A program made the translations under genes and the position numbers. From IMG/VR virus record IMGVR_UViG_3300047319_001872, positions 186,001-250,000 of that record: a DNA stretch of 64,000 nt; one strand, given 5' to 3'. Below are positions 1-64,000 of this stretch, one piece after another. The notes beneath the pieces are model-generated. The model had not been told where the DNA came from. It saw only the letters and a program-made list of their open reading frames with translations, and made no database searches. The stretch's first letter is position 1. The number at the start of each line of letters is the position of its first letter.

Positions 1-264
1 GGGCACGAACTCCCGACCCGTTTGCGGGATCAACTCATCGAGCTCTTGCAGTCGCTCAAAGCTGATCTTCTCCGCCACCGCAATCGCGTCATCCGGGTCC
101 ATCGACATCTCGTAGCGACGTGAGGCTGCATCGAGCACCGACGTCACGGCAATACCGGGACGAAAGGTGGTATAGCCGACCCGCATCGAGTGGGTAATCT
201 TGCCGTCTTTCGCATGTCGTCCAAACACTGGATCGACGTCGTAGACTTTGAGTTGGGAGTTCAT
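1..264 (-). CDS. Hypothetical protein, truncated by the left window edge (MNSQLKVYDVDPVFGRH...)
   Basis: Hand translation: ATG at 264 overlaps the upstream stop (ATGA); the frame is open to position 1. Confidence 0.7.
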   Translation of the reverse strand, partial: MNSQLKVYDVDPVFGRHAKDGKITHSMRVGYTTFRPGIAVTSVLDAASRRYEMSMDPDDAIAVAEKISFERLQELDELIPQTGREFVP

Positions 265-611
265 AACTGACCAAACACCACAAAGAGGTAAAGGACCTTG
301 CAGGCGATGTGTAGTGCCTGGTCGGTGTTATAGGTGATGTACTTCTTGCACTTGCCGTAGTCGATGAACGCGTGCGCCACCAGCTCAATCACCGCACAAT
401 GCAGCGAGCCGGTAAAGAGCAAGACGAATCCGGACTGAATGTACGCATGGGCGAACAGCGCATGTTTCCACACGCCGTTCTGACCCAACGCACTATCGGG
501 ATTCTTCGCTTCACTGAGGTACGGTCCCTGGAGCGGATAATCAGCCACAAAGTGGCCGAAGATCAACAGGTACAGGAGAGTAGTCGCGGAGTGATGGAAG
601 AAGGCGAGCAT
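261..611 (-). CDS. DUF3307-like membrane protein
   Basis: GHFVADYPLQ...HAYIQ...HAFIDYGK...DQALH pattern is typical of DUF3307. Confidence 0.75.
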   Translation of the reverse strand: MLAFFHHSATTLLYLLIFGHFVADYPLQGPYLSEAKNPDSALGQNGVWKHALFAHAYIQSGFVLLFTGSLHCAVIELVAHAFIDYGKCKKYITYNTDQALHIACKVLYLFVVFGQL

Positions 612-1801
612 TACTTTTCCTTCTTCGCTTGACGCTGCAGCTTCAGGTACACCGGCGTGTAGTCCGGGGTTTCAGAAGCGAGTTGCGTCTGCACTTCAGC
701 GACGGTGTCGGCCATCTCAGGCACCTCGGGCAAGGGCGCTGGTTCTTCCGGCACGCTAATATACTGCTGGATCAGCCCGTCGAGCACCAGGTGCGCTTGC
801 TTGAAGACTTCCTGGCGGGTGAATTCGCGCAGGTCACTCCACTGCACACGCATGTTGTACGGTCCAGCCCCATTCACCGACAGCAAGATATTGCGGCTTG
901 CCCACTGGCCCTTCGTGTTCATGAAGGTGAGGATATACTCTTCGACCTGGATGCGAACAAACGAAGACAGGCCGTCATCGTTGCGCACGTAATGCTGGGT
1001 GACGTCCGGGAGCTTCTCTTCGGCATCGAAGACCTGGTCCATCTTCGTGTGCAGCTCAGCGAGGTTCGCCTCGACATCCACAGGCTTCTCAGCCGTGTAG
1101 CCGCTCTTGTTGGCGAGCTTCTCCCACTCGAGAGCAAACGCTTCCAGCACACCAGGGAAGATCGTCTCGCCCGGATCAGCCAACCAGACTTCTTCATGCG
1201 GGTGCCAGTACAGCAACACAGCGCGATGGTCCCGGCGCACGATGTAGCGCGCCTTCAGGCCGTTCTCGAGATCGGCAGCCAGTACCAGCCATTGCGGGCT
1301 CTCGCCCCCCGCTGCGTACGATTCCGGATTCGTACGGTGGATGCCCGAGGGCAGACCCACTTCGATACCAGGGTTGTAAGGTAGCGGCAACTCGATGTCG
1401 TGGTAAGTACCGAAGGCATTCATCGCTGCTTCTTCGAGCCACACCCGGAACGCCTTCGAGCGATCCGCGTCGTCCGTCACCGGCTGGAAGTCAAACTTCT
1501 TCAGCTTGTCTTCGAGCTTGAAAATGCCCATCGAGAAATGACGACTGATGGCCGCATAGTCGCGCAGCTTGTTGGCAATCGGACCGTGGCCCGAGAAGTA
1601 CTTCGCCACGCTCCACTTGTGCTGCGCCATGGCGACGATATGGCTATTCAGCGACTTGGCCAAACTCTCCAACTGCGGTTCGGGCTTCTTCATGCCGCTT
1701 CGCAGAAGCTCGATAAGCTCCAGCGTCACCATCGCCGAGGCACTATGGCCATCTTCTTCGATGGTGCTTTTGAGTTGTCCCACCATTTCGCTGTAAGTCA
1801 T
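611..1801 (-). CDS. Hypothetical protein (396 aa)
   Basis: Long ORF with coupled start/stop and phage-like codon use. Confidence 0.8.
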   Translation of the reverse strand: MTYSEMVGQLKSTIEEDGHSASAMVTLELIELLRSGMKKPEPQLESLAKSLNSHIVAMAQHKWSVAKYFSGHGPIANKLRDYAAISRHFSMGIFKLEDKLKKFDFQPVTDDADRSKAFRVWLEEAAMNAFGTYHDIELPLPYNPGIEVGLPSGIHRTNPESYAAGGESPQWLVLAADLENGLKARYIVRRDHRAVLLYWHPHEEVWLADPGETIFPGVLEAFALEWEKLANKSGYTAEKPVDVEANLAELHTKMDQVFDAEEKLPDVTQHYVRNDDGLSSFVRIQVEEYILTFMNTKGQWASRNILLSVNGAGPYNMRVQWSDLREFTRQEVFKQAHLVLDGLIQQYISVPEEPAPLPEVPEMADTVAEVQTQLASETPDYTPVYLKLQRQAKKEK

Positions 1802-1830
1802 GGTAATGCCAAAAAAAGTCGTGGTCTTGT

Positions 1831-1852
1831 CCCAGGGACCGTAGCCCCTGGG
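1831..1852 (-). terminator. Hairpin CCCAGGG-N8-CCCTGGG, with an A7 run at 1811-1817
   Basis: Inverted repeat in an intergenic gap; T-run is 13 nt downstream on the minus strand. Confidence 0.4.
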
Positions 1853-1858
1853 TACGTG

Positions 1859-2188
1859 TTATTGCTCGCGCTTCAGCTTCATTTCCGTCTTGAAGGCGAT
1901 GTGCTGCAACTGATCAATCGGGAACGCTTTGGTCACAACCTTCTTGACCACGTCCGGATCAGTGAAGAGGTACGCACCCTTATCGAGCAGGATACGCTTG
2001 CGACGTAAGTCCACTCGGGGTTTCGCATCCGCGGTCGAGAGCGGCTGGTTCGGCACGAGATCGATCGTGACTTTCAGGCCGAGCTCATCAGCGAGCTCCA
2101 ACAGTTCGCGGGCTTTGGTGCGCACCGCCGTCTCAGCGAAAGCATCGGCTTCCTCTTGAGAAAGCACTTTACTCAAAAGCTTCGTCAC
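1859..2188 (-). CDS. Hypothetical protein (109 aa)
   Basis: ORF tiles with neighbours; RBS-like GGGG upstream. Confidence 0.75.
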   Translation of the reverse strand: MTKLLSKVLSQEEADAFAETAVRTKARELLELADELGLKVTIDLVPNQPLSTADAKPRVDLRRKRILLDKGAYLFTDPDVVKKVVTKAFPIDQLQHIAFKTEMKLKREQ

Positions 2189-2191
2189 TTC

Positions 2192-2554
2192 TTATCCCCG
2201 TCTGATGGTGTACTTCACGCGACGCTTGGCTTGACGCTTGAATTGACGACGCCCGTCCATGGCGGTGAGCTTGCGAGCGCGGGGTCCTGCCATGGCGTTC
2301 AGATACAGAAACGCCAAATAGTAGACCGCATCTTCTCCGGTGGTGCCAACGAGTCCCGGAATATCCTGGCTGTAGTAATGCGCCGCATCGAGCGTACGAC
2401 GACAGTCGCGCTGGTACGCATCCAGGAAGACCGTGAGGTCGTTGTTGCGGGCACGCAGCTCGAGGTTCTCAGCAAGCAGCTTATTGAGGCTGCCTTCGAG
2501 GTCTGCCACGATACGTTCGTGGTCGAGCCTGCTCATCGACTCATGGTAGGGCAT
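2192..2554 (-). CDS. Hypothetical protein with N-terminal coiled coil
   Basis: ORF tiling; heptad-like LNKLLAENLELRARNNDL. Confidence 0.75.
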   Translation of the reverse strand: MPYHESMSRLDHERIVADLEGSLNKLLAENLELRARNNDLTVFLDAYQRDCRRTLDAAHYYSQDIPGLVGTTGEDAVYYLAFLYLNAMAGPRARKLTAMDGRRQFKRQAKRRVKYTIRRG

Positions 2555-2558
2555 GACG

Positions 2559-2744
2559 TTATTCCTGCTCTTCTTTGTCCGCGTGTTCTTGCGCGTTCAC
2601 GGCAATCAGCATCTGTTGCGCGGCGTTAAACGACGCCCAGACCTTCTGAAGCCCCTCGTTGATGTAGTTCTTCCAGTCCCCACGCTGCGTCGTGCTGTCC
2701 CACTGCGGGCTGGTGTAGTCCTTCGGTACTGCTACTGCCGTCAT
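2559..2744 (-). CDS. Small hypothetical phage protein (61 aa)
   Basis: GGAG RBS upstream of ATG; W..WKNYI..W pattern recalled from small phage proteins. Confidence 0.65.
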   Translation of the reverse strand: MTAVAVPKDYTSPQWDSTTQRGDWKNYINEGLQKVWASFNAAQQMLIAVNAQEHADKEEQE

Positions 2745-3309
2745 GCTTGTTCTCCCACGGGGGTGTCACCCAAACGTCTTCACTGAAGAGTTCGGGCGGA
2801 GTAAATTGTTTATCGAGCAACTGATTGGCCGCGGCGGCGATCAGTGCTGCTTCTTTCCGGTCGACGTAACGTCCCCAATTCGTGAGAAAGCCCTGGTCTC
2901 GGTGATACGCGTGCGGCACCTTCAGCATGTCCATGGCCCAGAGGACATGATGATGGCGTCCAGGCGCCTCGACTGCCCAGATCTGACCCGTACCGTAGTG
3001 CAGCACCGCGGAACCCAGGATGCGCTCTTCGTCGTACAGGTCCGCGCGATGTTCCTTGAACTCGTCCGGACTACCAATCAAACATTCCAGACCAGGAGAA
3101 GCCCCGTCGTGATCTGGAACCTTGACAGCACGGGGCGGTTCGGGTAGAACGAACCACCGCTTGAGCTTCTCATCGGAGAGAAGACTGAGCAGCGCCATGC
3201 CAGCCAAGAAGGTGAGGAGATGGCTCGGATGCGACGCCCGCGCACTGACCAACATCCACACAGTTGCAACTACTACTGCTACACGAAACCACACAAAGAA
3301 GCCAAACAT
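2626..3309 (-). CDS. Hypothetical protein with two N-terminal TM segments (likely start 3309, MFGFF)
   Basis: RBS GGGGA before ATG 3309; hydrophobic N-terminus; C-terminal GRHHH...QGFLTNWGRYVDRKEA segment. Confidence 0.7.
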   Translation of the reverse strand: MFGFFVWFRVAVVVATVWMLVSARASHPSHLLTFLAGMALLSLLSDEKLKRWFVLPEPPRAVKVPDHDGASPGLECLIGSPDEFKEHRADLYDEERILGSAVLHYGTGQIWAVEAPGRHHHVLWAMDMLKVPHAYHRDQGFLTNWGRYVDRKEAALIAAAANQLLDKQFTPPELFSEDVWVTPPWENKHDGSSSTEGLHQPAVGQHDAAWGLEELHQRGASEGLGVV

Positions 3310-3331
3310 CTTGTTATCCCCGAGAAGATGC

Positions 3332-3979
3332 TTATTCAATTACTACCATGAGTTGTCCGCTTCGGTATAGACGGCGGACTAGCGTCGGTGGGTTGGGATC
3401 AGGTTTATTTTCTTGGGCAGGCTTCTTCGCCTTACGGCGTTTTCCGTGCGTCGCTTTAATCCCCTTTCTTATTTGGTCGACGTCAATGGGTGGTGCAATC
3501 TCATTCAGGTTGGCGTAATCTACGCCCGACAGTACTCGTGAGACGCCTGAAACGGACCCCCCGAATAGTTCAGCCATCTGCGCCAGTGTGGCCTCCGGAT
3601 ACGCTCGTTTGTATTGGCGCATCTCGATCACTTTAGCAGGACTGAACGCATTGTGCTCGCGCCGCTGGATAGCGAACTGATGACTACGCACCAGGCAGTT
3701 GCCCGGTCCGAAGTTCTTCGACTGATCATCAAGCACGACTGCGTACTTCTCAGGATTACCCTGTTCTTGCAATTTCTCAGTCAGCCAGTTGAGGAAGTTC
3801 TGCAGCCCGAGATTGTTATCCCGATGCCAGTCCCACTCAACGATAATTCCCCTCGCACCGTAGCGCTTGTAGCTTTGGTTCTCTTCACGGTAGCACTTGG
3901 CGTGAATCCCCATCCAGCGCCAGTACAGTCGGTCTCGTGACATGCCGTGCGTATTACGTGCCCCGTGATTAGCGGCCAT
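3332..3979 (-). CDS. HNH homing-endonuclease-related protein (degenerate) with C-terminal HTH
   Basis: THGMSRDRLYWRWMGIHAKCY...YKRYGARGI matches the phage HNH N-terminal motif; NFGPGNC; LAQMAELFGGSVSGVSRVL helix-turn-helix. Confidence 0.7.
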   Translation of the reverse strand: MAANHGARNTHGMSRDRLYWRWMGIHAKCYREENQSYKRYGARGIIVEWDWHRDNNLGLQNFLNWLTEKLQEQGNPEKYAVVLDDQSKNFGPGNCLVRSHQFAIQRREHNAFSPAKVIEMRQYKRAYPEATLAQMAELFGGSVSGVSRVLSGVDYANLNEIAPPIDVDQIRKGIKATHGKRRKAKKPAQENKPDPNPPTLVRRLYRSGQLMVVIE

Positions 3980-4215
3980 GGTTTCTTGTCAGTTATAAGG
4001 GTCGTACTGTTCTACAAAATGCCGTGTCTGGATAGAATTTACTAGACATGACTCATCTATTCCCTAACGGAACAACGGCATAAATAGATTTTCTAGCGAA
4101 AGCAGGAGACGGCCTGACAAGGCAGTCCCTGCTCACGCTAAAAAGCCCAGTCGTCTGTCGAACTCCTACAAACGCCGTGCATGTTCCTCACAGAATGTGG
4201 TATCTGAGAGGAGGG

Positions 4216-4539
4216 TTAATTGACCGCAATATCCGTGAGTTCGTTACGCTCGCGCCAGCCTTTGATAAAGCTCTGGCGTTGCTTTTCGAGCGCCTGTTTC
4301 AGCGTGTCACACTCCATGTACTTCACGAAGAAGTCACGCCCTTTGTAGGTAAGTGCGGTGAAGCCGTCTTCACCCTTGACGACCACCCGGATCGCCATAC
4401 CGTGTTCGATCAGGTCATTGCGACCAGATTTCGAGGGCACGTCACCGTCCCAACACGGACCGTCTTTGGCCAGTGCGAGGAGAGTGTCAAAGCAGAACCC
4501 ATCACGGTTCTCGCTGCTCTTCGGTTGTTCAAATGCCAT
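4216..4539 (-). CDS. Hypothetical protein (107 aa)
   Basis: ORF tiling; RBS AAAGGGG. Confidence 0.75.
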   Translation of the reverse strand: MAFEQPKSSENRDGFCFDTLLALAKDGPCWDGDVPSKSGRNDLIEHGMAIRVVVKGEDGFTALTYKGRDFFVKYMECDTLKQALEKQRQSFIKGWRERNELTDIAVN

Positions 4540-4541
4540 GC

Positions 4542-4790
4542 CTACCCCTTTGAATTAAGTTCGGTAATCACTGCGTAGAGAAACGTCACGACAAGAAAGG
4601 AAGCGCCGAACACCCACCAGGTTCGGCGGCGCAGTTGCTGCGCATACATCGCATAGCGACGATAGCTGATCCTACCCTGAGAGCGACGCGACCGTAAAGC
4701 CAACCAACACCAGAGGCAATACAATACAAGGAAAAACACAAACGTAAACCAGAGACTGCCGATCTGCACCAACACGTCATGCCGATACAT
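4542..4790 (-). CDS. Small membrane protein (2 TM)
   Basis: RBS GGAGGGG; two hydrophobic segments. Confidence 0.7.
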   Translation of the reverse strand: MYRHDVLVQIGSLWFTFVFFLVLYCLWCWLALRSRRSQGRISYRRYAMYAQQLRRRTWWVFGASFLVVTFLYAVITELNSKG

Positions 4791-4826
4791 TGCCCCTCCT
4801 GGTCTGAAGAAGGTGTCACCTCGTGG

Positions 4827-4967
4827 CTACCGCAGCAACGAGCCGAGACCCGTCATGGTAAAACGAAAGAAAAGCGTGACTGCCTCGACCACTTCCCACC
4901 CTACTACACCGATCGCAGTGAGGCCCGCGAGGACCATCACTGCGCTTATGCCGATAACCTTCAGCAT
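4827..4967 (-). CDS. Small membrane protein (46 aa, MLKVIGISAVMVLAG...), not in the ORF track
   Basis: Hand translation; ATG overlaps the upstream stop (TGATG); fills the gap. Confidence 0.55.
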   Translation of the reverse strand: MLKVIGISAVMVLAGLTAIGVVGWEVVEAVTLFFRFTMTGLGSLLR

Positions 4968-5908
4968 CAGGTCAAAGCGTACGGGTTGGCGCATTGCAGG
5001 CGGACACCGTCGAGCAGCGCCTGCGCTTCTGCCAGCACCGCGGGATTACGTACGTACGTCCCATCCAGCGTCGCCGTGACGCATTGGTTACCGAAGGGAT
5101 AGCCACCAACGTCACGCGCCGATAACAGACCCGTATAATGCACGGGCCGCAGGTTCATGCCCTTCCAGGCAGCGAGCACCCTGGTGTGAGTCGCATCGGT
5201 TTCGAAGAAGACGACGTCGATCGTCACGTCTTGCAGCGAGATCTTCGCCTTGTACGAGCGGTTATCGCGCGCCTGTTCTTCGTCAAGCAGGTAGTCGTTG
5301 TATCGATCACCCCAGTGATGCATGGTGGTGTCGATCACCCGATCCTGGCGCTCCAGCCAGGTGAAGTCGGCCACTGAGGCAGTGGCCATCACCCGCGTTT
5401 GCGTCTTCGAGAGTTCGCCAATCTTGAAGCCCGTGCGCAGACCCTTGATCTTGATGGGGTGCAGCTCGACGAGGGCCTTTAGCGACTCATTGAAGTTCGG
5501 CTCGAAAAGCGATTCGCGCGTACCGCGCACCAGCACCGCAATGATGTTGCGACCCTGGTAGACATTGTTGGTGATATGGCCGCCATCGCCTTCAGCGCCG
5601 ACTTCGGAAGTGCTGAATGCTTCAGCAATGCGACCTGGCTGGGTTTCCGGTTGTTTCTCGGTATCCGCATTGCCCGCTGTAACCGGGCCTTCATTGCCGA
5701 TACCCGGTACCCCGCCCATGATGTCGTCTTCCGGCGGGGGTGGATTGTCGATGCTCTCAGCGAGCTTAGCAGCGCCACCCAGACGCGCTTCGACGTCACG
5801 ACCATTACCTGCCCCAGCGAGCAGCGACGAGACCTCCAGGTGGTCCTGATTGCCGTCCTGATACTGCTTGTGGTTGTTGCTGTGCTTCTTACGCGATCCT
5901 GCTGACAT
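4967..5908 (-). CDS. Hypothetical protein, paralog of 6210..6962, with disordered N-terminus
   Basis: Shares RN(I/L)IAV, ELHP, TGF, HW..xYNxY and TIDVxF motifs with 6210..6962. Confidence 0.8.
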   Translation of the reverse strand: MSAGSRKKHSNNHKQYQDGNQDHLEVSSLLAGAGNGRDVEARLGGAAKLAESIDNPPPPEDDIMGGVPGIGNEGPVTAGNADTEKQPETQPGRIAEAFSTSEVGAEGDGGHITNNVYQGRNIIAVLVRGTRESLFEPNFNESLKALVELHPIKIKGLRTGFKIGELSKTQTRVMATASVADFTWLERQDRVIDTTMHHWGDRYNDYLLDEEQARDNRSYKAKISLQDVTIDVVFFETDATHTRVLAAWKGMNLRPVHYTGLLSARDVGGYPFGNQCVTATLDGTYVRNPAVLAEAQALLDGVRLQCANPYALT

Positions 5909-6209
5909 CAGAACCTCTTGTTGTGTTAAGTTGATTTAAACCATACATGCGCATGTCGGCTAATTCGAGCCCCACGAGCGTGGCGATGTAGAGCGAGATA
6001 CCGGCCTCGACGCTGTCGTACTCCCACGGCTCGTCGACCAATTGTTCGGTCCGAATGACCATGTCACCGGCACTCACTGCCCACGTGACGATGTCGCCTG
6101 CGTCCGTCATGATGACGACGTGCACCGGCTCGTTACCGTACAGGAACATCGACCAACCTTCCGGTAGCGTGTACGTGAAGTTAAGACGCTGGCGACGATA
6201 CATGTTCAT
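5889..6209 (-). CDS. Hypothetical protein (106 aa)
   Basis: ORF tiling. Confidence 0.7.
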   Translation of the reverse strand: MNMYRRQRLNFTYTLPEGWSMFLYGNEPVHVVIMTDAGDIVTWAVSAGDMVIRTEQLVDEPWEYDSVEAGISLYIATLVGLELADMRMYGLNQLNTTRGSDVSRIA

Positions 6210-6962
6210 TTAGCCCGCCTGGACTTCCGGACCAGCGTCTGGCGCAATGGCGGTGACGAACTCTTGTCGTGCGTGGGGATTCATGCCCTCAAGAGCGATT
6301 CCGTTCAAGATGCGCTGGGCATGATCGATCACGCGGTCGCCGTCTTCGTACGATTCGTAACCGAGCGTGAATTCGCACACGGTGCCCTTGATGCGTCGAT
6401 GCACGCGAAAGCCGTGGAAATTGAACACCGGTGACGCACGCATCAGATCGCGCTTGGACTGCAGGCCCGCGTATTCTTCCGGAAACATCTGGAACATGTG
6501 CCATGCCATTACCACCTTAGTGCAAGTGGGGTCAGGCTCGATAAACATCACGTCGATCGTGCACTGCTCTTTGGTCGGGCGCTGTTTGCCCTCGATCGGG
6601 TGCGCGGTATGCTGGTAGCAGTTGTAATCCCGCCGCCAGTGCGTGAGCAGGCGATCGACGGGCCGACCATACTTCTCGTTGACCTTAAAGCGCGGGTCTG
6701 GCATGAAGAAACCATCTTCACTGAAGCCAGTCCAGAAGCCATCGATCGAATACGGATGGAGTTCCAGCATCGCCTTGATCATGCCTGCGTACAGCTCGCC
6801 GTTTTCTTGGTCGGTCGACACGTTACGCGTCACTACCGCAATCAGATTCCGTCCCACATAGGACTGATTGCTGATCCATTCCGACAGATCGGGCTGATAG
6901 CTGCTGTCTGCTGGCACGCTTTTGAAACCAGGCGGTAGATCTTTAAGAATTAGTTTTACCAT
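6210..6962 (-). CDS. Hypothetical protein, paralog of 4967..5908
   Basis: Shared motifs with 4967..5908. Confidence 0.8.
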   Translation of the reverse strand: MVKLILKDLPPGFKSVPADSSYQPDLSEWISNQSYVGRNLIAVVTRNVSTDQENGELYAGMIKAMLELHPYSIDGFWTGFSEDGFFMPDPRFKVNEKYGRPVDRLLTHWRRDYNCYQHTAHPIEGKQRPTKEQCTIDVMFIEPDPTCTKVVMAWHMFQMFPEEYAGLQSKRDLMRASPVFNFHGFRVHRRIKGTVCEFTLGYESYEDGDRVIDHAQRILNGIALEGMNPHARQEFVTAIAPDAGPEVQAG

Positions 6963-6965
6963 TGC

Positions 6966-7769
6966 TTACCCCAATAACGCGCGCGGCTTCATGTGGCCGA
7001 GCAGTTCTTCCATGCCGCCCTTGATCGAATGGATCGCAGGCATGTCGACCGCAATGAGCTCATTACGTGTGACAATCCCTTGATGCAGGTGACGGTGCTG
7101 CTCGGGGATCTTGTTCAGTTCCTCAGCCGTCAGCAAACGATGCACCGCCGTGCGGCGCGCGTACGTGCCGCGCTTAAAGAAGGCCGGGTAGTCGTTGTAG
7201 TTGATGCCCTTCTGGAAGAGCATCTCGTTCAAGTCCGACCAGCCCTTCTTGTGCAGCTGCTTGTGGCTATACTGCGACTGCGCCGCCATCTGGATGCTGT
7301 TGGTGGTCGCATCCGATTCGCGCCACAGGAACATGTTGAAGACTTCTGCCATGTTCGGCAATTGCCAGACCCGGCAGTCGAACTCCGGATCGATGTGGGC
7401 TTTCTCTGGCAGGTGCTGATTCATGTGGCGGATGAACTTGCCCGTGACCGACGAAGCAAATGCCCCGATCAATTTCTGCACGCGGCCGTCGTAAGGCATC
7501 AAAGCAAACGGATCGTCGTTCTTCAGGAAGATCGTGATTTCATCGCTTTGCGTATAGCCCAACGTAGCGTGCCAGCGCTCTACCAGGCCCTTGGTGGTCT
7601 CGATCATGCAGGTCGATAGCCGCTCGTCGTACGGGCGCTTCAAACCCCGTGTGAATGTACTGAAAGCGATCCCGTCCATGCGGATGACAATCGGCAGCAA
7701 CGGCATCAGACGACGATCGTCCGAGAGCTCGTAGCGCTTCATGCGATCGCCGAGTTTGTCCTTTCTCAT
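6966..7769 (-). CDS. thg1: tRNA(His) guanylyltransferase Thg1 / Thg1-like protein
   Basis: LGDRMKxYE, IRMDGIAFSTFT, YTQSDEIT and FDCRV motifs; RBS AAGGA before ATG 7769 (the track's 60-aa extension overlaps the upstream gene). Confidence 0.92.
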   Translation of the reverse strand: MRKDKLGDRMKRYELSDDRRLMPLLPIVIRMDGIAFSTFTRGLKRPYDERLSTCMIETTKGLVERWHATLGYTQSDEITIFLKNDDPFALMPYDGRVQKLIGAFASSVTGKFIRHMNQHLPEKAHIDPEFDCRVWQLPNMAEVFNMFLWRESDATTNSIQMAAQSQYSHKQLHKKGWSDLNEMLFQKGINYNDYPAFFKRGTYARRTAVHRLLTAEELNKIPEQHRHLHQGIVTRNELIAVDMPAIHSIKGGMEELLGHMKPRALLG

Positions 7770-7780
7770 TATTCTATCCT

Positions 7781-8044
7781 TCAACCCGGTCGGGTTTCTT
7801 CTTTGACCTCGTACTTGACCATCTTCATGTAGCGATCTTGACGAACGTCTAGCATCATGAACGCTGTTTTGTACGAGATGTCCGCGATGTCTGCTGACGT
7901 GAGATTCGTACCACGGGAGATATAGCCTTCCATAGCCCGCATCGCGCACGCATCTACGTAAGCGGCTTCCTCATCCGTGAGCGCGCGGTTCTGTGCCGGA
8001 TGCCAGAGCACTTTTGCGTAGGCCATGTCAGTCCTTATCGACAA
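7781..8044 (-). CDS. Hypothetical protein (87 aa)
   Basis: ORF tiling. Confidence 0.7.
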   Translation of the reverse strand: MSIRTDMAYAKVLWHPAQNRALTDEEAAYVDACAMRAMEGYISRGTNLTSADIADISYKTAFMMLDVRQDRYMKMVKYEVKEETRPG

Positions 8045-8300
8045 ACGTCTTCAGAAAGCTCGGTGAAAGCACCGCCACCGAACCACACCAGACAGGCTTA
8101 TCTCCGGCGTCTTCTGCAGAGACCGCGAGCGGATGCATATAGAGCTTTCCAAATCCATGCTCGTCCCGACTGAGCGTGAAATTGACATCAACGTTTGCTT
8201 GCATGACGGGCTTCAAGAACCCCAGCAAACCGATGACCTCTATCTCGCGCTCACGCAAGAACGCGAGTTCTTCTTCTAGGCTTTTCTCGGACATGCTCAC
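8028..8300 (-). CDS. Hypothetical protein (90 aa)
   Basis: Start coupled to the thyA stop. Confidence 0.7.
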
Positions 8301-9184
8301 ACCGCAAATGGATAGTTGATCGCCGGATGGTATTCCGGATACGTGACCTTGAAATCGTCGACCGTCACCCAGGTTTCCAGATCTTCCAGCGTCTTGATGT
8401 CTGGGTTGATGTCAATCGTCGGCTCAGCCAAAATCGACCGGCTCAACTGCACAGGCACCAAGTCCAGCTGGTTGCCGTAGATGTGCGAGTTCACATTACG
8501 GTGATACGCGTACTTCGGGTTCTTGCCCGTAATCTGCGCCATCAGTCGCAGGAACAACCAGACCTGCACCATGTTCGCCACGGTGCCGAGCGGCCAGTCT
8601 GAAGAGCGCTGGGTCGAATTCAGATACAGGTCGTCACCCAACAGCGAGAACTGATGTTCGTACATGCACGGCCGCAGGCAGCCCAAGTGGAACATACCCG
8701 GATTCCAGAACGTGATGATTTCGCCCCGATCATCGACGCCCTTCTTCAGGTTGTTGTAGACCTTGCGGAACAGATCGAGTGTGGTGTTCGACTCACCACC
8801 ATCCGGCGTGTAAAACTCAGTGACAGGCCAGTTCTTGGCGACTGCCCCGTAGATCAGGCCGAGGTCGTCTTCACCTTGACGGTTGGGGTTCTTCAGCCAT
8901 GCCGTATTTTCGTTGGCGTTGGCGTCCCACGACTTGGTGCCGAGCTCGCGCATCTGTGCGGCGGACGTGACACCCTTGATGTAACCGAGCAGCTCAGCGA
9001 TCGGGAGTTTCACCGGTGCTTTACGCGTGGTGACGATCGGTGCCTTGTTGCTGGTCGCGTCGTACGTGAGGTCGACATTGATCACCGTCCGACAGACGAT
9101 CCCGGTGCGTTCGTTCTTGAGATCGACGCCTTCGTCATGGATGCGGCGCAGGCCGTTCAGGTATTGTTGTTCAGCACGCAGCAT
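8297..9184 (-). CDS. thyA: Thymidylate synthase (ThyA type)
   Basis: [15 protein letters not shown] catalytic Cys, [13 protein letters not shown] motifs. Confidence 0.95.
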
Positions 9185-9578
9185 CTTTCCCTTCCTTGAA
9201 CGCTTTCAGTTGTTCTTGATACGGAGTAGATTCGATACCCGTATCGATCAGTACCGGAGAAGCGAAGACATCCGGTCGATCGGCCTTCATCCAGTCGACG
9301 ATAACCGGGTAGCCATAAGCGATGCGGGCGTCCATCAGTTCCGTCGTGTACATCTTCGGACGTAACTCGATTGCAGGATCGACCAGCGGCGAGAGCTGAT
9401 TGACCTTGCCGAAGCTAGGCACGACACTGCCTGCGGCATCGCGCTTGACTTCCTGGTACACCATCACGATCTTGCCCTTCACGTTGGTGAAACCGTGCTG
9501 AGCCAGTGCGTTCTCGATAATGCCTGCTACTGCGGCGGCAACACCGACATCGCCATGTTCGATATTGATCTTGAGCAT
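9171..9578 (-). CDS. Hypothetical protein (likely start 9578, MLKINIEHG)
   Basis: ORF tiling; the upstream GTG extension looks non-coding. Confidence 0.7.
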
Positions 9579-9772
9579 GTTCTTATTTGTAAGCTTGTAT
9601 GAGGTTGTGATCGGTCCAGCTCGTGGCCGGACCACGATCGACGAAGATAAGGTTCATCGTTTATCTTTGTTACGTCACCACGTAAAAACTGAAGACGGCA
9701 TGAGGAGCATCGGGATCAGCCTCCGCGCGCAGATCACGAATCTCGTAGCAGAGTTCAGCCCGGATGTCTGGA

Positions 9773-10123
9773 TCAACCACGCCTACCTCGCCGTAGAGCG
9801 TTTTGGAAATCTCGCTCAGCTTCCTTCTTCATGCGACGATGCTGAATAAAGAGCGACACGCCGCACAGCAACAGGACACCGCCGAACAATGACGGCACGA
9901 AAATGTCTTCGTTGATCTGCGCTTGGTCAAAGAACGGTAGCATCAGCTTAGCGGGAATCGACAGGGCGAGCGGCCAACCAATAAAGGCAATGGGCCAGTA
10001 ACGACTCTCGCGAATCTTCTTCGCCTGTTCTTCGCGCATAACGAAGTAAAACATCGCAATCAGAAGCACCACGCCGAGGACAAAACAGAACTCCGGATTC
10101 GCGTTATTTAGATTGATCATCAC
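9773..10123 (-). CDS. Membrane protein (3 TM)
   Basis: Three hydrophobic segments; coupled start. Confidence 0.75.
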   Translation of the reverse strand: MMINLNNANPEFCFVLGVVLLIAMFYFVMREEQAKKIRESRYWPIAFIGWPLALSIPAKLMLPFFDQAQINEDIFVPSLFGGVLLLCGVSLFIQHRRMKKEAERDFQNALRRGRRG

Positions 10124-10434
10124 GCCTCCTTAACGTAAGCGCTGTCGCAGGAAGTCTGCCAGGCCGAATGCTTGGGCGAGAACAGATGACGGATGTTGGT
10201 CTCGTCATTGACGAGCGAGAATGACATCGCGATGATCGTCGGATACTCCGCCCAATCGAACTCTTTCAGGTCGATGCGCTTGACCTTCAGCGTGCCTCGC
10301 AGCTCCTGAATGATCTCCGCGCAGGTGTCACGACTCTTGGCTACTACTTCGTCGATGTACTCGCGCAGCATAGCGCGAGCAACCATGCCCGAAAGAGGAT
10401 AGTCGCTTTCAGTCTTGGCTTCTACTCCAGTCAT
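10120..10434 (-). CDS. Hypothetical protein (104 aa)
   Basis: ATGA coupling with neighbours. Confidence 0.7.
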   Translation of the reverse strand: MTGVEAKTESDYPLSGMVARAMLREYIDEVVAKSRDTCAEIIQELRGTLKVKRIDLKEFDWAEYPTIIAMSFSLVNDETNIRHLFSPKHSAWQTSCDSAYVKEA

Positions 10435-10760
10435 GCTGTTGTTTCCTTCTTATTCAATTCGTCGAGTTGGAAAAGTAGCGCCATGGCAGCCGAGCGCACC
10501 CGCAACGGATAATCCTTGTAGCTCAGCGCAAAGGCACTGCCGATCGCAAACATGTCGTGTGTGATGAGGTGCTTGTGCGGATGCTCAATCGTGTCGATAT
10601 TACGTTCCAGCCACTTGCAGATCCCTTCGAACAGATCGTCCGAAATCAAGGAACTGCAGTGGTGGTAGTAAATGAACGACGACATCAGAAACCACGATAC
10701 GTGCGCGGCCGGATACTTCGCCATGCATTGCTGAGCAAACGCATCGAGGTTTGCACTCAT
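10431..10760 (-). CDS. Stand-alone NAD-dependent DNA ligase domain-Ia-like protein
   Basis: SSFIYY...SLISDDLFE...L resembles the LigA Ia motif (HxxxYY...P.ISDxxYD.L); TIEHPHKHLIT tail as in phage stand-alone versions. Confidence 0.6.
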   Translation of the reverse strand: MSANLDAFAQQCMAKYPAAHVSWFLMSSFIYYHHCSSLISDDLFEGICKWLERNIDTIEHPHKHLITHDMFAIGSAFALSYKDYPLRVRSAAMALLFQLDELNKKETTA

Positions 10761-11257
10761 GTGAGCAGGATGATCGGCTTCACACCCTTCGCCAGGAAGT
10801 TAGCGATCTGCTCGCCGAACTTCGCCGTATGACGCTGATGCACGAGGGTGCGGTGCACGAAGTCCTTCACGCCGTGTTCAGCGGCGATGAAGTCACAGTA
10901 GTCCACTTCCCGACTGTTTGGGTCTCGGCCCGGTGTCCAGGCAGTTTGCTTGTGCGGAATAACGACCGAGCGTACCATCAACACCATGGCTTGATCGGCA
11001 CCCAGTTGGTGCGTGGGGGCGGGACGGCCGATGAAACTTTCGTGCAGTCCGAAAGGCTTGAGTGCTTCCTTGGGGATGATCCCAAACACGTCGACCTTCT
11101 CACCATTAAACGGCTTGGTCGCAGTCAGAATCACCACCTTGTTCAGGCGAGCCGTATCCGCATCGAATAGGTCCAACCACTCGTCGTTCTTCACGAGCTC
11201 CATCACCCAGGGGCGCAACCCCTGAACGGATGCAATTGCTTCCATGTTACTGGCCAT
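10757..11257 (-). CDS. Hypothetical protein (166 aa)
   Basis: RBS AAGGA; ORF tiling. Confidence 0.75.
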   Translation of the reverse strand: MASNMEAIASVQGLRPWVMELVKNDEWLDLFDADTARLNKVVILTATKPFNGEKVDVFGIIPKEALKPFGLHESFIGRPAPTHQLGADQAMVLMVRSVVIPHKQTAWTPGRDPNSREVDYCDFIAAEHGVKDFVHRTLVHQRHTAKFGEQIANFLAKGVKPIILLT

Positions 11258-11266
11258 GCTTGATCC

Positions 11267-11500
11267 TTACGACAATTGGGTCTGCGAGTACAGGCTGGCA
11301 AACACCTGCCAGCCCTCGCTATTCATATCCGGGATGAGGCTACCAGTCACCACCCCGCCCGCAGTGCTACCTGCTTGCCACGTGAGCCGCAAATGGCGGT
11401 CGTAGCTGTACTGAACGTGATGCTCATCGCGTCCATTCTGACATACAGCGATCCCGCGCCCATGGCGCCGAATGATGCTTAGTGCTTCGCTCAGTTTCAT
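11267..11500 (-). CDS. Hypothetical protein (77 aa)
   Basis: ORF tiling. Confidence 0.65.
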   Translation of the reverse strand: MKLSEALSIIRRHGRGIAVCQNGRDEHHVQYSYDRHLRLTWQAGSTAGGVVTGSLIPDMNSEGWQVFASLYSQTQLS

Positions 11501-11502
11501 GA

Positions 11503-12306
11503 TCAGTTCTGTTGAAGGACAACGTCCGCAAAGAAACGATCGTACTGGACAATGTCCGGAGCTATACGGGTGAGACCTTGAGGGATCTCACGGCTTTCTA
11601 GCATCTTCTCAATCACACGGTCGATGCCAGCGATGCGTTGCACGCGCTCTTCGCCCTTAAGCTTCAGGTGCAACAGCTGCATGCAGCCTTCGAGCAGGTC
11701 GTGGTTGTACGCCGCCACATTGCACAATGCCAGGTAATTCACCGGCGGACATTCCGTGCCGAGGTCGAAGGTTGCGGTACGTTCGAACCAGATCGCATTC
11801 AATAGCGGCCGCACGGTGTGCAGGTACTTCTTCACTGAGACAGTGGGGCGTGGTTCGACGTAGGTCTTGTAATTGCGCCGCAAGATCGAGACGTTCTGCT
11901 GACGCAGCTTTAACGTCGAGAAACCTTTCCACATCAGTTCACGCAAGCGATTCGCATGATCCGTGGAATAATACTCGGGCAGTCGCAGCCAGTCGACGAT
12001 GGACGGATTCGAGTTGTACGCTAGGGTAGTGGCCTTCTCGATGTCAAAACCATTCAAGTCGCCAAAGCCGTCGACCTTGATTTCGAGCGTGTCACGGTTT
12101 TCCAGCAAGGCCGCGTCGCGATGCCCTTGGTTGATCTGGAAGTACGTGTGTTTAGGACGCACGTAGATGAAACCGATGTCATGGTCACTCTGTGGGTTGG
12201 CCAGTCCCCACGCCCGACTCCCTACTTCGACTGCGTGCAGGATGGTGACGTTATACGTCAGTCGGATGGATTCCAAATGGGCCAGCACGTTTTCATCTAC
12301 TGCCAT
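11503..12306 (-). CDS. Pol-beta-superfamily nucleotidyltransferase, RlaP/PF10127-like
   Basis: AVEVGSRAWGLANPQSDHDIGFIY (GSxAxG...SDxD), SNPSIVDWL, VKKYLHTVRPLL. Confidence 0.85.
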   Translation of the reverse strand: MAVDENVLAHLESIRLTYNVTILHAVEVGSRAWGLANPQSDHDIGFIYVRPKHTYFQINQGHRDAALLENRDTLEIKVDGFGDLNGFDIEKATTLAYNSNPSIVDWLRLPEYYSTDHANRLRELMWKGFSTLKLRQQNVSILRRNYKTYVEPRPTVSVKKYLHTVRPLLNAIWFERTATFDLGTECPPVNYLALCNVAAYNHDLLEGCMQLLHLKLKGEERVQRIAGIDRVIEKMLESREIPQGLTRIAPDIVQYDRFFADVVLQQN

Positions 12307-12308
12307 CG

Positions 12309-12473
12309 CTATTTCCTGTTCTTGATCTGTTGTTGAAGACGCTTCACAGCGCGGACAATTTCGTCCTCGGTGAGCGCCTCTTGGCCGAGCTTGCGGATCG
12401 CAATCTTAATCCGACGCGATCCTGCCTGCTGCAACCGCTTGACGCGCATGTTAACCGAGAAGCAGGTCTTCAT
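12309..12473 (-). CDS. Small basic protein (54 aa, MKTCFSVNMRVKRLQQ...), not in the ORF track
   Basis: Hand translation; ATGA coupling; fills the gap exactly. Confidence 0.6.
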   Translation of the reverse strand: MKTCFSVNMRVKRLQQAGSRRIKIAIRKLGQEALTEDEIVRAVKRLQQQIKNRK

Positions 12474-12808
12474 GCGGCTTTACGACGCTTGGCCAGATTC
12501 TGACGCACGACACGCAAATGCAGACACACGTCGTCCAGTCCGTTCAAGTCGTCGCCTTGCACCAGGACATCCCCGATCTGGTGCTGAATCGTCACTGTAC
12601 CCCGATGACGATGGCCGGTACGAAACATGATCGTGGTGGAATGCATGGCGGTCATGCGTTCCGTGGTGATCGGTTGATGCCCGCCGCTCACCGCGATGAC
12701 TTCCAGCTTGGCGATCGGGTCCGCGTAATCGGTCCCGGCATCGTTGGTCTGCTGGAGGATGTTCATGTTGCCACGGCCCAGATACACTACTGCGTTATGC
12801 TCACTCAT
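12470..12808 (-). CDS. Hypothetical protein (112 aa)
   Basis: ORF tiling. Confidence 0.7.
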   Translation of the reverse strand: MSEHNAVVYLGRGNMNILQQTNDAGTDYADPIAKLEVIAVSGGHQPITTERMTAMHSTTIMFRTGHRHRGTVTIQHQIGDVLVQGDDLNGLDDVCLHLRVVRQNLAKRRKAA

Positions 12809-12823
12809 GTTAAATCCTAATGC

Positions 12824-13207
12824 TCAGGAGGGGCTGAAGCCCTCCACGCGACTTTCACGTAGAATCCGGATCTGGTATTTGAGACCACGGGAGATGTACG
12901 TGCGAATGTCGACTAATTCTTGTTCATCGCAAGTCTTCCACGCTTGCCAACCCCGACTAGCTTCGGCAACGTATGGACTTGCTTCGTAATGCCGGTACTG
13001 GTACACGATCGGGTCATCCCCGGATGCTTCCAATACCGGCACTTTGGCTCGTACTTCTGCGTACGCTTGACGCATCGAGCAAGATTCCTCGCAGAGCATG
13101 CCGTCCACGTGCACGCAACTGCCTTCGGCTTTATTCCGGTACACCCCACAGTCACGCACTGGATCGAAACTGCGGTTCAGGACGCGAGCAAAGAACGCGG
13201 CCCTCAT
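12824..13207 (-). CDS. Hypothetical protein (127 aa)
   Basis: Coupled start. Confidence 0.7.
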   Translation of the reverse strand: MRAAFFARVLNRSFDPVRDCGVYRNKAEGSCVHVDGMLCEESCSMRQAYAEVRAKVPVLEASGDDPIVYQYRHYEASPYVAEASRGWQAWKTCDEQELVDIRTYISRGLKYQIRILRESRVEGFSPS

Positions 13208-13968
13208 GCTGGCACCTTCAAACGCGGACGGAACGTGAGATCAATCGCCTGCGGATTCATCGAGACTTTGACATCCAGGTCCAATGACAGCGCAGCTGCC
13301 ATGTCGGTGTAAATCCGATGCGCGTCCGCCCGCACGGAGTACTGAGCGCTCTCGGCTGGATTGATCCAACCTTGCGCTTTGGCTTCGAGCATCTCGGCCC
13401 AGATGAGCCCAGCTTGAAAGCCATTCAGCATTTCGGTAGTGAAGTACGGTTGCCCCACTCGCAAGGCTTCTTTCGAATTCAGCGGGTTATGGAATACCTT
13501 AAAGCGCATGCCTTCATCGCTTTTGAGGATGTCCTGAGCAATGCGCTCGAGATACTCGCCTTCACCCAGGCCGATATGGATACCGTGCTTGTCATTGACC
13601 CACACGTCGTCCATGAACTCGTCCCACTTCGCATCCATCAGCTTAAGAAAGCCTTCCGGGGAGCCACGTTCCCGATAACGCGCCATGTACTCGTCCTTCA
13701 AGTACTTGTGCGCGGGTGCTGCAATGGCGTAACTGATCCCGGCTTTCACCAGCGCGTCACGCACAACCGTGTGCGTCGAACAAAGCACCCACGCACCCGC
13801 TGCGAGGCAGGCTTGGATATGAGCGATGTAGTTCTCGGGGAACTGGTCCTTGTTGAACTGGCTGCTGTCCGAATCATGGATCAAAATCCCGGAGTGACGC
13901 AGTTTGTTAAACAGGGTGGTTTTACCCACGCCAGGGAAACCACAGATAACGCGCGGACGACTATCCAT
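13204..13968 (-). CDS. P-loop NTPase / nucleotide-kinase-like protein
   Basis: N-terminal VICGFPGVGKT Walker A, DSDSSQF, LCSTH. Confidence 0.75.
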   Translation of the reverse strand: MDSRPRVICGFPGVGKTTLFNKLRHSGILIHDSDSSQFNKDQFPENYIAHIQACLAAGAWVLCSTHTVVRDALVKAGISYAIAAPAHKYLKDEYMARYRERGSPEGFLKLMDAKWDEFMDDVWVNDKHGIHIGLGEGEYLERIAQDILKSDEGMRFKVFHNPLNSKEALRVGQPYFTTEMLNGFQAGLIWAEMLEAKAQGWINPAESAQYSVRADAHRIYTDMAAALSLDLDVKVSMNPQAIDLTFRPRLKVPA

Positions 13969-13991
13969 TTTCTTTTTTGTTCCTGTTGTTC

Positions 13992-15416
13992 TTAAGCAGC
14001 TTTAATGAGAGTGTCGATCTGGCGAATCGTGTCTTCCAGATCGTTGACTTTCGGGATGGCATCGATGAATTGATCGAAGTTATCGTGATGCTCGAAGTAC
14101 AGCGCCTGGAGGTCACACCCCAGGATACTGCTAAAGCACGCAGCGGGTTCCGCGCTCCGGCCAGGGAACATCAGCTCGATGTAGTCCAGCACTTCGCTGT
14201 GCGTGAGTGGCTTGATCTCGAAGACGTGGTCCACGCGACCCTTACGAATCACCGCCGGATCAATGTCATCCAGCGTATTGGTCGTGAGGAAGATCAGCGT
14301 GCCATGCAGCGAGGCAATGCCGTCCAGCGCGTTCAGAATACCGGAGAGCGTGAGGCCATCCATGTCTTCGAGGAGCTTGGCCATCGGATTAACCGGCGCG
14401 TCATCCACCCCTAGACCCTTGATCGAATTGATCGCGCTTTCCAGGTTCGGCTTACCGCTGCTGTCGTATTTCACTGCGACCGTGTACTTCGTGCTGTCGT
14501 CACTCTTCATAGCTGAACGCCGCCGCGTAGCTTTTGCCGAGTCAAAGTCCTCGATCGCCAGAATGGAGCGGCTCGGAATATTCGCGAGTGCCTCTTCCAG
14601 CATCTCGTCATTGAGCGCATTCAGGTTTAGCCGACACACGTTCAGATTGAAGTGGCTGGCGAGTGCCTTGATGAGACTGGTCTTACCGGTGCCAGGCACG
14701 CCATGCAGCACAAAGGTCTTCTTCCACGGCAGGCCGCGCTCAGTGTACCAGGCCTCGCTCATCTGGAAGTCCTCGATGGCTTTGACGAGCGACTGCTTGA
14801 GTGCCTTCTCGACAATCACGGTTTTCAACTCACGGCGATCGAGCATCGCGTAATCGGCCCAGTAATTGCTCTTAAAGCGCATCAGCTTCAGCTTGTTCTC
14901 CGGGAACTTGTGGCAAAACACATCCACCAGGTCTTGCATGATCGCTTTGTTGCGACCAAACATGGTGAGCGTCACCACGTAGACGATATTATCGCGGCCT
15001 TGCTTTTCCATCGTCCGGCGGTGCATCAGAAACAGGCGTCGCTTGAAGAAAAAAAAGTGGTTACCGTCACCGATAGCCACGTCAGCCGCATTGCGACTGC
15101 CGTGACCATTGTGTCGATCAAAGAACTGCGCACCGTAGGTCTGCAAAGCCAGCTGGCGCGAATACTTCGCCCACTTGTTCTGCATGAACCACTCCATGAA
15201 GCTTGCATAATTCTCCCGTGCCCAGCCCAGCTCCGTATTGTCGAAGGTGAGCGTGGTGGTGAGCTGGCCGTGAATCTTGCTGATGAGCTTCATCGGGATC
15301 TTGCGAAAGACCCAGGTGACTAGGCCTAAACCCCACAGAGAGACTGCCCCCGCAATCATGGGATTCGAATGTGAGTAAGCGTTAAACGCCAACCAGAGAT
15401 TCGTGAGGTAATTCAT
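13992..15416 (-). CDS. BCS1-like membrane-anchored AAA+ ATPase
   Basis: N-terminal TM; BCS1_N-like region; Walker A GVPGTGKT, Walker B LAIEDFD, LSGILNALDG, TTN...DPAVIRKGRVD. Confidence 0.88.
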   Translation of the reverse strand: MNYLTNLWLAFNAYSHSNPMIAGAVSLWGLGLVTWVFRKIPMKLISKIHGQLTTTLTFDNTELGWARENYASFMEWFMQNKWAKYSRQLALQTYGAQFFDRHNGHGSRNAADVAIGDGNHFFFFKRRLFLMHRRTMEKQGRDNIVYVVTLTMFGRNKAIMQDLVDVFCHKFPENKLKLMRFKSNYWADYAMLDRRELKTVIVEKALKQSLVKAIEDFQMSEAWYTERGLPWKKTFVLHGVPGTGKTSLIKALASHFNLNVCRLNLNALNDEMLEEALANIPSRSILAIEDFDSAKATRRRSAMKSDDSTKYTVAVKYDSSGKPNLESAINSIKGLGVDDAPVNPMAKLLEDMDGLTLSGILNALDGIASLHGTLIFLTTNTLDDIDPAVIRKGRVDHVFEIKPLTHSEVLDYIELMFPGRSAEPAACFSSILGCDLQALYFEHHDNFDQFIDAIPKVNDLEDTIRQIDTLIKAA

Positions 15417-15441
15417 TTTTCTTCCTCTAAATTAAATAAAA

Positions 15442-15466
15442 AAGCGGGGTGGTCTAGGCCCCGCTT
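15442..15466 (-). terminator. Intrinsic terminator (AAGCGGGG/CCCCGCTT stem followed by a T-run)
   Basis: 8-bp stem with an adjacent A-run on the plus strand, just after the 15472 stop. Confidence 0.75.
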
Positions 15467-15471
15467 CCGCC

Positions 15472-15807
15472 TTAAGCGTACTTCTTCCTCAGTTGCGCTT
15501 CGGCGTGGTCCTTCTCAGTCGCACTCAGCGGCCGGTGCCGCGGCATGCCTTCGGCAATGTCCTGCATGAACACGGCCTTCGGGACGGCCTTGATGGAGAA
15601 CGCGTGCGGCCACAGATGCTTACGAATCACCATCGTTTCACCGGTCTCGGAATGCGGACATTCGAAGAGCACCTGATAGATGCCGCCCTTGTAGTGCTGG
15701 TGCGTGCCCATGATGATGGCTTGTTCACGCGCCAGCTCGGAGCCCTTGTTGTCCACTTCGCGCGCCACAATCTCGCGCATCGGGACATGCAGTTCAGACA
15801 CCGCCAT
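15472..15807 (-). CDS. DUF1653-like protein
   Basis: GTHQHYKGGIYQV...HSETGETMV; RBS AGGAG before ATG 15807. Confidence 0.75.
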   Translation of the reverse strand: MAVSELHVPMREIVAREVDNKGSELAREQAIIMGTHQHYKGGIYQVLFECPHSETGETMVIRKHLWPHAFSIKAVPKAVFMQDIAEGMPRHRPLSATEKDHAEAQLRKKYA

Positions 15808-16393
15808 GAGTCGTCTCCTGGGGCGGCCATTGCTTGAGCAGATCAGCTTCAGGCGCGCCTTCGATGAAACCGATGGTGAGCGGTTTGCTGTCCTGGTAAT
15901 GCGCCACCAGGACCCCGAACGGCCCATGCGAGAGCTCGATACTGAAATGCGTGAACCCCAGCCCGAAACGGGCGTTCTTCACAAACAGGATGTCCTCGAC
16001 TTCACTGAGCGAATCCACGTCGACTGCATTCACCGCGCCCTTAAAGAGATCGGTGTCGCCTTCGTGATACTCCGACACCACAATGCGTGGCTTGGTGTGA
16101 CCCACCACATCGCCAATGCCCTTGATGGCAAACCGATCCAGGACCTTGTCACTCCCGTCCAGTCGGTGCGAATGGTCAATCACCTTGTTGGTGAGGCTGA
16201 GCTTCTCGGGCGACACTTCGCCGCCGAAGTAGATGCAGTGCGGATCGACGTTGGCGATGTCTTTCGACTCCACCAGTAAGATCTCAAAACCACCTGCTTC
16301 CTGATCTGGCGCAGGCAACAGCACCACGCCGTGCAAATTGCAGACTTCGCGAATTTCGTTCACGATGGCTTGCAACTCTTCTTGGGTTTTCAT
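15794..16393 (-). CDS. Hypothetical protein (199 aa)
   Basis: ORF tiling. Confidence 0.75.
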   Translation of the reverse strand: MKTQEELQAIVNEIREVCNLHGVVLLPAPDQEAGGFEILLVESKDIANVDPHCIYFGGEVSPEKLSLTNKVIDHSHRLDGSDKVLDRFAIKGIGDVVGHTKPRIVVSEYHEGDTDLFKGAVNAVDVDSLSEVEDILFVKNARFGLGFTHFSIELSHGPFGVLVAHYQDSKPLTIGFIEGAPEADLLKQWPPQETTHGGV

Positions 16394-16408
16394 TCCGGGT
16401 TTCCTTGT

Positions 16409-17230
16409 TTAAAGCGACCGTACAATCTGCATAAAGGTTTCACGATCCAGCGTGAACGTCTGTTCATGCATGTCGTAAAAGCGTTCGGTGTCCTTCTTGA
16501 CCCACACGGTAAAGTGCGAGCGCAGACCCACCATAAACACCAGCTCGTCGATCGCAATCACCGCGTAGATTTCTCCCCGGCGTAGGGCATCCCGATAGAA
16601 GAAGCCACTGCGCCCCTGATCCCGCAAAATCCGGAGGAAGTGACCGTCGTCTTCGGCTTTGATGGCAGCGGGCACATGGTGACGAAAGTGCGTCGTTTTT
16701 GCCGAGGGCATCAGCGAGATCGAGACGTGCTGCTCCAGGGCTTCGATGAGCACCGCGTAGTTAAGCTCCATCTTGGGATGCAGGGACTCGACAAGCGCCT
16801 CGACTGTATTGACGTTATCGACCACTAGCGAGAGGTGATTGCGTTTGGGCTTCTGGCGCTGATCTTGCATGTGGTTCACCGCGTTGATGATGCGTTCTGC
16901 GTTGTGAAATTCCACCAAGCCAATTTCGTCCGCTACCTCATCCGGACCTTCGGTGGCGATCGCACTGACTTCGAGCTTCTCGAGCAATACGAAAATACCA
17001 TCCACCGTCGTCGGAACGGCCAGGTCGACCAAGAACGGCACCTGACCCGGCTCACCCTGGATACCAGCTACGACCCCAGCGCTCTGGCACACTTGCAGCG
17101 GCGGCTTCTCGGGGTTCTCCGAGTGATCGTCGACCAGATGGTAGTACATGGCCTGCCGCCCGAACAGCTCTTTGCCGATGTGTGTGGTCGTCGCCTTGCG
17201 GTAATCGATTTCGTACTGGCTGATAAACAT
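16409..17230 (-). CDS. Hypothetical protein (273 aa)
   Basis: RBS GAGGA; ORF tiling. Confidence 0.8.
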   Translation of the reverse strand: MFISQYEIDYRKATTTHIGKELFGRQAMYYHLVDDHSENPEKPPLQVCQSAGVVAGIQGEPGQVPFLVDLAVPTTVDGIFVLLEKLEVSAIATEGPDEVADEIGLVEFHNAERIINAVNHMQDQRQKPKRNHLSLVVDNVNTVEALVESLHPKMELNYAVLIEALEQHVSISLMPSAKTTHFRHHVPAAIKAEDDGHFLRILRDQGRSGFFYRDALRRGEIYAVIAIDELVFMVGLRSHFTVWVKKDTERFYDMHEQTFTLDRETFMQIVRSL

Positions 17231-17259
17231 GGTGATTCCTCGTTTTAGTTTATGTTAAT

Positions 17260-17706
17260 TCAGGTCGGCGAGATTACATCGAAGGTGACGATGTCCTTCA
17301 CCTTGACTTCACCGTCTGCTTTAATGTCGCACAGCGCACGAATCCCCAGCGTGACGGGTACGTCGTCTTCCAACAGTTGTTCAAGCGAGCCCTTCCAGCG
17401 CCCCGAGGGCTTCATGCAGGCGACCAACTTGTTCTCTTCGATCTTCACGTCAGTGATCTGACAGCAGGTATTCCCCATCTCCACCGTCTGGCAGCGCTCT
17501 TTGTACTGTTCGTGGGACTGACCTGCGTAGCGAGCAGGTTGGCCCAGTTCACCGTGCGCGCGGCCCTGCTCCACACGCGCATTAAACTTCTCCACAGCTT
17601 TGGCCATGGCTTGGGGGTTCCAGACTCGGCCCAGTTGGTCCGGCTCTCCCAACACCTTCACGACCACTTCAACCGAACCATCTTCCTTACGCACAAATTC
17701 CGTCAT
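17260..17706 (-). CDS. Prohead-protease-like protein (T4 gp21 / phiKZ gp175 family), catalytic residues apparently substituted
   Basis: GRVWNPQAMAKAVEKF...AHGELGQP...NTCCQITDVKIE...LGIRA; RBS AGGAG before ATG 17706. Confidence 0.7.
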   Translation of the reverse strand: MTEFVRKEDGSVEVVVKVLGEPDQLGRVWNPQAMAKAVEKFNARVEQGRAHGELGQPARYAGQSHEQYKERCQTVEMGNTCCQITDVKIEENKLVACMKPSGRWKGSLEQLLEDDVPVTLGIRALCDIKADGEVKVKDIVTFDVISPT

Positions 17707-17753
17707 GGCACACTCCTGTAATAGTCCAATCAATGGGTCAACGGCATAAAAAA

Positions 17754-17775
17754 GAGACCAGCCGAAGCTGGTCTC
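17754..17775 (-). terminator. UUCG hairpin terminator followed by TTTTTTATGCCG
   Basis: GAGACCAGC-CGAA-GCTGGTCTC perfect 9-bp stem. Confidence 0.85.
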
Positions 17776-17817
17776 GAAATGCCTCGCCCGTCAAAGCGAG
17801 GTCCCCACGATGTCGGG

Positions 17818-18144
17818 TTAGATGTGCTGATCGAGCCAGGCCTTCAAGGCCTGCTTCGAAAGCGCACCGGCTTTCTGCGCGACGATGGCGCCGTCCTTGT
17901 AGATGAAGAGTGCCGGAATACCACGCACACCGAGCTTAGTCGGCGTCGCATCGTTTTCGTCGACGTTCACTTTCACGATCTGCAGCTTGTCGGCGTACTC
18001 GGGCGCGATGTCCGCCAGCGTCGGGACCAGCGTCTTGCACGGACCGCACCAGGGTGCCCAGAAGTCGACGAGAACCGGCTTGGACGATTGCACTACGTCT
18101 GCTTCGAACGTCGCGTCAGAAGCGTTTTTGATGATTTCGCTCAT
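17818..18144 (-). CDS. trxA: Thioredoxin
   Basis: VLVDFWAPWCGPCK active site, VRGIP, GALSK. Confidence 0.95.
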   Translation of the reverse strand: MSEIIKNASDATFEADVVQSSKPVLVDFWAPWCGPCKTLVPTLADIAPEYADKLQIVKVNVDENDATPTKLGVRGIPALFIYKDGAIVAQKAGALSKQALKAWLDQHI

Positions 18145-18212
18145 TGCTACTACAATCCTTGCTGTTAAGGGAGATGGGACACTGCATAGACATACAACAG
18201 TGTCCCGGCATG

Positions 18213-20093
18213 TTACAGCGTCGGCTCATCGGCACCGACAAGGCCACCCGAGATATTCAGGTTCCCATTGATCACCACCGGCGTATCCGACGCCACGACA
18301 ATCACCACCTTCGCATCGATCAGCGCCTGGACGCGCTCGTCGAGCTTCAGCAAGCGTGACGCCATGTCTTCGGTCACGTAGTAGCGCATCGAGTGATCGG
18401 CCAGATCATCGCCCGTGAGCGCCAGCACCATCTGCAGCACCTTGACCGTGAGGCGCGCTCGCGCGTCTTCGATGTTGGTGACGTTGCTGACCGCTTCGAG
18501 CGTCACATGCGGGGCCGACACCATCGGCAGTTCGTCGTCCGGCTGCGGCACATTCACACGCAAGCCTGCCGGAATCGACCCACTGCCCAGCAGATGCAAG
18601 TTCATGCGGCGCAGTTGGGCAACCGTGGTATGGAACTCGATCGCCAGTTCGGTGATCTTGTCGCCTTCCTTCGCTTCGATGTAGTACTGGTGCGTGACCG
18701 GATCGAAAATCGCCGGACGCACTTGCGAAGGTTCCACTGTCGAGTCGACACCTGCCAATGCCTCGAGTACGATACGCGACCAGTTCTCGAACTTCAGGCC
18801 AGCCGCGAGCAGTTCCTTGACTGTGCCGCGCGGTCCGTCGATCAGTTCTTCTTCGGCCACCTTCGCCTTGAGCGACTTGGGCACGACGATCAGGTTCACG
18901 AGACCCAGGTGCACCTTGCCGACGTTATCGCTGTCGTCACGGATGAAACCCAGATGTTCGAAGCGAAACAGCGACGGCGTCTTGAGCGGGGTTGCTTGGA
19001 GGCCATCGGCGTCGACGAAGACGAGTTCTTCGTTCGCCACTTCGCGCTGCAAGTTGGTGTTGATGGTCGTTTCGATGTCGAGCACCGACTGATCGTTGAC
19101 CTTGACGTCCAGGTGATCGACGTGACCGCCATAGCCCACCGAGAACTTGCCACCGAGACGCTCTTCGCCGACTTTCTTGGTGCGCTGATACGAAGAGATT
19201 TCATCCGTGTCCCAGTTGATCGGCAGCCCTTGACGGAAGGCTTCGTCGTCCTGGAAGACGACCGGCGAATACGGCAGCAACTGACGGTAGAACGGATTGG
19301 CTTCGAGGCCATCACGCTGACGGATGACCGTCTCAGCACCGACGATCGAGAGCCAGGTTTTGTACTCCTCCGCACTCAAGCGCGTGAGGCCGTGCGTGAG
19401 TCCCATGCCGGGCAGATTGTCCGTGAAGTCCTTGTCGATGGCAAGGATGTGACCGGGGTGTTTATATGTCTTCATCGTGGTTCCTTTGTTTTTGTGAATC
19501 GATCGATGGGAAAGCATCTGGGCGAGAAACTCACTCGTCCAGCGCTCTTGCGGAGAAAGCAAACGCTTAGCCTGTTCCGCCTGCTGACGCTCCTGCACCA
19601 CATGGGCAGGCTCGTAAGTGACGAAACTGTACTTAATACCGTGGATGCCCGAGGCGTGATCTTCGCGACGAGTCTCAGTCCACTGGGTCGGACGAATCGC
19701 CGGAAAGAAGGCATCGCCTTCAAATTCTCGATCAATCTCGGTGATGAGGAGTTTGTCGGCCTTGGGTAAGGCTTGTTCGTAGAGGGTCGCTCCGCCGATG
19801 AGAAACATCTCTTCCTCACCGCGATACTTACAATACTCGATCGCGGCTTCCAGTGAGCCTGCGGTCAAGCACCCTCTAAACTGCGCGGTCGCTTTGGTGG
19901 TCACGATAATGTTCTCGCGACCCGGCAAAGCGAAGCCGATGGACTCGTGCGTCTTGCGCCCCATGATGACGGGCTTGCCCGTCGTGATGCGCTTAAAGTA
20001 CGCCAGGTCCTCCGGCAAGTGCCAGGGAAGTTGGTTGTTCAAACCAATTACACTGTTACGGTCGCGCGCAGCGATGATGACAAGCTTAGTCAT
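18213..20093 (-). CDS. folA: Fusion: dihydrofolate reductase + NUDIX-like (COG4112/YmaB-type) phosphoesterase + LysM + C-terminal domain
   Basis: DHFR motifs IGLNNQLPWHLPEDLAYFK, VIMGRKT, LPGRENI, IGGATLY, GDAFFP; NUDIX-like YRQLLPY...GEERL...SVGYGGHVD...REVANEEL...VGKVHLG; LysM EGDKITELAIEFHTTVAQLRRMN...IPAGLRVNVP. Confidence 0.85.
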   Translation of the reverse strand: MTKLVIIAARDRNSVIGLNNQLPWHLPEDLAYFKRITTGKPVIMGRKTHESIGFALPGRENIIVTTKATAQFRGCLTAGSLEAAIEYCKYRGEEEMFLIGGATLYEQALPKADKLLITEIDREFEGDAFFPAIRPTQWTETRREDHASGIHGIKYSFVTYEPAHVVQERQQAEQAKRLLSPQERWTSEFLAQMLSHRSIHKNKGTTMKTYKHPGHILAIDKDFTDNLPGMGLTHGLTRLSAEEYKTWLSIVGAETVIRQRDGLEANPFYRQLLPYSPVVFQDDEAFRQGLPINWDTDEISSYQRTKKVGEERLGGKFSVGYGGHVDHLDVKVNDQSVLDIETTINTNLQREVANEELVFVDADGLQATPLKTPSLFRFEHLGFIRDDSDNVGKVHLGLVNLIVVPKSLKAKVAEEELIDGPRGTVKELLAAGLKFENWSRIVLEALAGVDSTVEPSQVRPAIFDPVTHQYYIEAKEGDKITELAIEFHTTVAQLRRMNLHLLGSGSIPAGLRVNVPQPDDELPMVSAPHVTLEAVSNVTNIEDARARLTVKVLQMVLALTGDDLADHSMRYYVTEDMASRLLKLDERVQALIDAKVVIVVASDTPVVINGNLNISGGLVGADEPTL

Positions 20094-20106
20094 TACTAAT
20101 CCTTGG

Positions 20107-20292
20107 TTATCCGATTTTGTTCATTGACTCTGTCATCACCCAGATCAGGATGCTGCCAAAGCTGACCAGCGTCGTCACGAGCGCACTGGTTTCTACCCGA
20201 CAGACTATCCGGGACTTCTCTTCTCGCATTGCGCACACAGCGAACACAATGAGGGAGAGAACGAAAATCGAAAAGAGAGGGAAAAAGATCAT
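20107..20292 (-). CDS. Small membrane protein (2 TM)
   Basis: Hydrophobic segments; fills the gap. Confidence 0.55.
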   Translation of the reverse strand: MIFFPLFSIFVLSLIVFAVCAMREEKSRIVCRVETSALVTTLVSFGSILIWVMTESMNKIG

Positions 20293-20759
20293 AGGCGTTT
20301 CAGCACGAAGAGCAGCACACTACTTAAGAGCGCCAGCTGTCCGCACCAGATCAAAACTCCAGCGTAATGAAAATGTCTTGCCCGGATGCGCCGCGCATGG
20401 GCGTGATCGGTCCGACGATATTGACGAAACTGGCCTTCTGCCCGAAAGCAGGCGAGCAGCGCCAACAGAAAGAAAAGTGCACTACTAAAGGACACCAGCG
20501 CACAAGGCTCAAGCGGAGTGTCAGCATAAGCTGCCTCTACTCCGTAAAAAAGTTGTTGCGCAAGACTCACCAGGAACTGCACAAACCACCAGACTACGGT
20601 CGCGCCAGTAATACAACAGCCCAACACAAACAGCACCGAGCCCACACGATCACTGGCGGCATAGGGCTTGCCCTGCTTGTGCTCTTCTTGCGTGATCCCA
20701 AAACAACTCAGAAGGGTAAGACCCACTGCGAACATGCCCAGCCCCACGTAAAACCACAT
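20289..20759 (-). CDS. Membrane protein (4 TM)
   Basis: Four hydrophobic segments; RBS AGGA. Confidence 0.7.
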   Translation of the reverse strand: MWFYVGLGMFAVGLTLLSCFGITQEEHKQGKPYAASDRVGSVLFVLGCCITGATVVWWFVQFLVSLAQQLFYGVEAAYADTPLEPCALVSFSSALFFLLALLACFRAEGQFRQYRRTDHAHARRIRARHFHYAGVLIWCGQLALLSSVLLFVLKRL

Positions 20760-20785
20760 GAGCTCATCCTAAAAGGAAATAAAAA

Positions 20786-20801
20786 GAGGGCCGAAGCCCT
20801 C
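20786..20801 (-). terminator. UUCG hairpin terminator with T5 tail
   Basis: GAGGGC-CGAA-GCCCTC; A5 adjacent on the plus strand. Confidence 0.75.
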
Positions 20802-20815
20802 TCTTCAGTTAGGGA

Positions 20816-22567
20816 TTACTCCCAACGGTCGATGACGATCGTGCGATCGCCGAACTCGGTCTTCACCTTCAGGCGCCGCGGTTGTGCGTTACCGCCCTTC
20901 ACAATCATGAGGCCGCAGGCCTGACGCTTCACCTCGCCTTCGAAGACGGCCTCGTTGGAGAACGTTTCCACCACCCGCGAGATGTCGTACAGGTCTTGCT
21001 TGAGCAGCTGCGGGAAGAGCGCAATGCCCTTGTCGCCGCGCTCGTTTTGCTTGTCGTACGCGCCTTCGATGATGAAGAGCGCCTGCTCACCCAGTTGCGG
21101 GAACTCAGCCGTGCCGAACATGTGCGGTGCCTTGACAATACCCTGCACCTTGTGGTACTGGTTATTTGCCAGGTTCCAGATGTCGGGCGTGGTGCCGATC
21201 AGGCTGCCGCGGAAGTCCTTCGACGAACGCTGGTACATCGACATCGGGTTGCGGTAGTCGTCGAAATCGTACATCAGGATGGGCGGTGCATCGAGATCCG
21301 CGGCCGTCGCCACACCGGTAAAGAAGTCCGCTGCCCACGGGATGTAGATTTCGATGTCCAATGCCTTGGGGAGCACTTCAGCCTGGAACTTGTTCCACGA
21401 CATCGTCACCGGCGGCAACTTCAGGTCTTCTTGCTGGGTGTCGATGACGTCCTTCGTCTTCGGCGCCAGGTGAGCGAACACACCAGTCGGTTGCTTTTCC
21501 TCAGGCGGCGTGAAGTTCAGCAGATCACGCGCATCCCAATGGAAGGCATCTTTCGGGATGTCCTCGAGGTACGCCACGCGACGGCGCAGCGACTGCTGCA
21601 TGCCGAGTTCCGCGATGCGCTTTTCAGCGATCTGGAGTTGGTTCATCGTGGGTGCCGCGACCGGACGACGGTAAACGTCAGCCTTCGTCTTCTTGCCGAA
21701 CGAACGCTTGATCTGTTCGAACGACTGACCTTCGAGCAGTGCGTCGAGCACCGTGCCGACCAGGGTCTTGTTCGGATGGGCCCAACCCATGGCTGCGGCC
21801 GACACGGCACGCCACAGCTTGTTCTCACGCGCACGGGTATTCTTTTCCGCCGCGCGTTCGACGGCCGTTTCGTACAGCCAACGACCCGAGCCTTCGATCA
21901 TCTCATCCCCGACGAGGACTTCCGCTTCGATGATCTGCATGAGCTTCTTGAGCGTCGCCACCGAGCCCTTCTCGGTCTCGAAGAACTTCGCCATCAGCTT
22001 GTAGTCTTCACGCAGCTGGGCTTGACGCTGACGCGGCGTGAGACGACCAGTGTGCTGCAGCATCGAGGGCACCATGATGCCGAAGTGCTCGAAGCCGCCC
22101 TTTTCGTACGCACCCCAGATCTGCTTGTTGTCCTTGAACGGACCGACCACCCGACCCGACTCCACCACTTCTTGCATGCGCTCGACGAGCGTGAAGTAGT
22201 AGTTATCCGTGGGGAACGTCGTCGAATCCCACAGGACCGACTTGGTCTTCCCGTCCTTGTCGATCATGACCGTACCGGCGTAGTGCTTCATGAACGAGCC
22301 GCAGCACGAGCATGTGTGGTAGGCACGCTCGTCTTCGGTCAGGGCACCGAGGTAGACGTGATTAAGCGTCACGTCGACGGAAATCTTGTTCTCGACCATT
22401 TGCGGGGTCGGCTTCATTTCCGTCCTGGTCCGGAAGAGCGACGTCCGGCCTTCGGAGAGACGCTGGTCGAGCGTACGTTGCATGTGCTTCACGAGCGCCT
22501 TGTAATCAGCGTCGTACTTCGTGAACGGCTTTGTGGTGCCGGTCGAACCAGCTTGCACTTGTTCCAT
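20816..22567 (-). CDS. Large hypothetical protein (583 aa) with an HTCSCC motif
   Basis: Long ORF with strong codon bias; YHTCSCCGSFMKHY putative metal site. Confidence 0.85.
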   Translation of the reverse strand: MEQVQAGSTGTTKPFTKYDADYKALVKHMQRTLDQRLSEGRTSLFRTRTEMKPTPQMVENKISVDVTLNHVYLGALTEDERAYHTCSCCGSFMKHYAGTVMIDKDGKTKSVLWDSTTFPTDNYYFTLVERMQEVVESGRVVGPFKDNKQIWGAYEKGGFEHFGIMVPSMLQHTGRLTPRQRQAQLREDYKLMAKFFETEKGSVATLKKLMQIIEAEVLVGDEMIEGSGRWLYETAVERAAEKNTRARENKLWRAVSAAAMGWAHPNKTLVGTVLDALLEGQSFEQIKRSFGKKTKADVYRRPVAAPTMNQLQIAEKRIAELGMQQSLRRRVAYLEDIPKDAFHWDARDLLNFTPPEEKQPTGVFAHLAPKTKDVIDTQQEDLKLPPVTMSWNKFQAEVLPKALDIEIYIPWAADFFTGVATAADLDAPPILMYDFDDYRNPMSMYQRSSKDFRGSLIGTTPDIWNLANNQYHKVQGIVKAPHMFGTAEFPQLGEQALFIIEGAYDKQNERGDKGIALFPQLLKQDLYDISRVVETFSNEAVFEGEVKRQACGLMIVKGGNAQPRRLKVKTEFGDRTIVIDRWE

Positions 22568-22614
22568 TTCTAATTAACTTCCTAACGTGATGGGGTGATT
22601 TACTGCTTGACGTT

Positions 22615-23976
22615 TTACTGCCGTTGCATAGCCGTACTCATGGTCGCGGGGTAATCCTTGACCAGTTGGATATACTGCGTGAGGAATTCACGCGCTTCTG
22701 CTTGCTGCTCTGCAGTACCAACCAAGCCCATGACCACGGCCTTCTGGATCGTAGTCGGGTCCGTCAATGCTGAGACAGCGTAGACGGGTTTGGTTGCCCG
22801 GACGGCGGCCGCTAACTGCTGGGGCGTGGCATCCGTGGGAAGACGAGCAAGGTTTTCGATGATGCGCTCGGTCGACTGGGGGTACTCCTTCGTGTTACGA
22901 CCGCAGCAGCCTTCCAGCACCGCCTGGTTCGGACATTCCGCACAGGTGAATTCCTTAACGGAACTGACATCCGGTACACCGAGATCCGTGTGGACCTTGA
23001 CTTGCTCCGGCGCCGCATTCACGATCGACGGCTTGAGCCTGCAGTTGCCTTGTTCGGACAACGGACGGTTACGCGTGCAGCAACCGGGCGAATTGGTACA
23101 GACGACTTCAGGCGTACTGATCGGACTACCCGTGTTAATGCGGTCTGCCGGAACTGCATACGGGTTACAGTAGTGCGAGGTGTCCATGGGCTCCTCCACG
23201 CGCAGTTTGCCTGTGTACGTACCTGCGACCTTCTGTACGACTGTTTCCAGACTGACGTGGCCGTAGCAGATCTCGTTGGCGAACTGCTTGAACGCCTGGA
23301 CCAGACTCGTACTGTTCGGTGAGCCCAGATCGTTCATCAATCGCTTGATGGTCTCTTCCTGCTTGCTGGCACTGACGCGACTGATCAGAGACGGTTCATG
23401 CAGATGGGCCACTGCCGAGCCCAACTTAACGATCCAGGTCTGTGCGGCCTGGGGTTCGACCTTGCGCAGGTATTTGACCCAGTCAGCTTCGTAGATGATT
23501 TCGTACGGTTCACCCGGTGCAACCACCACATTGACGACCGAGGTCCGCTTGGCCTTGTTGATCAGATGGTCCAGCGAAATGCCGACGTTGTCCGTCACCA
23601 TTTCCTTCGGCAGGAACCAGCCCGCTTCCGAGAACTTGTTGCTTCGTTCAGCCTCGAGCTCCGTCTGGCGGTTCGCCAGTGCGATCTCGTGATTGCGCAG
23701 CTGATCTTCCAGTTCGGCGATCTTGCTCTTGAGCGTATTGACCACTTCTTCGCGATACACCGCCCTCGTGCCAGCGACGGTTTCAGGCGTGCCCAGCGCG
23801 ATATGCTCCATCATCGCAGGCGCGAGGTTATTCTGCACTGTTTGACAGACGTAGATAAAACCGACCGGATCGGCCGCAATAGCTTCCTCGTACGTCAGCC
23901 CTTGTTGTTGTTCTGCGCTCACTACTTTCTCCTGTTGAATAGTTTTCTGAGCAGCTTGCCGGGTACGTTCCACCAC
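22615..23976 (-). CDS. Hypothetical protein (453 aa) with coiled coil and two Cys-rich patches
   Basis: Long ORF; LKSKIAELEDQLRNHEIALANRQTELEAE; CTNSPGCC and CAECP...GCC. Confidence 0.75.
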   Translation of the reverse strand: MVERTRQAAQKTIQQEKVVSAEQQQGLTYEEAIAADPVGFIYVCQTVQNNLAPAMMEHIALGTPETVAGTRAVYREEVVNTLKSKIAELEDQLRNHEIALANRQTELEAERSNKFSEAGWFLPKEMVTDNVGISLDHLINKAKRTSVVNVVVAPGEPYEIIYEADWVKYLRKVEPQAAQTWIVKLGSAVAHLHEPSLISRVSASKQEETIKRLMNDLGSPNSTSLVQAFKQFANEICYGHVSLETVVQKVAGTYTGKLRVEEPMDTSHYCNPYAVPADRINTGSPISTPEVVCTNSPGCCTRNRPLSEQGNCRLKPSIVNAAPEQVKVHTDLGVPDVSSVKEFTCAECPNQAVLEGCCGRNTKEYPQSTERIIENLARLPTDATPQQLAAAVRATKPVYAVSALTDPTTIQKAVVMGLVGTAEQQAEAREFLTQYIQLVKDYPATMSTAMQRQ

Positions 23977-24731
23977 ATGTGGCCGTGCACGTAGCCTTGA
24001 TTCTTGTCCGCCATCTCCTGCATGAGCTTAGGATCGCTGAACACGCGACGATAAACTTCATTGGCGGCTCTCCCCGCCTTGGCGAGATCGTCGGCATTGA
24101 CCAGACCGTCTTCGTTAGTCGGGAGTTCCGTCAGGGATTTCAGCGCTTCGTCCAGATGGTCTTCCGGCGTCTTGAGCTTCCAGTACTTCCAGCTGTCCTC
24201 ATCATCCTCGTTGTCCTTCACGAGCTTGACGCGCGACATGTCGAAGTAGTAGAGCGCTTCCGGCCACTGCGGGTAATGGCAGTCATGACGACTCGGCACG
24301 CGCCACCACGGACCGTCGTATTCCATCTTCTCGACGATGGTGTAGCGCGCCCCGATCCAATGCTCGATCTGCCAGAACTCCTTGAACGCTGAGAGTTCCC
24401 GATGAAGGAACTCTTCGGTGATAGCGGGATCGAAATACCGCATGGCGCGCTCAAAGAACTCCGGCTTGAAAGTCTTCGGCTTGTACCAGGGACTGTCAGG
24501 CCAAACCGGTTGCTCACATTCGGCCACCGTGAAGTTCAGCGCAGTCTTGATCCCCACGATCACGGCTTGTACACAGGCGCGATCGAACTGGGCTTTACGC
24601 TCAGCAGCCGCGGCTTCTTCCCGACGGCGCTCATGCAGATAGCGAATCGTCCCCGCGCGTTCTTTGATCAAAGCCTTCTGACGACGAAAGCGCCCCGGAT
24701 TCACGGTGTGCTCGAAACTGTAAGTGCTCAT
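23922..24731 (-). CDS. Hypothetical protein (269 aa)
   Basis: Long ORF; RBS GGAAGCAGGA. Confidence 0.75.
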   Translation of the reverse strand: MSTYSFEHTVNPGRFRRQKALIKERAGTIRYLHERRREEAAAAERKAQFDRACVQAVIVGIKTALNFTVAECEQPVWPDSPWYKPKTFKPEFFERAMRYFDPAITEEFLHRELSAFKEFWQIEHWIGARYTIVEKMEYDGPWWRVPSRHDCHYPQWPEALYYFDMSRVKLVKDNEDDEDSWKYWKLKTPEDHLDEALKSLTELPTNEDGLVNADDLAKAGRAANEVYRRVFSDPKLMQEMADKNQGYVHGHMWWNVPGKLLRKLFNRRK

Positions 24732-24755
24732 CCTGCTTCCTTGTTTTTTTGTACC

Positions 24756-25490
24756 TTAAGCGACGCTCGTGCTCTTGTCGATCCACTCCTGCACGAAGCG
24801 GGAAAGATCCGGCCGATCCGGGTAGCCGAACTTCGGCATGTTCTCACCCGTGTGACAGGGCAGCACGTCCCATTCGAGCCACGAGTTGATCTGCATGTCG
24901 ATGTAGATCGGCGCCATGTTCGCATCGACACGATACACGTTCTTGAAGAGCTTCTCGTCGTAGGCCTTCTTGAAGCCCTCGTTGACGCGCTTCTTGAACG
25001 CGATGCCTTCTTGGTCGATGCGGTCGCTCTTGCCGTTGTCTTCAGCGCGCTGATTCAGACGCCGGATGCCTTCTTCGACCTCGACATCGAAATACGCCAC
25101 GAAGTCGGGCCAGGCACCATTACGCGCGAAGGTGTCCAGCATCGTCACATCCGGTCCCAGCCCGCGCGCCACTTGCTGATAGGCGTAGCTTGACATCGAG
25201 AAGCGATCACACAGCACGATGTACCCTGCTTCCAGTGCCGGTTTGATCATCTGCTCGACGTGTTGTGCGCGCGCCGCTGCAAAGAGCAGCATCTCACAAC
25301 GCGGCACACAGTACTGGTGCAGAATGATTTCACGGATCTCTTCACTGACCGGTGTGCCGCCCGGTTCACGGGTCTTCAAGACTTTGTAGCCCTGTTTCGT
25401 GAGACGCTCGTAGGTGGCATTCAACGACGTCGTCTTGCCTGCGCCGTCCGGTCCTTCAAAAGCGATCCAAATACCCCGAGTATTGCTCAT
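24756..25490 (-). CDS. tmk: Thymidylate kinase
   Basis: IAFEGPDGAGKTT, TREPGGT, LLFAAARAQH, VLCDRF. Confidence 0.95.
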   Translation of the reverse strand: MSNTRGIWIAFEGPDGAGKTTSLNATYERLTKQGYKVLKTREPGGTPVSEEIREIILHQYCVPRCEMLLFAAARAQHVEQMIKPALEAGYIVLCDRFSMSSYAYQQVARGLGPDVTMLDTFARNGAWPDFVAYFDVEVEEGIRRLNQRAEDNGKSDRIDQEGIAFKKRVNEGFKKAYDEKLFKNVYRVDANMAPIYIDMQINSWLEWDVLPCHTGENMPKFGYPDRPDLSRFVQEWIDKSTSVA

Positions 25491-25563
25491 TGCTTTTTTT
25501 CACCAAAAGAATAAAAAGGAAGACACCCCAACTCCTGTGCTAGAAGTGTCTCCGTAAAACGGG

Positions 25564-26415
25564 TTAAACCACTACAGGTTCTGGGCTTTCGAGGAGCTGC
25601 AGCGTCAGATGATCGCAACGGACATACGAGGCTGGGATCTTGATGCCAGACATCACAGCGTAAGCGGTCGCGAGGGACTGGATTACGTTGGTGTTGAGCA
25701 ACGTTATACCCTTCAGTACATCACGATAGCCGGTAAGATTTCTCGAGAAGACCGACAGGCACGGAAACTCATCGGCCTGGGCAGCAGCAAGAATCAGGGC
25801 ACCGACACTGGGCATCAGGTACGCATAGTTGCGCGCATCCAAATCAGGGCAGTCGCGTTTACCCAGCATATTGGTCACTTCCTGACGCACTTGTTGCTCG
25901 CTCACGGCCCGTAGCGCCATATCGAAGCCCAGACGCACCCAGAGGGCTTTGGTGCGGTTGTCGACCATGCGCAGGACCTTGGGTATGCGCACGTCATGAA
26001 ACGCCGCAGACGCCGTTATAGCGCGTTTGGTGTCGAGCAACAGGGCTTCGTCCATTCGATCCAGTTCGAGAATCCATTGGGCGAAATCCGACGCGGTCGG
26101 TTTAGTCGTGTACTTCTCCAACGCAGGCGGAAACTCACGGGGCACATCGTAATTGCCGCTGCGATCCCGATACTTGCGCATCTCCTCGGCCGTGACACTG
26201 ATGAACTGGTCCTCGGGGTTAGGCAGCGCGGGAACCGGCAGCGCTCGGACCAAACGCCGAACCTGACGCTTAGTAAATTGCAGGCTACTGATAACGTAGA
26301 GAATAAACGCAATGCGCCAGTACAGATCGGTCGCACGCAACTGGCTCTTGGCTTGAGCCACCAAGGGCGTAAAGTCCTGCATTAACAAATCAAGGTAAGA
26401 CACAGTAATCCCCAA
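25564..26415 (-). CDS. Hypothetical protein (about 283 aa), first gene after an early promoter
   Basis: Long ORF; TTG start at 26415, or a downstream ATG. Confidence 0.7.
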   Translation of the reverse strand: MGITVSYLDLLMQDFTPLVAQAKSQLRATDLYWRIAFILYVISSLQFTKRQVRRLVRALPVPALPNPEDQFISVTAEEMRKYRDRSGNYDVPREFPPALEKYTTKPTASDFAQWILELDRMDEALLLDTKRAITASAAFHDVRIPKVLRMVDNRTKALWVRLGFDMALRAVSEQQVRQEVTNMLGKRDCPDLDARNYAYLMPSVGALILAAAQADEFPCLSVFSRNLTGYRDVLKGITLLNTNVIQSLATAYAVMSGIKIPASYVRCDHLTLQLLESPEPVVV

Positions 26416-26429
26416 ACGGTGGTTATAAG

Positions 26430-26446
26430 GCTAGGTTTGTAATATA
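26430..26446 (-). promoter_or_regulatory. Candidate early (virion RNAP) promoter TATATTACAAACCTAGC
   Basis: Contains TATATTAC, the phiKZ early consensus; 16/17 identical to the site at 30829-30845. Confidence 0.7.
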
Positions 26447-26478
26447 TCGCCAGCTTCTTTTGTAATAAGACAAAAAAA

Positions 26479-26502
26479 AAGAGTGTCGGTGAGGACACTC
26501 TT
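26479..26502 (-). terminator. Intrinsic terminator with T9 tail
   Basis: AAGAGTGTC-GGTGAG-GACACTCTT; A9 run on the plus strand. Confidence 0.8.
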
Positions 26503-26516
26503 CACCCACGCCTCCG

Positions 26517-26834
26517 TTACCGGATGCGCAGGCGAGCAGCCGCGAGGCTGCCTGAGAGACGTTTGATCAAGAAAGCACTGCGACCCCGTTTGACTTCAAG
26601 CGTGGTGGCGGGCATCGACATGCGATCGAGCTGACGGAAGAGCCGATCATTCATCTCACGATCGTAAGGCGTCAAGCGATGGGGCTTATCGGCCAGAAAG
26701 CCGATGTGGCGCACACCGTTTTGCGTGTCGTAGTGCACGACGCCGTGGCGCTTTTCTTTACTCATCTGTGCCGAGACGCCGAGCTGCACCGAGTTATCAT
26801 GAAAGCCGAGGAAGTCAAGCAACTTGAATAGCAT
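26517..26834 (-). CDS. Hypothetical protein (likely start 26834, MLFKLLDFLG)
   Basis: RBS AAGGAG before ATG 26834. Confidence 0.7.
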   Translation of the reverse strand: MLFKLLDFLGFHDNSVQLGVSAQMSKEKRHGVVHYDTQNGVRHIGFLADKPHRLTPYDREMNDRLFRQLDRMSMPATTLEVKRGRSAFLIKRLSGSLAAARLRIR

Positions 26835-26844
26835 GGTCGTCTCC

Positions 26845-27210
26845 TTAACGCATGAAGGTCGGATGGGCTTTGAACACAGCCTCCAAGGCGCGATGGAACT
26901 TCTGCAAGTCATCGTGATCGAGGTTGTAGAAGAACGCTTTGTAAGCATCCAGATCATGCGCCCAGCGATAACCAGTTTCCGAGTTGTACCCATAAGCGAC
27001 ATCGGCAATGCCGAAGTCCGAAGCGTTCAGACCTGCATGCTGAATCGCCGTCAGATATACCGGCAAGCGATGCGGCTGAAAGTTCGTCAGAAACGTCAAG
27101 GGCAAACCATCGTCAGTCACGCCTGTGTCCGGACCATCGAAATCATCCGGAAACGATTGGACAACCTTCTTGATACCGGGTAAATCGAAAATCATGTCCA
27201 TCGTGATCAC
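26845..27210 (-). CDS. Hypothetical protein (121 aa)
   Basis: ORF tiling; RBS GAGG. Confidence 0.7.
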   Translation of the reverse strand: MITMDMIFDLPGIKKVVQSFPDDFDGPDTGVTDDGLPLTFLTNFQPHRLPVYLTAIQHAGLNASDFGIADVAYGYNSETGYRWAHDLDAYKAFFYNLDHDDLQKFHRALEAVFKAHPTFMR

Positions 27211-27248
27211 CTCATTCTAATTAGCTACGCGTTGATGAAAGGTACTAC

Positions 27249-27722
27249 TTAGGTCAGCATGTGTTGCTGAAACTGGTTATGATCGTACTGGGGTTCGTCG
27301 GGAAACCGATCCTGCCTGTCGGACCACATGAGCTGCATGACGCGATTGCAGCGGCTCGGATAGAGTCGCTTGGTATATTTCAAATATTCGTTCAACGCGC
27401 CATCAACATCAATGAGATCGCGTAGTCGGGTCCGGTGGGTGAACGTCGACGAGAGATCCAGATTGCTTAGGTTCTCATTCTGATGCTGAAGCAACAGACG
27501 CGCTGCTTTGTCAACGTACTGGTAGCTGATTGCGACATCACCGGCAGAGAACAGGATCAGCTCCGGAATGCCCTTCTCACACAGTCCGATAGTGTAAACC
27601 ATGTGTTGACGCTGGTCAGCTGGGAAAGGCGTCGACATCATGGTGAAACCATTCTCGCGAATGCGCTGGCACAGTGTCGCATCCAGCTGGGCAAAGCTTG
27701 TCTGCATCTGGGTATCCATCAT
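27249..27722 (-). CDS. DUF4262-like protein
   Basis: YTIGL...PELILF...QLMWSDRQDRFPDEPQY pattern. Confidence 0.8.
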   Translation of the reverse strand: MMDTQMQTSFAQLDATLCQRIRENGFTMMSTPFPADQRQHMVYTIGLCEKGIPELILFSAGDVAISYQYVDKAARLLLQHQNENLSNLDLSSTFTHRTRLRDLIDVDGALNEYLKYTKRLYPSRCNRVMQLMWSDRQDRFPDEPQYDHNQFQQHMLT

Positions 27723-27898
27723 GGCACCTGTGGTTGGGATTTCTGTTTAGCCTCCTTCCAGGCCGAGAAGGATTCTTGCCGGGTGTCACCGAAGCCGAAA
27801 TACTTGTCGCACTCGGTGATGTACTTCAGATGCCCAAAGCCGACACGACGCGGCTGATTCAGGCGGGTACTGGGCAGGCCCTTGATACGCAATGCCAT
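27719..27898 (-). CDS. Small hypothetical protein (59 aa, MALRIKGLPS...), not in the ORF track
   Basis: Hand translation; TAATG and ATGA coupling on both sides. Confidence 0.65.
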   Translation of the reverse strand: MALRIKGLPSTRLNQPRRVGFGHLKYITECDKYFGFGDTRQESFSAWKEAKQKSQPQVP

Positions 27899-28530
27899 TA
27901 CCGTTTCCTCACAGAGTTGTTACGCAACCATTGAGCCAGTAGCTGCGTGGTCATGAAAGGCAGCTGCGTGATCGCCCGTGTTTTGCCGACATTACTGGCC
28001 GTCAGCTGGTAATGCGTGTCCGCCATCTCGATCACCTTCTTTTCGAAGGGATGGTCGAAATCCGCCAGATCTTTCAGCGACACTTGTGGCGTGCTGAAGA
28101 AATAGCGCGGCAAGCGACGACCACCGGGAAAGACCAACTCAGCGTCTGCGTTGTGACTGATCTTCGCCGGATGGAACGGGTTCTCCTCCTGTTGACGACG
28201 GATGAAGATCGGATCTGCCGTCAAGTGCTTGGATGCCAGGATCGCGCTCGACATCCGTTCGCCCCGACCACCCGGAATCGGCAAGGGGTCCAGCGTCCTG
28301 CGCCGTGAGAAATACTCGATGTCCTCCAACGGGCTATGATACTCACGATAGCGGTAGACGTGATTCAGCACTTCTTTGGAGCACTGCACACCGTACGCGA
28401 TCCATTGCCGGTGGTCCAGATCACGCGCTGCTCGAGGCCGCTTCAACCCCAACAACTTCGGATGGTCAAAGTGGAGGGCCTCGTCGACGATCATCCGAAT
28501 GCTGCGTTCCACACGAGGTTTCTTACTCAT
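27898..28530 (-). CDS. Hypothetical protein (210 aa)
   Basis: RBS GGAG; ORF tiling. Confidence 0.75.
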   Translation of the reverse strand: MSKKPRVERSIRMIVDEALHFDHPKLLGLKRPRAARDLDHRQWIAYGVQCSKEVLNHVYRYREYHSPLEDIEYFSRRRTLDPLPIPGGRGERMSSAILASKHLTADPIFIRRQQEENPFHPAKISHNADAELVFPGGRRLPRYFFSTPQVSLKDLADFDHPFEKKVIEMADTHYQLTASNVGKTRAITQLPFMTTQLLAQWLRNNSVRKR

Positions 28531-28531
28531 T

Positions 28532-29065
28532 TCACTCTCCTTGTTTCTTCTTGAGTTCGTTTACAGCCTTCTCGTGGTCTTCGCGAGCCTGATCGATCTC
28601 AGCAGGCATCTTCTTGTAATCGTCCGGACGTCCGTAGATGTCGAGGATCTTGCGGCGCGCAGCAGCAATCAAGAAAATCTGACGGCGAGCCAGGTACTGG
28701 CTATAGCTCACGTCGCCCGAGCGAATGAATGCCTGCCATTGTTGGCGCGTCCAGGTACGGATTTTCCTGAAGATCTCTGTAGTCTCTTGATGCTGATACT
28801 GGGGCATTTCGACCTTTTCGCCTAACGTCGTGATTACGACATCGAAATGCTTGTTTTCGCCTAACGTCGTGATTACGACATCGAAATGCTTGGATGATAA
28901 GACCGATTGGACTGGCGGCAATTGCGAGATGAAGAAGTCACGCATGTCGCGCTTCCAGCCGGGTACTTTATGCTTGGTTTTATTGATTGCGATACGTTGC
29001 TTGACCTGTTTGCTCAACATTGTAATTCTCCTCGTTGCAATAACGGAAATAAAAAGGAAGTACAC
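28532..29065 (-). CDS. Hypothetical protein containing a 13-aa exact duplication
   Basis: KHFDVVITTLGE occurs twice; real start probably at MLSKQVK (RBS AGGAG). Confidence 0.7.
   Translation of the reverse strand: MYFLFISVIATRRITMLSKQVKQRIAINKTKHKVPGWKRDMRDFFISQLPPVQSVLSSKHFDVVITTLGENKHFDVVITTLGEKVEMPQYQHQETTEIFRKIRTWTRQQWQAFIRSGDVSYSQYLARRQIFLIAAARRKILDIYGRPDDYKKMPAEIDQAREDHEKAVNELKKKQGE
28815..28892. repeat. Exact 39-bp tandem duplication
   Basis: TTTTCGCCTAACGTCGTGATTACGACATCGAAATGCTTG at 28815-28853 and 28854-28892. Confidence 0.95.
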
Positions 29066-29071
29066 CCAGCG

Positions 29072-29097
29072 GAGGAGCTCCCCGTAGGAAGCTCCTC
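29072..29097 (-). terminator. Hairpin after the 29110 gene
   Basis: GAGGAGCT/AGCTCCTC 8-bp stem; CGTA (UACG on the minus strand) in the loop. Confidence 0.6.
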
Positions 29098-29109
29098 GAC
29101 TTGGCTTAC

Positions 29110-29667
29110 TTAGCTTTGTGCAGCAGCGAAGCCTGCCGTCTGGAAGCCGTCGCCTTCAGCCTGCTGTTTGCGCAGGAACGCAGGTACTTCGACGGCGCTG
29201 TAATCACGCCCGCTCGTCGCAGCGGCGGATGCCATCGCGGTCGAGACTGCGGCTTCCGCTTCGGCCGCCGACGTGCTACCCAGGTTCATGTGCAGCGCCT
29301 GGCGACCATCGACGAGTGCCGGAGCCTGACCGTGTTCCGCCATGATGGCCAGAACGCGCTTATGCGCAGCCAGGGCATCGGGTTCCGCGGACTCGATGAC
29401 CGAACCGTACTTGGCGAGTTCGAGCGGGATGAAGCCCTGCGCTTGCGCTTCCTTCCAGATGTGCGCGAACAGGCGATGGTTCAGCGGCAACGGCGTCGTG
29501 TGACCCTTCAGGCAGAAGATCACTTCCTTCTCGATGATGCCGAGCGAACGGTTGCTGGCGATCAGACGACCATGCTCACCAAAGTACGCGGCTTCCGTGT
29601 GGAAAAGGATTTCCAGTTGTTCGATTTGGATTTCTTTGGAACCGAAGATTGCCTTGATGATACCCAT
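29110..29667 (-). CDS. Hypothetical protein with Ala-rich linker and FtsZ-C-terminal-peptide-like motif
   Basis: RBS AGGAG; ...SAAATSGRDYSAVEVPAFLRKQQAE... Confidence 0.8.
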   Translation of the reverse strand: MGIIKAIFGSKEIQIEQLEILFHTEAAYFGEHGRLIASNRSLGIIEKEVIFCLKGHTTPLPLNHRLFAHIWKEAQAQGFIPLELAKYGSVIESAEPDALAAHKRVLAIMAEHGQAPALVDGRQALHMNLGSTSAAEAEAAVSTAMASAAATSGRDYSAVEVPAFLRKQQAEGDGFQTAGFAAAQS

Positions 29668-29760
29668 TTTGAAGCTCCTTGTTTAAGTTGTAAAAGACTA
29701 TTGCGATAAGTGGGCTAGTGTGTACAACTACTAACGCGTGCCCGTAGCGTCAGCATTAGA

Positions 29761-29928
29761 CTATCCTTTCAACTGAGAGCAGATGAGCCGGATCAGCGGA
29801 TAAAGCGCCAAGCTAATGGGGGCGACTGCCAGGAGCAGGTAGAGGACCGCGCCCCTTACCCAGCCCACTGAGTCGCCCGACATGTAGACGCGATTCTTAT
29901 CGCGTTCGTACAGTTGACGATTGCCCAT
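29761..29928 (-). CDS. Small membrane protein (55 aa, MGNRQLYERD...), not in the ORF track
   Basis: Hand translation; TAATG coupling; single TM. Confidence 0.6.
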   Translation of the reverse strand: MGNRQLYERDKNRVYMSGDSVGWVRGAVLYLLLAVAPISLALYPLIRLICSQLKG

Positions 29929-30242
29929 TACTTGTCATCCACGTGAGTGAGCTCACCGCTGACGTTGCAATTGTTGCGGCCATCCATGCGCACGACCGTG
30001 TTGAAGCTATCGGGCACGGCGATCGCGAGTTCCTTGAGCTTCTTTTCGAAGTACGCCCAATCGCGGCAGCCTGCGGCCTGATCGTCATCCAGGTTCGAGT
30101 AGATGCGACCTTCCATCTCGTCGTCCTCGGGCGACTCATCCTGCTCAATCACCAGGAAGAATTGCTGCAGGGGATAGTCCCAGCCAGCGCGAACCGTGAT
30201 AGCATCACCAAAATGCTGCGTCTTGTAAACATGCTGCATCAT
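29928..30242 (-). CDS. Hypothetical protein (likely start 30242)
   Basis: RBS AAGGAG; VRAGWDYPLQQFFLVIE. Confidence 0.75.
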   Translation of the reverse strand: MMQHVYKTQHFGDAITVRAGWDYPLQQFFLVIEQDESPEDDEMEGRIYSNLDDDQAAGCRDWAYFEKKLKELAIAVPDSFNTVVRMDGRNNCNVSGELTHVDDK

Positions 30243-30326
30243 GTTCTCCTTGATCAACCACAATCGGGGGCATCGTAGAATGAATCCACCCGATAAATTC
30301 CATTTAGGGCATAAAAGCAAAAAGAG

Positions 30327-30358
30327 CCTGGCGGGAGACCGAAGCCTCAGCCGCCAGG
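30327..30358 (-). terminator. Hairpin with UUCG loop followed by TTTTTGCTTTTATGCC
   Basis: CCTGGCGG...CCGCCAGG outer stem. Confidence 0.65.
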
Positions 30359-30384
30359 TAAAGTCGCTTAACGCCCCCTACAAA

Positions 30385-30477
30385 TTACATCTTTAAACGA
30401 GTTGAGATCAACCACACGACGAGCACGCCCAAAGCGACGCCCCATTCGATGGCCCACTTCTTCCAACGCGGCGGCAT
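30385..30477 (-). CDS. 30-aa membrane micropeptide (MPPRWKKWAIEWGVALGVLVVWLISTRLKM)
   Basis: RBS AAGGAG before ATG 30477; one TM. Confidence 0.55.
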   Translation of the reverse strand: MPPRWKKWAIEWGVALGVLVVWLISTRLKM

Positions 30478-30487
30478 GCCAGACTCC

Positions 30488-30787
30488 TTAATGCAGAGTG
30501 ACAGAGGGTACACGCTGTGCACCACAGGATGCCTTTGCATTGTCGAGGATCTGTTCGCCGAATACGAGTGCCTGGTCAGCCAGGTCTTTGAGCAGATTGA
30601 GCTCACCCTTCATCTGGTCGGGGATCGCATCACCCAACAGATTGAAGTGTTCACGGATTTCTTGAGCACGCGCCATCGTGAGCTGCAGACATTCAGTCAC
30701 TTCGGTGAGGTTCACCGGACCAAAGACGATGTAGTGCTTCAGGCGGGCGATTTGAGCTTGTTGCATGGTAAACTCCTCATTGATCAA
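30488..30787 (-). CDS. Hypothetical protein, first gene after an early promoter
   Basis: ORF of 99 aa; alternative start MQQAQ with RBS GAGGAG. Confidence 0.7.
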   Translation of the reverse strand: MINEEFTMQQAQIARLKHYIVFGPVNLTEVTECLQLTMARAQEIREHFNLLGDAIPDQMKGELNLLKDLADQALVFGEQILDNAKASCGAQRVPSVTLH

Positions 30788-30828
30788 CTCATGGAAAGGT
30801 AAAGGGAAAGTTCTTTAATTCCCTAATT

Positions 30829-30845
30829 GCTAGGTTTGTTATATA
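30829..30845 (-). promoter_or_regulatory. Candidate early promoter TATATAACAAACCTAGC
   Basis: One mismatch to the 26430-26446 site; intergenic, after a hairpin. Confidence 0.7.
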
Positions 30846-30875
30846 GGGCTGAAATTCGTTTGAATCAGCGTCATA

Positions 30876-30899
30876 GAGGCGAGCCCGTAGGCTCGCCTC
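30876..30899 (-). terminator. UACG hairpin ending the structural operon; tail TATGACG
   Basis: GAGGCGAGCC-CGTA-GGCTCGCCTC perfect 10-bp stem. Confidence 0.75.
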
Positions 30900-30920
30900 G
30901 CTGTATGTCGCGACTGTTCT

Positions 30921-32006
30921 TTAATCCAGCGTAAAGGGAGTAGTCGGTGCCGTAAAGGCACTCGTGTAACGGGCGACATTGGAAACGCGCACTTCGTCCA
31001 TTTTACCGCCTGCCAAACCCAGGTTCAAACCATTGGTCCAGTTACCCACACACAGGGCGTTGGTATTTTGACCGAACGGCAGACTAGAGGTCGCGGTAGC
31101 GAGTGATACGCCATTTAACCACAAGGTGACCGTGGTGCCGTGCTTGGTGATCGCCACGTGATAACGGGTACCAGCCACCACATTAGACGTCACCTGGATA
31201 ATCGGTGAATTGGTGCTACCCAATGAAACGTAGAACTGACCGTTGTAGTGGTCGATATACGAACCCGTGCCCTTGGAGAAAACGACTTGAGGCGTAGCCG
31301 TGCTGGCCAGTGCCAGGAAGAACTCAATCGTGAAATCTCCCGTCAACTCCAGCTCAGGCGCATCGGGCGTCGTAACATAACTCAGGGCGTCATTTGAGGT
31401 GTACGAAGAAGTTCCGATCAACGGGCTGCTGGTGGTCAGCTGTGCCGAGCCGCCTGGCGTCATCGGGTGACCCGCTGCATCCGTAAAGACCGTGCTGCCG
31501 TTGCTGCCCTCAAAATGCATCAAGAGCACGGTCTTAGGTGGTTGCCAAGCGACGGTAATATCCGTCGAACCGTCCTCGTAGATCAACGAACCGCTCGCCT
31601 GCAAGGTGACAGTTTGGTTGCCTGCTGTGCCTTGTGGAGTAAAGCTCGGTGCTGAAATTTCTGAAGGAATGAAACCAAAATACTGACTCACAGCTGCCAG
31701 CGTGGCGGCCTTACTCGTACCCAACTGCACCGGTACAGGACCTGCAGGGCTGGCAGCCTCAGCAGCGAGTGTCAGCCGTTTATAGGTGACATCGACGCTG
31801 CCTGTAAAATTCGCGTAACTGCCCTGAGGGCCAGTGCCCGTCAGGGTGACCTTAGTATCAGCCCCATTCGGGAAACTACCGGTCGTCACGGCGCTTACTG
31901 TCACTTCGTTAGGAAGGTTCGGTGCTTGCGCATTGGAGGCATCAATCAGCGCAAGCAGATTCTGTACTGCGCTTTTTGTGGGGTCGATTTTCATTCGGGT
32001 CGCCAA
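30921..32006 (-). CDS. Tail fibre/tip paralog (YxR-type domain) + C-terminal LamG/ConA-like domain
   Basis: NLLALIDASN...TYKRLTL; VLLMHFEGSNGST...GDFTIEF...MDEVRVSNVARYT. Confidence 0.8.
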   Translation of the reverse strand: MATRMKIDPTKSAVQNLLALIDASNAQAPNLPNEVTVSAVTTGSFPNGADTKVTLTGTGPQGSYANFTGSVDVTYKRLTLAAEAASPAGPVPVQLGTSKAATLAAVSQYFGFIPSEISAPSFTPQGTAGNQTVTLQASGSLIYEDGSTDITVAWQPPKTVLLMHFEGSNGSTVFTDAAGHPMTPGGSAQLTTSSPLIGTSSYTSNDALSYVTTPDAPELELTGDFTIEFFLALASTATPQVVFSKGTGSYIDHYNGQFYVSLGSTNSPIIQVTSNVVAGTRYHVAITKHGTTVTLWLNGVSLATATSSLPFGQNTNALCVGNWTNGLNLGLAGGKMDEVRVSNVARYTSAFTAPTTPFTLD

Positions 32007-32092
32007 AATAAGGAAAGGTCATAAAATGAACCTGTAGAAAATGACGGCATAAAGGCAGAGCCGAAGCCCCACCCCTACGAGCACTGAAGTGC

Positions 32093-32635
32093 TTAGCTTG
32101 CGGCGTCGAAGCCCGAGAGGTCCGTGACCGTAACGGCCGAGGACAGCGCGACTTGCGGAGCCTGCCAGGTCATGGCGATCGCTTGCAGCGAACCGTCCAC
32201 GTACAGCAGCGAACCCGCATTAGCCACCAGATCGAGCGTGGCTTGATTGCCGCTCTGTGCGCCCGAAAGCGGTGTACCCGGAGCCGCCGGATCTTCGAGA
32301 TGCAGTTCCGACTCCACGAGACCGAGCTGAGCAGCCAGCGCCGTCACGAGCGCAGCCGCCGTGGTACCGGTGGTCGCGGTGTAGCTATCGACCGGGCTGA
32401 GCACCGAGTCGTTCAGACCCCGGCGGGTGTAGTTGACCGAGACCGCACCTGTGTAGCCCTGGCCGCCAACGGCCGTCAGTGCTACCGTGGTGTTACGGCC
32501 GTCGCCCGTATCGGATTTGACGCTGGGTGCACCTGCAGTCACTTGCGCGTTCGTGATCGTCTGGCCGGTATTAGCAGCATTGACGAGCGCGAGCAGGTTA
32601 TCCAACGCCGACAAGCTGGTGTTGATTTTTGCCAT
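32093..32635 (-). CDS. Tail fibre/tip paralog, single domain
   Basis: NLLALVNAAN...NYTRRGL; closest to the N-terminus of 30921. Confidence 0.8.
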   Translation of the reverse strand: MAKINTSLSALDNLLALVNAANTGQTITNAQVTAGAPSVKSDTGDGRNTTVALTAVGGQGYTGAVSVNYTRRGLNDSVLSPVDSYTATTGTTAAALVTALAAQLGLVESELHLEDPAAPGTPLSGAQSGNQATLDLVANAGSLLYVDGSLQAIAMTWQAPQVALSSAVTVTDLSGFDAAS

Positions 32636-32694
32636 TTCCGTTCCTTAAAGGAGAAGTGATCTACTGCACTGCGGGGCCCACATAAGAAGGACCC

Positions 32695-32726
32695 CGCATA
32701 GGATGCAAGTATTTTTTTACTGCTTA
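32695..32726 (-). promoter_or_regulatory. Candidate late promoter TAAGCAGTAAA-N9-GCATCCTATGCG
   Basis: TATG core as in phiKZ late promoters; both blocks repeated at 48830-48859. Confidence 0.55.
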
Positions 32727-34271
32727 ATCTACCACAAATGGAGCAGCAGGTGGGATAAAAGTCGTCGTGTAGCGAGCCATGTTACTCAGGCGCAACTCAT
32801 CGATGCGGCCATTAAACAGCATGGCTGTACTACCGTTGAGGAATTGACCGATCCACAGCGGGTAGGTGTTGTTACCAAATGTTTGAGTACTGGTAACGGT
32901 TTGTACCAACACACCATCGACGAAACATTTCCAACTGTTGCCAGCGCGTACAAAGGCAAAATGCTGCCACGTACCCACTTTGGTACTGCTTGTATCAGGC
33001 GTACCCACGATGACACTACCGTCGGTCCCGAGGATGCGAACCAGGCCACTAGTGGACTGGATATACTGGTAACCTGATTGGGCGCTCGTGCCCTTGGACA
33101 AAATCATGCCGTTTTGAGTGACGTTGTTGTGCCAAGCCCAAAACTCAATCGTCAGATCACCCGTAAAATGCAAATCGGGCGCGTCACTCACAGCAAGATA
33201 TCCGGCACCCGATGGGAAGTAACCGGCACCAAATTTACCTCCAGCACCAGCTACTGCTGCACCATTGTTGGTAACGGTATGGCCGAGCACATCCGCGTAG
33301 GCCGAGGTGCCTGCATTGTCAAAATGCATCAGCAACTTCGTATTGGCTGCGGGACCGACGCCGCTTGCATTAGCAAAGCCAGGCAGATTCACTGTCGTCA
33401 CTGCTGTCGACAACACCACGGAATTCATCAGGTACACATTCGTGCCCGGCGCAAATACGTAGCTGTTCGGATCGACCACCAGCTGCAACTTTGTCGCGTT
33501 CGCTGCAACCGGACCATCCACCACATCCGTCGGATCAAGCGTCAAGCCGTATTGCGTGTTGATCTGAGGGATCAGCGCGCGAATGGTCGTAGCCGAACTA
33601 ATCGTGCCGAGCTTCCAGGTGTTATTGGTGCCACCTAGAAACGCGTTCGCAATGTCCGTGCGATTGTAATAGAGCTTGTACGTGCCTGAGTACTGCTGCA
33701 GCAACGTGCCGATGGGCGCCACCGTCACGTAAGTGTTACAGTTGATCTGTGAACTATCTGCAACGGGCGCGCTCACCGATAACTGTGACTGGGAGATGGT
33801 CTGCTTCGCGTCAGCTTGAATCAATGCCCACAAACCCGCCAAACCTCCTGTCTTAATCTGGAACTGTTTCTTCTGCATGACGAATGCAGAGACTTGACGC
33901 AACTGGCCTTGGGTCGATGACTTCTGCATCGCAAAGGCCGACACCTGACGCAGCGAGCCACTACTGGATAGCTTGGTCCACGTCACTGCGGGCATTGCCC
34001 GGAACTTTGCGCCGATGGCGTCCTGCGTCCATTGCAAGGCCATCACGCGCCGGATCGACATCGTGGGGTTGTCCTGCGACCACTGCAGTGCGGTCACCTT
34101 ACGCAACGTGACAGGCGTGGGTGAGCTGAACCACTGCACTGCCTGCATTTGGCGGAAATACGCGTTGATGTTTTGCGTCGTCCACACGACAGGGGCGGCT
34201 TGACGAACCTGGGCACTACTGCTCGTTCCTTGCCACACCAGTGGGGCGAAGTAGCGAATTGTTGTCGTCAT
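32724..34271 (-). CDS. Tail fibre protein: 8x17-aa repeat + YxR-type domain + LamG
   Basis: Periodic phi-R-x-phi-x-A/P-phi-x-W units; YYNRTDI; LLMHFD...IDELRLSNMARYT. Confidence 0.8.
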   Translation of the reverse strand: MTTTIRYFAPLVWQGTSSSAQVRQAAPVVWTTQNINAYFRQMQAVQWFSSPTPVTLRKVTALQWSQDNPTMSIRRVMALQWTQDAIGAKFRAMPAVTWTKLSSSGSLRQVSAFAMQKSSTQGQLRQVSAFVMQKKQFQIKTGGLAGLWALIQADAKQTISQSQLSVSAPVADSSQINCNTYVTVAPIGTLLQQYSGTYKLYYNRTDIANAFLGGTNNTWKLGTISSATTIRALIPQINTQYGLTLDPTDVVDGPVAANATKLQLVVDPNSYVFAPGTNVYLMNSVVLSTAVTTVNLPGFANASGVGPAANTKLLMHFDNAGTSAYADVLGHTVTNNGAAVAGAGGKFGAGYFPSGAGYLAVSDAPDLHFTGDLTIEFWAWHNNVTQNGMILSKGTSAQSGYQYIQSTSGLVRILGTDGSVIVGTPDTSSTKVGTWQHFAFVRAGNSWKCFVDGVLVQTVTSTQTFGNNTYPLWIGQFLNGSTAMLFNGRIDELRLSNMARYTTTFIPPAAPFVVD

Positions 34272-34281
34272 TCACTCCTCC

Positions 34282-35355
34282 TTAGTTAGTGGGTGTCAGT
34301 ACGAACTGAGTCTGGTTAATCTTCGCGCCTGTCCAGTTTGAACCATCCGGCGCTTTCGTCTGCCAAGGCAACTTTTGATTCAGTACCAGTCCATTGCTAT
34401 TGGCAAACTGGCCAAGCGGTGAAACGTTACTGGAAGCATCCGCAAAGCTCGCTGCAATCTTGGCGGGACCAGCCCCACTCGGTTGAAACGACAGTGTGGG
34501 TTGAACAGCCAGGACTTTCTGACTACTGTCATTAACGGTGACGCCCATCGTCACTGCCAGGGACTGGTTATCTGCCGGAGCCTGCGCATAGGGGCTAATG
34601 ACGGGCGGGTTTTGGTTAGCGGTATTGAGCACCGTCACCAGATCTGCTGCGCCGTTAGGTACCCATTCCGAGCCCGACGCGGCCGCCGTGCGCGACGCTT
34701 TGGCGCGAATCGGACCCAGTCGACCCGGCGTCGATGCATCCACGTCGAGAAAATAGAAGTCGCGATAGCCGCGTGCGTAATTCGCGCTCCCGGTGGACGC
34801 GCCTCCAAAGGTAATGTAGCCCGTGCTGTTAAAGACAGCGGACGTCACCGTACCGGAATTGATCAAAACGCCGTTGCCATACACCTGGAACGTCAGTGCA
34901 CTACGATCGATAAAGACCTCAATGTAGATTTCACCACCCACACCCACCATCCCTGCTGCGATCAGATGTGACTCATCGAGCAGCGAAGTCCAGCTACCGA
35001 AGGATGTGCTGTTGGTCACGATGACCACATGGGGTGCACCGAGCGTGTTATTCACGATCAGCTTCGTGCGGAAACCAAACCAATACTGCGTTGCCACGCT
35101 CCAGTCCTGCACAGCTGCGGTGGGTACAAAGAGCGCCCCGCATTGACCGGACGAATTAGCGGCGTTCGACAAGAAGCCATCGGCCGTCACGGAGAAGATG
35201 TTGCTGGGGGTAGTGTTATTAACGTAGGTGAGCGGCTGACCGACATTGCCAGTATACTGGTTGTAGATCGTGTTGCCGTTATAACTCGATCCCGCGGCAC
35301 TCAGTGTCATCCCCACTGGCGCATTCTCAAAATGCCACAAATCGTGAAGGGCCAT
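34282..35355 (-). CDS. Virion fibre/receptor-binding-like paralog, family B copy 1
   Basis: MALHDLWHFENAP...YRDFYFLDVD...RLGPI...APDGSNWT. Confidence 0.75.
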   Translation of the reverse strand: MALHDLWHFENAPVGMTLSAAGSSYNGNTIYNQYTGNVGQPLTYVNNTTPSNIFSVTADGFLSNAANSSGQCGALFVPTAAVQDWSVATQYWFGFRTKLIVNNTLGAPHVVIVTNSTSFGSWTSLLDESHLIAAGMVGVGGEIYIEVFIDRSALTFQVYGNGVLINSGTVTSAVFNSTGYITFGGASTGSANYARGYRDFYFLDVDASTPGRLGPIRAKASRTAAASGSEWVPNGAADLVTVLNTANQNPPVISPYAQAPADNQSLAVTMGVTVNDSSQKVLAVQPTLSFQPSGAGPAKIAASFADASSNVSPLGQFANSNGLVLNQKLPWQTKAPDGSNWTGAKINQTQFVLTPTN

Positions 35356-35370
35356 GTTCGTTACTCTCTG

Positions 35371-36420
35371 TTACGGGGTGAGGGTCGCGACCATCGCCGC
35401 CAACGACTGGGGTGTGAAGGGCGTGCCATCCGGTGCTTTCTCGAGCACAAACGCGTTCTGATTCCAGTACATCTGGGCGCCGTTCGGATAGGTAATTTGC
35501 TTACCATTCACGGACTGGCCGTTATACGAAACACTCGCCTGTGGGGCGAAGATGTAACTCGCCGTGCGCTGGCCCGACACGTCCGCTTTCGCAGCGAGAA
35601 TACTCTCGCCTGCAATCAGGCCCGCATTCGAGAGCTTGAACTGCAACGGGTCCATGGTCGCGGGCTCTGTCAGCAGCGGTGCATTTTGAGACCCGGCCGT
35701 TGTGCCAAGCGGCGTCGACAGGTCGACCAACGCCGTGCTGCTATCGCTGGAGGTCCAGTTCGGTGCCGTCACGCTGGCCAAAGCGGCAGGCGTAACATCC
35801 ACCGGACCGAGGCGATTACATTGCGTGGCATCCTGGGTGTCATCGATGAAGTACACATCGCGCAGGTACCAGGTGTAAGTAGCTGAAGGATTGTTACAGC
35901 CCCATACCAACCAGGCGTTGCCGTCCGCCGACACGAACGCATTGAAGTCAAAGAACGTGCTCGACACTTGCACCCCGTCGATCCACACCACGATCTGGGT
36001 GTTGGCACGATCAATCATTACCTCGATGTACTGGGGGGTGTTTAGTGCCAGCTGCGTATTCAGCACCAGGGTCTGCTTAGTGCCTGCTGTGTTCTGTAAA
36101 TACAGCACCGGGACGGACAGGCTGTTATTATTGACCTGAAACCGCATCCCGATAAAGCTGCGCGGCGCGCTAAAAACGCTGAGGTTCTGATAGGGGATGG
36201 AAATGAGCGGATTGTAGGTCCCGTAATTCGTGTTCGGATACGGGTTAGTGGCGCCAATGCACGTCAGCCAGTTCGCCCAGCTGCCGGTCCCTTTGATCAC
36301 GGTTCCGTAGTTAGTGTAATAGTTGGTGACCACAATATCGCCGCGCAAGTAGTTAAGCGCCGTGGCACCTGCCGTGTAAGGAGGGATATTGTCGAAGCCC
36401 CAAAAATCTCGGATAGCCAT
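35371..36420 (-). CDS. Family B paralog copy 2
   Basis: MAIRDFWGFDNIP...LRDVYFIDD...RLGPV...APDGTPFT. Confidence 0.75.
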   Translation of the reverse strand: MAIRDFWGFDNIPPYTAGATALNYLRGDIVVTNYYTNYGTVIKGTGSWANWLTCIGATNPYPNTNYGTYNPLISIPYQNLSVFSAPRSFIGMRFQVNNNSLSVPVLYLQNTAGTKQTLVLNTQLALNTPQYIEVMIDRANTQIVVWIDGVQVSSTFFDFNAFVSADGNAWLVWGCNNPSATYTWYLRDVYFIDDTQDATQCNRLGPVDVTPAALASVTAPNWTSSDSSTALVDLSTPLGTTAGSQNAPLLTEPATMDPLQFKLSNAGLIAGESILAAKADVSGQRTASYIFAPQASVSYNGQSVNGKQITYPNGAQMYWNQNAFVLEKAPDGTPFTPQSLAAMVATLTP

Positions 36421-36500
36421 CTTTAAACTCTCTTGATGATAACGAACATAAAAACCCCGACACCCTCCCTGAGGAGAGCGTCAGGGCTCTCGTGCCGCTA

Positions 36501-37577
36501 CTAGGTGGTCGACACGGGCTGAACGATCAACTGCGTCGCATTAAAGCGCGCATCACTCCACGCATTGCCACTCGGGTCCGTCGTCTGCACACCCGCCAGA
36601 TCCCGACCGTAATCCATCGTCGTATCGGTGAAACTGTAGTTGGGCAGATTCTTCGTGGCTGAACCGTTATTCAACTGTGCCGTGACTTGCGCCGCTGCCG
36701 TCACGCTTGCCGCCATCTTGTACTGCACCGCAATCATGCCTGCGCCTGCAGGTGCGGTCGACTGATACGTCACCGTAATCGGGTCGTTGGTCGGAGCATT
36801 CGACTGCGTCGGCGCGGGCGACGGTGTAGCGCTGTAGCCGGTCTGGAAATCCAGCAAGGCGGACTTGCCGTCGCTTGACGAATAGTTTGGGGCGGTCACG
36901 GCCGCGTACTGTGCGACCGCGGACTGAATAGGACCCAGTCGCGTATTGGGTAGCGTTGCGTCGCCGTCGATGAAGTAGAAGTCCTGCAGCGAGAAGTTGC
37001 AGGAGTTCGTTGTCACTGCGTTCGAGCCAAATACCAGATACGTAAAACCAGTCGCCAGCACGGCCTTATCGATGATCTTCAACCCATCGACCCAGGCCGT
37101 GTACTGACTGTTGGCGATGTCGAGCATCACCTCCACGTACTGCGTCACATTCACGGTCCGACTGAGCTGCGTCTCGTTCACCAGCGAGGTCGGTGCAACC
37201 GTCGCCGAAGAAGCCGTCCCAAATACCGATGAGGTGCCAGGTGCGGGAATCGCTGAGCTCCAGGTGCGAAAACCAATGTAAGCTTTGGTCGCGCCACTTT
37301 GCAACAAAGGAATATCGGCAAGCGCCACGACCAGTGCCTGAGCCTGCGAGGTGCTATTGCCAAATCCCAGTCCGCCACCACGATAAGTGCCACCCGACGC
37401 ACCTGCCACGACGCTATTGATCACGCAGTTTGACGCACCAGCGCGCAGAATCAGCGTACCCGGATTACCGGTGAGCTGATTATACGCATTGTTCGGTGTG
37501 TACGCAGCGATCGCAGTCAGCGGGATGTTGGATGCGTTGGCAATGTGATCGTACGTCCACAAGGCTCGCAAAGTCAT
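36501..37577 (-). CDS. Family B paralog copy 3
   Basis: MTLRALWTYDH...LQDFYFIDGD...RLGPI...DPSGNAWS. Confidence 0.75.
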   Translation of the reverse strand: MTLRALWTYDHIANASNIPLTAIAAYTPNNAYNQLTGNPGTLILRAGASNCVINSVVAGASGGTYRGGGLGFGNSTSQAQALVVALADIPLLQSGATKAYIGFRTWSSAIPAPGTSSVFGTASSATVAPTSLVNETQLSRTVNVTQYVEVMLDIANSQYTAWVDGLKIIDKAVLATGFTYLVFGSNAVTTNSCNFSLQDFYFIDGDATLPNTRLGPIQSAVAQYAAVTAPNYSSSDGKSALLDFQTGYSATPSPAPTQSNAPTNDPITVTYQSTAPAGAGMIAVQYKMAASVTAAAQVTAQLNNGSATKNLPNYSFTDTTMDYGRDLAGVQTTDPSGNAWSDARFNATQLIVQPVSTT

Positions 37578-37658
37578 GTTAATCTCTCTTCAAAGAAACT
37601 GGGTCTGGAAGCCATTTAGTAAAAAATAACTTCCAGAATACACATCATTAGCCGCCTT

Positions 37659-39332
37659 TTAGTCGATCACAAAGGGCGCGGAAGGCGGGGTGAAGTTCGC
37701 GGTGTAGCGTGCGATGTTACTCACCCGCAGTTCATCGATGTAGCCTGGGAACTGCGAAGCCGTATTGTACTGGTTGCCACCGATCGTCCACGTACTGCCC
37801 GACAGACCAAAGGTCAGTGCCGACGTCAGAGTGCCTTGGGCCACCCCGCCGATGTAGCCTGTATAGACACCATTGGCGTACACCACAGCACAATGCTGCC
37901 ATTTGTTGAGCGTAAAGGCGGCGGCCGGGGCCAGTGTCTTCCAACCCGAGCCGTCAGTCAGGTAAATCCCTAATCCCTTATCAGACTGCTGACCAATTGA
38001 GGTTTGGCCTGTAGTGGTATTAGCAGTCTTCGAACTGAGAATGGTCGTGTCGCCCAGTGCTGCGGTCCGATAAAGCCAGAACTCAACCGTCATCGCGCTA
38101 CCGAGCACCATCGTCGCATCGGAAGCAACCGAGAGGTTACCCGTGGTGCTCGAGTTATACGACTTGCTCCCCATGGCCACCTGACCCGTGGTGAGTACAC
38201 CATTGCCGTTCGATGTCCAGGTCCGACCTGTGTCATCGACGAAACTTTCCATGTGCATCAAGACCACGGTGTTGAGGGTCTTCGGCGTGAGGATTGCGCT
38301 CGACGCATTGATCTTTGCCGGTGTCCACAACCCACCGTCAGGCGCCTTACGTTGCACACCCCACTTTTGGTTGAAGAGGTTCGTGTTGGGTGGCACGACA
38401 ATTTTACCCGCAGCCAGCGTGTTCGATGCCTGGCTAAAGGATACATCGATCGAATTCGACGCTGAATCACCGATCAGGGTGAGCTGTGGCTGCACGGCGA
38501 TGATGGGCACATTCGCTGCCACGCTGGTGCTTAGGTTCGCAGTCACAGGCTGGTTGTTCGCCGGAGCTGACGCACTCGGCGTGGTGACCGGCGGGTTCTG
38601 CAAGGCAGTTGTCAATGCCGTGGGCAAATCCGCTGCACTATTGAGTGTCCAGTCCGTTCCAGCGATATTCGAAAGACCCGCGTGCGATGAACGAATCGGA
38701 CCCAGTCGTACCGTATCGGTGCTATCAAAATCCAAAAAGTAGAAATCCCGATAACCCCGCGCAGCATTGGCCGTTCCTACTGTACTACCGGTTCCAAACA
38801 CACCGTAACCCGTCGCCGGAAAGGCACTGGCGGAGAATGTCGTCGAACGCACCAGATTACCATTCACATACAGCCAGTACGTGAGCGCCACCGAATCAAC
38901 GATAAGCTCCACATAGAGCTCGGTATTAGCTGGAGCGACCAGATCCGCTTCCGAGATCCAGATCAGCAACGTCGCGGTCGCAAAGCCTGCGGTGGTGATG
39001 AACACTCGGCCCGGCGTGGAGCCGGTCACTGCTTGACTGGATTTGGTTCGAAAACCGATACCCCACTTGGTGGCACCGCTCATGTTCAGCGCTTGGGCGA
39101 GCTTAAACCAAATCATGCTGCCGTTGCCGCTCGAGTTATTCGTCGAGGTAGCAAAGCCATTTGCGTCCACCGCCAGCGTACTGCCACTGTAAGTGTAGGT
39201 GCAGCCTGGGTTTCCGGTGTAGTAGTTGTAAACGTTGCTCGGCCCCGTGGTCGAGGTGAGGTCAGTCGTGCCGGTGAGCAAACTCGTACCCACTGGCGCA
39301 TTATCAAACGACCACAAGTCATGGATTGCCAT
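37659..39332 (-). CDS. Family B paralog copy 4 with appended C-terminal LamG
   Basis: MAIHDLWSFDNAP...RLGPI...APDGGLWT, then VVLMHM...IDELRVSNIARYT. Confidence 0.78.
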   Translation of the reverse strand: MAIHDLWSFDNAPVGTSLLTGTTDLTSTTGPSNVYNYYTGNPGCTYTYSGSTLAVDANGFATSTNNSSGNGSMIWFKLAQALNMSGATKWGIGFRTKSSQAVTGSTPGRVFITTAGFATATLLIWISEADLVAPANTELYVELIVDSVALTYWLYVNGNLVRSTTFSASAFPATGYGVFGTGSTVGTANAARGYRDFYFLDFDSTDTVRLGPIRSSHAGLSNIAGTDWTLNSAADLPTALTTALQNPPVTTPSASAPANNQPVTANLSTSVAANVPIIAVQPQLTLIGDSASNSIDVSFSQASNTLAAGKIVVPPNTNLFNQKWGVQRKAPDGGLWTPAKINASSAILTPKTLNTVVLMHMESFVDDTGRTWTSNGNGVLTTGQVAMGSKSYNSSTTGNLSVASDATMVLGSAMTVEFWLYRTAALGDTTILSSKTANTTTGQTSIGQQSDKGLGIYLTDGSGWKTLAPAAAFTLNKWQHCAVVYANGVYTGYIGGVAQGTLTSALTFGLSGSTWTIGGNQYNTASQFPGYIDELRVSNIARYTANFTPPSAPFVID

Positions 39333-39419
39333 AACCTACTCCAATGTAATTCGATGACATAAGTGGACACCCAATCTCCTCTCCTCACCTAGGAGAAGAG
39401 ACCGAATGCCCTCTCATGT

Positions 39420-41144
39420 TTAGTTGATGTTTGCCGCCGTGGTCGACTGCGGCTGCAACACCAGGTTGGTCGCCGAAATGGTACTGCTAGTCCAGGCGTT
39501 GCCGTTCGGATCGGTCGTCTGAATGCCCGCCAGATCTCGTGTGTACTGCGCCGCGGTATCGCGAAACTGATACGTCGCCAGTGCCTTGTTGGTTGCGCCT
39601 TCTTGGAGCGAAGCCAACAGGTTGATCGCAAACGGTACCTGCGCGGCAAGCTTATACTGCATCGCGAGAACCTTCTGTCCGGCCGGAACGCTCGGAGCGA
39701 AGTTCACCGTCATGGGTTGATTATCCGCACCGTTTTGGACGAACGGCGTAATGGCCGCTGTGGCCGCGTAAGCCGTCTGCAAAGCCGACACTGTGTTACC
39801 ACTCGAATCCGCCACGTAGGTCGAACCGTTAAGTACGCTCGCGTCCAGGTGCATCAGGAGCATGGTGTTGGCGTCTGTCGTGAACGGCCCAGTCGGCGGA
39901 GTAAAGCCCGTGGTGTAACGCGCCATATTCGAGACCCGGAACTCGTCAATATAACCTTGCCAGGGACTGGTTAGATTGTTATTATTGCCGAGAATCAGGT
40001 TCGACGTATTGTTACCGAACGTCGCGTTGCCCGCCACGTTACCCAGCGCCACCCCGTTCTGGTAAATGGTCCAGGTGCCTTGGTAGCGGACCAGCGCCAG
40101 GTGGAACCACTGGTTGACCACCGGGTTACCCGTCACACTGAGCGCGGGCGTGCCCGAAGTCTGGTCGGTAAGGAGCTGCCATACGCCCGAGACATACTGC
40201 AAACGGGCCCACGGTGAAGCGCCTGAGTCCTTACACATAAAACCTACCGACTGCCCAGCATTGGTGCTCATGGCCCAGCACTCGTACGTCATGTCACCCG
40301 TTACCGTGCGGTACTGCACGGCATCAGGAATCACCACTGCGCCGCTGGCGACACCATTCGTCGTAAATGAAGCGGGGCCAAACTTCGCCTGAGCATTCGA
40401 AATCGCCGATGCACCATTCAGCGTACCGATAAAGTTTCCGTAGTTCGGCGCTTGCACGCCACTGACAAGCGGGATAAGCGGGGTGCTCGTGATCGGACCG
40501 AGCCGACCATTGGGCTTGGTGGCGTCCACATCCAAGAAATAGAAGTCCCGGAAGGCCTGTCCGAACGAGCCACTAAAGGGTTGACCACTGTAGACGAAGT
40601 GAGTGAAACCAGTTGGCAACGTCCCACTGCTAGTTGCCACGCCATTGACGTAAGTCTGATACGTATGGTTAGCGTTATCCAGGAAGACTTCAACGTACTG
40701 CGCACCTGCTACGCCTGCTGTCACGCGATTAAGCTGGGTTTCGTTGATAAGTGAAACGACGTTGGCACCGCCCCCGCCCAACACACCCGCTGCGGATGAC
40801 GGCAACACACCGAAACAGTTACAACTGCCAGGTGCAAGACCAGTGGCGTAGGTACGGAAGCCCAACCAGGCCTGCGTAGCGCCGCCCTGAAACAGACCAG
40901 AGTCCGCCAGCGAAATCACATAACCCGCATACAGCGTAGAGTTACTGACCCCGAGACTCAGCCAGCCCGGTGAAGGCGTGGTGCTGATGTTAGCGCCATT
41001 GGAGCTGTTGCCGGTCATCATCGCGCCAGGCGCGCCGTACTGGGTCTGAAAGCTATTCGGTGTAGCATAGGTAGTGCCGACCGTCAGCGCAAACGCAGCC
41101 GTGAGCTGAACATGGTCAAACGAGATTAATGCGCGGAGCGTCAT
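39420..41144 (-). CDS. Family B paralog copy 5 with an internally inserted LamG
   Basis: MTLRALISFDH...RLGPI...[LamG]...DPNGNAWT; likely start 41144. Confidence 0.78.
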   Translation of the reverse strand: MTLRALISFDHVQLTAAFALTVGTTYATPNSFQTQYGAPGAMMTGNSSNGANISTTPSPGWLSLGVSNSTLYAGYVISLADSGLFQGGATQAWLGFRTYATGLAPGSCNCFGVLPSSAAGVLGGGGANVVSLINETQLNRVTAGVAGAQYVEVFLDNANHTYQTYVNGVATSSGTLPTGFTHFVYSGQPFSGSFGQAFRDFYFLDVDATKPNGRLGPITSTPLIPLVSGVQAPNYGNFIGTLNGASAISNAQAKFGPASFTTNGVASGAVVIPDAVQYRTVTGDMTYECWAMSTNAGQSVGFMCKDSGASPWARLQYVSGVWQLLTDQTSGTPALSVTGNPVVNQWFHLALVRYQGTWTIYQNGVALGNVAGNATFGNNTSNLILGNNNNLTSPWQGYIDEFRVSNMARYTTGFTPPTGPFTTDANTMLLMHLDASVLNGSTYVADSSGNTVSALQTAYAATAAITPFVQNGADNQPMTVNFAPSVPAGQKVLAMQYKLAAQVPFAINLLASLQEGATNKALATYQFRDTAAQYTRDLAGIQTTDPNGNAWTSSTISATNLVLQPQSTTAANIN

Positions 41145-41213
41145 GATTCCCTCTGTCAAAAAGCTTAATGCATATTCCAGGAAAGCCTCTGGGAGGCCCT
41201 CCCAGAATCGGTA

Positions 41214-41558
41214 TTACGCTTGCCGAGGTGTTTCGTTGTACTGCAAAACCAGAAGATTGTGTGGACCATTGGCCCACGGCAACTCCAGCACCAGCGCGTA
41301 CTTGAACAAAGCGTTCGAGGGCAGGTGCGTGTGGTTCACGCCGTTAAACCTCACCTCGGCTCCAGCCAACGTATAAGGCTCTTCTTCTTTGTCGGTCCAT
41401 TGGGCACGATGCTCGCCCTTGTCATGGGTGCTCAGAGATGCCGCCAGGAGCGTCACATCCGTCGCACTCAGTGTACCGAGTGGTACTTTTGCCAGCACAT
41501 CGCCATCGCTGGAAAAGTCCGTGAAGAAGAGATAGTTCGGCCAAAAAGTCGTTGCCAT
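41214..41558 (-). CDS. Stand-alone C-terminal-type domain of the fibre family
   Basis: YLFFTDFS...FKYALVLEL...LQYN resembles the C-termini of 42085-47349. Confidence 0.65.
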   Translation of the reverse strand: MATTFWPNYLFFTDFSSDGDVLAKVPLGTLSATDVTLLAASLSTHDKGEHRAQWTDKEEEPYTLAGAEVRFNGVNHTHLPSNALFKYALVLELPWANGPHNLLVLQYNETPRQA

Positions 41559-41571
41559 CTCACATCCTTTC

Positions 41572-42072
41572 TTAGAAGCCCGTCAGCACGTTCGAGTAGA
41601 ACAGATTACTGATGTTAGGCAAGGGGGCCAACACGCAGTCAAACGAACCGGTGTACCCGTAGGAGGTCGACAGTGCGGTCAACGTCACATGGGTGTTACC
41701 ATCACCGCCGGTAGTCGTCGTCGCGTCAGCGATGTCGTTCATCGTCAGCGTAAAACCATACTGGTCACGAATCGTGTTCAGTACGGTCGAGACGTCATTA
41801 CTGGGCGCTGCCACCAGCAGCACCGGACTGAAGTTCGCCCAGGCACCCAGATCGAGTCGATCGTAGTACAGCGTCATCTCACCCCGAAGCGGCGCTCCGG
41901 CGTTCATCGACACGTGGACCTTGGTGTTCTTGCCATTAGCCACTCCGGCCTGCTCAGCAGTCGTGGTCGGTTTTAACGCCACCACGGTAAACTGGCTGGA
42001 CGTCACCGTCACGCCGGAGGCTGCACTGATTAACGAGGCGAGGTCGTCGCTCGAATTTTGATACAAACTCAC
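41572..42072 (-). CDS. Tail fibre/tip paralog, single domain
   Basis: LYYDRLDL; SYGYTGS. Confidence 0.8.
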   Translation of the reverse strand: MSLYQNSSDDLASLISAASGVTVTSSQFTVVALKPTTTAEQAGVANGKNTKVHVSMNAGAPLRGEMTLYYDRLDLGAWANFSPVLLVAAPSNDVSTVLNTIRDQYGFTLTMNDIADATTTTGGDGNTHVTLTALSTSYGYTGSFDCVLAPLPNISNLFYSNVLTGF

Positions 42073-42084
42073 ATCGACCTCCCT

Positions 42085-42972
42085 TTAATTAAAGTGCAGA
42101 TAGAACGCGCCCTGAAACCAGGACCCGGCTACCGCCGTGATCGTTACCACATACGCAAACTTGTTGCTATTCGCGCCCGGCACTGAAGCCGAAGGCAACG
42201 TGTAGCGCGACACCAGCAGATTACCCAAACCACCGGACGTGGTGGTGGAATCCTGGCCGCTCAGATTCAGACTCGGTAGGCTCTGTTGCAGAAAAGCCAA
42301 AATGCCTGCCAACGCACTGCCTGCCAGGAGCCAGTTTGAAGGGGTCGGTGTGGAGGATGAGCTCAGTGCTAAAAGCTGCGTACGAATCTTCGAACAATCG
42401 AGACCGTAGCTCAACACATCAGCCTGGGGTTTACGGCCACCGCCAAAGGTGTTCCCGCCCGGATACAGCTTACCCGTCAGTACCGGGGTCGTGATGACCT
42501 GGCTCATGTACGGCGCACCTTGCGTCCACTTGAAAGTAAATGACCCTTCGTAGCACAAGGACGTCGACAGCATCGTAACGGTGTACGAGTTGCCCGAGGT
42601 AAAATTCGAGGCAGTGAAATCGCTCGTCGTCAGCTCGGTGCCGTACTTGGCATTGAAACACTGACAGAACTGCGCGGGTGTCATGCTCGTTGAGCCGATG
42701 TAGTTATCGAGCGTCAACGTCATGCTGCGGAAAAGATTAGCCAGGTTAATGCGCCGGTAATACACCGTTTGCTTACCGATATACTGACCGACATTACCGG
42801 GCAAGGACAGGAGCACCAGGCTCGTGTCCTGAATCTGGCCGGAGCCAGGTGTTACGACAGTTGGCACCAACGAGCGTAGCATCGCGGTCGTCAGAGGCAC
42901 CTTCAGACCGGGATTCGACGTGTTAATCAACCCGAGCAAGGTGTTCAACTGCGTGTCAAGAAATGGGTACAT
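42085..42972 (-). CDS. Tail fibre/tip paralog, two-domain
   Basis: LLGLINTSN...YYRRINL...FYLHFN. Confidence 0.8.
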   Translation of the reverse strand: MYPFLDTQLNTLLGLINTSNPGLKVPLTTAMLRSLVPTVVTPGSGQIQDTSLVLLSLPGNVGQYIGKQTVYYRRINLANLFRSMTLTLDNYIGSTSMTPAQFCQCFNAKYGTELTTSDFTASNFTSGNSYTVTMLSTSLCYEGSFTFKWTQGAPYMSQVITTPVLTGKLYPGGNTFGGGRKPQADVLSYGLDCSKIRTQLLALSSSSTPTPSNWLLAGSALAGILAFLQQSLPSLNLSGQDSTTTSGGLGNLLVSRYTLPSASVPGANSNKFAYVVTITAVAGSWFQGAFYLHFN

Positions 42973-42988
42973 TAAACACCTCGTTTCG

Positions 42989-43009
42989 GGAGCGGGTCAA
43001 CCCCGCTCC
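42989..43009. terminator. Intergenic hairpin followed by GTATG on the plus strand
   Basis: GGAGCGGG-TCAAC-CCCGCTCC. Confidence 0.5.
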
Positions 43010-43022
43010 GTATGCTCTCGAC

Positions 43023-43916
43023 TTAGAAGTTGTTCGGGTCGAACGGATCGTTGTAGTGCAGGTACAGCGTGCCCGAAGGCGTCGTCTGATTCGCTGCCAA
43101 CTGGATCGCCATCACGTACTTGTAGGCCGGGTTGGTCGGGTTATTCACCGCATCATTCAGGCCGTTCGAGACGATGGTGGCCCCCGTCAAGTTCCAGGTC
43201 GTGTTAGCGCCCGTGTCCACCCACAGCGACTTACCTGCGCCCACATCCACGGCTTGAATGGCCGCCAACACGGCATCGAGCTGAGTCTGGGTCATCGCGC
43301 CGGGCGCATACGACAGGAACGTCGACTGCCAGGACGTGAAGTCGTACGGATACAGATACGCCGGGCCGTACACTGCCGTGGCGGGCGGGGCTGACGCATC
43401 GGCCACCGGATAGTTAATACCCGGCAAGTTCGTGGTCAAAGCAGCCGCATCAATCGGCACGCCGCCCGGCACCACATTGAGCATCACGCTACCTTGCCAG
43501 CCGAGCGAGTTCGGGTCCGCCGAGAGCTGCACTTGACCCGTACCATCGCCATTGAGCGTAATCGGCAGGTTCTGCAAGTCCCCTTGCACGAACTGGATGC
43601 CCAGGTAGTACGCGAGCTGGGGCAGGATGTCCCAGGTTGTTTGCGGATTGCTCACGGCCAGATCCGTGACGCCGTGCAGATTGGCCAGCTGGGCCAAATC
43701 CAGGCGATTATAGAGAATCACCTGCGAGCCTTGATAATTCGCTGAAGCCGCCGTCACTTTCACCGCAGTGTTGCGATCGCTCGACAAACCTTGCCAGGTC
43801 CCCGATACCACTTTCGGATTCGAGAACGACAGATCGGACGCCGTAAACGTCGTCGCATTGGCGGCGTTGATCGCGTTCAGCAAATCAGTCAAGGATGGGA
43901 GTTGAAAAGTCGACAT
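43023..43916 (-). CDS. Tail fibre/tip paralog, two-domain
   Basis: LLNAINAAN...LYNRLDL...SLGWQGS...LYLHYN. Confidence 0.8.
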   Translation of the reverse strand: MSTFQLPSLTDLLNAINAANATTFTASDLSFSNPKVVSGTWQGLSSDRNTAVKVTAASANYQGSQVILYNRLDLAQLANLHGVTDLAVSNPQTTWDILPQLAYYLGIQFVQGDLQNLPITLNGDGTGQVQLSADPNSLGWQGSVMLNVVPGGVPIDAAALTTNLPGINYPVADASAPPATAVYGPAYLYPYDFTSWQSTFLSYAPGAMTQTQLDAVLAAIQAVDVGAGKSLWVDTGANTTWNLTGATIVSNGLNDAVNNPTNPAYKYVMAIQLAANQTTPSGTLYLHYNDPFDPNNF

Positions 43917-43925
43917 ATCTCACCC

Positions 43926-44897
43926 TTAAACGTTGTAGTGCATGATGATGCGGCCTGCGCCCCACGAAGCACCGGCAGGCAGATCCAGATACAGCGCACG
44001 ATTGAAGTACTTGCTGTCCGCTTCCGGCAACGCCGCACTCGGCAGCGTCACGTTCGTGAACTTAATCCCGTACAGACTGTATGGGGTCGAAGCCGGATTG
44101 GTCAGGTTGTACTGTGTAGTAATCGCGGCGTTGATCGAAGCGAGCAGCGAGTTATGTACCGTCGCACCTGTGCCAGTTTGGGTGCCCAGGCCGTAGCTGG
44201 TCAAGAAAACAAGGACTTGAGCCAAAGTTTGGCTCGACGCCACACCTGCCTGGTTAAGCGCATTGGTCCAGTCGATCGAGTAGAAGTCCAGATCCGGCAC
44301 GTAGACGCCGTTATCCACCACATTGCGACCCCCAGGGAACACGCGGGCATTTTCCAGACTCGTCACCGAGATCATCGACGCGATGTCCTGCGGGGCCTGC
44401 ACCCAGTAAAGGGTAAAGCTACCGATAAACCCAGGGCTACCGGTCGCGGCTGCGACAGTCGCCGCACTGTTACGCGTGCCTGCTACCAGACCAATGGCTG
44501 GCACGGCGTTATTGTTACCGACAGGGAGATTGGCATCGACGATGTCGGCGGTAGTCAGCGTCAGACCGTACTTTGCATTGATCGACGGCAACAGATCCGA
44601 GATCTTAAACGGCGAACCAGCATTGGGCGAGTACTTGTAAATGACGATCGGCAAATTGCGGAACAAAATACCGAAGTCCAACCGACGATACAGCAGCGTG
44701 GTGTTACCCACGTATTTCGTCCCAGCCTGCGCGGTGACCTTGATCGACGTGTTCTGAATGTTGCCCCCCGTCGGCGTCACCGCAGTGGGCGTACCGTACA
44801 GGGCATTCGTCGTGGTCAGCGGCACAGGCAGAGAGGGATTTGCTTGGTTGATCAAATCAACCAGCATCTGCATGGACTGCTTGGGATAAAGAGACAT
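43926..44897 (-). CDS. Tail fibre/tip paralog, two-domain
   Basis: LVDLINQAN...LYRRLDF...IMHYNV. Confidence 0.8.
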   Translation of the reverse strand: MSLYPKQSMQMLVDLINQANPSLPVPLTTTNALYGTPTAVTPTGGNIQNTSIKVTAQAGTKYVGNTTLLYRRLDFGILFRNLPIVIYKYSPNAGSPFKISDLLPSINAKYGLTLTTADIVDANLPVGNNNAVPAIGLVAGTRNSAATVAAATGSPGFIGSFTLYWVQAPQDIASMISVTSLENARVFPGGRNVVDNGVYVPDLDFYSIDWTNALNQAGVASSQTLAQVLVFLTSYGLGTQTGTGATVHNSLLASINAAITTQYNLTNPASTPYSLYGIKFTNVTLPSAALPEADSKYFNRALYLDLPAGASWGAGRIIMHYNV

Positions 44898-44907
44898 GGT
44901 TCAAGCC

Positions 44908-45783
44908 CTAACGATTTTCGAGGACGTTGTAGTGAAAGTACATGGCGCTGCCGTAGAAGACACCAGCCCAAATCGTACCGAGAATCACTACCCGATCAAA
45001 ATTCTTGTTACTGTCGGCGATCTGTGAGGTCGCGTAATCTCCCGCGCCCGTGTAGGCGTAGCGCGCATCCGGAAAGTAAGGAATCCCCACTTTCGCACAA
45101 GCTGCACTGAGCGTCGCGTAGTCCGCAATGCCGTTGTAGCCCACGAACTGGTTAAGAGCGTAGTACTTGATCGCCAGCGCATCACGCATTGACGTGAAGT
45201 CGTAGTTCCACAGATAATCCCGACCATTGAGTCGATACGGGACATGGTTCACCACAGCGGCGCTATAGTCGTCAAACATCGTGTTCAACCGATTACTCGC
45301 GATCACCACATTCAGGTGCGGCTTATCGTGGGTAATCGTGATGTCGACTGAGCCTTTCCACCCGAGCGAGTCATCGGCCGCTACCAGCGTCACCGTACTC
45401 GAACCGAGGAGGGGTGGCGTGGTGATGTCCTGCGGAACAAAATCTTCCTCTTGCAGGAACGTCCCCAAGGACGCATTCATCAACGTCGCGATGCTCGCCA
45501 GCGTGAAGTTATCCAGCGAGGCCAGCGAGACCCGGCCTGCCAGATTGGAGAGGGGGACGCGGGTGTACTGAATCACCGCGTCACCATAGTAGCCTCGACC
45601 TGGCACCCCTGTGACGTCCACCGTGGTATCGTAGCCCACCGCGCCGTCAGGCGCAGCTTGCGGCGTACCGAAGATCAGGTTCTTATCCGAGAAGATCGGA
45701 TTCGGGGTGAACGTCTCATTGAGCAGGATAATCAGCTGCTCTCCGGAGAGAGTCGTCGGCTGTGACGTAATACCTGTCATCAC
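44908..45783 (-). CDS. Tail fibre/tip paralog, two-domain
   Basis: QYTRVPL...SLGWKGS...MYFHYN. Confidence 0.8.
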   Translation of the reverse strand: MMTGITSQPTTLSGEQLIILLNETFTPNPIFSDKNLIFGTPQAAPDGAVGYDTTVDVTGVPGRGYYGDAVIQYTRVPLSNLAGRVSLASLDNFTLASIATLMNASLGTFLQEEDFVPQDITTPPLLGSSTVTLVAADDSLGWKGSVDITITHDKPHLNVVIASNRLNTMFDDYSAAVVNHVPYRLNGRDYLWNYDFTSMRDALAIKYYALNQFVGYNGIADYATLSAACAKVGIPYFPDARYAYTGAGDYATSQIADSNKNFDRVVILGTIWAGVFYGSAMYFHYNVLENR

Positions 45784-45795
45784 TCTCTCCTTGGA

Positions 45796-47340
45796 TTAAT
45801 CAACGTAGAACTGATCGGTGATCGGCGTGAAGAGGGCCGAGTACCGGGCGACATTACTGATGCGGAATTCCTCGAGGTACGCTTGCGCGGGGGCAGTCGT
45901 CACGAAAGGGTTACCGCCGATTGACAACATCCCTGCGTTGTTGCCCCAGGTCTTGCCGGTCGCCGTCGCGGTGGCTTGCGGTACACCGTCCACGTAAAGC
46001 GTCCACACGCCTGCTTTACTGACCAGCGCGATATGTTGCCACTGATTGAGCACCAACTTGTTAGCGGCCACGGTGAGCGTCTGGCTCCCCGGCGTAATAG
46101 CGTCCTGATCCGCATAGACCACCAAGGTCCCGTCGCTATACATCTGAATGCGACCACCCGAGCTGGCGTTATCCGGCGCCTTCATGGCCAACACCTGGAC
46201 GGCGTTGTTCGCGAGCAGATACTGATCGAACTCGAGGGTGAAGTCCGAGGTGAGGCGCAGCTCAGCAGAGTCCGCCGTGGTCACGTTCGCACCTGCAGCC
46301 AACGCCGCCAGCGAAGAACCACCCCAGAGCGACTGTGCGGTGGAGATCGCAGCCGGTGCATTGGCGTTGAGGACCCGCGACGGATAGGCCTGGTCATGCA
46401 AAATGGTCGAGCCGTTGATGCCGTCAAAGCGCAACAGCATCGCGGTCTTCACCGGCGGCAAGAGGTCCGTATTCGCATACGGGTCGATGAGACCATAATG
46501 CAGGAACATGTAGCCCGAGTAGCCGAGCGAGTACGAGTTGTTCAGCTTGACAATCAGCACGTACTGGTAGGCCGGGTTGGGGGTACAAAGCGAGTCACCC
46601 AGCGGCACGAAGTCCGACACCAGTCCGTTGTACACCACCGAAGCACCTTGCAAACTGTACTGGGCGGCCGCAACGTTGGTCCAGTTGTTACCCGTCAGTG
46701 CTTTCAAATCCAGCGCGAGCTGCGTCAGGTCATTGCTCGAGGTATTGTAGTTCTGCAGATGCGCCTGGTACGGCGTCATGTCGCGGAAGTACGAATACAG
46801 CTCACCGAAGGGCTTACCCGCGTCGGTGTTCGGATACAAGAGACCCGAGAGCGTCGTGCCGGTGGCCACCGTGGCCAGATCGTAATTACCGGCCTGGAAC
46901 GGTAGCGTCACCGAACCAATCCAGCCCAACGAATTCGGCTGCGCAGTCAAGGTGACGGAACCCGAACCATCCGAGCCGATCACCAGCGCCGTGTTGTCGT
47001 TCAGGTCGCCTGCGACAAAGTTCAGACCGAAGTTCGCATTGAGCACGGCCCAGAAATCCGCGACCGTGGTCCAACCGTTGCCGAAGATCGGCTGGGGCAA
47101 GAGGATCGCCAGGTCCGCCAGATTCAGACGTCGATAGTAAATCGTTTGCGCGCCCTGGTACGGCGCATTGACGTCGTTGACCGTAATCAGCAGCGACGTG
47201 TTTTCAATTCCCTGGGGGTCCTGATAGACGACAGGATTGCTAAAGGTGTACTGACTGGGCACGAGTGTCACGCCCTTGTTCTGAGCCGCAATCGCAGTCA
47301 GAATCGCAGTCAGTGGTGCGGGATAAAGCGTTTGCGCCAT
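45796..47340 (-). CDS. Tail fibre/tip paralog, two-domain + C-terminal LamG
   Basis: YYRRLNL...MFLHYG...MLLRFDGINGST...LEEFRISNVARYS. Confidence 0.8.
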   Translation of the reverse strand: MAQTLYPAPLTAILTAIAAQNKGVTLVPSQYTFSNPVVYQDPQGIENTSLLITVNDVNAPYQGAQTIYYRRLNLADLAILLPQPIFGNGWTTVADFWAVLNANFGLNFVAGDLNDNTALVIGSDGSGSVTLTAQPNSLGWIGSVTLPFQAGNYDLATVATGTTLSGLLYPNTDAGKPFGELYSYFRDMTPYQAHLQNYNTSSNDLTQLALDLKALTGNNWTNVAAAQYSLQGASVVYNGLVSDFVPLGDSLCTPNPAYQYVLIVKLNNSYSLGYSGYMFLHYGLIDPYANTDLLPPVKTAMLLRFDGINGSTILHDQAYPSRVLNANAPAAISTAQSLWGGSSLAALAAGANVTTADSAELRLTSDFTLEFDQYLLANNAVQVLAMKAPDNASSGGRIQMYSDGTLVVYADQDAITPGSQTLTVAANKLVLNQWQHIALVSKAGVWTLYVDGVPQATATATGKTWGNNAGMLSIGGNPFVTTAPAQAYLEEFRISNVARYSALFTPITDQFYVD

Positions 47341-47348
47341 GACTAATC

Positions 47349-48179
47349 CTAGCTCTGGTTATAGTGGAAGAGCGCCGCGCCTACGTAGGTGCTACCCACC
47401 ACGTTTTTCTGAACCACGACCCGCTCAAAGTTGGTGTTCGCGCCAGGATACTTCGAAGTCGCGTAATCGGTCACCGTACTCGCTGCAGGGGTGGGCCAGT
47501 CGGTGTAGCCGAACTGTTTCTGGATCGCTGCTTTGAGCAACGCCAGATTACTCCAGGTACCGCTTGCACTCACGGCCAACGCATTGGCTGAAGCCGCGGT
47601 GCTGTAGAACGGCGACATATCGACATTCCACATCTGCATGCCGATGTCAAGCTTGTTAAGCGTCGGGTCAATCTTATCGTAGTTCTGTGTGTCCAAACTC
47701 ACACTGCGGATCACCGAAGAGAGCTCCGGCCAGATCCGGTGAAATTCCAACACCATCGAGCCAGTGTAGCCGAGTGAAGTCGGTTTGGCGATAATGTTGA
47801 TATTGACTGCGGCACCTTCATCGACGCGCGCAATATTAGTGTCAACAACGTCGGCCTGGGTGAAGTTCAACCCAAGGTACGCATTGACCGTGTCGAGCAT
47901 GTTGTACAGCGTATCGGCACCCACACTGCGCATGACTGGAATATAGTCGTAGGCTTGCGTGAGATTAATGCGCTGATACTTGAAATCCTGATAACCGTGA
48001 TACACTGTCCCCAGCACCCCAACTGTCGGGACGATAGAAGACTTGCCGTCCGAGGCACTCGGGTCCAGACGTGCGCCACCCAGATACAGGTTACTTTTCG
48101 TAACCGGTGTCGGAAGATGCGGATTTGCCTGATTAATGAGTGCCAACAGCCGGTCGGAAGCGACTGGCACAAAAGACAT
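47349..48179 (-). CDS. Tail fibre/tip paralog, two-domain
   Basis: LLALINQAN...KYQRINL...SLGYTGS...LFHYNQS. Confidence 0.8.
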   Translation of the reverse strand: MSFVPVASDRLLALINQANPHLPTPVTKSNLYLGGARLDPSASDGKSSIVPTVGVLGTVYHGYQDFKYQRINLTQAYDYIPVMRSVGADTLYNMLDTVNAYLGLNFTQADVVDTNIARVDEGAAVNINIIAKPTSLGYTGSMVLEFHRIWPELSSVIRSVSLDTQNYDKIDPTLNKLDIGMQMWNVDMSPFYSTAASANALAVSASGTWSNLALLKAAIQKQFGYTDWPTPAASTVTDYATSKYPGANTNFERVVVQKNVVGSTYVGAALFHYNQS

Positions 48180-48200
48180 ACGTACCCCTTAACGAATAAA

Positions 48201-48222
48201 GAGGGGACCCGAAGGTCCCCTC
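48201..48222 (-). terminator. UUCG hairpin terminator
   Basis: GAGGGGACC-CGAA-GGTCCCCTC. Confidence 0.8.
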
Positions 48223-48251
48223 TCGTTTTAGGTCTGAACCAACAAAACGAC

Positions 48252-48782
48252 TTAGGCCGGTTGGACGTACACGAGACCCGTGAGCGTCGGCGACGTAATG
48301 ACGCTCGACAGCGGGATGTCGTTGGACTTGAGCGTGAGGGTCATCACGCCTTCGTACACAACCGAATCCGCCGTGGCAGCGATCTGGAAGTTGTGCTCTT
48401 CGTTCGGCACACCGCCAGTGAAGGTCGGCAGCGGGCCGTCGGTGTAGTCAGCAGCCGTCAGGTTGATCTGGTATGCGGCGTTCACTTCCGGAATCATGTC
48501 CGAAATGTTCGCTGCATTGCCCAGCGCGTAGACGGTGCTGCGGGCGCCCGGAATCGTCGACAGGTTCACGCGGTTGTAGTTCACCACCACGCTGCCGGTG
48601 TAGCCCGAACCTGCTTGCGCCGACACGGTGATTTGCGTGTCCGGGTTCGGATTGGTGCCCGTCATGGCCGTCGGAATCCCGAAGGAGATGAGAGCAAGCG
48701 TCAGGGCACTGGCGTTGTCGTGGTTGATCTGGTCCAGAAGGACCTGATCAGGGTCTTTGGTAAAGTCAAGTTGCCATGCCAT
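48252..48782 (-). CDS. Tail fibre/tip paralog, single domain
   Basis: NYNRVNL; C-terminal IPLSSVITSPTLTGLVYVQP. Confidence 0.8.
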   Translation of the reverse strand: MAWQLDFTKDPDQVLLDQINHDNASALTLALISFGIPTAMTGTNPNPDTQITVSAQAGSGYTGSVVVNYNRVNLSTIPGARSTVYALGNAANISDMIPEVNAAYQINLTAADYTDGPLPTFTGGVPNEEHNFQIAATADSVVYEGVMTLTLKSNDIPLSSVITSPTLTGLVYVQPA

Positions 48783-48829
48783 TTTCGATACCTTCTGGAA
48801 GGTTAATGGGGTCGAAGAAAAAACACATT

Positions 48830-48859
48830 CGCATAGGATGCGCCAACTTTTACTGCTTA
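48830..48859 (-). promoter_or_regulatory. Candidate late promoter TAAGCAGTAAA-N7-GCATCCTATGCG
   Basis: Both blocks identical to 32695-32726. Confidence 0.55.
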
Positions 48860-49396
48860 CACAGGGGGCTGGACGTAGACCAGACCACTCAGCGTAGGAC
48901 GAACAATCACCGAACTTAAGGGAATTAAGGCCCCCGGTAATTGAACCTGGAACTCATAAGTCGAGTCCAGCCACGCTAAGGAATTGGCACCGCGCGCAGT
49001 CAGCTGGTAGGTGCTTTGTTCTTCGCTGTAGACTGTGTCTTCAACCTCGTCGGGCGTCAGATTAAGGCCCAACGCTTCGTTGATTACATCCAACGAAGCA
49101 TGAATGGAAAACGGAAATGCATCGATGACAACGGGCTTAACCCAACCTGCAGGCAGCAACGACAGTACGCTTAATGGTAGACGCCTGTAATGGATGTCCT
49201 CCGGCCCCACGTAGTCAGTCCCTGCTACCGGGGTCAGCGTCACCTGAGTATTCCGTCCCTGAGCATCTGTGTGCTCTTGGGGTAGTCCGTACGTGAAATC
49301 AACGTGCTCAACCCGATGCAAACCAGGATTGTAGACGTTAATCAAAGCGGTCAAACGATCGCTACTCAATCCACCGTAAGGCTTAGGTGTGGCCAT
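48857..49396 (-). CDS. Tail fibre/tip paralog, single domain
   Basis: LTALINVYN...HYRRLPL; C-terminal IPLSSVIVRPTLSGLVYVQP. Confidence 0.8.
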   Translation of the reverse strand: MATPKPYGGLSSDRLTALINVYNPGLHRVEHVDFTYGLPQEHTDAQGRNTQVTLTPVAGTDYVGPEDIHYRRLPLSVLSLLPAGWVKPVVIDAFPFSIHASLDVINEALGLNLTPDEVEDTVYSEEQSTYQLTARGANSLAWLDSTYEFQVQLPGALIPLSSVIVRPTLSGLVYVQPPV

Positions 49397-49466
49397 GGTG
49401 TTGGTCCCAAGATTGAATAATTAATCATAGAATTGACGATATTTTCTTACTGTACCGTGTCAGCGG

Positions 49467-49498
49467 CATAAAGGGAGAGCCGAAGCTCTCCCTTTATG
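49467..49498. terminator. Palindromic UUCG hairpin whose stem includes TTTATG on both arms
   Basis: CATAAAGGGAGAGC-CGAA-GCTCTCCCTTTATG perfect 14-bp inverted repeat. Confidence 0.8.
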
Positions 49499-49750
49499 TC
49501 AGGGTGTTAATGCACGCAACCCTTGATAGCCGTGGGTGTCTTCCTTAAAGCAGCGAAAGGGCTGACACACCTGGAGTACCGCGCCGTGTTCGAGATCGGC
49601 GACCAACAACCGAGCGAACTCTGCGAGCGGGATCAACGGCGTAGCCCGCGGCAAGTATGGTGCGATAAACCCAATGGTGCCAGCTGTTGCGGCAACTGCA
49701 ACGTAGACTAGCGCCCCCGTGAGGCCCGCTCGGACTAGTAGCTGTCGCAT
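49499..49750 (-). CDS. Small hypothetical membrane protein
   Basis: RBS AGGGGA; N-terminal hydrophobic segment. Confidence 0.5.
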   Translation of the reverse strand: MRQLLVRAGLTGALVYVAVAATAGTIGFIAPYLPRATPLIPLAEFARLLVADLEHGAVLQVCQPFRCFKEDTHGYQGLRALTP

Positions 49751-49788
49751 GGTCTTCCCCTCTAAAGCGTCGAAGCTCTCGTGCTCGA

Positions 49789-51150
49789 CTATGACGTCCC
49801 CTGAGACTGGCCTTGCGTAAAGATCGTCAGTGCAGTACGGGTCACGTGCCGCGCTACCGTCAAACCTGGGGCTGCCATTTGTACGGAGTGGTGAGCCTTC
49901 AGGAGAACCCCGTACATCTGTTCAATGGAATCATCGGACAGATACAGAATCCGCAGCATCATGCCAGGCACAATCAACGAGGGATCAGTGTGCTCCCACA
50001 CGAGACCCACGAGACCGCCATTGCGCTGAGCCAATGCCGAGTATTCCAGATAAGGATTGGCAGTGATGCGGTTAGGCGATACCTGCACATTATTCATGCC
50101 ATTGGGGCGCTGCACCGAGACAAATTCACTGTTGGTGGAACCGCGTGCCGCCAGTGTCTTATTGTCCTGGGTGTAGACAAAGCCCTCCATCATCTTGCTG
50201 GCGTCAGCAAAGCGCAGGCCGTTACCTTGCGAGAGCTGTTTGGAGTCCGAGTTATCCTGCGTCTTCACCGTGCCGGTAGCTAAGATGACGAGGTTGCTGC
50301 CATCCTGTCGGTAGGTGCGATCCAGGTTCGGGTACTTATTCTCCGGGATGATGATAATGGTCGCCTGAGAGAACGCCTGGCTATAGCGAGTCGGATCGTA
50401 AAGCGGATAGACATGCCAGAAACCGTCTTGCAAGTAGTAACCCATCCCGGCGCCGTACACTCCGCCACACTTCTCCTGCACGTACTTGGGCAGATTGACG
50501 AGCTTGGTGCCCTGCGGAATCACCAGGTGATCGCGCTTTGCGGTATTATCGGCCGCCACCATTTGCACACCCTGCACCGCTTGCGCCCCATTCACCATGA
50601 TGTTGCTGGACTGCTGGGTGAGCACGCCGGTGATGACATCTTGCGGCGTCATGTAGCGAAAGATGTTACCGTAGGTGCGCATGCGCAATTGCTCAAGCGC
50701 CTTATCCACCAACTGGAAGTTGATGTTTAAGAGCGAGACGCGATCCAGATCGTCTTCAGACACCACGTTCCGACCATTGCCGCTTAAGGTCGGATTACCC
50801 CGATCCACCAGCGTAGCCGTAAAACGCTGCTGCTGCACTTGCTGGGCGGTGTTGGTCGTGTCACCCGTTTCACTCAGCGGTGTCTTGATGATCGTGATGT
50901 CGAGATTGCTCTGATTGGGGTAGACCTGATACGCGTACTTGCCTGCCGGGATCAGGAGCTCCACCATGATCACGTCACCGTAGTTCAGCTCATAGTCCGC
51001 CTGGATGTCATAGGACACCAGCTTCAGCGGCACCAGATCGACGCCAGTGGCATTCAGGTGAATGATCGCAGACCACGCAAAGTGCACGGGATTGGGCGCA
51101 GCAGTGATCGCCTGCACCTCTTGATACAATCCCGATTGTTCCAGTTCCAT
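49789..51150 (-). CDS. phiKZ-like virion protein, probably baseplate-hub type (size/order like phiKZ gp101)
   Basis: 453 aa; GVYGAGMGYYLQ...VYPLYD; WEHTDPSLIVPGM; position in the conserved gp98-gp101-like block (recalled, not searched). Confidence 0.6.
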   Translation of the reverse strand: MELEQSGLYQEVQAITAAPNPVHFAWSAIIHLNATGVDLVPLKLVSYDIQADYELNYGDVIMVELLIPAGKYAYQVYPNQSNLDITIIKTPLSETGDTTNTAQQVQQQRFTATLVDRGNPTLSGNGRNVVSEDDLDRVSLLNINFQLVDKALEQLRMRTYGNIFRYMTPQDVITGVLTQQSSNIMVNGAQAVQGVQMVAADNTAKRDHLVIPQGTKLVNLPKYVQEKCGGVYGAGMGYYLQDGFWHVYPLYDPTRYSQAFSQATIIIIPENKYPNLDRTYRQDGSNLVILATGTVKTQDNSDSKQLSQGNGLRFADASKMMEGFVYTQDNKTLAARGSTNSEFVSVQRPNGMNNVQVSPNRITANPYLEYSALAQRNGGLVGLVWEHTDPSLIVPGMMLRILYLSDDSIEQMYGVLLKAHHSVQMAAPGLTVARHVTRTALTIFTQGQSQGTS

Positions 51151-51159
51151 AAGGGCTCC

Positions 51160-51846
51160 TTACTTCCATTTGTCGCTTAAGCCCGGCACGGGGACACGCT
51201 CACCACTCTTTTCCGGCAGCCTCTGTTGGGGCAACAGGCCGCGGTTCAAAGAGCCCGCCTGCAGGCGTCGGGCAAACACATCCGACATGTCCTGACGATC
51301 CGGAAACTGCTCGGCGAGTTTCTCCTCATCCGTGCGTGTGTCCTGGGGCTGGATCGAAGGCTTGGCGACGAACATGTTGCCTCGCGACACGCGCAGCGAG
51401 CTGGAGATATGACGCTGCAATACGTCTTCCATCCACTGGTTGGTGAACTGGTACTTGGCGTGCGAGTAGACGAGGTTGGCAAACTGATCCAGATCCACCA
51501 AGTCCTGCAAAGGGGCATCACCCGTATTGAGGCTCGACTCCAGGTGCTTCTTCCAGCCTTGCAGATGCAAACTGATGGCTTCGTAAATCTCCTTACAATC
51601 GTTGCGGTTCTTTACGTAGACATGCACGCCCGTCTTGGTGTACTCGACCATCCGCTCAATGGTGAGCATCCGGTCCACCAGCTCATTCGCCGTCGCACGA
51701 TCCCGATCCAGGTCGCCTGACTGGGGCGTGCCAAAATGCTTGATGTGCTCGACGGAGCGCGAGGCGTTAAACGGTACCCGACACCACCACAGCTTTTCAA
51801 AGATGTAGTAATCCGTGGTAAAGGTTTCGTTGATAACAATAGGCAT
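51160..51846 (-). CDS. Conserved phiKZ-like protein (position like phiKZ gp100)
   Basis: 228 aa; IYEAISLHLQGW...PLQDLVDLDQFANLVYSHA. Confidence 0.6.
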   Translation of the reverse strand: MPIVINETFTTDYYIFEKLWWCRVPFNASRSVEHIKHFGTPQSGDLDRDRATANELVDRMLTIERMVEYTKTGVHVYVKNRNDCKEIYEAISLHLQGWKKHLESSLNTGDAPLQDLVDLDQFANLVYSHAKYQFTNQWMEDVLQRHISSSLRVSRGNMFVAKPSIQPQDTRTDEEKLAEQFPDRQDMSDVFARRLQAGSLNRGLLPQQRLPEKSGERVPVPGLSDKWK

Positions 51847-51862
51847 GATGGGGCCATCCTTC

Positions 51863-53233
51863 TTATACCGCGCGGGTCGCTGCGTTAATCAGCACCAGCA
51901 CGACAGGGAGGTAGTAAAAACGCTCGAGTCCACCCCAGGCATGGTAGGTGTCACAGAACTGCAAGAGCAGCTTGCGATTGATCGCCTTACCTTGGAGGAA
52001 ATCTCGAACACACAGTTCTAGCTTGGACTGACCGTCCGGGTAGTTGTTGTAGAAGGCTTCCGAGAACACGTAGTAGTCGTCACACAACACTGGATTGATC
52101 AGTGGCGCATTGCCGTAGACTTGCAAGCCTTGCTCCTGCGACGGATCGAGCAGGTCTTTGAGCGTGCCCTTGCGGGATTGCACCGGACTCAGGGCAATCG
52201 TGCCGTCTGCGCTTTTGACAGCAGGCAAGGCAGCAAAGTCCACCGTAAGTTCCGGGTCGATCGGATACACCACCCGGCGGATACCCGAGTAATGAATCCC
52301 TTCCAGCATTGCATTGCGCGTGAAGAGGCAAGCAGGAACGAGCCCGGCGCGCTTGTTCACGAACTTCATCAGGTGATCATCCCGATTGACCAGCGCGTCC
52401 CAGATCGTGATCGACTTCATCACGTCGTCGTCATCACAGTTCAGGATACGGTTCTGACGGATCAGGTACGTGTCCCAGGTGGTGAAGAACTTCATCACCG
52501 CCTTCATGACAAAGTGATCGTACGTCGGCTCCGGCTGACCCGGCAGCACCAGGGTCTTGTACTCGTTGGAGGAGAACATCTTGAAGTACATCGTCACCAG
52601 GTCGCGGTAACGATCGCTGAGCTCATTCAGGTCATGCCAGTCCTCTTCCTGAATCAAGGGGTTCTGGCCATGAATCAGAAAGTCGCGCAGGAAGTACAGA
52701 TTCTGCACGGTCTTGCTGACCAAGTCGCTCATGCGCTCCTTGGTCGCTTCATCGACCAGGATGTACTCGATGTAATAGCAGGTGTCCTTGTAGATCGAAC
52801 GCTCTTCCGAGTGCGTGATCTGACAGATGCCTGCCCGACCATCGAGCAAGGTCACCACGAACATGTCACCTTCATTGGGCACCACGAACGGATACATGGT
52901 CGCGTTGCCGGTGACAGCCTGGGTCTTTTGGCTGTTGTCCTGCGTCGACTTCAGGTCCTGGCTGACCTTGATCTCCAGGTTTTGAATCCGACGGTACTGC
53001 TGATAGATCCCTTCCTTGTCGACCGACTGACCCGTGAGCGCATTGTCCTCATCGATCACTTGCGAGAAGTAATCGACCGTCCAGCTCATGCCCTCGATAT
53101 TCGTCAAGAGCGATTGCTGCGGGATGAGGGTCGTGTCGACCACCACGCCACGGTAGGCGGGTTTAGAGATCTGAATGGTGGCCGGAACAGGCGTCGCAAT
53201 CGGCGAGCTCGGCACTTCGTCAAAAACAGGCAT
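51863..53233 (-). CDS. phiKZ-like virion structural protein (position like gp99)
   Basis: 456 aa; LLTNIEGMSWTVDYFSQ, FVVPNEGDMFV, YVFSEAFY...GGLERFYYLPV. Confidence 0.65.
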   Translation of the reverse strand: MPVFDEVPSSPIATPVPATIQISKPAYRGVVVDTTLIPQQSLLTNIEGMSWTVDYFSQVIDEDNALTGQSVDKEGIYQQYRRIQNLEIKVSQDLKSTQDNSQKTQAVTGNATMYPFVVPNEGDMFVVTLLDGRAGICQITHSEERSIYKDTCYYIEYILVDEATKERMSDLVSKTVQNLYFLRDFLIHGQNPLIQEEDWHDLNELSDRYRDLVTMYFKMFSSNEYKTLVLPGQPEPTYDHFVMKAVMKFFTTWDTYLIRQNRILNCDDDDVMKSITIWDALVNRDDHLMKFVNKRAGLVPACLFTRNAMLEGIHYSGIRRVVYPIDPELTVDFAALPAVKSADGTIALSPVQSRKGTLKDLLDPSQEQGLQVYGNAPLINPVLCDDYYVFSEAFYNNYPDGQSKLELCVRDFLQGKAINRKLLLQFCDTYHAWGGLERFYYLPVVLVLINAATRAV

Positions 53234-53242
53234 GGTATTCCT

Positions 53243-54868
53243 TTAGCAAGAGCAGTCGTCACGCGAGTCAGCCGGAGCCAGGCCCGGCGCATAGCCCCAC
53301 GTCGCGGCATTGGTATTCACACCATCCACTGCGCGACCCGTCTGGATAAAGAGCGTGCCCACGTTCCATCCGGCTGGGGCGTTTTGCTGCGTCGCAGTCG
53401 CTCCATTGATGGCGTTGATCGCTTTCTCCAGACACGGCCAGGTGACCCAGGTGTCGCCCACAATACACGGCAGCAGTCCCCGACCTTTGAGTGTCGGATC
53501 AATCGCATCGAGGAGTTTGATGAGACAGGGCGCACAATCACGCAAACGATCCAGCGCAGCTCGCGGAATGAGGCGCAGGTTCTTTACCAGACTGACCCGC
53601 ACGTGATAGGTCTGACGCAGATCCATGTCAAACGTCGTCTTCACATTCAGGTCGGCATCGACCGTCAGCTTATCGGGGGTTTGGAGCAACTGACCCGTAT
53701 AGAGACTCACGTTAAAGATCGACTGCATCGGTTGCGTCATGTACGGCCACTCTTTTTCCAGACAGCACCGGATGTCCGGGTCCATCATGATGTCCCCACC
53801 GATATTATCCGTGAGGTTAAAGAGCGCGCGCGGATTCGCCGGATCGATCTTCACGAGCGCGGTCATCAAGCGCAGCGTATTCGGTACCACACTAAACGGG
53901 ATGAACTCGTCATAGGAGGGCACCTGATAGCCTTGACGCCGCTGCATGTAGTGCATCGGGCCACCAGTCTCGAAGTACGCAAACATCTTGGCCGAGAGCG
54001 CATAACGGCGCAGCTGGTTTTCGATCTGGTACATCGGTTGATCGGGCGGCTCCGGATGGTACTTGATCATCTGGTTGTGGACGATCAGCGGATACTGCAT
54101 CGCGCAGGCGTTCGGTTTGTCGTACTTAAACTTGTACGAAAAGCCAATGGTCCAGGTCGAGCCATCGTCTTCCTTGCTGCCTTGCTCAGGCTGGCCTTCC
54201 CAATCAAACCAACCCAGTACCCGGATCTGCGACTCCGCAATCCCCCAGCGACCATTGCGCCCTGCTTGGTCGGTTAAGAAGCGCGCCTTACTGGTACGGT
54301 TGTTCTTAAAGTAGGTCGCGAAATCCTCACCGTACCCGGCCACATTCTCACGCAGCCGATGAATCTCACCGAGCACCACAAACATCTCTTCGGGCACCAG
54401 GTAGTGATAGGCGATCTGGTGTACAAACTGCTCGCGACCCTGAGCGGTGCGGTTCTTGACCTCATCGCGCCAGCGCGTGGCCTGCTGCTTACTGCGTGCA
54501 CGGAACTTCACCGTCACGGTGGTGTCGCACGAACCGTACACCGGCTTGATCCCCACACCCAGAGCATCGTCACGAAAGATAAAGGGATTCTCCGGCCGCC
54601 ATACCGCCGACGAGAGCAAGCGGTCTTCCTGATACTGCTCATCCACTTCGATCGTCAGTTGCGAGGTGTACGCAAACTTCGTTGCTTCGGGATGCGTCGA
54701 GGTAATCGAGGAGCCATCTTGCATGGCGCGCTCAATGTCACCCGGATAGTTGATGCGGATGTCCTTCGGCAAGCCCGTACGCTGGATCATATCGCGCACG
54801 ATGTTGTACACCACCGGGCGCGTAATGCTCTCGTACGTCTCGTGAAGCTCCACCATGATTTTGGGCAT
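53243..54868 (-). CDS. phiKZ-like virion structural protein (position like gp98)
   Basis: 541 aa; ESITRPVV, YKFKYDKP, YPLIVHNQ. Confidence 0.65.
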   Translation of the reverse strand: MPKIMVELHETYESITRPVVYNIVRDMIQRTGLPKDIRINYPGDIERAMQDGSSITSTHPEATKFAYTSQLTIEVDEQYQEDRLLSSAVWRPENPFIFRDDALGVGIKPVYGSCDTTVTVKFRARSKQQATRWRDEVKNRTAQGREQFVHQIAYHYLVPEEMFVVLGEIHRLRENVAGYGEDFATYFKNNRTSKARFLTDQAGRNGRWGIAESQIRVLGWFDWEGQPEQGSKEDDGSTWTIGFSYKFKYDKPNACAMQYPLIVHNQMIKYHPEPPDQPMYQIENQLRRYALSAKMFAYFETGGPMHYMQRRQGYQVPSYDEFIPFSVVPNTLRLMTALVKIDPANPRALFNLTDNIGGDIMMDPDIRCCLEKEWPYMTQPMQSIFNVSLYTGQLLQTPDKLTVDADLNVKTTFDMDLRQTYHVRVSLVKNLRLIPRAALDRLRDCAPCLIKLLDAIDPTLKGRGLLPCIVGDTWVTWPCLEKAINAINGATATQQNAPAGWNVGTLFIQTGRAVDGVNTNAATWGYAPGLAPADSRDDCSC

Positions 54869-54911
54869 TTCTGTTCCCCGGCTATAATTTCATCATAGGA
54901 TCGGCGTCATA

Positions 54912-54935
54912 GAGGCAGGACCGAAGTCCTGCCTC
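54912..54935 (-). terminator. UUCG hairpin with TATG tails on both sides
   Basis: GAGGCAGGAC-CGAA-GTCCTGCCTC; CATA at 54908, TATG at about 54939. Confidence 0.75.
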
Positions 54936-54952
54936 CATTATGCCCTTGGGGC

Positions 54953-56320
54953 TTAGGCCGGTTGAGCCTGGCCTTGCAGCTCGCCGACGAGCGACTTTTC
55001 CTTGTTCGGATCAGCCACTTCGTACACCGAGTTGTAATGCGCGATGATCATCATCAGCGTACGCGCCACACCAATCACCTTGGTGTAGAACGCCACGCTC
55101 GGCTGTTGCACCCAGCGCGCGAGCGCCGAGTTAAAATCGAGCATGCTCTTCACCATGGCCGCTTCGATGGGTTGTTGCTCCGCCATCTTGCCTGCTTCGA
55201 TGACCACGTGATCAGCCGCTTGTTCGAGCTTCGCCCGCGCTGCCTTCAATTGCTTCAGGCCACCTTGCGAACCGTTGAACTGCGCGATCTTCTGCAATGC
55301 GTCGTTCATGAGCTGCACCGCGTGCTCGTAGACAGTTGCGGTAGCGTGCTTGAAGACGACATCGTCGCTCTTCGGATCTTCGCCTTCCAGCATGGTGAGA
55401 CCGCCGTGACGCAGACGCTCGATCGCTTCGAAGTTACCGACGCTACCGTTGTCCTTGAACTCGCGGAACTGGAAGTACGTACAGCCGAGAATTTCCTGGC
55501 AGGACATGAGCGAGAACTCACCCTCGTTCGACACGAAGGGCAGCGCGAAGCTACTGCGCAGCTTTTGCGACTGCACCAGTGCCTGACGCATTTCGGCGGC
55601 GACGTCATCCGTCTTCTCCGGCGTCCACTTCGCGATGGAAGCAGCCAGCGCATCCGTCAGGGTGACCACACGTTGCGGGTTGTCGACGTAGACGAAGTTC
55701 ACCGCACTCACGAAGCGCTCGAGCTCTTTGGTGAACTCGGGCATCGAGCGCGTGACCCGAATGCCGTTGGAGAAATAGTTCATCCCGTGTTCGACATTCA
55801 TCGCCGGATTCGCGCCGTACTTCAGCTGACCCGTGCGGTTCTTCATCTGCTTCAAGAGCAGCTGCAGCTTCGCATAGATCGTCGGCAGAATCACGTGAAC
55901 CTTGAAGAACTTGTCGATCGCTTCCCAGATCTTCGCACAGAGCGCTTTGATAGCCGCCCAGAGCTTACCGGCCGTTTCGCGCCAGTTCTCGGTAGCGATC
56001 TGTTGGCCCACTGCCAGCTCAGGACCACCCAGCAACTGTTCCGGCGGCATGTCCGTACCGGCACAGGCCATTTGCGCGACGTTGTCGATCAGATCGAGTT
56101 CCGTTGCGGTCGGCTTTTCGATCCCGTCTGCAATCACGGCGAGATCTTCGATGGCTTTCGCCAGGTCCGTCATGCGTTCGGTTTCGCACAGCAGATCTTC
56201 AGACTTTGCCGCTTGTTCATTGGCTTGGTCCACGAGGATGATCTGTTCCTCGAGTGACACTCGAAAGGTCGAGCGCACGTCCTCCGACGGGGGCGTCGGA
56301 GCAAAGTGTTTACGCAGCAT
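54953..56320 (-). CDS. Internal head / inner-body paralog (phiKZ gp93-like family)
   Basis: VSLEEQ and IATEN S/A-x-E sites; AIKALCAKIWEAIDKFF segment; paralogous to 56337. Confidence 0.75.
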   Translation of the reverse strand: MLRKHFAPTPPSEDVRSTFRVSLEEQIILVDQANEQAAKSEDLLCETERMTDLAKAIEDLAVIADGIEKPTATELDLIDNVAQMACAGTDMPPEQLLGGPELAVGQQIATENWRETAGKLWAAIKALCAKIWEAIDKFFKVHVILPTIYAKLQLLLKQMKNRTGQLKYGANPAMNVEHGMNYFSNGIRVTRSMPEFTKELERFVSAVNFVYVDNPQRVVTLTDALAASIAKWTPEKTDDVAAEMRQALVQSQKLRSSFALPFVSNEGEFSLMSCQEILGCTYFQFREFKDNGSVGNFEAIERLRHGGLTMLEGEDPKSDDVVFKHATATVYEHAVQLMNDALQKIAQFNGSQGGLKQLKAARAKLEQAADHVVIEAGKMAEQQPIEAAMVKSMLDFNSALARWVQQPSVAFYTKVIGVARTLMMIIAHYNSVYEVADPNKEKSLVGELQGQAQPA

Positions 56321-56336
56321 GTTGACGTGCTCCTTG

Positions 56337-57701
56337 TTAGGCGGACTTGCCGAGAACGACTTTACCGTCGATGCTCAGCTGACACCAGGCCAGCACGAAC
56401 CGGCAAGCACTGACGATGTAGCTGTAGAACGGCAGGGTCGGCACTTGCGCCCAACGGGCGAACATCGCATTCAGGTTCAGTGCGGCCTTGAGTTCGTGCT
56501 CAGCTTCTGCTGCGCCTTCACCCTGCACGGTACCCGAGAAAGTCGCGACGACCTTATCAGAGGCTGCCTTCAGGCGATCCGACACGCTCTTGAGCTTCGG
56601 TGCATGTTGGCTGTGGAAGTTCTCGATCACCGCCAACAGCGTTTCGGCACCCTTGAGCGCTTGTTGCAACATCGCACGATCCGACAGGTAGAAGACCGCC
56701 TGGTCGCCTTGCGTGTAGCCCTTGTGCGTCATACGATCGGTGTCACCCTTTTCGAGCGTGATACCCGAATGACGAATCGCATCGAGGGCTTGCGCAGCAG
56801 GCATGTTCGGCTGGACCTTGAAGGTCTTCCCGATCAGCATGCCATTACCGAGGAACGACTGGCAGGTCGCGACTTCGTAACCATTGTCGTTACCTTCCGA
56901 GACTGCCATCGGCAGACCACCGAAGTTCAGACGGCCGAGCTGCTTCACGACGTTCTGCAACACGTCGTCGACGTTTTGCGGCGTCACGCTGCCGAGGATG
57001 GTTTCCAGACGCTGACCGGTCGCTTCGATTTCGTTGGCGTAGGTGTCGTAAATGAAGCCCGCCACCTTGGCCGTCGAATGCAGGGCGTTGATGGTGTCTT
57101 GTTCGGACTTCAGGTGCTCGCCTTCGAACGAGAACCAATCGCCCAGCTGGCTCAGCGACTCCGCTCGACCAGCTTCAGTCGGCGGGCGGAACCGGTACTT
57201 GGTTTCGTCTTGCAGCGCGACTTGCATCTGCTTGATCTTGGATTTCAGTTCCCGCACCACCACGTGGATACGGAAGAAGGCCATGAACTTTTCCCACAGA
57301 CGAGCGATGAACGCGAGGATGTTCTTCCACAGCGTCTTCGCTTTTTCAGCCAGGCTCTCGAAGGCGATCTGCTTGCCTTCTTGGAGGCCTTCCATCGCGG
57401 GCAGCATCAGCTCCGGTTCGTTATCCGTTCCGGCGACACCGGCCTGACCGGCGGTCGCGATGAGTTGCAGTTCCGTGGGGGAGGCTTCCCGGATGTTTTG
57501 GGCAACGGCAGCCAGATCTTCCAGGGCATCGGAGAGTTCGAGCTGTTTGTTGACTTCTTGGAGACCGGACGTACATGACGTCATGTCCCGGTGTGCTTGG
57601 TCGAGAACCAGGGCTTCCTCTTCCAGCGACAAACGACGGACTGGTGGGGCTGCTTTGGGCACCTGAACCACACGCACAGTCGCGGCCATTGTTTTACGCA
57701 T
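56337..57701 (-). CDS. Internal head / inner-body paralog
   Basis: LSLEEE, AMEG, IAFES; LWKNILAFIARLWEKFMAFF. Confidence 0.75.
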   Translation of the reverse strand: MRKTMAATVRVVQVPKAAPPVRRLSLEEEALVLDQAHRDMTSCTSGLQEVNKQLELSDALEDLAAVAQNIREASPTELQLIATAGQAGVAGTDNEPELMLPAMEGLQEGKQIAFESLAEKAKTLWKNILAFIARLWEKFMAFFRIHVVVRELKSKIKQMQVALQDETKYRFRPPTEAGRAESLSQLGDWFSFEGEHLKSEQDTINALHSTAKVAGFIYDTYANEIEATGQRLETILGSVTPQNVDDVLQNVVKQLGRLNFGGLPMAVSEGNDNGYEVATCQSFLGNGMLIGKTFKVQPNMPAAQALDAIRHSGITLEKGDTDRMTHKGYTQGDQAVFYLSDRAMLQQALKGAETLLAVIENFHSQHAPKLKSVSDRLKAASDKVVATFSGTVQGEGAAEAEHELKAALNLNAMFARWAQVPTLPFYSYIVSACRFVLAWCQLSIDGKVVLGKSA

Positions 57702-57731
57702 GTTCTCTGTATCCTTGTCTTAGCAGCAATA

Positions 57732-57767
57732 ACCCCCTCCCAGGCCCCTGAGGACCCAGGAGGGGGT
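57732..57767 (-). terminator. Intergenic hairpin
   Basis: ACCCCCTCC...GGAGGGGGT 9-bp stem. Confidence 0.6.
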
Positions 57768-57787
57768 AATCACACGCAAGCTACGTG

Positions 57788-60073
57788 TTAGGCCTTCGCC
57801 GGAACTTCACCAGCAGCAGGCTTCGCTGCGGCCGGAGCAGCAGCGCCGTAAACGGCAGCCGACTTCTCGACCCAGTTCAGTGCTGCATTGCCGGTGCGGA
57901 TCGCGTAGACGTTGAACGACTTGAACGGCTCGTCCAGCGCCTTCTTGATCGCCAGCACCGCTTGACGCGCGGCATCTGCCTTCGCCTTCACGCTTTCGTC
58001 TTGCGACACGTTGTTGAGCATCGAGAAGTTGCGCGCCACTTGTGCCAGCTTTTGGCCAGCAGCGACAGCCTTCGAGATCTCTTGCTTCGATTGCTTGACG
58101 AGTGCAGCGATGGCAGCCACCTGGTTCGCTACCGTACCAGCTTGCGGAGCCGACAGAACCGGCAGGGCTGCCTTGGCATTCACGTCGCCGATTTGATCGA
58201 GCACCGCTTCGCTGTTGCCCACGTCGTCGGAGATGAAGAACTCCAGACGCATGTTACCCGGCAGAACAGCCGACATCAGGCGATTGCCATTGGCTTCGCT
58301 GGCCCAGCCCGACAGCATCTGTGCAGTCCACGGATAGGCAAACTTCGCATCTTCGCCGACGTTGATGAAACCGTCTGCATGCGAGAGTTGACCGATGGTG
58401 CTTTCTGCAGCTTGCAGCATCTGCGGGTAAGCCTTGTAGAGGCCTTGCGCGACCTTTTGCAGACCCACCAGTCCGTTCATCGGATTGCCACCCGGCACGA
58501 AGAGTGCCTCGGCGACCGACTGGTCTTCGATCTGACGCACGCTCGGCTGACCTTGCAGTGCTTGTGCCTTGGCGGCGACTTGCTTCGCACGCGCTTCGAG
58601 TGCGACCGCACCGTTGAAGAGCTTCTCGGCAAATTGACCCGCCATCTTCAGACCAGCCAGGATTGCCTGGTAGATCTTTTCCCAGATCGCCTTGATCTGC
58701 TCGCCGAGCGATTCGAGCGACAGTTGCGACGCGCTGATCTGCTTCGAGGCACCACCGAACGATTCGAGCGAGATCGGACGCGGCATTTGCATGTCCAGAC
58801 GCTGATAGAGCGCTTCCAGACCGATGTGCATCATGCGTGCGCCGTGGCGGTTCAGGCCACCCGACTCGACCGCCGTCGACAGCGCTTCGCGATAGGCTTC
58901 CATCGATTCGACGACTTCGAAACCTTCTTCGACGCGGCGATTGACTTCATCGACGTCGCCTTCCGATTCCGCGATGTCCATCAGTTCCGTTTCCAGACCC
59001 GAGGCGCTGTCTTCGACTTGCTCAGCTTCGGCTTCGACTTGCGTCGGCAGGGCACCCAGTTCTGCGCCTTCGCCACCGGCGAGTTCAGCACCGGCATCCA
59101 GACCAGCCGTTTCAGCACCCGCATCAGCCGCCGGGACTTCACGACCTTCTGCGCGAGCAGCTTGTTCGTCGGCACGCGCGACCAGACGACGGGCGTTGTC
59201 GAGCTCGACCGGATCGATCACTTCGTCGACCACCACAGCAGCCACTTCACCACCTTCTTCACCTGCCGGGGGCACTGCGCCGACATCGGCTGCACCGGCT
59301 TCGCCACCGAGATCAGCACCGAGCTCTGCGCCCGCTTCCGTGCCAGCCGCCGGAACTTCAGCAGCTGCGCCAGTTGCATCTTGACCGGGGACTTCACCTG
59401 CGGCGGCTTCTGCACCGGCAGCCGCTTCAGCGGGGTCGCCCGTGACTTCAGCTGCACCACCCAGTTCTGCACCTGCTTCGCCGACAGCCGGGACTTCCGG
59501 GATTTCAGCAGCTGCGCCTTCGTCGCCTGCGGGCGGCACTTCAGCAGCGGGCACTTCAGCGCCGCGTGCCGGGGCTTCCAGCGCGCCTTCTTCTTGACGG
59601 CGGATTTCGGCTTCGGCTTCTTCCGAGGTGAGGCCGTCGTCTTCGAGCGCGACCTTGATACGGGCACGCTGGATCGGCGAGAACTTCACGCGCTTCGGTG
59701 CCTTGGCACCACGCGATTCGAGTGCACCTGCCGTGCCGACGAGTTCCTTGACCTTGCCTTCGCCACCCGTGGCGACCGAGACCGTCGGGTCTTCGCCGTT
59801 CGAGAGTTGCGGATCGACTTCGCCGTCCTTCTTCACCGCCGAGCTGCCGATGTCGTTCTTTTCCTTGGGCTCGTCTTTGCCCTTGGTGCCGTCCATGTTG
59901 CCAGCGACCGGGTCTTCACCGTTCGCGACGTTAGCCGGGACTTCGCCTTCCTTCTTGGGAGCCGGGATGCTCTTGTCGCCAGCGCCGATCGCTGCTGCGG
60001 CTTCGGGCGACAGATCTGCTTCTTCCAGCGCCTTACGGAAACGGGCGCCAAAGCCAGTACGAATGCTACGCAT
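57788..60073 (-). CDS. Internal head protein with a long acidic Ala/Gly/Glu propeptide-like region
   Basis: Many ALE/SLE/SME/GLE sites; PISLESFGG...QLSLESLGEQIKAIWEKI as in phiKZ inner-body/ejection proteins. Confidence 0.8.
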   Translation of the reverse strand: MRSIRTGFGARFRKALEEADLSPEAAAAIGAGDKSIPAPKKEGEVPANVANGEDPVAGNMDGTKGKDEPKEKNDIGSSAVKKDGEVDPQLSNGEDPTVSVATGGEGKVKELVGTAGALESRGAKAPKRVKFSPIQRARIKVALEDDGLTSEEAEAEIRRQEEGALEAPARGAEVPAAEVPPAGDEGAAAEIPEVPAVGEAGAELGGAAEVTGDPAEAAAGAEAAAGEVPGQDATGAAAEVPAAGTEAGAELGADLGGEAGAADVGAVPPAGEEGGEVAAVVVDEVIDPVELDNARRLVARADEQAARAEGREVPAADAGAETAGLDAGAELAGGEGAELGALPTQVEAEAEQVEDSASGLETELMDIAESEGDVDEVNRRVEEGFEVVESMEAYREALSTAVESGGLNRHGARMMHIGLEALYQRLDMQMPRPISLESFGGASKQISASQLSLESLGEQIKAIWEKIYQAILAGLKMAGQFAEKLFNGAVALEARAKQVAAKAQALQGQPSVRQIEDQSVAEALFVPGGNPMNGLVGLQKVAQGLYKAYPQMLQAAESTIGQLSHADGFINVGEDAKFAYPWTAQMLSGWASEANGNRLMSAVLPGNMRLEFFISDDVGNSEAVLDQIGDVNAKAALPVLSAPQAGTVANQVAAIAALVKQSKQEISKAVAAGQKLAQVARNFSMLNNVSQDESVKAKADAARQAVLAIKKALDEPFKSFNVYAIRTGNAALNWVEKSAAVYGAAAPAAAKPAAGEVPAKA

Positions 60074-60195
60074 GGTTCTTTCTTCCTATCGATAGGGTTT
60101 AAATCGGAGTGCACTTTACAGCAGAGTACCCGCGCGGTACGTCCTTAATAACCCTGGGTTAGAGTTACTATAGTATTTACGGCTTACTTACTCGT

Positions 60196-60813
60196 TTACG
60201 AGCGTGAGCCGAACAGGACGTGCAGCGACAGGAGCAGGTCTTCCAGACCATTCGGTTGTGCACACCAATCTTGCAGGACATCCACGAGCATCGTATTGCG
60301 ACGTTGACGAACGTAGCCGTTGGTGGTGATGCCGAAGAACTCAGCCGTGTACTCGCTTACCGGTCCGCGCATTTCGCCGGAGTCCGAATAATCGATCAGG
60401 CTGTCCCAGGTTTCCAGCGACATCTCCCGACGACCGGTCAGGATGAAGCGCAGACAATCCTCGAGAAAGCGACGATGCATGTCGCCCACTGAGGCACTTT
60501 CGAACTGCTTGAGGTACCAGAAATCGAACGCATCGGTACCAAACGCATTCAACGCCGTGATCAGCACCAGCTTACGGAATTCAAACGCTTCCGCCTTGTA
60601 GGTGTTACGGATGTACTTCGAGTACAGCGACTCGACGTTCTCGTTGACTGCGATGGTCGATGAGCTCGGCTGGAAGAGGCTCAGATTGTTCTGAAGCTTC
60701 CGGTACTCGTCCTGAAACGGTGCCGGAGACTTCTCAATCCGCGGAGCGAGGACTGCGCCCAGGAAACCCCGCGGATAAATCGTGAACCCCGTATTGGAGA
60801 CGAGGCCAGCCAT
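60196..60813 (-). CDS. Conserved phiKZ-like protein (205 aa) in the head gene block
   Basis: ORF tiling; MAGLVSNTGF..YPRGF. Confidence 0.7.
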   Translation of the reverse strand: MAGLVSNTGFTIYPRGFLGAVLAPRIEKSPAPFQDEYRKLQNNLSLFQPSSSTIAVNENVESLYSKYIRNTYKAEAFEFRKLVLITALNAFGTDAFDFWYLKQFESASVGDMHRRFLEDCLRFILTGRREMSLETWDSLIDYSDSGEMRGPVSEYTAEFFGITTNGYVRQRRNTMLVDVLQDWCAQPNGLEDLLLSLHVLFGSRS

Positions 60814-61715
60814 TACTTGCCCTCCATCTTCGTGATCTTGTACTGCAGATCCTTAGCCCGTTGTTCCAGATATTCGATTTCCTTCTGGACTTTCGGGTTC
60901 GGCTTGCCTTGGCTGACTTGCTCGAGGTTCAGCTTACGCAGCTGCACCATCTTGAGCGTTTCCTTGGCTTGCTTGTAACGAGCGGCTTGCCACTCAGCCC
61001 ACAACAAACCCACGCCGTACCACAGGCTCCAGGTGCCCGTACCGATGATGAGGTTCTGCTTGAGCGGGTCGAGCTTGGCGGCACCCATCGTTTGCGGCAG
61101 CGTGTCGATGTTGTCGTCAGTGACGACGATGTCGGGCACTTCGGCGAGCTTCTTCTTCACTTCGCCGGGGTTCTCCGTCACGACTTCGAAAGCCGTGCAG
61201 AAGCTGATGAAGTTGTCTTCGATGAAGGCCTTCTCCGCCGGAGCCAGCGCGTCACGCACCGAGGTGATGCCGCTATTTTCCACCTTGGCGGTTTCGCAGA
61301 CATAGACGTAGTTCAGGAACTGCACCAGAAAGCGCGAGACGAACTGCACGTTGGTCACGAACTGGATCAACTGCGCCTTCTTGTAGGTCAGGCCCGCGGT
61401 CACCACTTCGTCGCCAATCGAAGCCTTGATCAGCTCTTCGACGTCGTTCAGGTTCTGCACCATCAGGGGCAGACCACGATCGATCGTGACGATGATGTTG
61501 CCGCCGTTGCTCTTCACGAGGCCCTTCCACGTCTCGATGCGATCTTGCATCTCGTCGGACTTGAACGACCAGTTCTTCAAGAACACAGCCGCTTGCCCGT
61601 ACATGGGTTTCAGGGTTTCTTCGATTTCCGCCCGAGTCAGACGGCAATCCTCGATGATGCGATCGCGACCGAACGTCGGCAGCAGATTACGCAAGAAATC
61701 ACGAATGGAACTCAT
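60813..61715 (-). CDS. phiKZ-like virion (head) protein, position like gp90
   Basis: 300 aa; LLPTFGRDRIIED; C-terminal YKQAKE..QLRKL coiled coil. Confidence 0.7.
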   Translation of the reverse strand: MSSIRDFLRNLLPTFGRDRIIEDCRLTRAEIEETLKPMYGQAAVFLKNWSFKSDEMQDRIETWKGLVKSNGGNIIVTIDRGLPLMVQNLNDVEELIKASIGDEVVTAGLTYKKAQLIQFVTNVQFVSRFLVQFLNYVYVCETAKVENSGITSVRDALAPAEKAFIEDNFISFCTAFEVVTENPGEVKKKLAEVPDIVVTDDNIDTLPQTMGAAKLDPLKQNLIIGTGTWSLWYGVGLLWAEWQAARYKQAKETLKMVQLRKLNLEQVSQGKPNPKVQKEIEYLEQRAKDLQYKITKMEGK

Positions 61716-61775
61716 TTTTGTACCTTGAGGAATGCCGGGCCCTCCCTAAAGAGGACCCCAGCCGACAAAGGGGAA

Positions 61776-62885
61776 TCAGAACGACGGGGCGTTACCGAGC
61801 TGGTACGCTTTCAGGATCTCGCCGATGTCCGGACCGTCGCCCTTGGTGGATTGCTTGAGCGCCTTAAAGGGCAGGCTCGTCACTTCCGGGAGCGAACGGT
61901 GGTAGAACGTCACGCGATCCCATTGCGGATCGAGCACCGCCACGATCATCAGCGAGGTTTCCTTGAACAGCTTCTCACGCACCGAGAAGTTGCTGAACTT
62001 GGCGCTGATTTCAAGCTCAAGCTGAGCGATCGTATTGGTCGAGGTGATCACCATGTTGGAGGCCGTGGCCACCGACGGGTTGCCCGACAGAATCGCCGAC
62101 AGCTGGTTGCCACGCTGGCGCTTGATGATGCTCGCGTAGGTGCCGTCGTCGCTCATCAGGTGCTTCTTGTGCGCGTCGATCAGGTCCAGACACAGCAGGA
62201 AATCGCGGAAGAATTCGATGCGACCGGCGCGCCACGCATGGTAGCGCTCTTTCATACTCGTCGACTGCTTGTTGCCAAGGCTAAGAATATGAACCAGGGC
62301 TTCTGTGGGCGTATCGATTGCGATCAGTCGCAACGCCACCGGAATGATCCCCTTTTGACCGTTGTCGCTGATTTCCACCGACAGCATCTTGCCCACGGAG
62401 AGGCTCGCGACTTCCTTGGCTTCCTTGATCGCGTCCTTACCGACGCCGACGCTGTCTTCCAGCGCGACTTGCTTGCCGAACGCGGGCAGCGCATCTTTGT
62501 AGCTTTCTTGCGAGAGCATCGAGATGGCGCCCGCGGCGTTTCCAGCGAGGTTGCCCCACAGGTTACCTGCGGTGCCGCTCGTGATCGGGTCACGGCTGGG
62601 GTTAAACTTGTCCAACGTAGCCATCACGTTGACATTGCCGATGTGGGCCGAGAGGGCGATCGCTTGCAGGTAGTAACCCGCAAACATCGACTGCAGGGCT
62701 TGCATGGCATCGTACGTAGCGTCATGGTACAGCACATCGGCGTCGACCAAGCAAAGCGGTTCCACGCGGGCGGGTTTGCTGTATTCGACAAGCGAATCCG
62801 CACGCATGGCAGCGACTGCGCCGATGGCGTCACGGATAGCGTTGATACCGATGCTTGCACCGGCGACTGCGGCGAGTCCGGTCAT
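61776..62885 (-). CDS. phiKZ-like virion (head) protein, position like gp89
   Basis: SLVEYSKPARVEPLCLVD, VALED site, LSVGKML, GDGPDIGEILKAYQLGNAPSF. Confidence 0.75.
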   Translation of the reverse strand: MTGLAAVAGASIGINAIRDAIGAVAAMRADSLVEYSKPARVEPLCLVDADVLYHDATYDAMQALQSMFAGYYLQAIALSAHIGNVNVMATLDKFNPSRDPITSGTAGNLWGNLAGNAAGAISMLSQESYKDALPAFGKQVALEDSVGVGKDAIKEAKEVASLSVGKMLSVEISDNGQKGIIPVALRLIAIDTPTEALVHILSLGNKQSTSMKERYHAWRAGRIEFFRDFLLCLDLIDAHKKHLMSDDGTYASIIKRQRGNQLSAILSGNPSVATASNMVITSTNTIAQLELEISAKFSNFSVREKLFKETSLMIVAVLDPQWDRVTFYHRSLPEVTSLPFKALKQSTKGDGPDIGEILKAYQLGNAPSF

Positions 62886-62916
62886 GATTTTCCTTCTTTC
62901 AGATTAAGGTTTTCAA

Positions 62917-64000
62917 ATGGCTGATCCATACAACATAACTGTAGACGACATCCTGACGGCGGCCTCAACTGGTCAATCCGTTTCCGATATGGTCGATCAA
63001 GTTTTCCAGCTTGGACCGGCAGGCTCGTTTGATACAGCCATTGGTAACACCGTGTTCGGGCTGAACCATCGGCAACAACCTCCGGCGATCCTCAGCAATC
63101 GTGACCATTACGGGTATACGTTCTTTACGCGTCCCCGCATGAACATGACTGATGAGAACCTTCGGACACAGCGTCGTTTTGGTCCGCTGCTCTCGCAGCA
63201 GGATTACAGCTGGCAACGCGCCGTGCGCTGCACGCTTGACCCCGAGCTCGCCTGGGCAGACACGCCCGTGACGTGTTCACTGGTGGACCGGCAACAAGCG
63301 TTCATACCAATTCTCTCGAACACCCTCCTGTCCATGTCAGGGTGGCCGGACCTGGAAGCCCAGACATTCACCGCGCATGAAGGCATATACAAGGAGTCCT
63401 TCAGCATCGTGGATAGCGTGGTCGACAGGTATGAGACATACGATATAACCGCCAATTTCCGGAACCTGCCGGGCGATCCTGTCACGTTGATGATGATGTC
63501 GTGGCTCTTTTACGAGTCCTACGTCTACCTCGGCGAGCTCGTGCCGTATCCGGACATGCTGATCAATAACGAGATCGATTATCAGACCCGGATTTACCGC
63601 CTGGTGATGGACCCGGATAAGCGGCGTGTGCAAGGCATTGCAGCGTGCGGTGCAGGCTTTCCGGTGACCTGTCCGATTGGGGCGAAGTTTAACTTCGAGT
63701 CGGATCAGCCGTTGAATAAGAACATGGATCAAATCAGCGTGACCTTCCGCTGTGCGGGTGCCATGTACAACGACGACATCCTGATTGATGAATTCAACCG
63801 GACGCAGGCGCTGCACAATAACAACATGCACCCGAGTAACTTCTCGGGCTTTGGACAGAATACGACCAATCCGAATTATCGGCTGCTTCAGCTTAACGAG
63901 GTGGAGCTCTTTAACCACACCGGTTATCCACGCATCGACCCGGTCACCTACGAGTTGCAATGGTGGGTCGATAAGACCACTTACGGGCGCATGCTGCCGA
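62917..64000 (+). CDS. phiKZ-like virion/tail protein (position like gp88), truncated by the right edge; not in the ORF track
   Basis: Hand translation MADPYNITVDD...YGYTFFTRPRMN...FIPILSNTLLSMSGWPD; frame appears open to the edge. Confidence 0.75.
   Translation, partial: MADPYNITVDDILTAASTGQSVSDMVDQVFQLGPAGSFDTAIGNTVFGLNHRQQPPAILSNRDHYGYTFFTRPRMNMTDENLRTQRRFGPLLSQQDYSWQRAVRCTLDPELAWADTPVTCSLVDRQQAFIPILSNTLLSMSGWPDLEAQTFTAHEGIYKESFSIVDSVVDRYETYDITANFRNLPGDPVTLMMMSWLFYESYVYLGELVPYPDMLINNEIDYQTRIYRLVMDPDKRRVQGIAACGAGFPVTCPIGAKFNFESDQPLNKNMDQISVTFRCAGAMYNDDILIDEFNRTQALHNNNMHPSNFSGFGQNTTNPNYRLLQLNEVELFNHTGYPRIDPVTYELQWWVDKTTYGRMLP

What the first reader, a model, noticed from the sequence alone, without database searches (positions are those of the whole stretch)
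18213..20093. DHFR-NUDIX-LysM fusion with an internal start site
Seen: one 626-aa frame joins a complete DHFR (~165 aa), a linker, a COG4112-type NUDIX-like domain, a LysM repeat and a small C-terminal domain. An internal AAGGAA-N5-ATG (ATG at 19475, MKTYKHP) sits just before the NUDIX domain, so two in-frame products are plausible. Joining folate and nucleotide-pool enzymes to a peptidoglycan-binding module is an architecture I do not recognise. It may be a dTTP-pathway metabolon or a recent loss of the DHFR stop codon.
Basis: partly seen in the sequence, partly recalled or inferred. Interest (0 to 1): 0.6.

Follow-up and report, generated by a model that had tools for sequence, protein, structure and literature searches.

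The report
Phage DHFR fused to Nudix-LysM protein
A soil jumbo phage has joined its dihydrofolate reductase gene to the next gene, a YmaB-type Nudix hydrolase carrying a LysM module; the join is real, is shared with related phages, keeps the second gene's own start signal, and ties a poorly understood Nudix family to thymidylate synthesis.

Summary
Window 18213-20093 (-) is one 626-codon frame made of:
- a complete DHFR (residues 1-165);
- a 41-residue linker;
- a Nudix-fold domain of the TM1382/YmaB (COG4112, phrog_8902) family (207-455);
- a LysM (469-516);
- a C-terminal part with no fold match, ending in EPTL.

It is not an assembly error. Three other IMG/VR genomes and contigs from independent rhizosphere runs carry the same open frame.

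It is not a recent accident. Eight further protein clusters at 44-66% identity are also fused. Burkholderia phage FLC9 and one metagenomic relative have the two genes separate, and one relative has no DHFR at that position. On the tree, fused and split states changed at least twice.

The internal ATG (19475) is the orthologue of the start codon of the separate gene. Its Shine-Dalgarno box is kept in most fused genes, so a 69.7-kDa and a 46.3-kDa product are both likely.

The genome encodes dCTP deaminase, ThyA, dTMP kinase and thioredoxin. I found no dUTPase match above its cut-off and no dCMP deaminase. My best reading is a thymidylate-pathway protein whose Nudix part is a dNTP pyrophosphohydrolase, possibly making dUMP. 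The LysM role is unexplained.

Verdict: a new domain architecture of known families, of moderate interest.

The parts
18213..20093 (-). Whole fused ORF, 626 codons plus stop (P0001), 69.7 kDa
   Evidence: the same frame is open in L010-L012 and in contigs of independent runs
19599..20093 (-). DHFR domain, residues 1-165
   Evidence: Pfam DHFR_1 at E 1e-56; PDB 9svm at E 6e-53 and E. coli DHFR at E 3e-34; 61% identical to FLC9 gp287
19476..19598 (-). Linker, residues 166-206. Its first part is the charged C-terminal extension that stand-alone DHFRs of this clade also carry; its last seven codons are the translated ribosome-binding region of the former second gene.
   Evidence: pN/pS 0.39 among four fused genes at about 65% identity
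19482..19487 (-). Shine-Dalgarno-like AAAGGA, 6 nt before the internal ATG
   Evidence: duplex energy -5.6 kcal/mol, against a median of -5.2 for 311 gene starts and -2.5 for 1658 internal ATGs of this genome; conserved in relatives
19473..19475 (-). Internal ATG (M207), orthologous to the start codon of the separate Nudix-LysM gene in FLC9, L009 and L008; would give a 420-aa, 46.3-kDa product
18729..19475 (-). Nudix-fold domain of the TM1382/YmaB (COG4112, phrog_8902) family, residues 207-455
19026..19046 (-). Variant Nudix helix motif R350-E351-V-x-x-E355-E356; it is one residue longer than the canonical REUxEE that more distant family members have
   Evidence: alignments
18546..18689 (-). 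LysM domain, residues 469-516
   Evidence: Pfam 15.7 bits here and 33-52 bits in relatives; AF2 model with beta-alpha-alpha-beta topology; Foldseek rmsd 1.3-1.8 A to LysM domains; VIA Z 7.3
18294..18512 (-). C-terminal helix/strand domain, residues about 528-600, with no recognised fold
   Evidence: the fastest-evolving part (pN/pS 0.70)
18216..18227 (-). C-terminal EPTL tail, conserved in 7 of 12 clade members whether fused or split
   Evidence: no other ORF of 60 codons or more in the genome ends this way
17818..18144 (-). Thioredoxin gene immediately downstream, followed by a terminator-like hairpin at 17754-17775
   Evidence: the same order is seen in relatives
20107..20759 (-). Two small predicted membrane-protein genes (61 aa and 156 aa) upstream, after a terminator-like hairpin at 20780-20807; probably the same transcription unit
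   Evidence: syntenic in relatives
8297..9184 (-). ThyA-type thymidylate synthase, the enzyme whose dihydrofolate by-product DHFR recycles
24756..25490 (-). Thymidylate kinase

Best explanation
Two neighbouring phage genes have become one reading frame through loss of the first gene's stop codon. The first is a DHFR with a short charged C-terminal extension. The second is a YmaB/TM1382-type Nudix hydrolase that already carried a LysM domain. The fused gene is real, is under purifying selection across its length including the linker, and is the commoner state in this clade of soil jumbo phages. Because the former ribosome-binding site and ATG are retained inside the frame, the gene probably gives two proteins: the full 69.7-kDa DHFR-Nudix-LysM protein and a 46.3-kDa Nudix-LysM protein. 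Functionally (inferred) it belongs to the phage's thymidylate route. DHFR regenerates tetrahydrofolate for the phage ThyA. The Nudix domain is a (d)NTP pyrophosphohydrolase; the most economical guess is that it turns the dUTP made by the phage dCTP deaminase into dUMP for ThyA. The phage dTMP kinase then takes dTMP onward. The repeated switching between fused and split forms suggests that the two halves work in the same process, and that covalent linkage is helpful but not required. The roles of the LysM, the C-terminal domain and the EPTL tail are not explained; they most likely mediate localisation or partner binding.
For: Shown:
- Domain identities.
- Split orthologues: the second gene starts at the position of M207.
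- Fused orthologues: eight clusters at 44-66% identity, three near-identical genomes and independent contigs with no change between 19204 and 20017.
- Linker: pN/pS 0.39, against 0.30-0.44 in the domains.
- SD energies: fused genes median -5.3 kcal/mol; unfused genes -5.1, -2.9 and -4.0; this genome's internal ATGs median -2.5.
- Tree: at least two state changes inside one sub-clade, 4 on the whole tree. The stops have different positions and frames (TAA in frame at -21 in L009; TAG out of frame at -20 in FLC9, plus a 31-nt indel against its fused sister).
- Catalytic motif: the RE..EE glutamates are invariant across the family.

Context:
- This genome has ThyA, dTMP kinase, thioredoxin and dCTP deaminase (TIGR02274, 154.8 bits against a cut-off of 92.8).
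- No dUTPase match reaches the family cut-off, and there is no dCMP deaminase.
- The same Nudix family lies between DHFR and dTMP kinase, after TS, in Nickievirus; after dTMP kinase in L013; near dCTP deaminase in PaBG and an Acinetobacter phage; and before thioredoxin in Geobacillus phage GR1.
- phrog_8902 also matches in B. subtilis and T. maritima.
- YmaB sits in the nrd operon, and recombinant YmaB showed dNTP pyrophosphohydrolase activity in preliminary work (PMC5960316).
Against: - No expression, protein or enzymatic data exist for any member of this clade, and no RNA run holds the sequence.
- About 11% of internal ATGs in this genome have an equally good SD. Two fused relatives have weak ones (-2.9 and -0.9).
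- Pfam NUDIX does not match, and the canonical Nudix box is only partly present.
- The dUTP substrate is a pathway-gap inference only. The host dUTPase could fill the gap, the phage dCTP deaminase might be bifunctional, and Geobacillus phage GR1 has both a dUTPase and this Nudix.
- Nothing in a thymidylate role explains a LysM domain on a protein with no signal peptide or transmembrane segment.
- The complex prediction for the DHFR and Nudix domains gave no verdict.
Confidence: 0.6

Rival explanations
1. The Nudix domain is a regulatory or house-cleaning dNTPase rather than a supplier of dUMP. For example, it could make dAMP from dATP, as was speculated for YmaB, or remove oxidised or non-canonical dNTPs. 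Under this reading the fusion to DHFR only reflects co-expression of nucleotide-pool enzymes.
For: The only biochemical hint for the family is a general dNTP pyrophosphohydrolase activity of YmaB and its proposed link to dATP/dAMP (PMC5960316). Geobacillus phage GR1 has a dUTPase as well as this Nudix. Family members also sit beside primase, helicase and RecA genes.
Against: The family repeatedly neighbours thymidylate enzymes in particular (DHFR, TS, dTMP kinase, dCTP deaminase), in at least four lineages. The phage has no RNR for it to regulate.
Confidence: 0.22
2. The Nudix-LysM module acts on sugar nucleotides of cell-wall synthesis (UDP-GlcNAc, UDP-MurNAc-peptide). LysM would recognise the GlcNAc/MurNAc part. 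UMP would be released for pyrimidine supply while host wall synthesis is starved.
For: Nudix enzymes cleave nucleoside diphosphate-X compounds (general knowledge). LysM is a GlcNAc-glycan binder, and the closest structural matches are peptidoglycan- and chitin-binding LysMs. Nudix+LysM is older than the DHFR fusion, since it is also present in the distant L013 protein with two LysMs. This reading would explain a LysM on a cytoplasmic enzyme.
Against: Most family members, including Nickievirus, PaBG, the Bacillus and Staphylococcus phages, YmaB and TM1382, have no LysM, yet sit in dNTP or replication contexts. LysM domains bind oligosaccharides rather than single sugar nucleotides (general knowledge). 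LysM folds also serve as protein-protein modules in phage baseplates.
Confidence: 0.08
3. The Nudix domain is a folate-branch enzyme, a dihydroneopterin-triphosphate pyrophosphatase like NudB/FolQ, so that both halves of the protein serve folate supply.
For: It is fused or adjacent to DHFR in two phage lineages. A Nudix enzyme catalyses that step in bacteria (general knowledge).
Against: The phage has no GTP cyclohydrolase I and no pterin-binding (FolP) enzyme. The family's other contexts are nrd, dCTP deaminase, dTMP kinase and replication genes. There is no sequence match to a NudB-type NCBIfam model.
Confidence: 0.05
4. The protein is envelope- or virion-associated. LysM would anchor it to peptidoglycan, or serve as a baseplate-type structural module.
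For: Baseplate LysM proteins (pyocin R2, P2 gpX, contractile injection systems) are among the fold matches. Two membrane-protein genes lie in the same apparent transcription unit. A periplasmic-binding-protein gene is inserted next to it in some relatives.
Against: There is no signal peptide or transmembrane segment. The immediate neighbours are thioredoxin and nucleotide enzymes. No proteomic data exist.
Confidence: 0.04
5. The single frame is an assembly or sequencing artefact, or a decaying pseudogene.
For: Only that the nearest cultured phage, FLC9, has two genes.
Against: The identical frame is present in three other IMG/VR genomes at 94-99% identity and in contigs of independent runs with no difference at the junction. 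There are eight diverged fused clusters. Substitutions are mostly synonymous (114 synonymous against 22 non-synonymous changed codons versus L011), and pN/pS is 0.3-0.4.
Confidence: 0.01

Closest known systems
Burkholderia phage FLC9 gp287 (DHFR, 190 aa) plus gp286 (633 aa hypothetical protein)
   Same: Orthologous pair in the same gene order and neighbourhood. The DHFR is 61% identical and the Nudix-LysM part 44% identical. The second gene starts at the equivalent of M207 and has the same EPTL end.
   Different: Two separate genes, with a TAG stop 20 nt before the ATG in another frame. gp286 has an extra roughly 100-residue domain and a second LysM that the window's protein lacks. Both are annotated only as hypothetical proteins.
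B. subtilis YmaB and T. maritima TM1382 (PDB 3e57), COG4112-type Nudix proteins
   Same: Same family (phrog_8902 matches both control genomes; 3e57 by sequence and fold). Shared motifs are YxR..GExRL, SxGxGGH, RE..EE and ExW. YmaB is linked to deoxynucleotide metabolism (PMC5960316).
   Different: They are single-domain bacterial proteins of about 200 aa, with no DHFR, LysM or C-terminal domain. Their RE-x-x-EE helix is canonical, whereas the jumbo-phage clade has a one-residue insertion. Their physiological substrate is also unknown.
Nickievirus (Pseudomonas phages nickie, phiK7B1) 218-aa protein between DHFR and dTMP kinase
   Same: Same Nudix family (38% identity; TM 0.87 by target) directly after a DHFR gene in a TS-DHFR-Nudix-dTMP kinase row.
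   Different: It is a separate gene with no LysM. Its DHFR is a divergent 280-aa protein.
Bifunctional DHFR-TS of protozoa and plants (general knowledge)
   Same: A precedent for joining DHFR to another enzyme of the thymidylate cycle in one polypeptide.
   Different: The partner there is thymidylate synthase. Here ThyA is a separate gene 9 kb away, and the partner is a Nudix hydrolase.
Phage T4 gp56 dCTPase/dUTPase and the T4 dNTP-synthesising enzyme complex (general knowledge)
   Same: A functional analogy for the proposed step: a phage pyrophosphatase that turns dCTP/dUTP into the monophosphate feeding the TS-family enzyme, working alongside DHFR.
   Different: T4 gp56 was not compared with this protein here, and I take it not to be a Nudix protein (general knowledge). 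No homology was tested or is claimed, and no complex has been shown here.

Membership tests
Dihydrofolate reductase (Pfam PF00186) | Full-length match to the family model above the curated cut-off | tested here: met
   191.5 bits against a cut-off of 25, covering profile positions 2-158 of 159; phrog_316 at E 9e-47
Dihydrofolate reductase (Pfam PF00186) | Conserved substrate and NADPH motifs aligned with solved enzymes (PW.LP.DL..FK, MGRKT.ESIG, IGG) | tested here: met
   Gap-free alignment to 9svm over residues 1-161 with these motifs identical; enzymatic activity was not tested
Nudix superfamily | Nudix alpha/beta/alpha fold | tested here: met
   AF2 model with pLDDT mostly 80-94 in this domain; Foldseek matches to 3e57 (E 1e-10) and then to many Nudix hydrolases, including MTH1 and ADP-ribose pyrophosphatases
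Nudix superfamily | Canonical Nudix box GX5EX7REUXEEXGU, or a Pfam NUDIX (PF00293) match | tested here: not met
   No PF00293 match at E up to 1. The motif here is S-x13-RE-V-x-x-EE: the first G is S, the middle E is absent, and there is one extra residue before EE. The RE and EE glutamates are invariant.
TM1382/YmaB family (COG4112; phrog_8902) | Match to the family profile over most of its length | tested here: met
   phrog_8902 at E 2e-40, positions 30-234 of 238; the profile also matches B. subtilis and T. maritima; phmmer to 3e57 at E 2e-5
TM1382/YmaB family (COG4112; phrog_8902) | Family-specific invariant motifs (YxR, GExRL, SxGxGGH, RE..EE, VxxxHxG, ExW) | tested here: met
   All are invariant in a 10-sequence alignment spanning jumbo phages, Nickievirus, PaBG, and Geobacillus, Bacillus and Acinetobacter phages
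TM1382/YmaB family (COG4112; phrog_8902) | dNTP pyrophosphohydrolase activity | not testable with these tools
   Only a preliminary report for YmaB, cited in PMC5960316
LysM (Pfam PF01476) | Sequence match above the curated cut-off | tested here: inconclusive
   15.7 bits against 20.9 in this protein; the aligned segment of relatives scores 33.2-51.9 bits; phmmer to the Ecp6 LysM at E 0.0099
LysM (Pfam PF01476) | Beta-alpha-alpha-beta fold superposable on solved LysM domains | tested here: met
   Foldseek top 10 are all LysM domains, rmsd 1.3-1.8 A over 46-50 columns (4.6 A over 58 for one); VIA Z 7.3, rmsd 1.3 A, 49 of 49 residues of 5k2l
LysM (Pfam PF01476) | Binding of peptidoglycan or chitin oligosaccharides | not testable with these tools
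Bifunctional DHFR-TS | Thymidylate synthase domain in the same polypeptide | tested here: not met
   There is no TS match in the ORF; ThyA is a separate gene at window 8297-9184

The most novel reading that the evidence does not exclude
The LysM is not decoration. The Nudix-LysM module would recognise GlcNAc/MurNAc-bearing molecules (UDP-GlcNAc, UDP-MurNAc-peptide or wall fragments). The fusion to DHFR would then couple raiding of the host's large UDP-sugar pool, or anchoring at the wall-synthesis machinery, to phage thymidylate production. That would be a previously undescribed link between cell-wall precursors and phage DNA precursor supply.
Probability: 0.08. Interest if true: 0.75.

Novelty: new variant of a known kind. 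Interest (0 to 1): 0.42.

Why it matters
The YmaB/TM1382 (COG4112) Nudix family has had a solved structure since 2008 and sits in the B. subtilis ribonucleotide reductase operon, yet it still has no established substrate. A conserved fusion to DHFR that has switched between fused and split forms more than once is a 'Rosetta-stone' link pointing to the thymidylate cycle. The phage pathway also lacks exactly one step, dUTP to dUMP. Together these give a concrete, cheap hypothesis to test. The locus is also a clean natural example of how a gene fusion can arise by stop-codon loss while the downstream gene's start signal stays in use. The cultured phage FLC9 carries the split form and could serve as a comparator. 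The LysM domain on an apparently cytoplasmic nucleotide enzyme remains a real oddity.

Tried and rejected
- Assembly error: rejected.
- Near-identical phage DNA in INPHARED: none found.
- NCBIfam models for the non-DHFR part: no match.
- Pfam NUDIX: no match.
- Complex prediction of the DHFR domain against the Nudix domain: no verdict, score 0.00, so it counts neither for nor against binding.
- C-terminal domain: Foldseek PDB, VIA wide search and ESM Atlas gave only weak, heterogeneous matches (Z below 5, TM below 0.5), so no fold is assigned.
- EPTL tail as a genome-wide motif: no other ORF ends this way.
- RNA structure around the internal start: not unusual, z -1.07.
- Internal promoter: the only sigma-70-like match on the minus strand lies downstream of the ATG (19444-19416), so it is not useful.
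- RNA-seq evidence: no RNA run holds the stretch.
- Folate-synthesis genes, RNR, ThyX and dCMP deaminase in the genome: none found.
- Literature: no paper on COG4112, or on Nudix together with LysM in jumbo phages. The jumbo-phage comparative review mentions Nudix only in NAD/ADP-ribose contexts.
- The exhaustive representative protein search was not run, because no claim here rests on absence of relatives.
- No alternative genetic code was used.
Full report
**What is there**

The window is bases 186001-250000 of a complete 313,315-bp IMG/VR phage record with direct terminal repeats, so it is a jumbo phage. It is found in rhizosphere and soil metagenomes.

On the minus strand, 18213-20093 is a single 626-codon frame. 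Its parts are:
- **DHFR.** Pfam places a complete dihydrofolate reductase at residues 4-161 (E 1e-56). It aligns without gaps to solved bacterial DHFRs, with the usual substrate and NADPH motifs intact (9svm, E 6e-53).
- **Nudix-like domain.** Residues 238-447 match phrog_8902, a phage family of unknown function (E 2e-40).
- **LysM.** A weak LysM match lies at 475-516 (15.7 bits, below the 20.9 cut-off).
- **Internal start.** This is codon 207. The two possible products are 69.7 and 46.3 kDa.

**The middle and C-terminal domains**

The middle domain matches PDB 3e57 (T. maritima TM1382, 'putative Nudix hydrolase'). It does so by sequence (E 2e-5) and by fold: an AlphaFold2 model of residues 206-626 (mean pLDDT 77) gives Foldseek E 1e-10 and TM 0.80 by target, followed by many ordinary Nudix enzymes.

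The phrog profile also matches in B. subtilis and T. maritima among 14 control genomes. The Bacillus phage SP-15 homologue is annotated as similar to BSU17400, the gene next to nrdE/nrdF.

The canonical Nudix signature is only partly present, and Pfam NUDIX does not match. However, the RE..EE glutamates of the catalytic helix are invariant across the family, and so are several family-specific motifs (YxR, GExRL, SxGxGGH, ExW). This clade has one extra residue in the helix motif.

The LysM call is firm despite the weak score here:
- The same segment scores 33-52 bits in relatives.
- The model has the beta-alpha-alpha-beta topology at pLDDT 85-90.
- It superposes on solved LysM domains at 1.3-1.8 A and at Z 7.3.

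Residues about 528-600 are predicted folded but match nothing convincingly. The protein ends in EPTL. This tail is kept in 7 of 12 clade members and is found on no other ORF of this genome.

**Fused or split**

The nearest cultured phage, Burkholderia phage FLC9, has two genes:
- gp287 is a 190-aa DHFR, 61% identical.
- After a 17-nt spacer comes gp286, 633 aa and 44% identical. Its first residues align with M207 onward.

The word-index protein search found eight more clusters that cover 96-100% of the query and carry DHFR. They are 44-66% identical, 617-881 aa long, and several lie on contigs of 160-327 kb. It also found three unfused relatives.

DNA for all of them was retrieved. L009 has a separate 179-aa DHFR ended by an in-frame TAA six codons before the ATG. 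FLC9 has an out-of-frame TAG 20 nt before it. L008 has no DHFR there at all.

The neighbourhood is the same everywhere: DUF8224 protein, a 4-TM membrane protein, usually a 60-aa membrane protein, then DHFR(-)Nudix-LysM, thioredoxin and S80-like peptidase.

**Not an artefact, not recent**

- Three other IMG/VR genomes at 94-99% identity have the same 635-codon open frame.
- Contigs from four independent rhizosphere runs show no substitution or indel between 19204 and 20017. Two of those contigs span the whole gene.
- Differences from L011 and L012 are mostly synonymous: 114 against 22, and 128 against 33 changed codons.
- Among the four fused genes at about 65% identity, the linker has pN/pS 0.39. 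The other parts give 0.30 (DHFR), 0.35 (Nudix), 0.44 (LysM) and 0.70 (C-terminal part). The linker is therefore translated and constrained.

On a maximum-likelihood tree of the shared part, the fused P0013 is sister to the split FLC9 (support 91/98), inside a group that also holds a fused and a split member. At least two state changes are needed there, and four on the whole tree. The stops differ in place and frame, and FLC9 differs from P0013 by a 31-nt indel. These were therefore independent events. In L009 against L033, the difference at the stop is a single base (TAA against GAA).

**The internal start**

The stretch before the ATG is recognisably the same sequence in split and fused genes (..aaacaagga..). 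In the split genes it is the intergenic ribosome-binding site.

Anti-SD duplex energies are as follows:

| Group | Energies (kcal/mol) |
|---|---|
| Nine fused genes | -5.6, -5.6, -5.3, -3.2, -7.7, -8.0, -5.1, -2.9, -0.9 |
| Three unfused genes | -5.1, -2.9, -4.0 |
| 311 gene starts of this genome | median -5.2 |
| 1658 internal ATGs of this genome | median -2.5 |

Only 11% of internal ATGs in this genome are as good as the window's site. The Met falls in the unstructured first residues of the model (pLDDT below 50), so its conservation is not structural.

I conclude that internal initiation is likely but unproven. No stand-alone DHFR can be made from this gene.

**Function**

Everything from here on is inference.

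The phage encodes:
- a ThyA-type thymidylate synthase (window 8297-9184);
- a dTMP kinase (24756-25490);
- thioredoxin directly downstream;
- outside the window, a dCTP deaminase (TIGR02274, 154.8 bits against a cut-off of 92.8).

The searches found no ribonucleotide reductase, ThyX, dCMP deaminase, GTP cyclohydrolase I or FolP, and no dUTPase match reached its cut-off.

The route dCTP to dUTP to dUMP to dTMP to dTDP, with dihydrofolate recycling, is therefore phage-encoded except for the pyrophosphatase step dUTP to dUMP.

The same Nudix family occurs in these contexts:
- between DHFR and dTMP kinase, after TS, in Nickievirus;
- just after dTMP kinase in the distant 254-kb phage of L013, where it already carries two LysMs;
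- near dCTP deaminase in PaBG and in an Acinetobacter phage;
- before thioredoxin in Geobacillus phage GR1;
- in the nrd operon of B. subtilis, where recombinant YmaB showed dNTP pyrophosphohydrolase activity in preliminary work (PMC5960316).

FLC9, L013 and Nickievirus likewise lack a dUTPase match above cut-off and a dCMP deaminase.

The most economical model is a dNTP pyrophosphohydrolase that feeds or polices the thymidylate branch, joined to the enzyme that recycles ThyA's cofactor. The dUTP assignment itself is a guess of perhaps one in three:
- GR1 has its own dUTPase as well.
- The host enzyme could serve.
- The dCTP deaminase could be bifunctional.

**What stays unexplained**

- **The LysM.** The protein has no signal peptide or membrane segment. 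Its fold matches include both glycan-binding LysMs and baseplate LysMs, which act as protein-protein modules.
- **The C-terminal domain and the EPTL tail.**
- **A physical DHFR-Nudix contact.** The complex prediction gave no verdict, so this is not claimed.

**Comparison and novelty**

Fusions of DHFR with thymidylate synthase are textbook knowledge. I found no paper describing a DHFR-Nudix, Nudix-LysM or DHFR-Nudix-LysM architecture. Public annotation calls these proteins 'dihydrofolate reductase' or 'hypothetical'.

This is a new domain architecture built from known families, present in at least nine 90%-identity clusters of uncultured soil jumbo phages. It is not a new kind of system.

Its value is as a functional pointer for the YmaB/TM1382 family, and as a tidy case of fusion by stop loss with a retained internal start.

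**Limits**

- All support is comparative. There are no expression or activity data.
- The read check used contigs, not raw reads.
- pS is near saturation (0.5-0.7), so the pN/pS values are rough.
- The tree has several weakly supported forks.

Noticed in passing
window 18216-18227 (-), last four codons: The protein ends in EPTL. The same tail (EPTL, mostly EEPTL or DEPTL) closes 7 of 12 clade members despite very different C-terminal lengths, and no other ORF of 60 codons or more in the genome ends this way. It may be a docking or recognition peptide.
   Followed up: partly
window 20107-20292 (-) and 20289-20759 (-): Two small predicted membrane proteins (about 2 and 4 hydrophobic segments) lie between a terminator-like hairpin (20780-20807) and the fusion gene. 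They are syntenic in all relatives, and no family matches them.
   Followed up: partly
P0003, P0010-P0015 (relatives); L001:5016-6917: Longer relatives carry an extra conserved block of about 100 residues (PNP...WDVN...GYCGANGSH), and most of them also carry a second LysM before the EPTL end. The window's protein lacks both. The block has no Pfam match.
   Followed up: partly
L006:7109-8242, L008:7091-8227, L022:4925-6058: In some relatives a 377-aa periplasmic-binding-protein gene (Peripla_BP_6 / ANF_receptor) is inserted between the fusion gene and thioredoxin. It is absent from the window.
   Followed up: no
G000:C1 about 149626-150495 (-), outside the window (L030:1426-2295): The phage dCTP deaminase is 289 aa, with an unmatched N-terminal extension of about 125 residues. 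Similar weak dUTPase-family matches in long ORFs occur in FLC9 and in the L013 phage.
   Followed up: partly
window 17260-17733 (-), 13992-15416 (-), 11503-12306 (-), 6966-7949 (-): Other genes on the same strand: a short S80-type (phiKZ-like prohead protease family) protein, a BCS1-like AAA ATPase with the BCS1_N domain, an RlaP RNA-repair nucleotidyltransferase, and a Thg1-like tRNA-His guanylyltransferase.
   Followed up: no
P0018 (380 aa, 2.6-kb contig) and P0020 (555 aa): Other unusual fusions turned up in the search: DHFR joined to IspD/NTP_transf_3 nucleotidyltransferase domains, and a YmaB-like Nudix joined to an FKBP-type prolyl isomerase.
   Followed up: no
L002:3172-4014 (Pseudomonas phage phiK7B1): The Nickievirus 'DHFR' is 280 aa, with a roughly 120-residue C-terminal extension of unknown nature directly before the Nudix gene.
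   Followed up: no

Follow-up and report, generated by a model that had tools for sequence, protein, structure and literature searches.

The window analysed here is a 64,000-nucleotide stretch, bases 186001-250000 of a 313,315-bp IMG/VR virus record (IMGVR_UViG_3300047319_001872) that has direct terminal repeats and a GC content of 56%. On its minus strand, positions 29110-29667 contain an open reading frame of 185 codons that begins seven bases downstream of an AAGGAG Shine-Dalgarno sequence. The gene and the elements of its product are arranged as follows.

29110..29667, minus strand: complete gene for a 185-amino-acid protein (ATG at 29667, TAA at 29110-29112)
29675..29680, minus strand: Shine-Dalgarno sequence AAGGAG, within the AAACAAGGAG context
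29392..29667, minus strand: N-terminal alpha/beta domain (residues 1-92, folded core about 15-90; PHROG 19581, function unknown)
29206..29391, minus strand: disordered Ala/Ser/Glu-rich linker (residues 93-154)
29164..29205, minus strand: motif 1, DYSAVEVPAFLRKQ (residues 155-168), resembling the FtsZ C-terminal peptide, with the core EVPAFLRK at residues 160-167
29119..29157, minus strand: motif 2, EGDGFQTAGFAAA (residues 171-183), a second conserved tail motif

The first-pass annotation had described a globular N-terminal part, an Ala/Ser-rich flexible linker (STSAAEAEAAVSTAMASAAATSG) and a mimic of the FtsZ C-terminal peptide (DYSAVEVPAFLRKQQAE), and this observation held: both strings are present as written. 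Residues D155-E171 correspond to nucleotides 29155-29205, 16 residues follow Q169, and the protein ends in GDGFQTAGFAAAQS. An AlphaFold2 model of the whole protein, built with 19 sequences (pLDDT 64), gave pLDDT values of 83-94 for residues about 15-90 and mostly below 50 from residue 91 to the end, including all of residues 116-153. The architecture of a folded domain of about 90 residues, a flexible linker of about 60 residues and a tail is thus supported.

The N-terminal domain matches PHROG 19581 (E = 5.1e-17; protein residues 8-94 against profile positions 10-96 of 108), the only PHROG hit. A Pfam scan of the protein found no family at E values up to 1, so that neither the tubulin-type GTPase domain (PF00091) nor the FtsZ_C domain (PF12327) is present in it, and PF12327 is not found anywhere in the genome. 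The carrier of the motif is therefore not a member of the FtsZ/tubulin superfamily. When modeled alone with a 150-sequence alignment, the domain is predicted with confidence (pLDDT 86, pTM 0.74) as a beta-sheet packed against a helix. However, searches of both models against PDB (Foldseek and VIA-wide), AFDB clusters and the ESM Atlas returned nothing above Z 3.7 or better than E 0.1; T7 Gp2, at Z 3.5, is within noise, and a feature-based Atlas search gave no usable match. A PDB sequence search with the tail gave only a chance hit to parvalbumin.

Upon comparing motif 1 with genuine FtsZ proteins, we found that PAFLRKQ is identical, at 7 of 7 positions, to the FtsZ C-terminal peptide of Burkholderiales and enterobacteria. 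Enterobacterial FtsZ ends in EPDYLDIPAFLRKQAD and Burkholderiaceae FtsZ in DTYDIPAFLRKQAD; the ends seen in Paraburkholderia, Burkholderia, Caballeronia, Trinickia and Cupriavidus read ADYGALDTPAVWRTSRDTAASHVQALQEKGVDTYDIPAFLRKQAD. We scanned one genome per prokaryotic species for DNA encoding IPAFLRKQ, using GC-rich codons, and obtained at least 120 loci. In all 120 sampled, the match is the end of an ftsZ-type gene finishing in [DE]IPAFLRKQ[AN]D-stop, indicating that among these cellular genomes the peptide is specific to FtsZ. In BLASTP of the phage protein against Paraburkholderia ferrariae FtsZ, the two best local alignments both fall on phage residues 146-169 (E values from a single pairwise comparison): one is to the terminal DIPAFLRKQ (7 of 9 identical, 9 of 9 positive, E = 0.009), the other to the upstream segment ASAGATADYGALDTPAVWRTSR (11 of 24 identical, E = 0.017). 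This upstream DYxxLxxP[AS]VWR element is a second, degenerate copy of the tail motif that many beta- and some gammaproteobacterial FtsZ proteins carry about 30 residues before the terminal one. The phage peptide has the DY-to-P spacing of the upstream copy and the PAFLRKQ of the terminal copy, and, as in FtsZ, an aromatic and acidic stretch lies upstream of the core. EVPAFLRK fits the consensus [DE]-[IV]-P-x-[FY]-L-R-[KR] of FtsZ tail peptides, with E-V replacing D-I, and it follows a disordered, length-variable linker, as it does in FtsZ. It does not lie at the extreme C-terminus, whereas FtsZ itself ends two to four residues after the motif. The first-pass annotation had raised the residues following the motif as a caveat; the internal copies in FtsZ itself weaken it. 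In a blastn comparison of the linker and tail against 120 ftsZ 3' ends, DNA similarity was confined to the 14-18 nt that encode the motif, so there is no sign of recent capture from the host gene.

The loose pattern [DE][IVL]Px[FY][LMI][RK] occurs exactly once in the six-frame translation of the whole genome, in this open reading frame. Because by our rough estimate about one such hit is expected, the loose motif alone is not significant. What takes the match beyond chance is the 7/7 identity, the placement of the two FtsZ alignments and, above all, conservation in homologues, which had been named beforehand as the point on which the reading could fail. Eighteen full-length homologues (43-93% identity, some on contigs of 162-327 kb) all keep the motif. 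Across these close homologues and the phage protein (19 sequences), mean pairwise identity is 0.71 in the folded domain, 0.21 in the linker (40% gaps, length 39-76 residues), 0.71 in the motif core and 0.63 in motif 2. P162 and R166 are invariant. The motif is therefore under selection, conserved to the same degree as the folded domain.

A profile search of 1.84 billion representative proteins found 183 family members. Among the 134 distant representatives with a C-terminal extension, 15 carry the strict core [IVL]Px[FYW][LM][RK], against 0.07 expected from shuffles, and 25 carry a looser form, against 0.44 expected; none has it inside the N-domain. The consensus from 50 members is [DE][VI]PA[FYV]LR[KR], whereas the residues that follow (Q/E, A/Q and so on) vary. 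The flanking residues are FtsZ-like too, for example GHDYDVPAFLRKG, GDDLDVPAFLRRG, ATLDIPAVVRRR and ANLDTPAYLRQ, with DYDVPAFLRK, DDLDVPAFLRR and LDIPAVVRRR among the variants seen. Some members carry PAVWR, the betaproteobacterial upstream variant, or PAVFR, and one representative (P0051) has DYDAPAVWR followed by DIDLPVAMR, that is both FtsZ elements in FtsZ order. The motif lies 8 to about 200 residues from the C-terminus; many relatives carry a further domain of about 100 amino acids after it, for which no Pfam family was found. These enrichment counts include related sequences and are not independent. On an N-domain tree, motif presence (46 of 130 rows) needs at least 17 gains or losses, against about 38-40 for shuffled labels, so part of the recurrence is shared ancestry. 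Even so, the motif has been kept while everything around it diverged, and it has been lost or gained many times.

The only isolated phages with a homologue are Burkholderia phage FLC9 (host B. glumae) and the Ralstonia jumbo phages RP12, RP31, FLC1-1B and FLC4-3B; the FLC9, RP12, RP31 and FLC1-1B proteins are all annotated as hypothetical. FLC9 gp303 has both tail motifs (EVPTFLRK and GFKSAGFDAA). By contrast, the Ralstonia phage proteins stop after a short linker and lack both, which shows that the tail is dispensable for whatever the N-domain does. These proteins occupy syntenic positions in related jumbo phages, and distant family members also lie between virion-like DUF7941 or DUF4376 genes and thymidylate kinase, as in RP31, and are therefore positional orthologues.

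FtsZ-type tails also occur in proteins unrelated to this family. Scanning IMG/VR for [DE][VIM]PAFLRKQ gave five loci: a near-identical relative (L130), an ORF with an internal FDIPAFLRKQ (L131), a likely chance hit (L132), the 3' end of a host ftsZ at a provirus edge (L134), and a 68-amino-acid protein (L133:7368-7571, minus strand) that ends in PPDDVPLDIPAFLRKQAD-stop. The contig of the latter looks like a temperate phage, with a serine recombinase, a reverse transcriptase, a MazG-like gene and a DNA methyltransferase. Six homologues of the 68-amino-acid protein all end in D[IL]P[AL]FLRKQAD or DLMMLRKQAD. Scanning for DIPAFLRRQ gave six loci, and in four of them the motif sits exactly two residues before the stop: two homologous 110-amino-acid coiled-coil proteins (L139 and L144), a 72-amino-acid protein (L142) and a 76-amino-acid protein (L143). 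Nine relatives of the coiled-coil proteins keep an invariant LDIP.FLRR after a variable linker, two to five residues from the stop. Of the remaining two loci, one encodes an MT-A70 DNA methyltransferase with the motif 20 residues from its end (L141) and the other has an internal copy 54 residues from the stop (L140). None of these proteins has a Pfam or PHROG annotation beyond the methyltransferase domain. The Firmicute-type tail DIPTFLRNR gave no hits in viral contigs. At least two further unrelated families of viral-contig proteins thus end in FtsZ-type tails, a recurrence that is hard to explain unless the peptide is being used for what it does in the host.

The genomic context is that of a nucleus-forming jumbo phage, as the first-pass annotation had supposed. 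A 663-amino-acid ORF elsewhere in the phage genome (G000:C1:294730-296451) matches residues 43-615 of phiKZ gp54, the nuclear shell protein chimallin, at E = 1.2e-33 and 26% identity, and the only PF00091-like ORF is a separate tubulin/PhuZ-like gene (G000:C1:310751-311215; 31 bits, just under the curated cut-off). Near-identical DNA is present in at least 13 rhizosphere metagenome runs, with no RNA sequencing run among those listed. Judging from the isolated relatives, the host is probably a soil member of the Burkholderiaceae. Candidate receptors exist in likely hosts, as FtsA and a ZipA C-domain (ZipA_C) were found in 3 of 3 Burkholderiaceae genomes searched. One of 401 Burkholderiales genomes carries an N-domain homologue (G309), but that copy lacks the motif and so cannot inform on co-variation with the host FtsZ tail.

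These observations bear on what the protein may do. The E. coli FtsZ tail, DYLDIPAFLRKQAD, is the docking site for ZipA, FtsA, MinC, ZapD, ClpX and SlmA; a 14-residue peptide is sufficient for binding, but the binding is weak (Kd 81 µM for SlmA), and the alleles D373E, I374V, A376P, L378V and K380M resist MinC/MinD while retaining function with ZipA and FtsA (PMC4117426). The E-V of the phage motif corresponds to D373E plus I374V, and the family prefers V to I at the second of these positions (31 against 11 of 50). From this we infer that the copy is tuned to the membrane anchors rather than to MinC. In the explanation we favor, which we regard as no more than about as likely as not, the protein is cytoplasmic and FtsA and/or ZipA would grasp the motif. 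The protein would then either compete with FtsZ filaments for their anchors, delaying or blocking septation and keeping the infected cell undivided around the midcell phage nucleus, or use the anchors to place its N-domain at the membrane or divisome. Because a single tail peptide binds weakly, effective competition would need abundance or oligomerization through the N-domain. A complex prediction with E. coli FtsA, ZipA residues 185-328 and two copies of the protein, run without alignments, scored 0.02, a value that counts neither for nor against binding. We regard the protein as a probable FtsZ-tail mimic. Our analysis establishes the architecture, the sequence identity to the FtsZ tail, the selection on the motif and the recurrence of FtsZ-type tails in unrelated proteins of viral contigs, whereas binding itself, the identity of the partners and the effect on division are inferred. 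The interpretation offered in the first-pass annotation, a mimic that sequesters divisome anchors to block septation or uses them for localization, is accordingly supported only in part, and the data do not decide between its two alternatives.

Other explanations deserve weight. The motif may be an address label that docks the protein on FtsA or ZipA so that the N-domain, or in longer relatives the extra C-terminal domain, acts at the membrane or divisome without titrating the anchors. This possibility, which we hold only tentatively, is compatible with all the data and differs only in outcome. The N-domain is as conserved as the motif and exists without the tail in the Ralstonia phages, indicating a function of its own, and weak monomeric binding makes stoichiometric titration costly. 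On the other hand, no activity can be assigned to the N-domain or to the extra domains from Pfam or, for the N-domain, fold searches, and docking is here again inferred from sequence alone. It is unlikely, but possible, that the motif is instead a degradation signal that exposes the phage protein to host ClpXP or competes for it. The FtsZ C-terminus AKEPDYLDIPAFLRKQAD is listed as a ClpX degron (PMC8138137), and in the unrelated 68-amino-acid family the most invariant part is the extreme C-terminal LRKQAD, which suits a C-terminal degron. In the family studied here, however, the constrained residues are those of the predicted anchor-binding core, and their variable distance from the C-terminus is unlike a terminal degron.

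We likewise consider it unlikely that the motif binds a phage partner or the protein's own N-domain and resembles FtsZ by coincidence, or that it is a functionless remnant of a captured ftsZ 3' end. The chance expectation of about one loose match per genome, the co-occurrence of the motif with the N-domain across the family, and motif 2, which suggests other partners for the tail, speak for the former reading. Against it stand the FtsZ-like flanks, the copies of the upstream FtsZ element in some members and the exact FtsZ tails in unrelated families; the confinement of DNA similarity to the motif gives no sign of recent capture, and the strong conservation next to a diverged linker excludes a neutral remnant.

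Phage interference with the divisome is already known, but the described inhibitors act differently, in line with the first-pass annotation. Lambda Kil inhibits FtsZ assembly in a ZipA-dependent way (PMC3961180), P1 Icd targets FtsZ (PMC11897509), and DicB acts through MinC (PMC4967827). T7 Gp0.4 binds FtsZ. The presumed outcome, interference with the host Z-ring during infection, would be shared with these proteins, but the Pfam and PHROG searches revealed no sequence relationship to them. Full-text literature searches, including for the literal string IPAFLR, found only papers on FtsZ itself and on inhibitors that act differently (lambda Kil, P1 Icd, DicB, CbtA, phiNM1 Gp11 and PA1019 Gp53), and none describing a phage protein that copies the FtsZ tail, although most subscription journals lay outside these searches and an earlier report cannot be excluded. 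Viruses of eukaryotes copy short host docking peptides into disordered regions of their proteins; in the same searches we found no report of this for the bacterial divisome hub.

A broader and more tentative reading is that copying the FtsZ docking peptide is a recurrent, convergently evolved phage strategy. At least three unrelated families of proteins on viral contigs carry copies that follow recognized FtsZ tail variants (this jumbo-phage family, the 68-amino-acid family ending in LRKQAD and the 110-amino-acid coiled-coil family ending in LDIPAFLRR), as do several singletons including the MT-A70 methyltransferase. The tails are RKQ-type, as in beta- and gammaproteobacterial FtsZ, and RRQ-type, the alphaproteobacterial form. 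In this view they would act as decoys or adaptors for the hub that recognizes the FtsZ tail (FtsA, ZipA, MinC, ZapD, SlmA and ClpX), a class of phage-host interface on the divisome that we could not find described. The FtsZ tail is where membrane anchors, positioning inhibitors and a protease all read the Z-ring. A phage-evolved copy would reveal a new way for phages to control host division, supply ready-made probes and inhibitors of the FtsZ-anchor interface, a long-standing antibacterial target, and show, through its deviations from the host sequence (E-V for D-I, Y for F, the extra motif), which partners matter during infection. It would also extend short-linear-motif mimicry to phages.

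Motif 2 has no counterpart in FtsZ and shows that the tail does more than copy it. Its pattern is EGxG[FH]x[ST]AGFxAA, with G174, F180 and A183 nearly invariant, and it occurs in distant members even without motif 1 (representatives P0054, P0061 and P0103). A DNA pattern search for a host counterpart in three Burkholderiaceae genomes gave one hit, equal to the reversed-pattern control.

Upstream of the gene, the first-pass annotation had placed an early promoter motif at 30829, a claim our analysis does not support. The sequence GCCCTATATA occurs once in the window, no promoter-like word is over-represented in the genome, and a sigma-70 scan gave only weak hits that overlap the ribosome-binding site. 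A strongly conserved terminator hairpin at 30319-30358, 90% identical to an FLC9 intergenic region, lies between that site and the gene. The Shine-Dalgarno sequence of the gene lies within AAACAAGGA, the most over-represented non-homopolymer 9-mer of the genome (24 copies against 1.5 expected), and the same context precedes the neighboring genes.

A 68-amino acid protein in a temperate-phage-like contig (IMGVR_UViG_3300044262_000062; locus L133:7368-7571, minus strand) ends in the exact FtsZ tail, ...LDIPAFLRKQAD-stop. Its N-terminus displays a weak CsrA-like match (Pfam E 0.089). Six homologues (P0167-P0172) all keep either D[IL]P[AL]FLRKQAD or DLMMLRKQAD at the extreme C-terminus. In addition, when we scanned viral contigs for DIPAFLRRQ we obtained six hits, four of which place the motif exactly two residues before the stop:

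L144:7228-7557 (+), a member of a 110-amino acid coiled-coil family
L139 about 1968-2300 (-), a second member of the same coiled-coil family
L142:6915-7130 (-), a small singleton
L143:5343-5570 (-), a small singleton
L141:2905-4344 (+), an MT-A70 DNA methyltransferase that carries the motif 20 residues from its end
L140:10624-11088 (-), an ORF with an internal copy

In the coiled-coil family, which comprises nine members, LDIP.FLRR is invariant.

Upon examination of the ftsZ 3' ends (loci L004-L123; for example, L127:3700-4059), we noticed that many beta- and some gammaproteobacterial FtsZ proteins carry a second, upstream tail-like element, DYxxLxxP[AS]V[WMIV]R, positioned about 30 residues before the terminal peptide. 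This element is not known to have an assigned function. Some members of the phage protein family (P0050, P0051 and P0103) copy this variant. In the phage protein itself, a second conserved tail motif, EGxG[FH]x[ST]AGFxAA (window 29119-29157, minus strand), follows the FtsZ-like peptide. It is conserved in distant relatives even where the FtsZ-like peptide (motif 1) is absent, and it has no known partner and no host counterpart that we could find.

The surroundings of the gene display three further features:

window 28817-28891 (-), an exact 36-nt direct duplication inside the ORF 28532-29020
window 30319-30358 (-), a GC-rich hairpin plus T-run
window 30921-32006 (-), an ORF for a 361-amino acid protein

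The duplication has a 39-nt period and encodes KHFDVVITTLGE twice in the gene immediately downstream of the one described here. The hairpin, CCTGGCGG...CCGCCAGGCTCTTTTT, lies downstream of a small membrane-protein ORF and is 90% identical at the DNA level to an intergenic stretch of Burkholderia phage FLC9, although the flanking proteins are only about 50% identical, and is probably a conserved intrinsic terminator. A second hairpin lies at 30876-30899. The 361-amino acid protein gives PHROG hits to the C-terminal parts of very large virion structural and baseplate-wedge proteins. Because it lies two to three genes upstream of the gene for the FtsZ-tail-like protein, the neighborhood is not obviously an 'early' block.

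Among the sequencing runs listed for DNA near-identical to window 28500-30500 there was no RNA run, whereas at least 13 rhizosphere metagenome runs from different studies contain such DNA, as, more weakly, do soil runs. Outside the window, the phage genome (G000:C1) contains a chimallin (phiKZ gp54) homologue (294730-296451, minus strand; E 1.2e-33) and a tubulin/PhuZ-like ORF (310751-311215, minus strand; PF00091, 31 bits), and it is therefore a nucleus-forming type of jumbo phage.

What the first reader, a model, noticed from the sequence alone, without database searches (positions are those of the whole stretch)
33852..34259. Eight precise 17-aa repeats at the N-terminus of a fibre protein: possible multi-docking scaffold
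Seen: IRYFAPLVWQGTSSSAQ / VRQAAPVVWTTQNINAY / FRQMQAVQWFSSPTPVT / LRKVTALQWSQDNPTMS / IRRVMALQWTQDAIGAK / FRAMPAVTWTKLSSSGS / LRQVSAFAMQKSSTQGQ / LRQVSAFVMQKKQFQIK. The period is exact, with an invariant Arg, an alternating hydrophobic beta-strand ending in W (or M), and a polar spacer. The gene directly follows the five family-B paralogs. Inference: each strand may dock one subunit by beta-augmentation, giving a branched multi-receptor fibre, or the repeats form a beta-helix. The counts (8 repeats, 5 paralogs) do not match exactly.
Basis: partly seen in the sequence, partly recalled or inferred. Interest (0 to 1): 0.62.

Follow-up and report, generated by a model that had tools for sequence, protein, structure and literature searches.

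The report
Basic 17-residue repeat array on phage fibre protein
A giant phiKZ-like phage has one host-recognition fibre protein whose front end is eight exact, strongly conserved, highly basic 17-residue repeats found in no known family; they most likely fasten or organise other fibre parts, but the partner is unidentified.

Summary
Window 33852-34259 (minus strand) encodes residues 5-140 of a 515-aa protein (gene 32724-34271). These residues are eight gap-free 17-aa units with the motif hydrophobic-R-x-hydrophobic-x-A/P-hydrophobic-x-W plus an 8-residue polar spacer. The period-17 signal has z=16 against shuffles.

The rest of the protein is a DUF7941 N-terminal domain with its linker, then a LamG lectin domain. 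DUF7941 is the chimallivirus "fibre cloud" polymerising module. The 313-kb genome is phiKZ-like, and this is the only one of its 13 DUF7941 paralogs with an N-terminal extension.

- **Distribution:** the array has no Pfam, PHROG or PDB match. It occurs only in a small clade around Burkholderia phage FLC9.
- **Constraint:** unit length is always 17. There are eight units in seven orthologs and nine in one. dN/dS is 0.08 for the strands and 0.14 for the spacers.
- **Charge:** the array is very basic (net +14, pI about 12, no Glu), while its neighbours are acidic.
- **Family B:** these proteins are lectin-fold homologs of phage Chi gp32-34. They number 5 or 6 while the repeat number stays at 8, so there is no covariation.
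- **Prediction:** structure and complex predictions were uninformative.

My best reading, at modest confidence, is a multivalent strand array that attaches to acidic, repeated virion subunits. A self-folding beta-solenoid remains a serious rival.

The parts
32724..34271 (-). Whole gene, 515 aa (P0001): 8x17-aa array, then DUF7941 N-terminal domain with linker, then a LamG lectin domain
   Evidence: ORF list and translation; Pfam DUF7941 74.9 bits and Laminin_G_3 65.6 bits, both over the cut-offs
34275..34283 (-). Shine-Dalgarno AAGGAGGAG, overlapping the TAA stop (34282-34284) of the upstream family-B gene; ATG at 34269-34271
   Evidence: Sequence read
33852..34259 (-). Repeat array, residues 5-140: eight 17-aa units of 51 nt each. 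Unit 1 is 34209-34259, unit 2 is 34158-34208, unit 3 is 34107-34157, unit 4 is 34056-34106, unit 5 is 34005-34055, unit 6 is 33954-34004, unit 7 is 33903-33953, unit 8 is 33852-33902
   Evidence: z=16; 8 HMM domains; invariant R2, A/P/G at position 6, W/L/M at position 9. Net charge +14, pI 11.9, no Glu. dN/dS 0.08 for strands and 0.14 for spacers
33339..33833 (-). DUF7941 N-terminal globular domain plus linker (residues 147-311)
   Evidence: Pfam PF25613 profile positions 12-183 of 276, E=9e-21; aligns with the 11 other paralogs in the window
33375..33419 (-). Conserved DUF7941 linker motif (residues 285-299, ending NLPGF). In the published model this segment docks on the next protomer's N-terminal domain
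   Evidence: Alignment A3; docking model from the Goslar preprint
32772..33212 (-). LamG / concanavalin-A-like lectin domain (residues 354-500)
   Evidence: Pfam PF13385, E=7e-18; PHROG matches to virion and baseplate proteins
34282..41159 (-). Five 'family-B' paralogs: 34282-35355, 35371-36420, 36501-37577, 37659-39332 and 39420-41159. The last two carry an added LamG domain. The last gene's true start is probably the ATG at 41144
   Evidence: phrog_2448; alignment with phage Chi gp32/33/34; AF2 pLDDT 80 with legume-lectin/ConA-like matches
30921..32635 (-). Two downstream DUF7941 genes: 32093-32635 (180 aa, N-terminal domain plus linker, pI 4.1) and 30921-32006 (DUF7941 plus LamG)
   Evidence: this synteny is conserved in all relatives
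41214..49396 (-). Upstream block of nine DUF7941 paralogs (41572-49396) plus a stand-alone DUF7941 C-terminal-domain gene (41214-41558)
   Evidence: hhalign probability 85%, E=6.5e-6 for the 114-aa ORF

Best explanation
The stretch encodes a multivalent attachment module at the N-terminus of one special protomer of the chimallivirus DUF7941 host-recognition fibres. The protein has three parts. The first is eight evenly spaced, basic strand motifs (hydrophobic-R-x-hydrophobic-x-A/P-hydrophobic-x-W), each followed by an 8-residue polar spacer. The second is the DUF7941 N-terminal domain and linker, which join head-to-tail filaments on the peripheral baseplate. The third is a LamG lectin head.

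I propose that the array has little or no stable fold on its own. Each unit would lie as an added beta-strand on an acidic subunit that is itself repeated in the virion. The invariant Arg would pair with an acidic residue and the Trp would sit in a hydrophobic pocket. This would anchor, bundle or seed fibres. Candidate partners are successive DUF7941 protomers of a filament, the band of gp139-like dimers, or the lectin-like family-B proteins.

Shown: the repeat, its strict pitch, purifying selection, charge, clade restriction, domain context and phage type. Inferred: that it binds at all, the beta-augmentation mode, and the partner.
For: - **Unique among paralogs:** P0001 is the only one of 13 DUF7941 paralogs with an N-terminal extension, which fits a special role such as anchor, initiator or branch point.
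- **Family context:** DUF7941 proteins are described as head-to-tail filament formers that extend from the peripheral baseplate. In that model an extended linker of one protomer docks on the next protomer's N-terminal domain, so assembly by extended peptide is already how this family works. In phiKZ one DUF7941 protein ends the band of five gp139 dimers (papers read). This genome has the gp139, gp140 and gp131 homologs and PF12699 proteins.
- **Charge:** the array has net charge +11 to +16 and pI about 12, with no Glu, in every ortholog. The candidate partners are acidic. The adjacent 180-aa DUF7941 protein has pI 4.1, family B has pI 4.4-5.6 and the gp139-like protein has pI 4.6.
- **Selection:** the strands evolve as slowly as the folded domain (dN/dS 0.08 against 0.09). 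The spacers are looser but still constrained (0.14) (identities).
- **Strict pitch:** unit length is exactly 17 in all 65 units even though the units are only 12-65% identical to each other. This suggests a fixed pitch imposed by a lattice or by a fold.
- **No predicted fold:** AlphaFold2 gives pLDDT 22-29 and no secondary structure over the array.
- **No known relatives:** there is no Pfam or PDB match even at E<=10.
Against: - There is no direct evidence of binding to anything. The one complex prediction gave no verdict, which counts neither way.
- Repeat number does not track the number of family-B or DUF7941 genes.
- The array is 33% hydrophobic and sits slightly on the folded side of the charge-hydropathy boundary (0.473 against 0.450), so it is not a typical disordered region.
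- The spacers are under purifying selection, and the strict unit length fits a solenoid equally well.
- The AF2 failure is weak evidence, because the alignment held only 8 sequences and the neighbouring DUF7941 domain was also poorly modelled.
- Most virion proteins are acidic, so charge complementarity does not single out a partner.
Confidence: 0.35

Rival explanations
1. The eight units fold by themselves into a compact repeat structure, with one rung or strand per 17 residues (a beta-solenoid or a stacked-hairpin rod about 4 nm long). The Arg and Trp side chains would line up as ladders on one face. The rod would act as a rigid spacer or as a binding face of its own.
For: - Unit length is strictly constant.
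- Positions 1, 4, 7 and 9 are conserved hydrophobic, and position 6 is a conserved small residue (A/P/G), as at a turn or corner.
- The hydrophobic fraction is 33% and hydropathy lies on the folded side of the boundary.
- The spacers are under purifying selection.
- Each unit has its own conserved spacer across orthologs, as in an asymmetric fold.
- Units 7-8 differ (W replaced by M/L), as a cap might.
Against: - AlphaFold2 predicts no secondary structure (pLDDT 22-29), and the second predictor also left the array's own fold uncertain.
- The second half of each unit is polar and cannot supply a second hydrophobic strand.
- Pro plus Gly is only 7%.
- Eight stacked Arg side chains and a net charge of +14 would be costly without a counter-ion or ligand.
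- No known repeat family matches.
Confidence: 0.3
2. The array is a polycationic Arg/Trp adhesive tail that sticks non-specifically to anionic host surfaces (LPS, capsule or exopolysaccharide). It would raise fibre avidity alongside the LamG lectin head.
For: - The array has pI about 12, six Trp and no Glu.
- The protein belongs to a host-recognition fibre family and carries a lectin domain.
- The neighbouring genes are all lectin-fold proteins.
Against: Non-specific adhesion would tolerate insertions and deletions, yet all 65 units are exactly 17 residues. Ala/Pro at position 6 and the hydrophobic positions are conserved as strongly as a folded core. The array also sits next to the polymerisation domain, not at the distal end.
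Confidence: 0.15
3. One reading: each repeat docks one family-B paralog by beta-augmentation, giving a branched multi-receptor fibre.
For: - The gene immediately follows, and is translationally coupled to, the last family-B gene.
- Among the jumbo phages searched, family B and the array occur together only in the FLC9-like clade.
- The family-B paralogs share a conserved N-terminal strand and are acidic.
- The spacers are specific to each repeat yet conserved across orthologs.
Against: There are always 8 repeats, whether a genome has 5 or 6 family-B genes. Family-B homologs (gp32-34) exist in Chi-like phages without any such array. Independent docking sites would not need an exact 17-residue pitch. 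No profile similarity or other link between the two was found.
Confidence: 0.1
4. The array is the shaft of a homotrimeric fibre, like the triple beta-spiral of adenovirus or reovirus fibres.
For: It is a short periodic beta-type repeat at the N-terminus of a fibre protein, and its period is close to the 15-17 residues of those shafts (my own knowledge of those families).
Against: - There is no Gly/Pro turn position and no second hydrophobic strand in the unit.
- A trimer would concentrate about +42 charge.
- DUF7941 and LamG modules are described as protomers of head-to-tail filaments, not trimers.
- Homotrimer prediction was not run.
Confidence: 0.05

Closest known systems
Burkholderia phage FLC9 gp310 (BDD79829.1, annotated hypothetical protein) and metagenomic orthologs P0002-P0008
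   Same: They share the 8x17-aa array with no gaps, the DUF7941 domain and linker, and the gene order (family-B genes upstream, a 180-aa DUF7941 gene downstream). Identity to FLC9 is 66% over residues 1-331.
   Different: The C-terminal modules are swapped just after the NLPGF linker. FLC9 gp310 and P0007 are about 1078 aa, with a Gly-rich region and two LamG-type domains. P0008 has nine units.
DUF7941 (PF25613) 'fibre cloud' proteins of chimalliviruses: Goslar gp22/gp23 and gp86/gp92/gp161, phiKZ gp126/gp127/gp143
   Same: They share the N-terminal globular domain plus linker. Some are followed by carbohydrate-binding domains. They occur as many paralogs per genome in phiKZ-like jumbo phages.
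   Different: In the described members the DUF7941 module is N-terminal. None is reported with a repeat array in front of it, and here 12 of the 13 paralogs also lack one.
Tandem short-motif organisers of filaments (Spire/Cobl tandem WH2 nucleators; nebulin on actin), as a functional analogy only
   Same: These are arrays of short units of similar length at a fixed pitch, each unit proposed to bind one subunit of a polymer (my own knowledge; inference).
   Different: There is no sequence or fold relationship. Those motifs are helical and eukaryotic. Binding is not shown here.
Branched receptor-binding complexes of phages (CBA120 tailspikes, G7C gp63.1/gp66, PhiK64-1/RaK2 hyperbranched fibres)
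   Same: In both, one protein is thought to carry docking sites for several paralogous receptor-binding proteins encoded next to it (my own knowledge).
   Different: Those systems dock through folded adaptor domains on trimeric proteins, not through 17-residue strands. No covariation between docking sites and paralogs is seen here.
Short beta-repeat folds: choline-binding repeats (about 20 aa), curli CsgA (about 22 aa), the adenovirus fibre triple beta-spiral (about 15 aa)
   Same: The period is similar, with conserved aromatic and hydrophobic positions.
   Different: No Pfam or PDB match even at E<=10. The unit has only one hydrophobic strand, is very basic and has few Gly/Asn turn residues.

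Membership tests
DUF7941 (PF25613) chimallivirus fibre proteins | Match to the Pfam model above its gathering score | tested here: met
   74.9 bits against a cut-off of 27; residues 147-311 match profile positions 12-183 of 276; recovered again in the whole-genome scan
DUF7941 (PF25613) chimallivirus fibre proteins | Encoded by a phiKZ-like (chimallivirus) phage; the family is reported as exclusive to them | tested here: met
   313-kb genome with direct terminal repeats; 5 PF12699 matches, 3 of them over the cut-off; homologs of phiKZ gp139 (E=1e-68), gp140 and gp131/133. Chimallin and PhuZ were not searched for
DUF7941 (PF25613) chimallivirus fibre proteins | Conserved linker after the N-terminal domain, the segment said to dock on the next protomer | tested here: met
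   Residues 285-299 align with the L-x-x-V-I-x-x-x-x-L-x-G motif of the paralogs
DUF7941 (PF25613) chimallivirus fibre proteins | Head-to-tail oligomerisation and presence in the virion | not testable with these tools
   Needs purified protein or virion mass spectrometry. It is known only for Goslar gp22 and from models of phiKZ gp126-gp127
Laminin_G_3 / concanavalin-A-like lectins | Match to PF13385 above its gathering score | tested here: met
   65.6 bits against a cut-off of 27.6, residues 354-500
Any described repeat family (choline-binding, hexapeptide, pentapeptide, RTX, curli and others) | Sequence match of residues 1-146 to a Pfam, PHROG or PDB entry | tested here: not met
   No Pfam family at E<=10; no PHROG covers residues 1-146; no PDB chain matches a profile of 8 orthologs at E<=10
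Triple beta-spiral fibre shaft (adenovirus/reovirus type) | A unit with two hydrophobic strands joined by a conserved Gly/Pro turn; a trimeric protein | tested here: not met
   The position profile shows one hydrophobic strand (positions 1-9) and a polar second half, with no Gly/Pro turn column. Oligomeric state was not tested
Branched multi-receptor-binding-protein adaptor | Number of docking sites tracks the number of docked paralogs; physical binding | tested here: inconclusive
   Counts do not covary: 8 units with 5 or 6 family-B genes and with 13-15 DUF7941 genes. Only eight orthologs are known and the one 9-unit variant is on a truncated contig. Binding was not established

The most novel reading that the evidence does not exclude
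The array is a template that lines up eight DUF7941 protomers (or four to five gp139-like dimers) at a fixed pitch. It would then be a nucleator, ruler or branch point for phage host-recognition filaments, working like tandem WH2 nucleators or nebulin on actin. That would be a new assembly principle for phage fibres, in which one 17-residue strand is given to each subunit.
Probability: 0.15. Interest if true: 0.75.

Novelty: new variant of a known kind. Interest (0 to 1): 0.45.

Why it matters
DUF7941 fibres were proposed only in 2026 as a micron-scale "cloud" that lets chimalliviruses find their hosts. How these filaments are anchored, started, branched or limited in length is unknown. Here one paralog out of 13 carries a conserved, selected, strictly periodic N-terminal array, which makes it a concrete candidate for that organising role. 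A cultivable relative, Burkholderia phage FLC9, carries the same array, so the idea can be tested directly. If the array is instead a new self-folding 17-residue beta-repeat with Arg/Trp ladders, it would be a new small repeat fold.

Tried and rejected
- **DNA level:** Tandem Repeats Finder found no repeat. Megablast of 32000-36000 against phages found nothing.
- **AlphaFold2 of residues 1-320:** with 8 sequences the mean pLDDT was 37 and the array scored 22-29. This is uninformative rather than negative.
- **Complex prediction:** I tested the array against the adjacent family-B protein plus the adjacent 180-aa DUF7941 protein. The outcome was no verdict (ipSAE 0.43, 0.00, 0.00 against a mark of 0.32), and I use it as evidence neither for nor against binding.
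- **ESM Atlas features for residues 1-146:** scores were at most 0.85 with no family, so there is no lead.
- **Whole-library HMMER search with residues 1-146:** only P0001, P0004, P0007 and P0008 are true relatives. P0009, P0010, P0011 and P0013 are unrelated long repeat proteins matched through composition.
- **P0012:** this protein has a 17-aa unit with R at position 2 and W at position 9. It is the only called gene on a 5-kb contig and translates only with TAG read as Gln. I treated it as chance and did not pursue another genetic code.
- **More loci:** IMG/VR gave only genomes already in hand, and the metagenome scan gave none.
- **Profile comparison (hhalign) of the array:** there is no similarity to the DUF7941 paralogs or to family B, so I dropped the idea that the unit is a copied strand of either.
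- **tblastn with the DUF7941 domain alone:** it found only FLC9 and was too insensitive to survey N-terminal extensions elsewhere.
- **Numerology:** I considered matching the 8 units to 5 or 6 family-B genes, to 13-15 DUF7941 genes or to five gp139 dimers. None fits.
- these were not used.

Full report
**Observation.** The + strand of 33852-34259 translates to a sequence full of stops. The repeats are on the minus strand, inside ORF 32724-34271, which encodes 515 aa (P0001). The BLOSUM62 self-score at period 17 is 1.45. The best period in 5000 shuffles averages -0.20 +/- 0.10, so z=16 and no shuffle reached the observed value. Multiples of 17 come next, and the signal ends at residue ~140. An HMM of the unit finds eight domains here and nothing else in the 313,315-bp genome. 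There is no DNA-level tandem repeat. A strong ribosome-binding site, AAGGAGGAG, lies just upstream of the ATG and overlaps the stop codon of the upstream gene.

**The protein.** Pfam places DUF7941 (PF25613) at residues 147-311 and Laminin_G_3 at 354-500, both far above the curated cut-offs. Nothing covers residues 1-146. A profile of the array matches no PDB chain at E<=10.

A 2026 preprint on phage Goslar describes DUF7941 as specific to chimalliviruses. [quoted passage not shown] The result is head-to-tail filaments. Purified gp22 forms filaments, and the authors propose a fibre cloud that starts at the peripheral baseplate and carries carbohydrate-binding heads. The phiKZ structural atlas places one DUF7941 protein, gp127, at the end of a band of five gp139 dimers in each star lobe.

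**The genome.** The window's genome fits this group. It is a complete record of 313 kb with direct terminal repeats. It has five PF12699 (inner-body protein) matches, three of them over the cut-off, and 13 DUF7941 matches. It has clear homologs of phiKZ gp139 (E=1e-68), gp140 and gp131/133. Twelve of the 13 DUF7941 genes lie in the window. In the alignment, all paralogs except P0001 start within about 12 residues of the first helix of the domain, and P0001 keeps the conserved linker motif ending NLPGF. P0001 is therefore an ordinary DUF7941-plus-lectin fibre protomer with an extraordinary front end.

**Distribution and constraint.** The closest named relative is Burkholderia phage FLC9 gp310, annotated as a hypothetical protein (66% identity over residues 1-331). 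The word search and the whole-library HMMER search of 1.84 billion representatives found only a handful of orthologs from contigs of about 310-330 kb. IMG/VR and metagenome scans added nothing.

- **Unit number:** seven orthologs have eight units with no insertion or deletion. P0008 has nine, through duplication of unit 2.
- **Motif:** over 65 units, Arg at position 2 is invariant, position 6 is A/P/G in 64, position 9 is W/L/M, and positions 1, 4 and 7 are hydrophobic.
- **Similarity between units:** units are only 2-11 residues out of 17 identical to each other. Each unit, including parts of its spacer, is conserved across orthologs.
- **Selection:** against the closest genome, where dS is not saturated, dN/dS is 0.08 for the strand halves, 0.14 for the spacers and 0.09 for the DUF7941 domain.
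- **Charge:** net charge is +11 to +16 with pI about 12 and no Glu in any ortholog. The rest of the protein and almost all neighbours are acidic.
- **Composition:** the array is 33% hydrophobic and sits marginally on the folded side of the charge-hydropathy boundary.

**Family B.** The five upstream genes share a core of about 350 aa, and two of them carry an added LamG domain. They align over their full length with gp32, gp33 and gp34 of the flagellotropic siphophage Chi. AlphaFold2 models one of them well (pLDDT 80). Foldseek returns legume-lectin and other concanavalin-A-like jelly rolls, with modest TM scores that reflect the generic fold, in line with the Atlas result. They are therefore probably lectin-type receptor-binding proteins.

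Their number is 5 in the window, L009, L010, L003 and L005, and 6 in FLC9 and L006. All of these genomes have eight repeats. DUF7941 gene counts of 13, 14 and 15 also go with eight repeats. The nine-unit ortholog is on a 6-kb contig, so its gene counts are unknown.

**Mechanism.** Two structure predictors gave no confident fold for the array. The alignment was shallow and the neighbouring real domain was also poorly modelled, so this is only weak evidence against a solenoid. The single complex prediction allowed gave no verdict and is not used. Profile comparison shows that the unit is not a detectable copy of any part of DUF7941 or family B.

What remains is inference from anatomy. The array has a strictly fixed pitch. 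It has an invariant exposed Arg and a conserved Trp, strong positive charge among acidic partners, and strand-like hydrophobic patterning followed by polar spacers. It sits uniquely in front of a domain whose family already assembles through extended peptides docking on globular domains.

I therefore favour a multivalent strand array that attaches to repeated acidic virion subunits, acting as an anchor, bundler or seed for the fibres (confidence 0.35). The exact pitch argues for a periodic partner, or else for a fold, rather than for independent beads on a string. The main rival is a self-contained beta-solenoid or rod with Arg/Trp ladders (0.30).

**Comparison and novelty.** Membership in DUF7941 and LamG is established by the curated models. 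The array itself belongs to no described family. It resembles tandem WH2 or nebulin-type organisers, and branched receptor-binding adaptors, only in the way it might work. I rate it a new variant of a known kind: a DUF7941 fibre protein with a novel, clade-restricted N-terminal repeat module. Interest is moderate. The feature is real, selected and unexplained, and it could be tested in the cultivable phage FLC9. However, its function is inferred, and the family context is now published.

**Limits.** FLC9, Chi and phiKZ proteins from annotated records were used only for alignment and local searches, not for folding.

Noticed in passing
window 41214-41558 (-), with 41572-42072 (-): [quoted passage not shown] It directly follows a 166-aa gene that has only the N-terminal domain and linker. 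This looks like a DUF7941 protein split into two genes, and the arrangement is conserved in relatives as 113-115-aa ORFs.
   Followed up: partly
window 34282-41159 (-); L008 5803-8816 (phage Chi gp32-34): The five 'family-B' paralogs are full-length homologs of the gp32/gp33/gp34 triplet of the flagellotropic siphophage Chi and its relatives. They have a concanavalin-A/legume-lectin-like fold. A tail-tip gene set is thus shared between a 60-kb siphophage and a 313-kb chimallivirus.
   Followed up: partly
L001 10001-13231 (FLC9 gp310); P0007: Orthologs keep residues 1-~305 and then diverge completely after the NLPGF linker. Two of them (1076-1079 aa) carry a Gly-rich region and two LamG-type domains in place of one LamG. 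This is module swapping at the linker.
   Followed up: no
L002 4472-6112 (P0008): This is the only ortholog with nine units, from a duplication of unit 2. The contig is only 6.3 kb, so the gene counts of that phage are unknown.
   Followed up: partly
L007 3124-3696 (P0012): An unrelated 190-aa ORF made of near-identical 17-aa units with R at position 2 and W at position 9 (E=2e-5 to the array). It is the only called gene on a 5-kb ENA contig and translates only with TAG read as Gln. It is probably a chance match amplified by repetition.
   Followed up: partly
window 30921-49396 (-); genome 70058-70489 (+): There are 13 DUF7941 genes in this genome, 14 in the closest relative and 15 in FLC9. 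That compares with 10 reported for Goslar and 3 for phiKZ, so this clade has a large expansion. One isolated copy sits next to the gp131/gp139/gp140 homologs.
   Followed up: partly
window 33852-34259 (-): Within the array, units 1/2, 4/5 and 7/8 (adjacent) and units 3/6 are the most alike (6, 8, 11 and 6 identities out of 17). The period-51 self-score exceeds the period-34 score, which hints at an older three-unit block. Units 7-8 have M/L in place of W.
   Followed up: no
window 39420-41159 (-): The mechanical ORF starts at a TTG (41159). Orthologs and paralogs begin at the MTLRAL motif, so the real start is probably the ATG at 41144.
   Followed up: no
window 54953-60073 (-): Three PF12699 / internal-head-protein paralogs of the phiKZ inner-body type lie at the upstream end of the same minus-strand gene block.
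   Followed up: no
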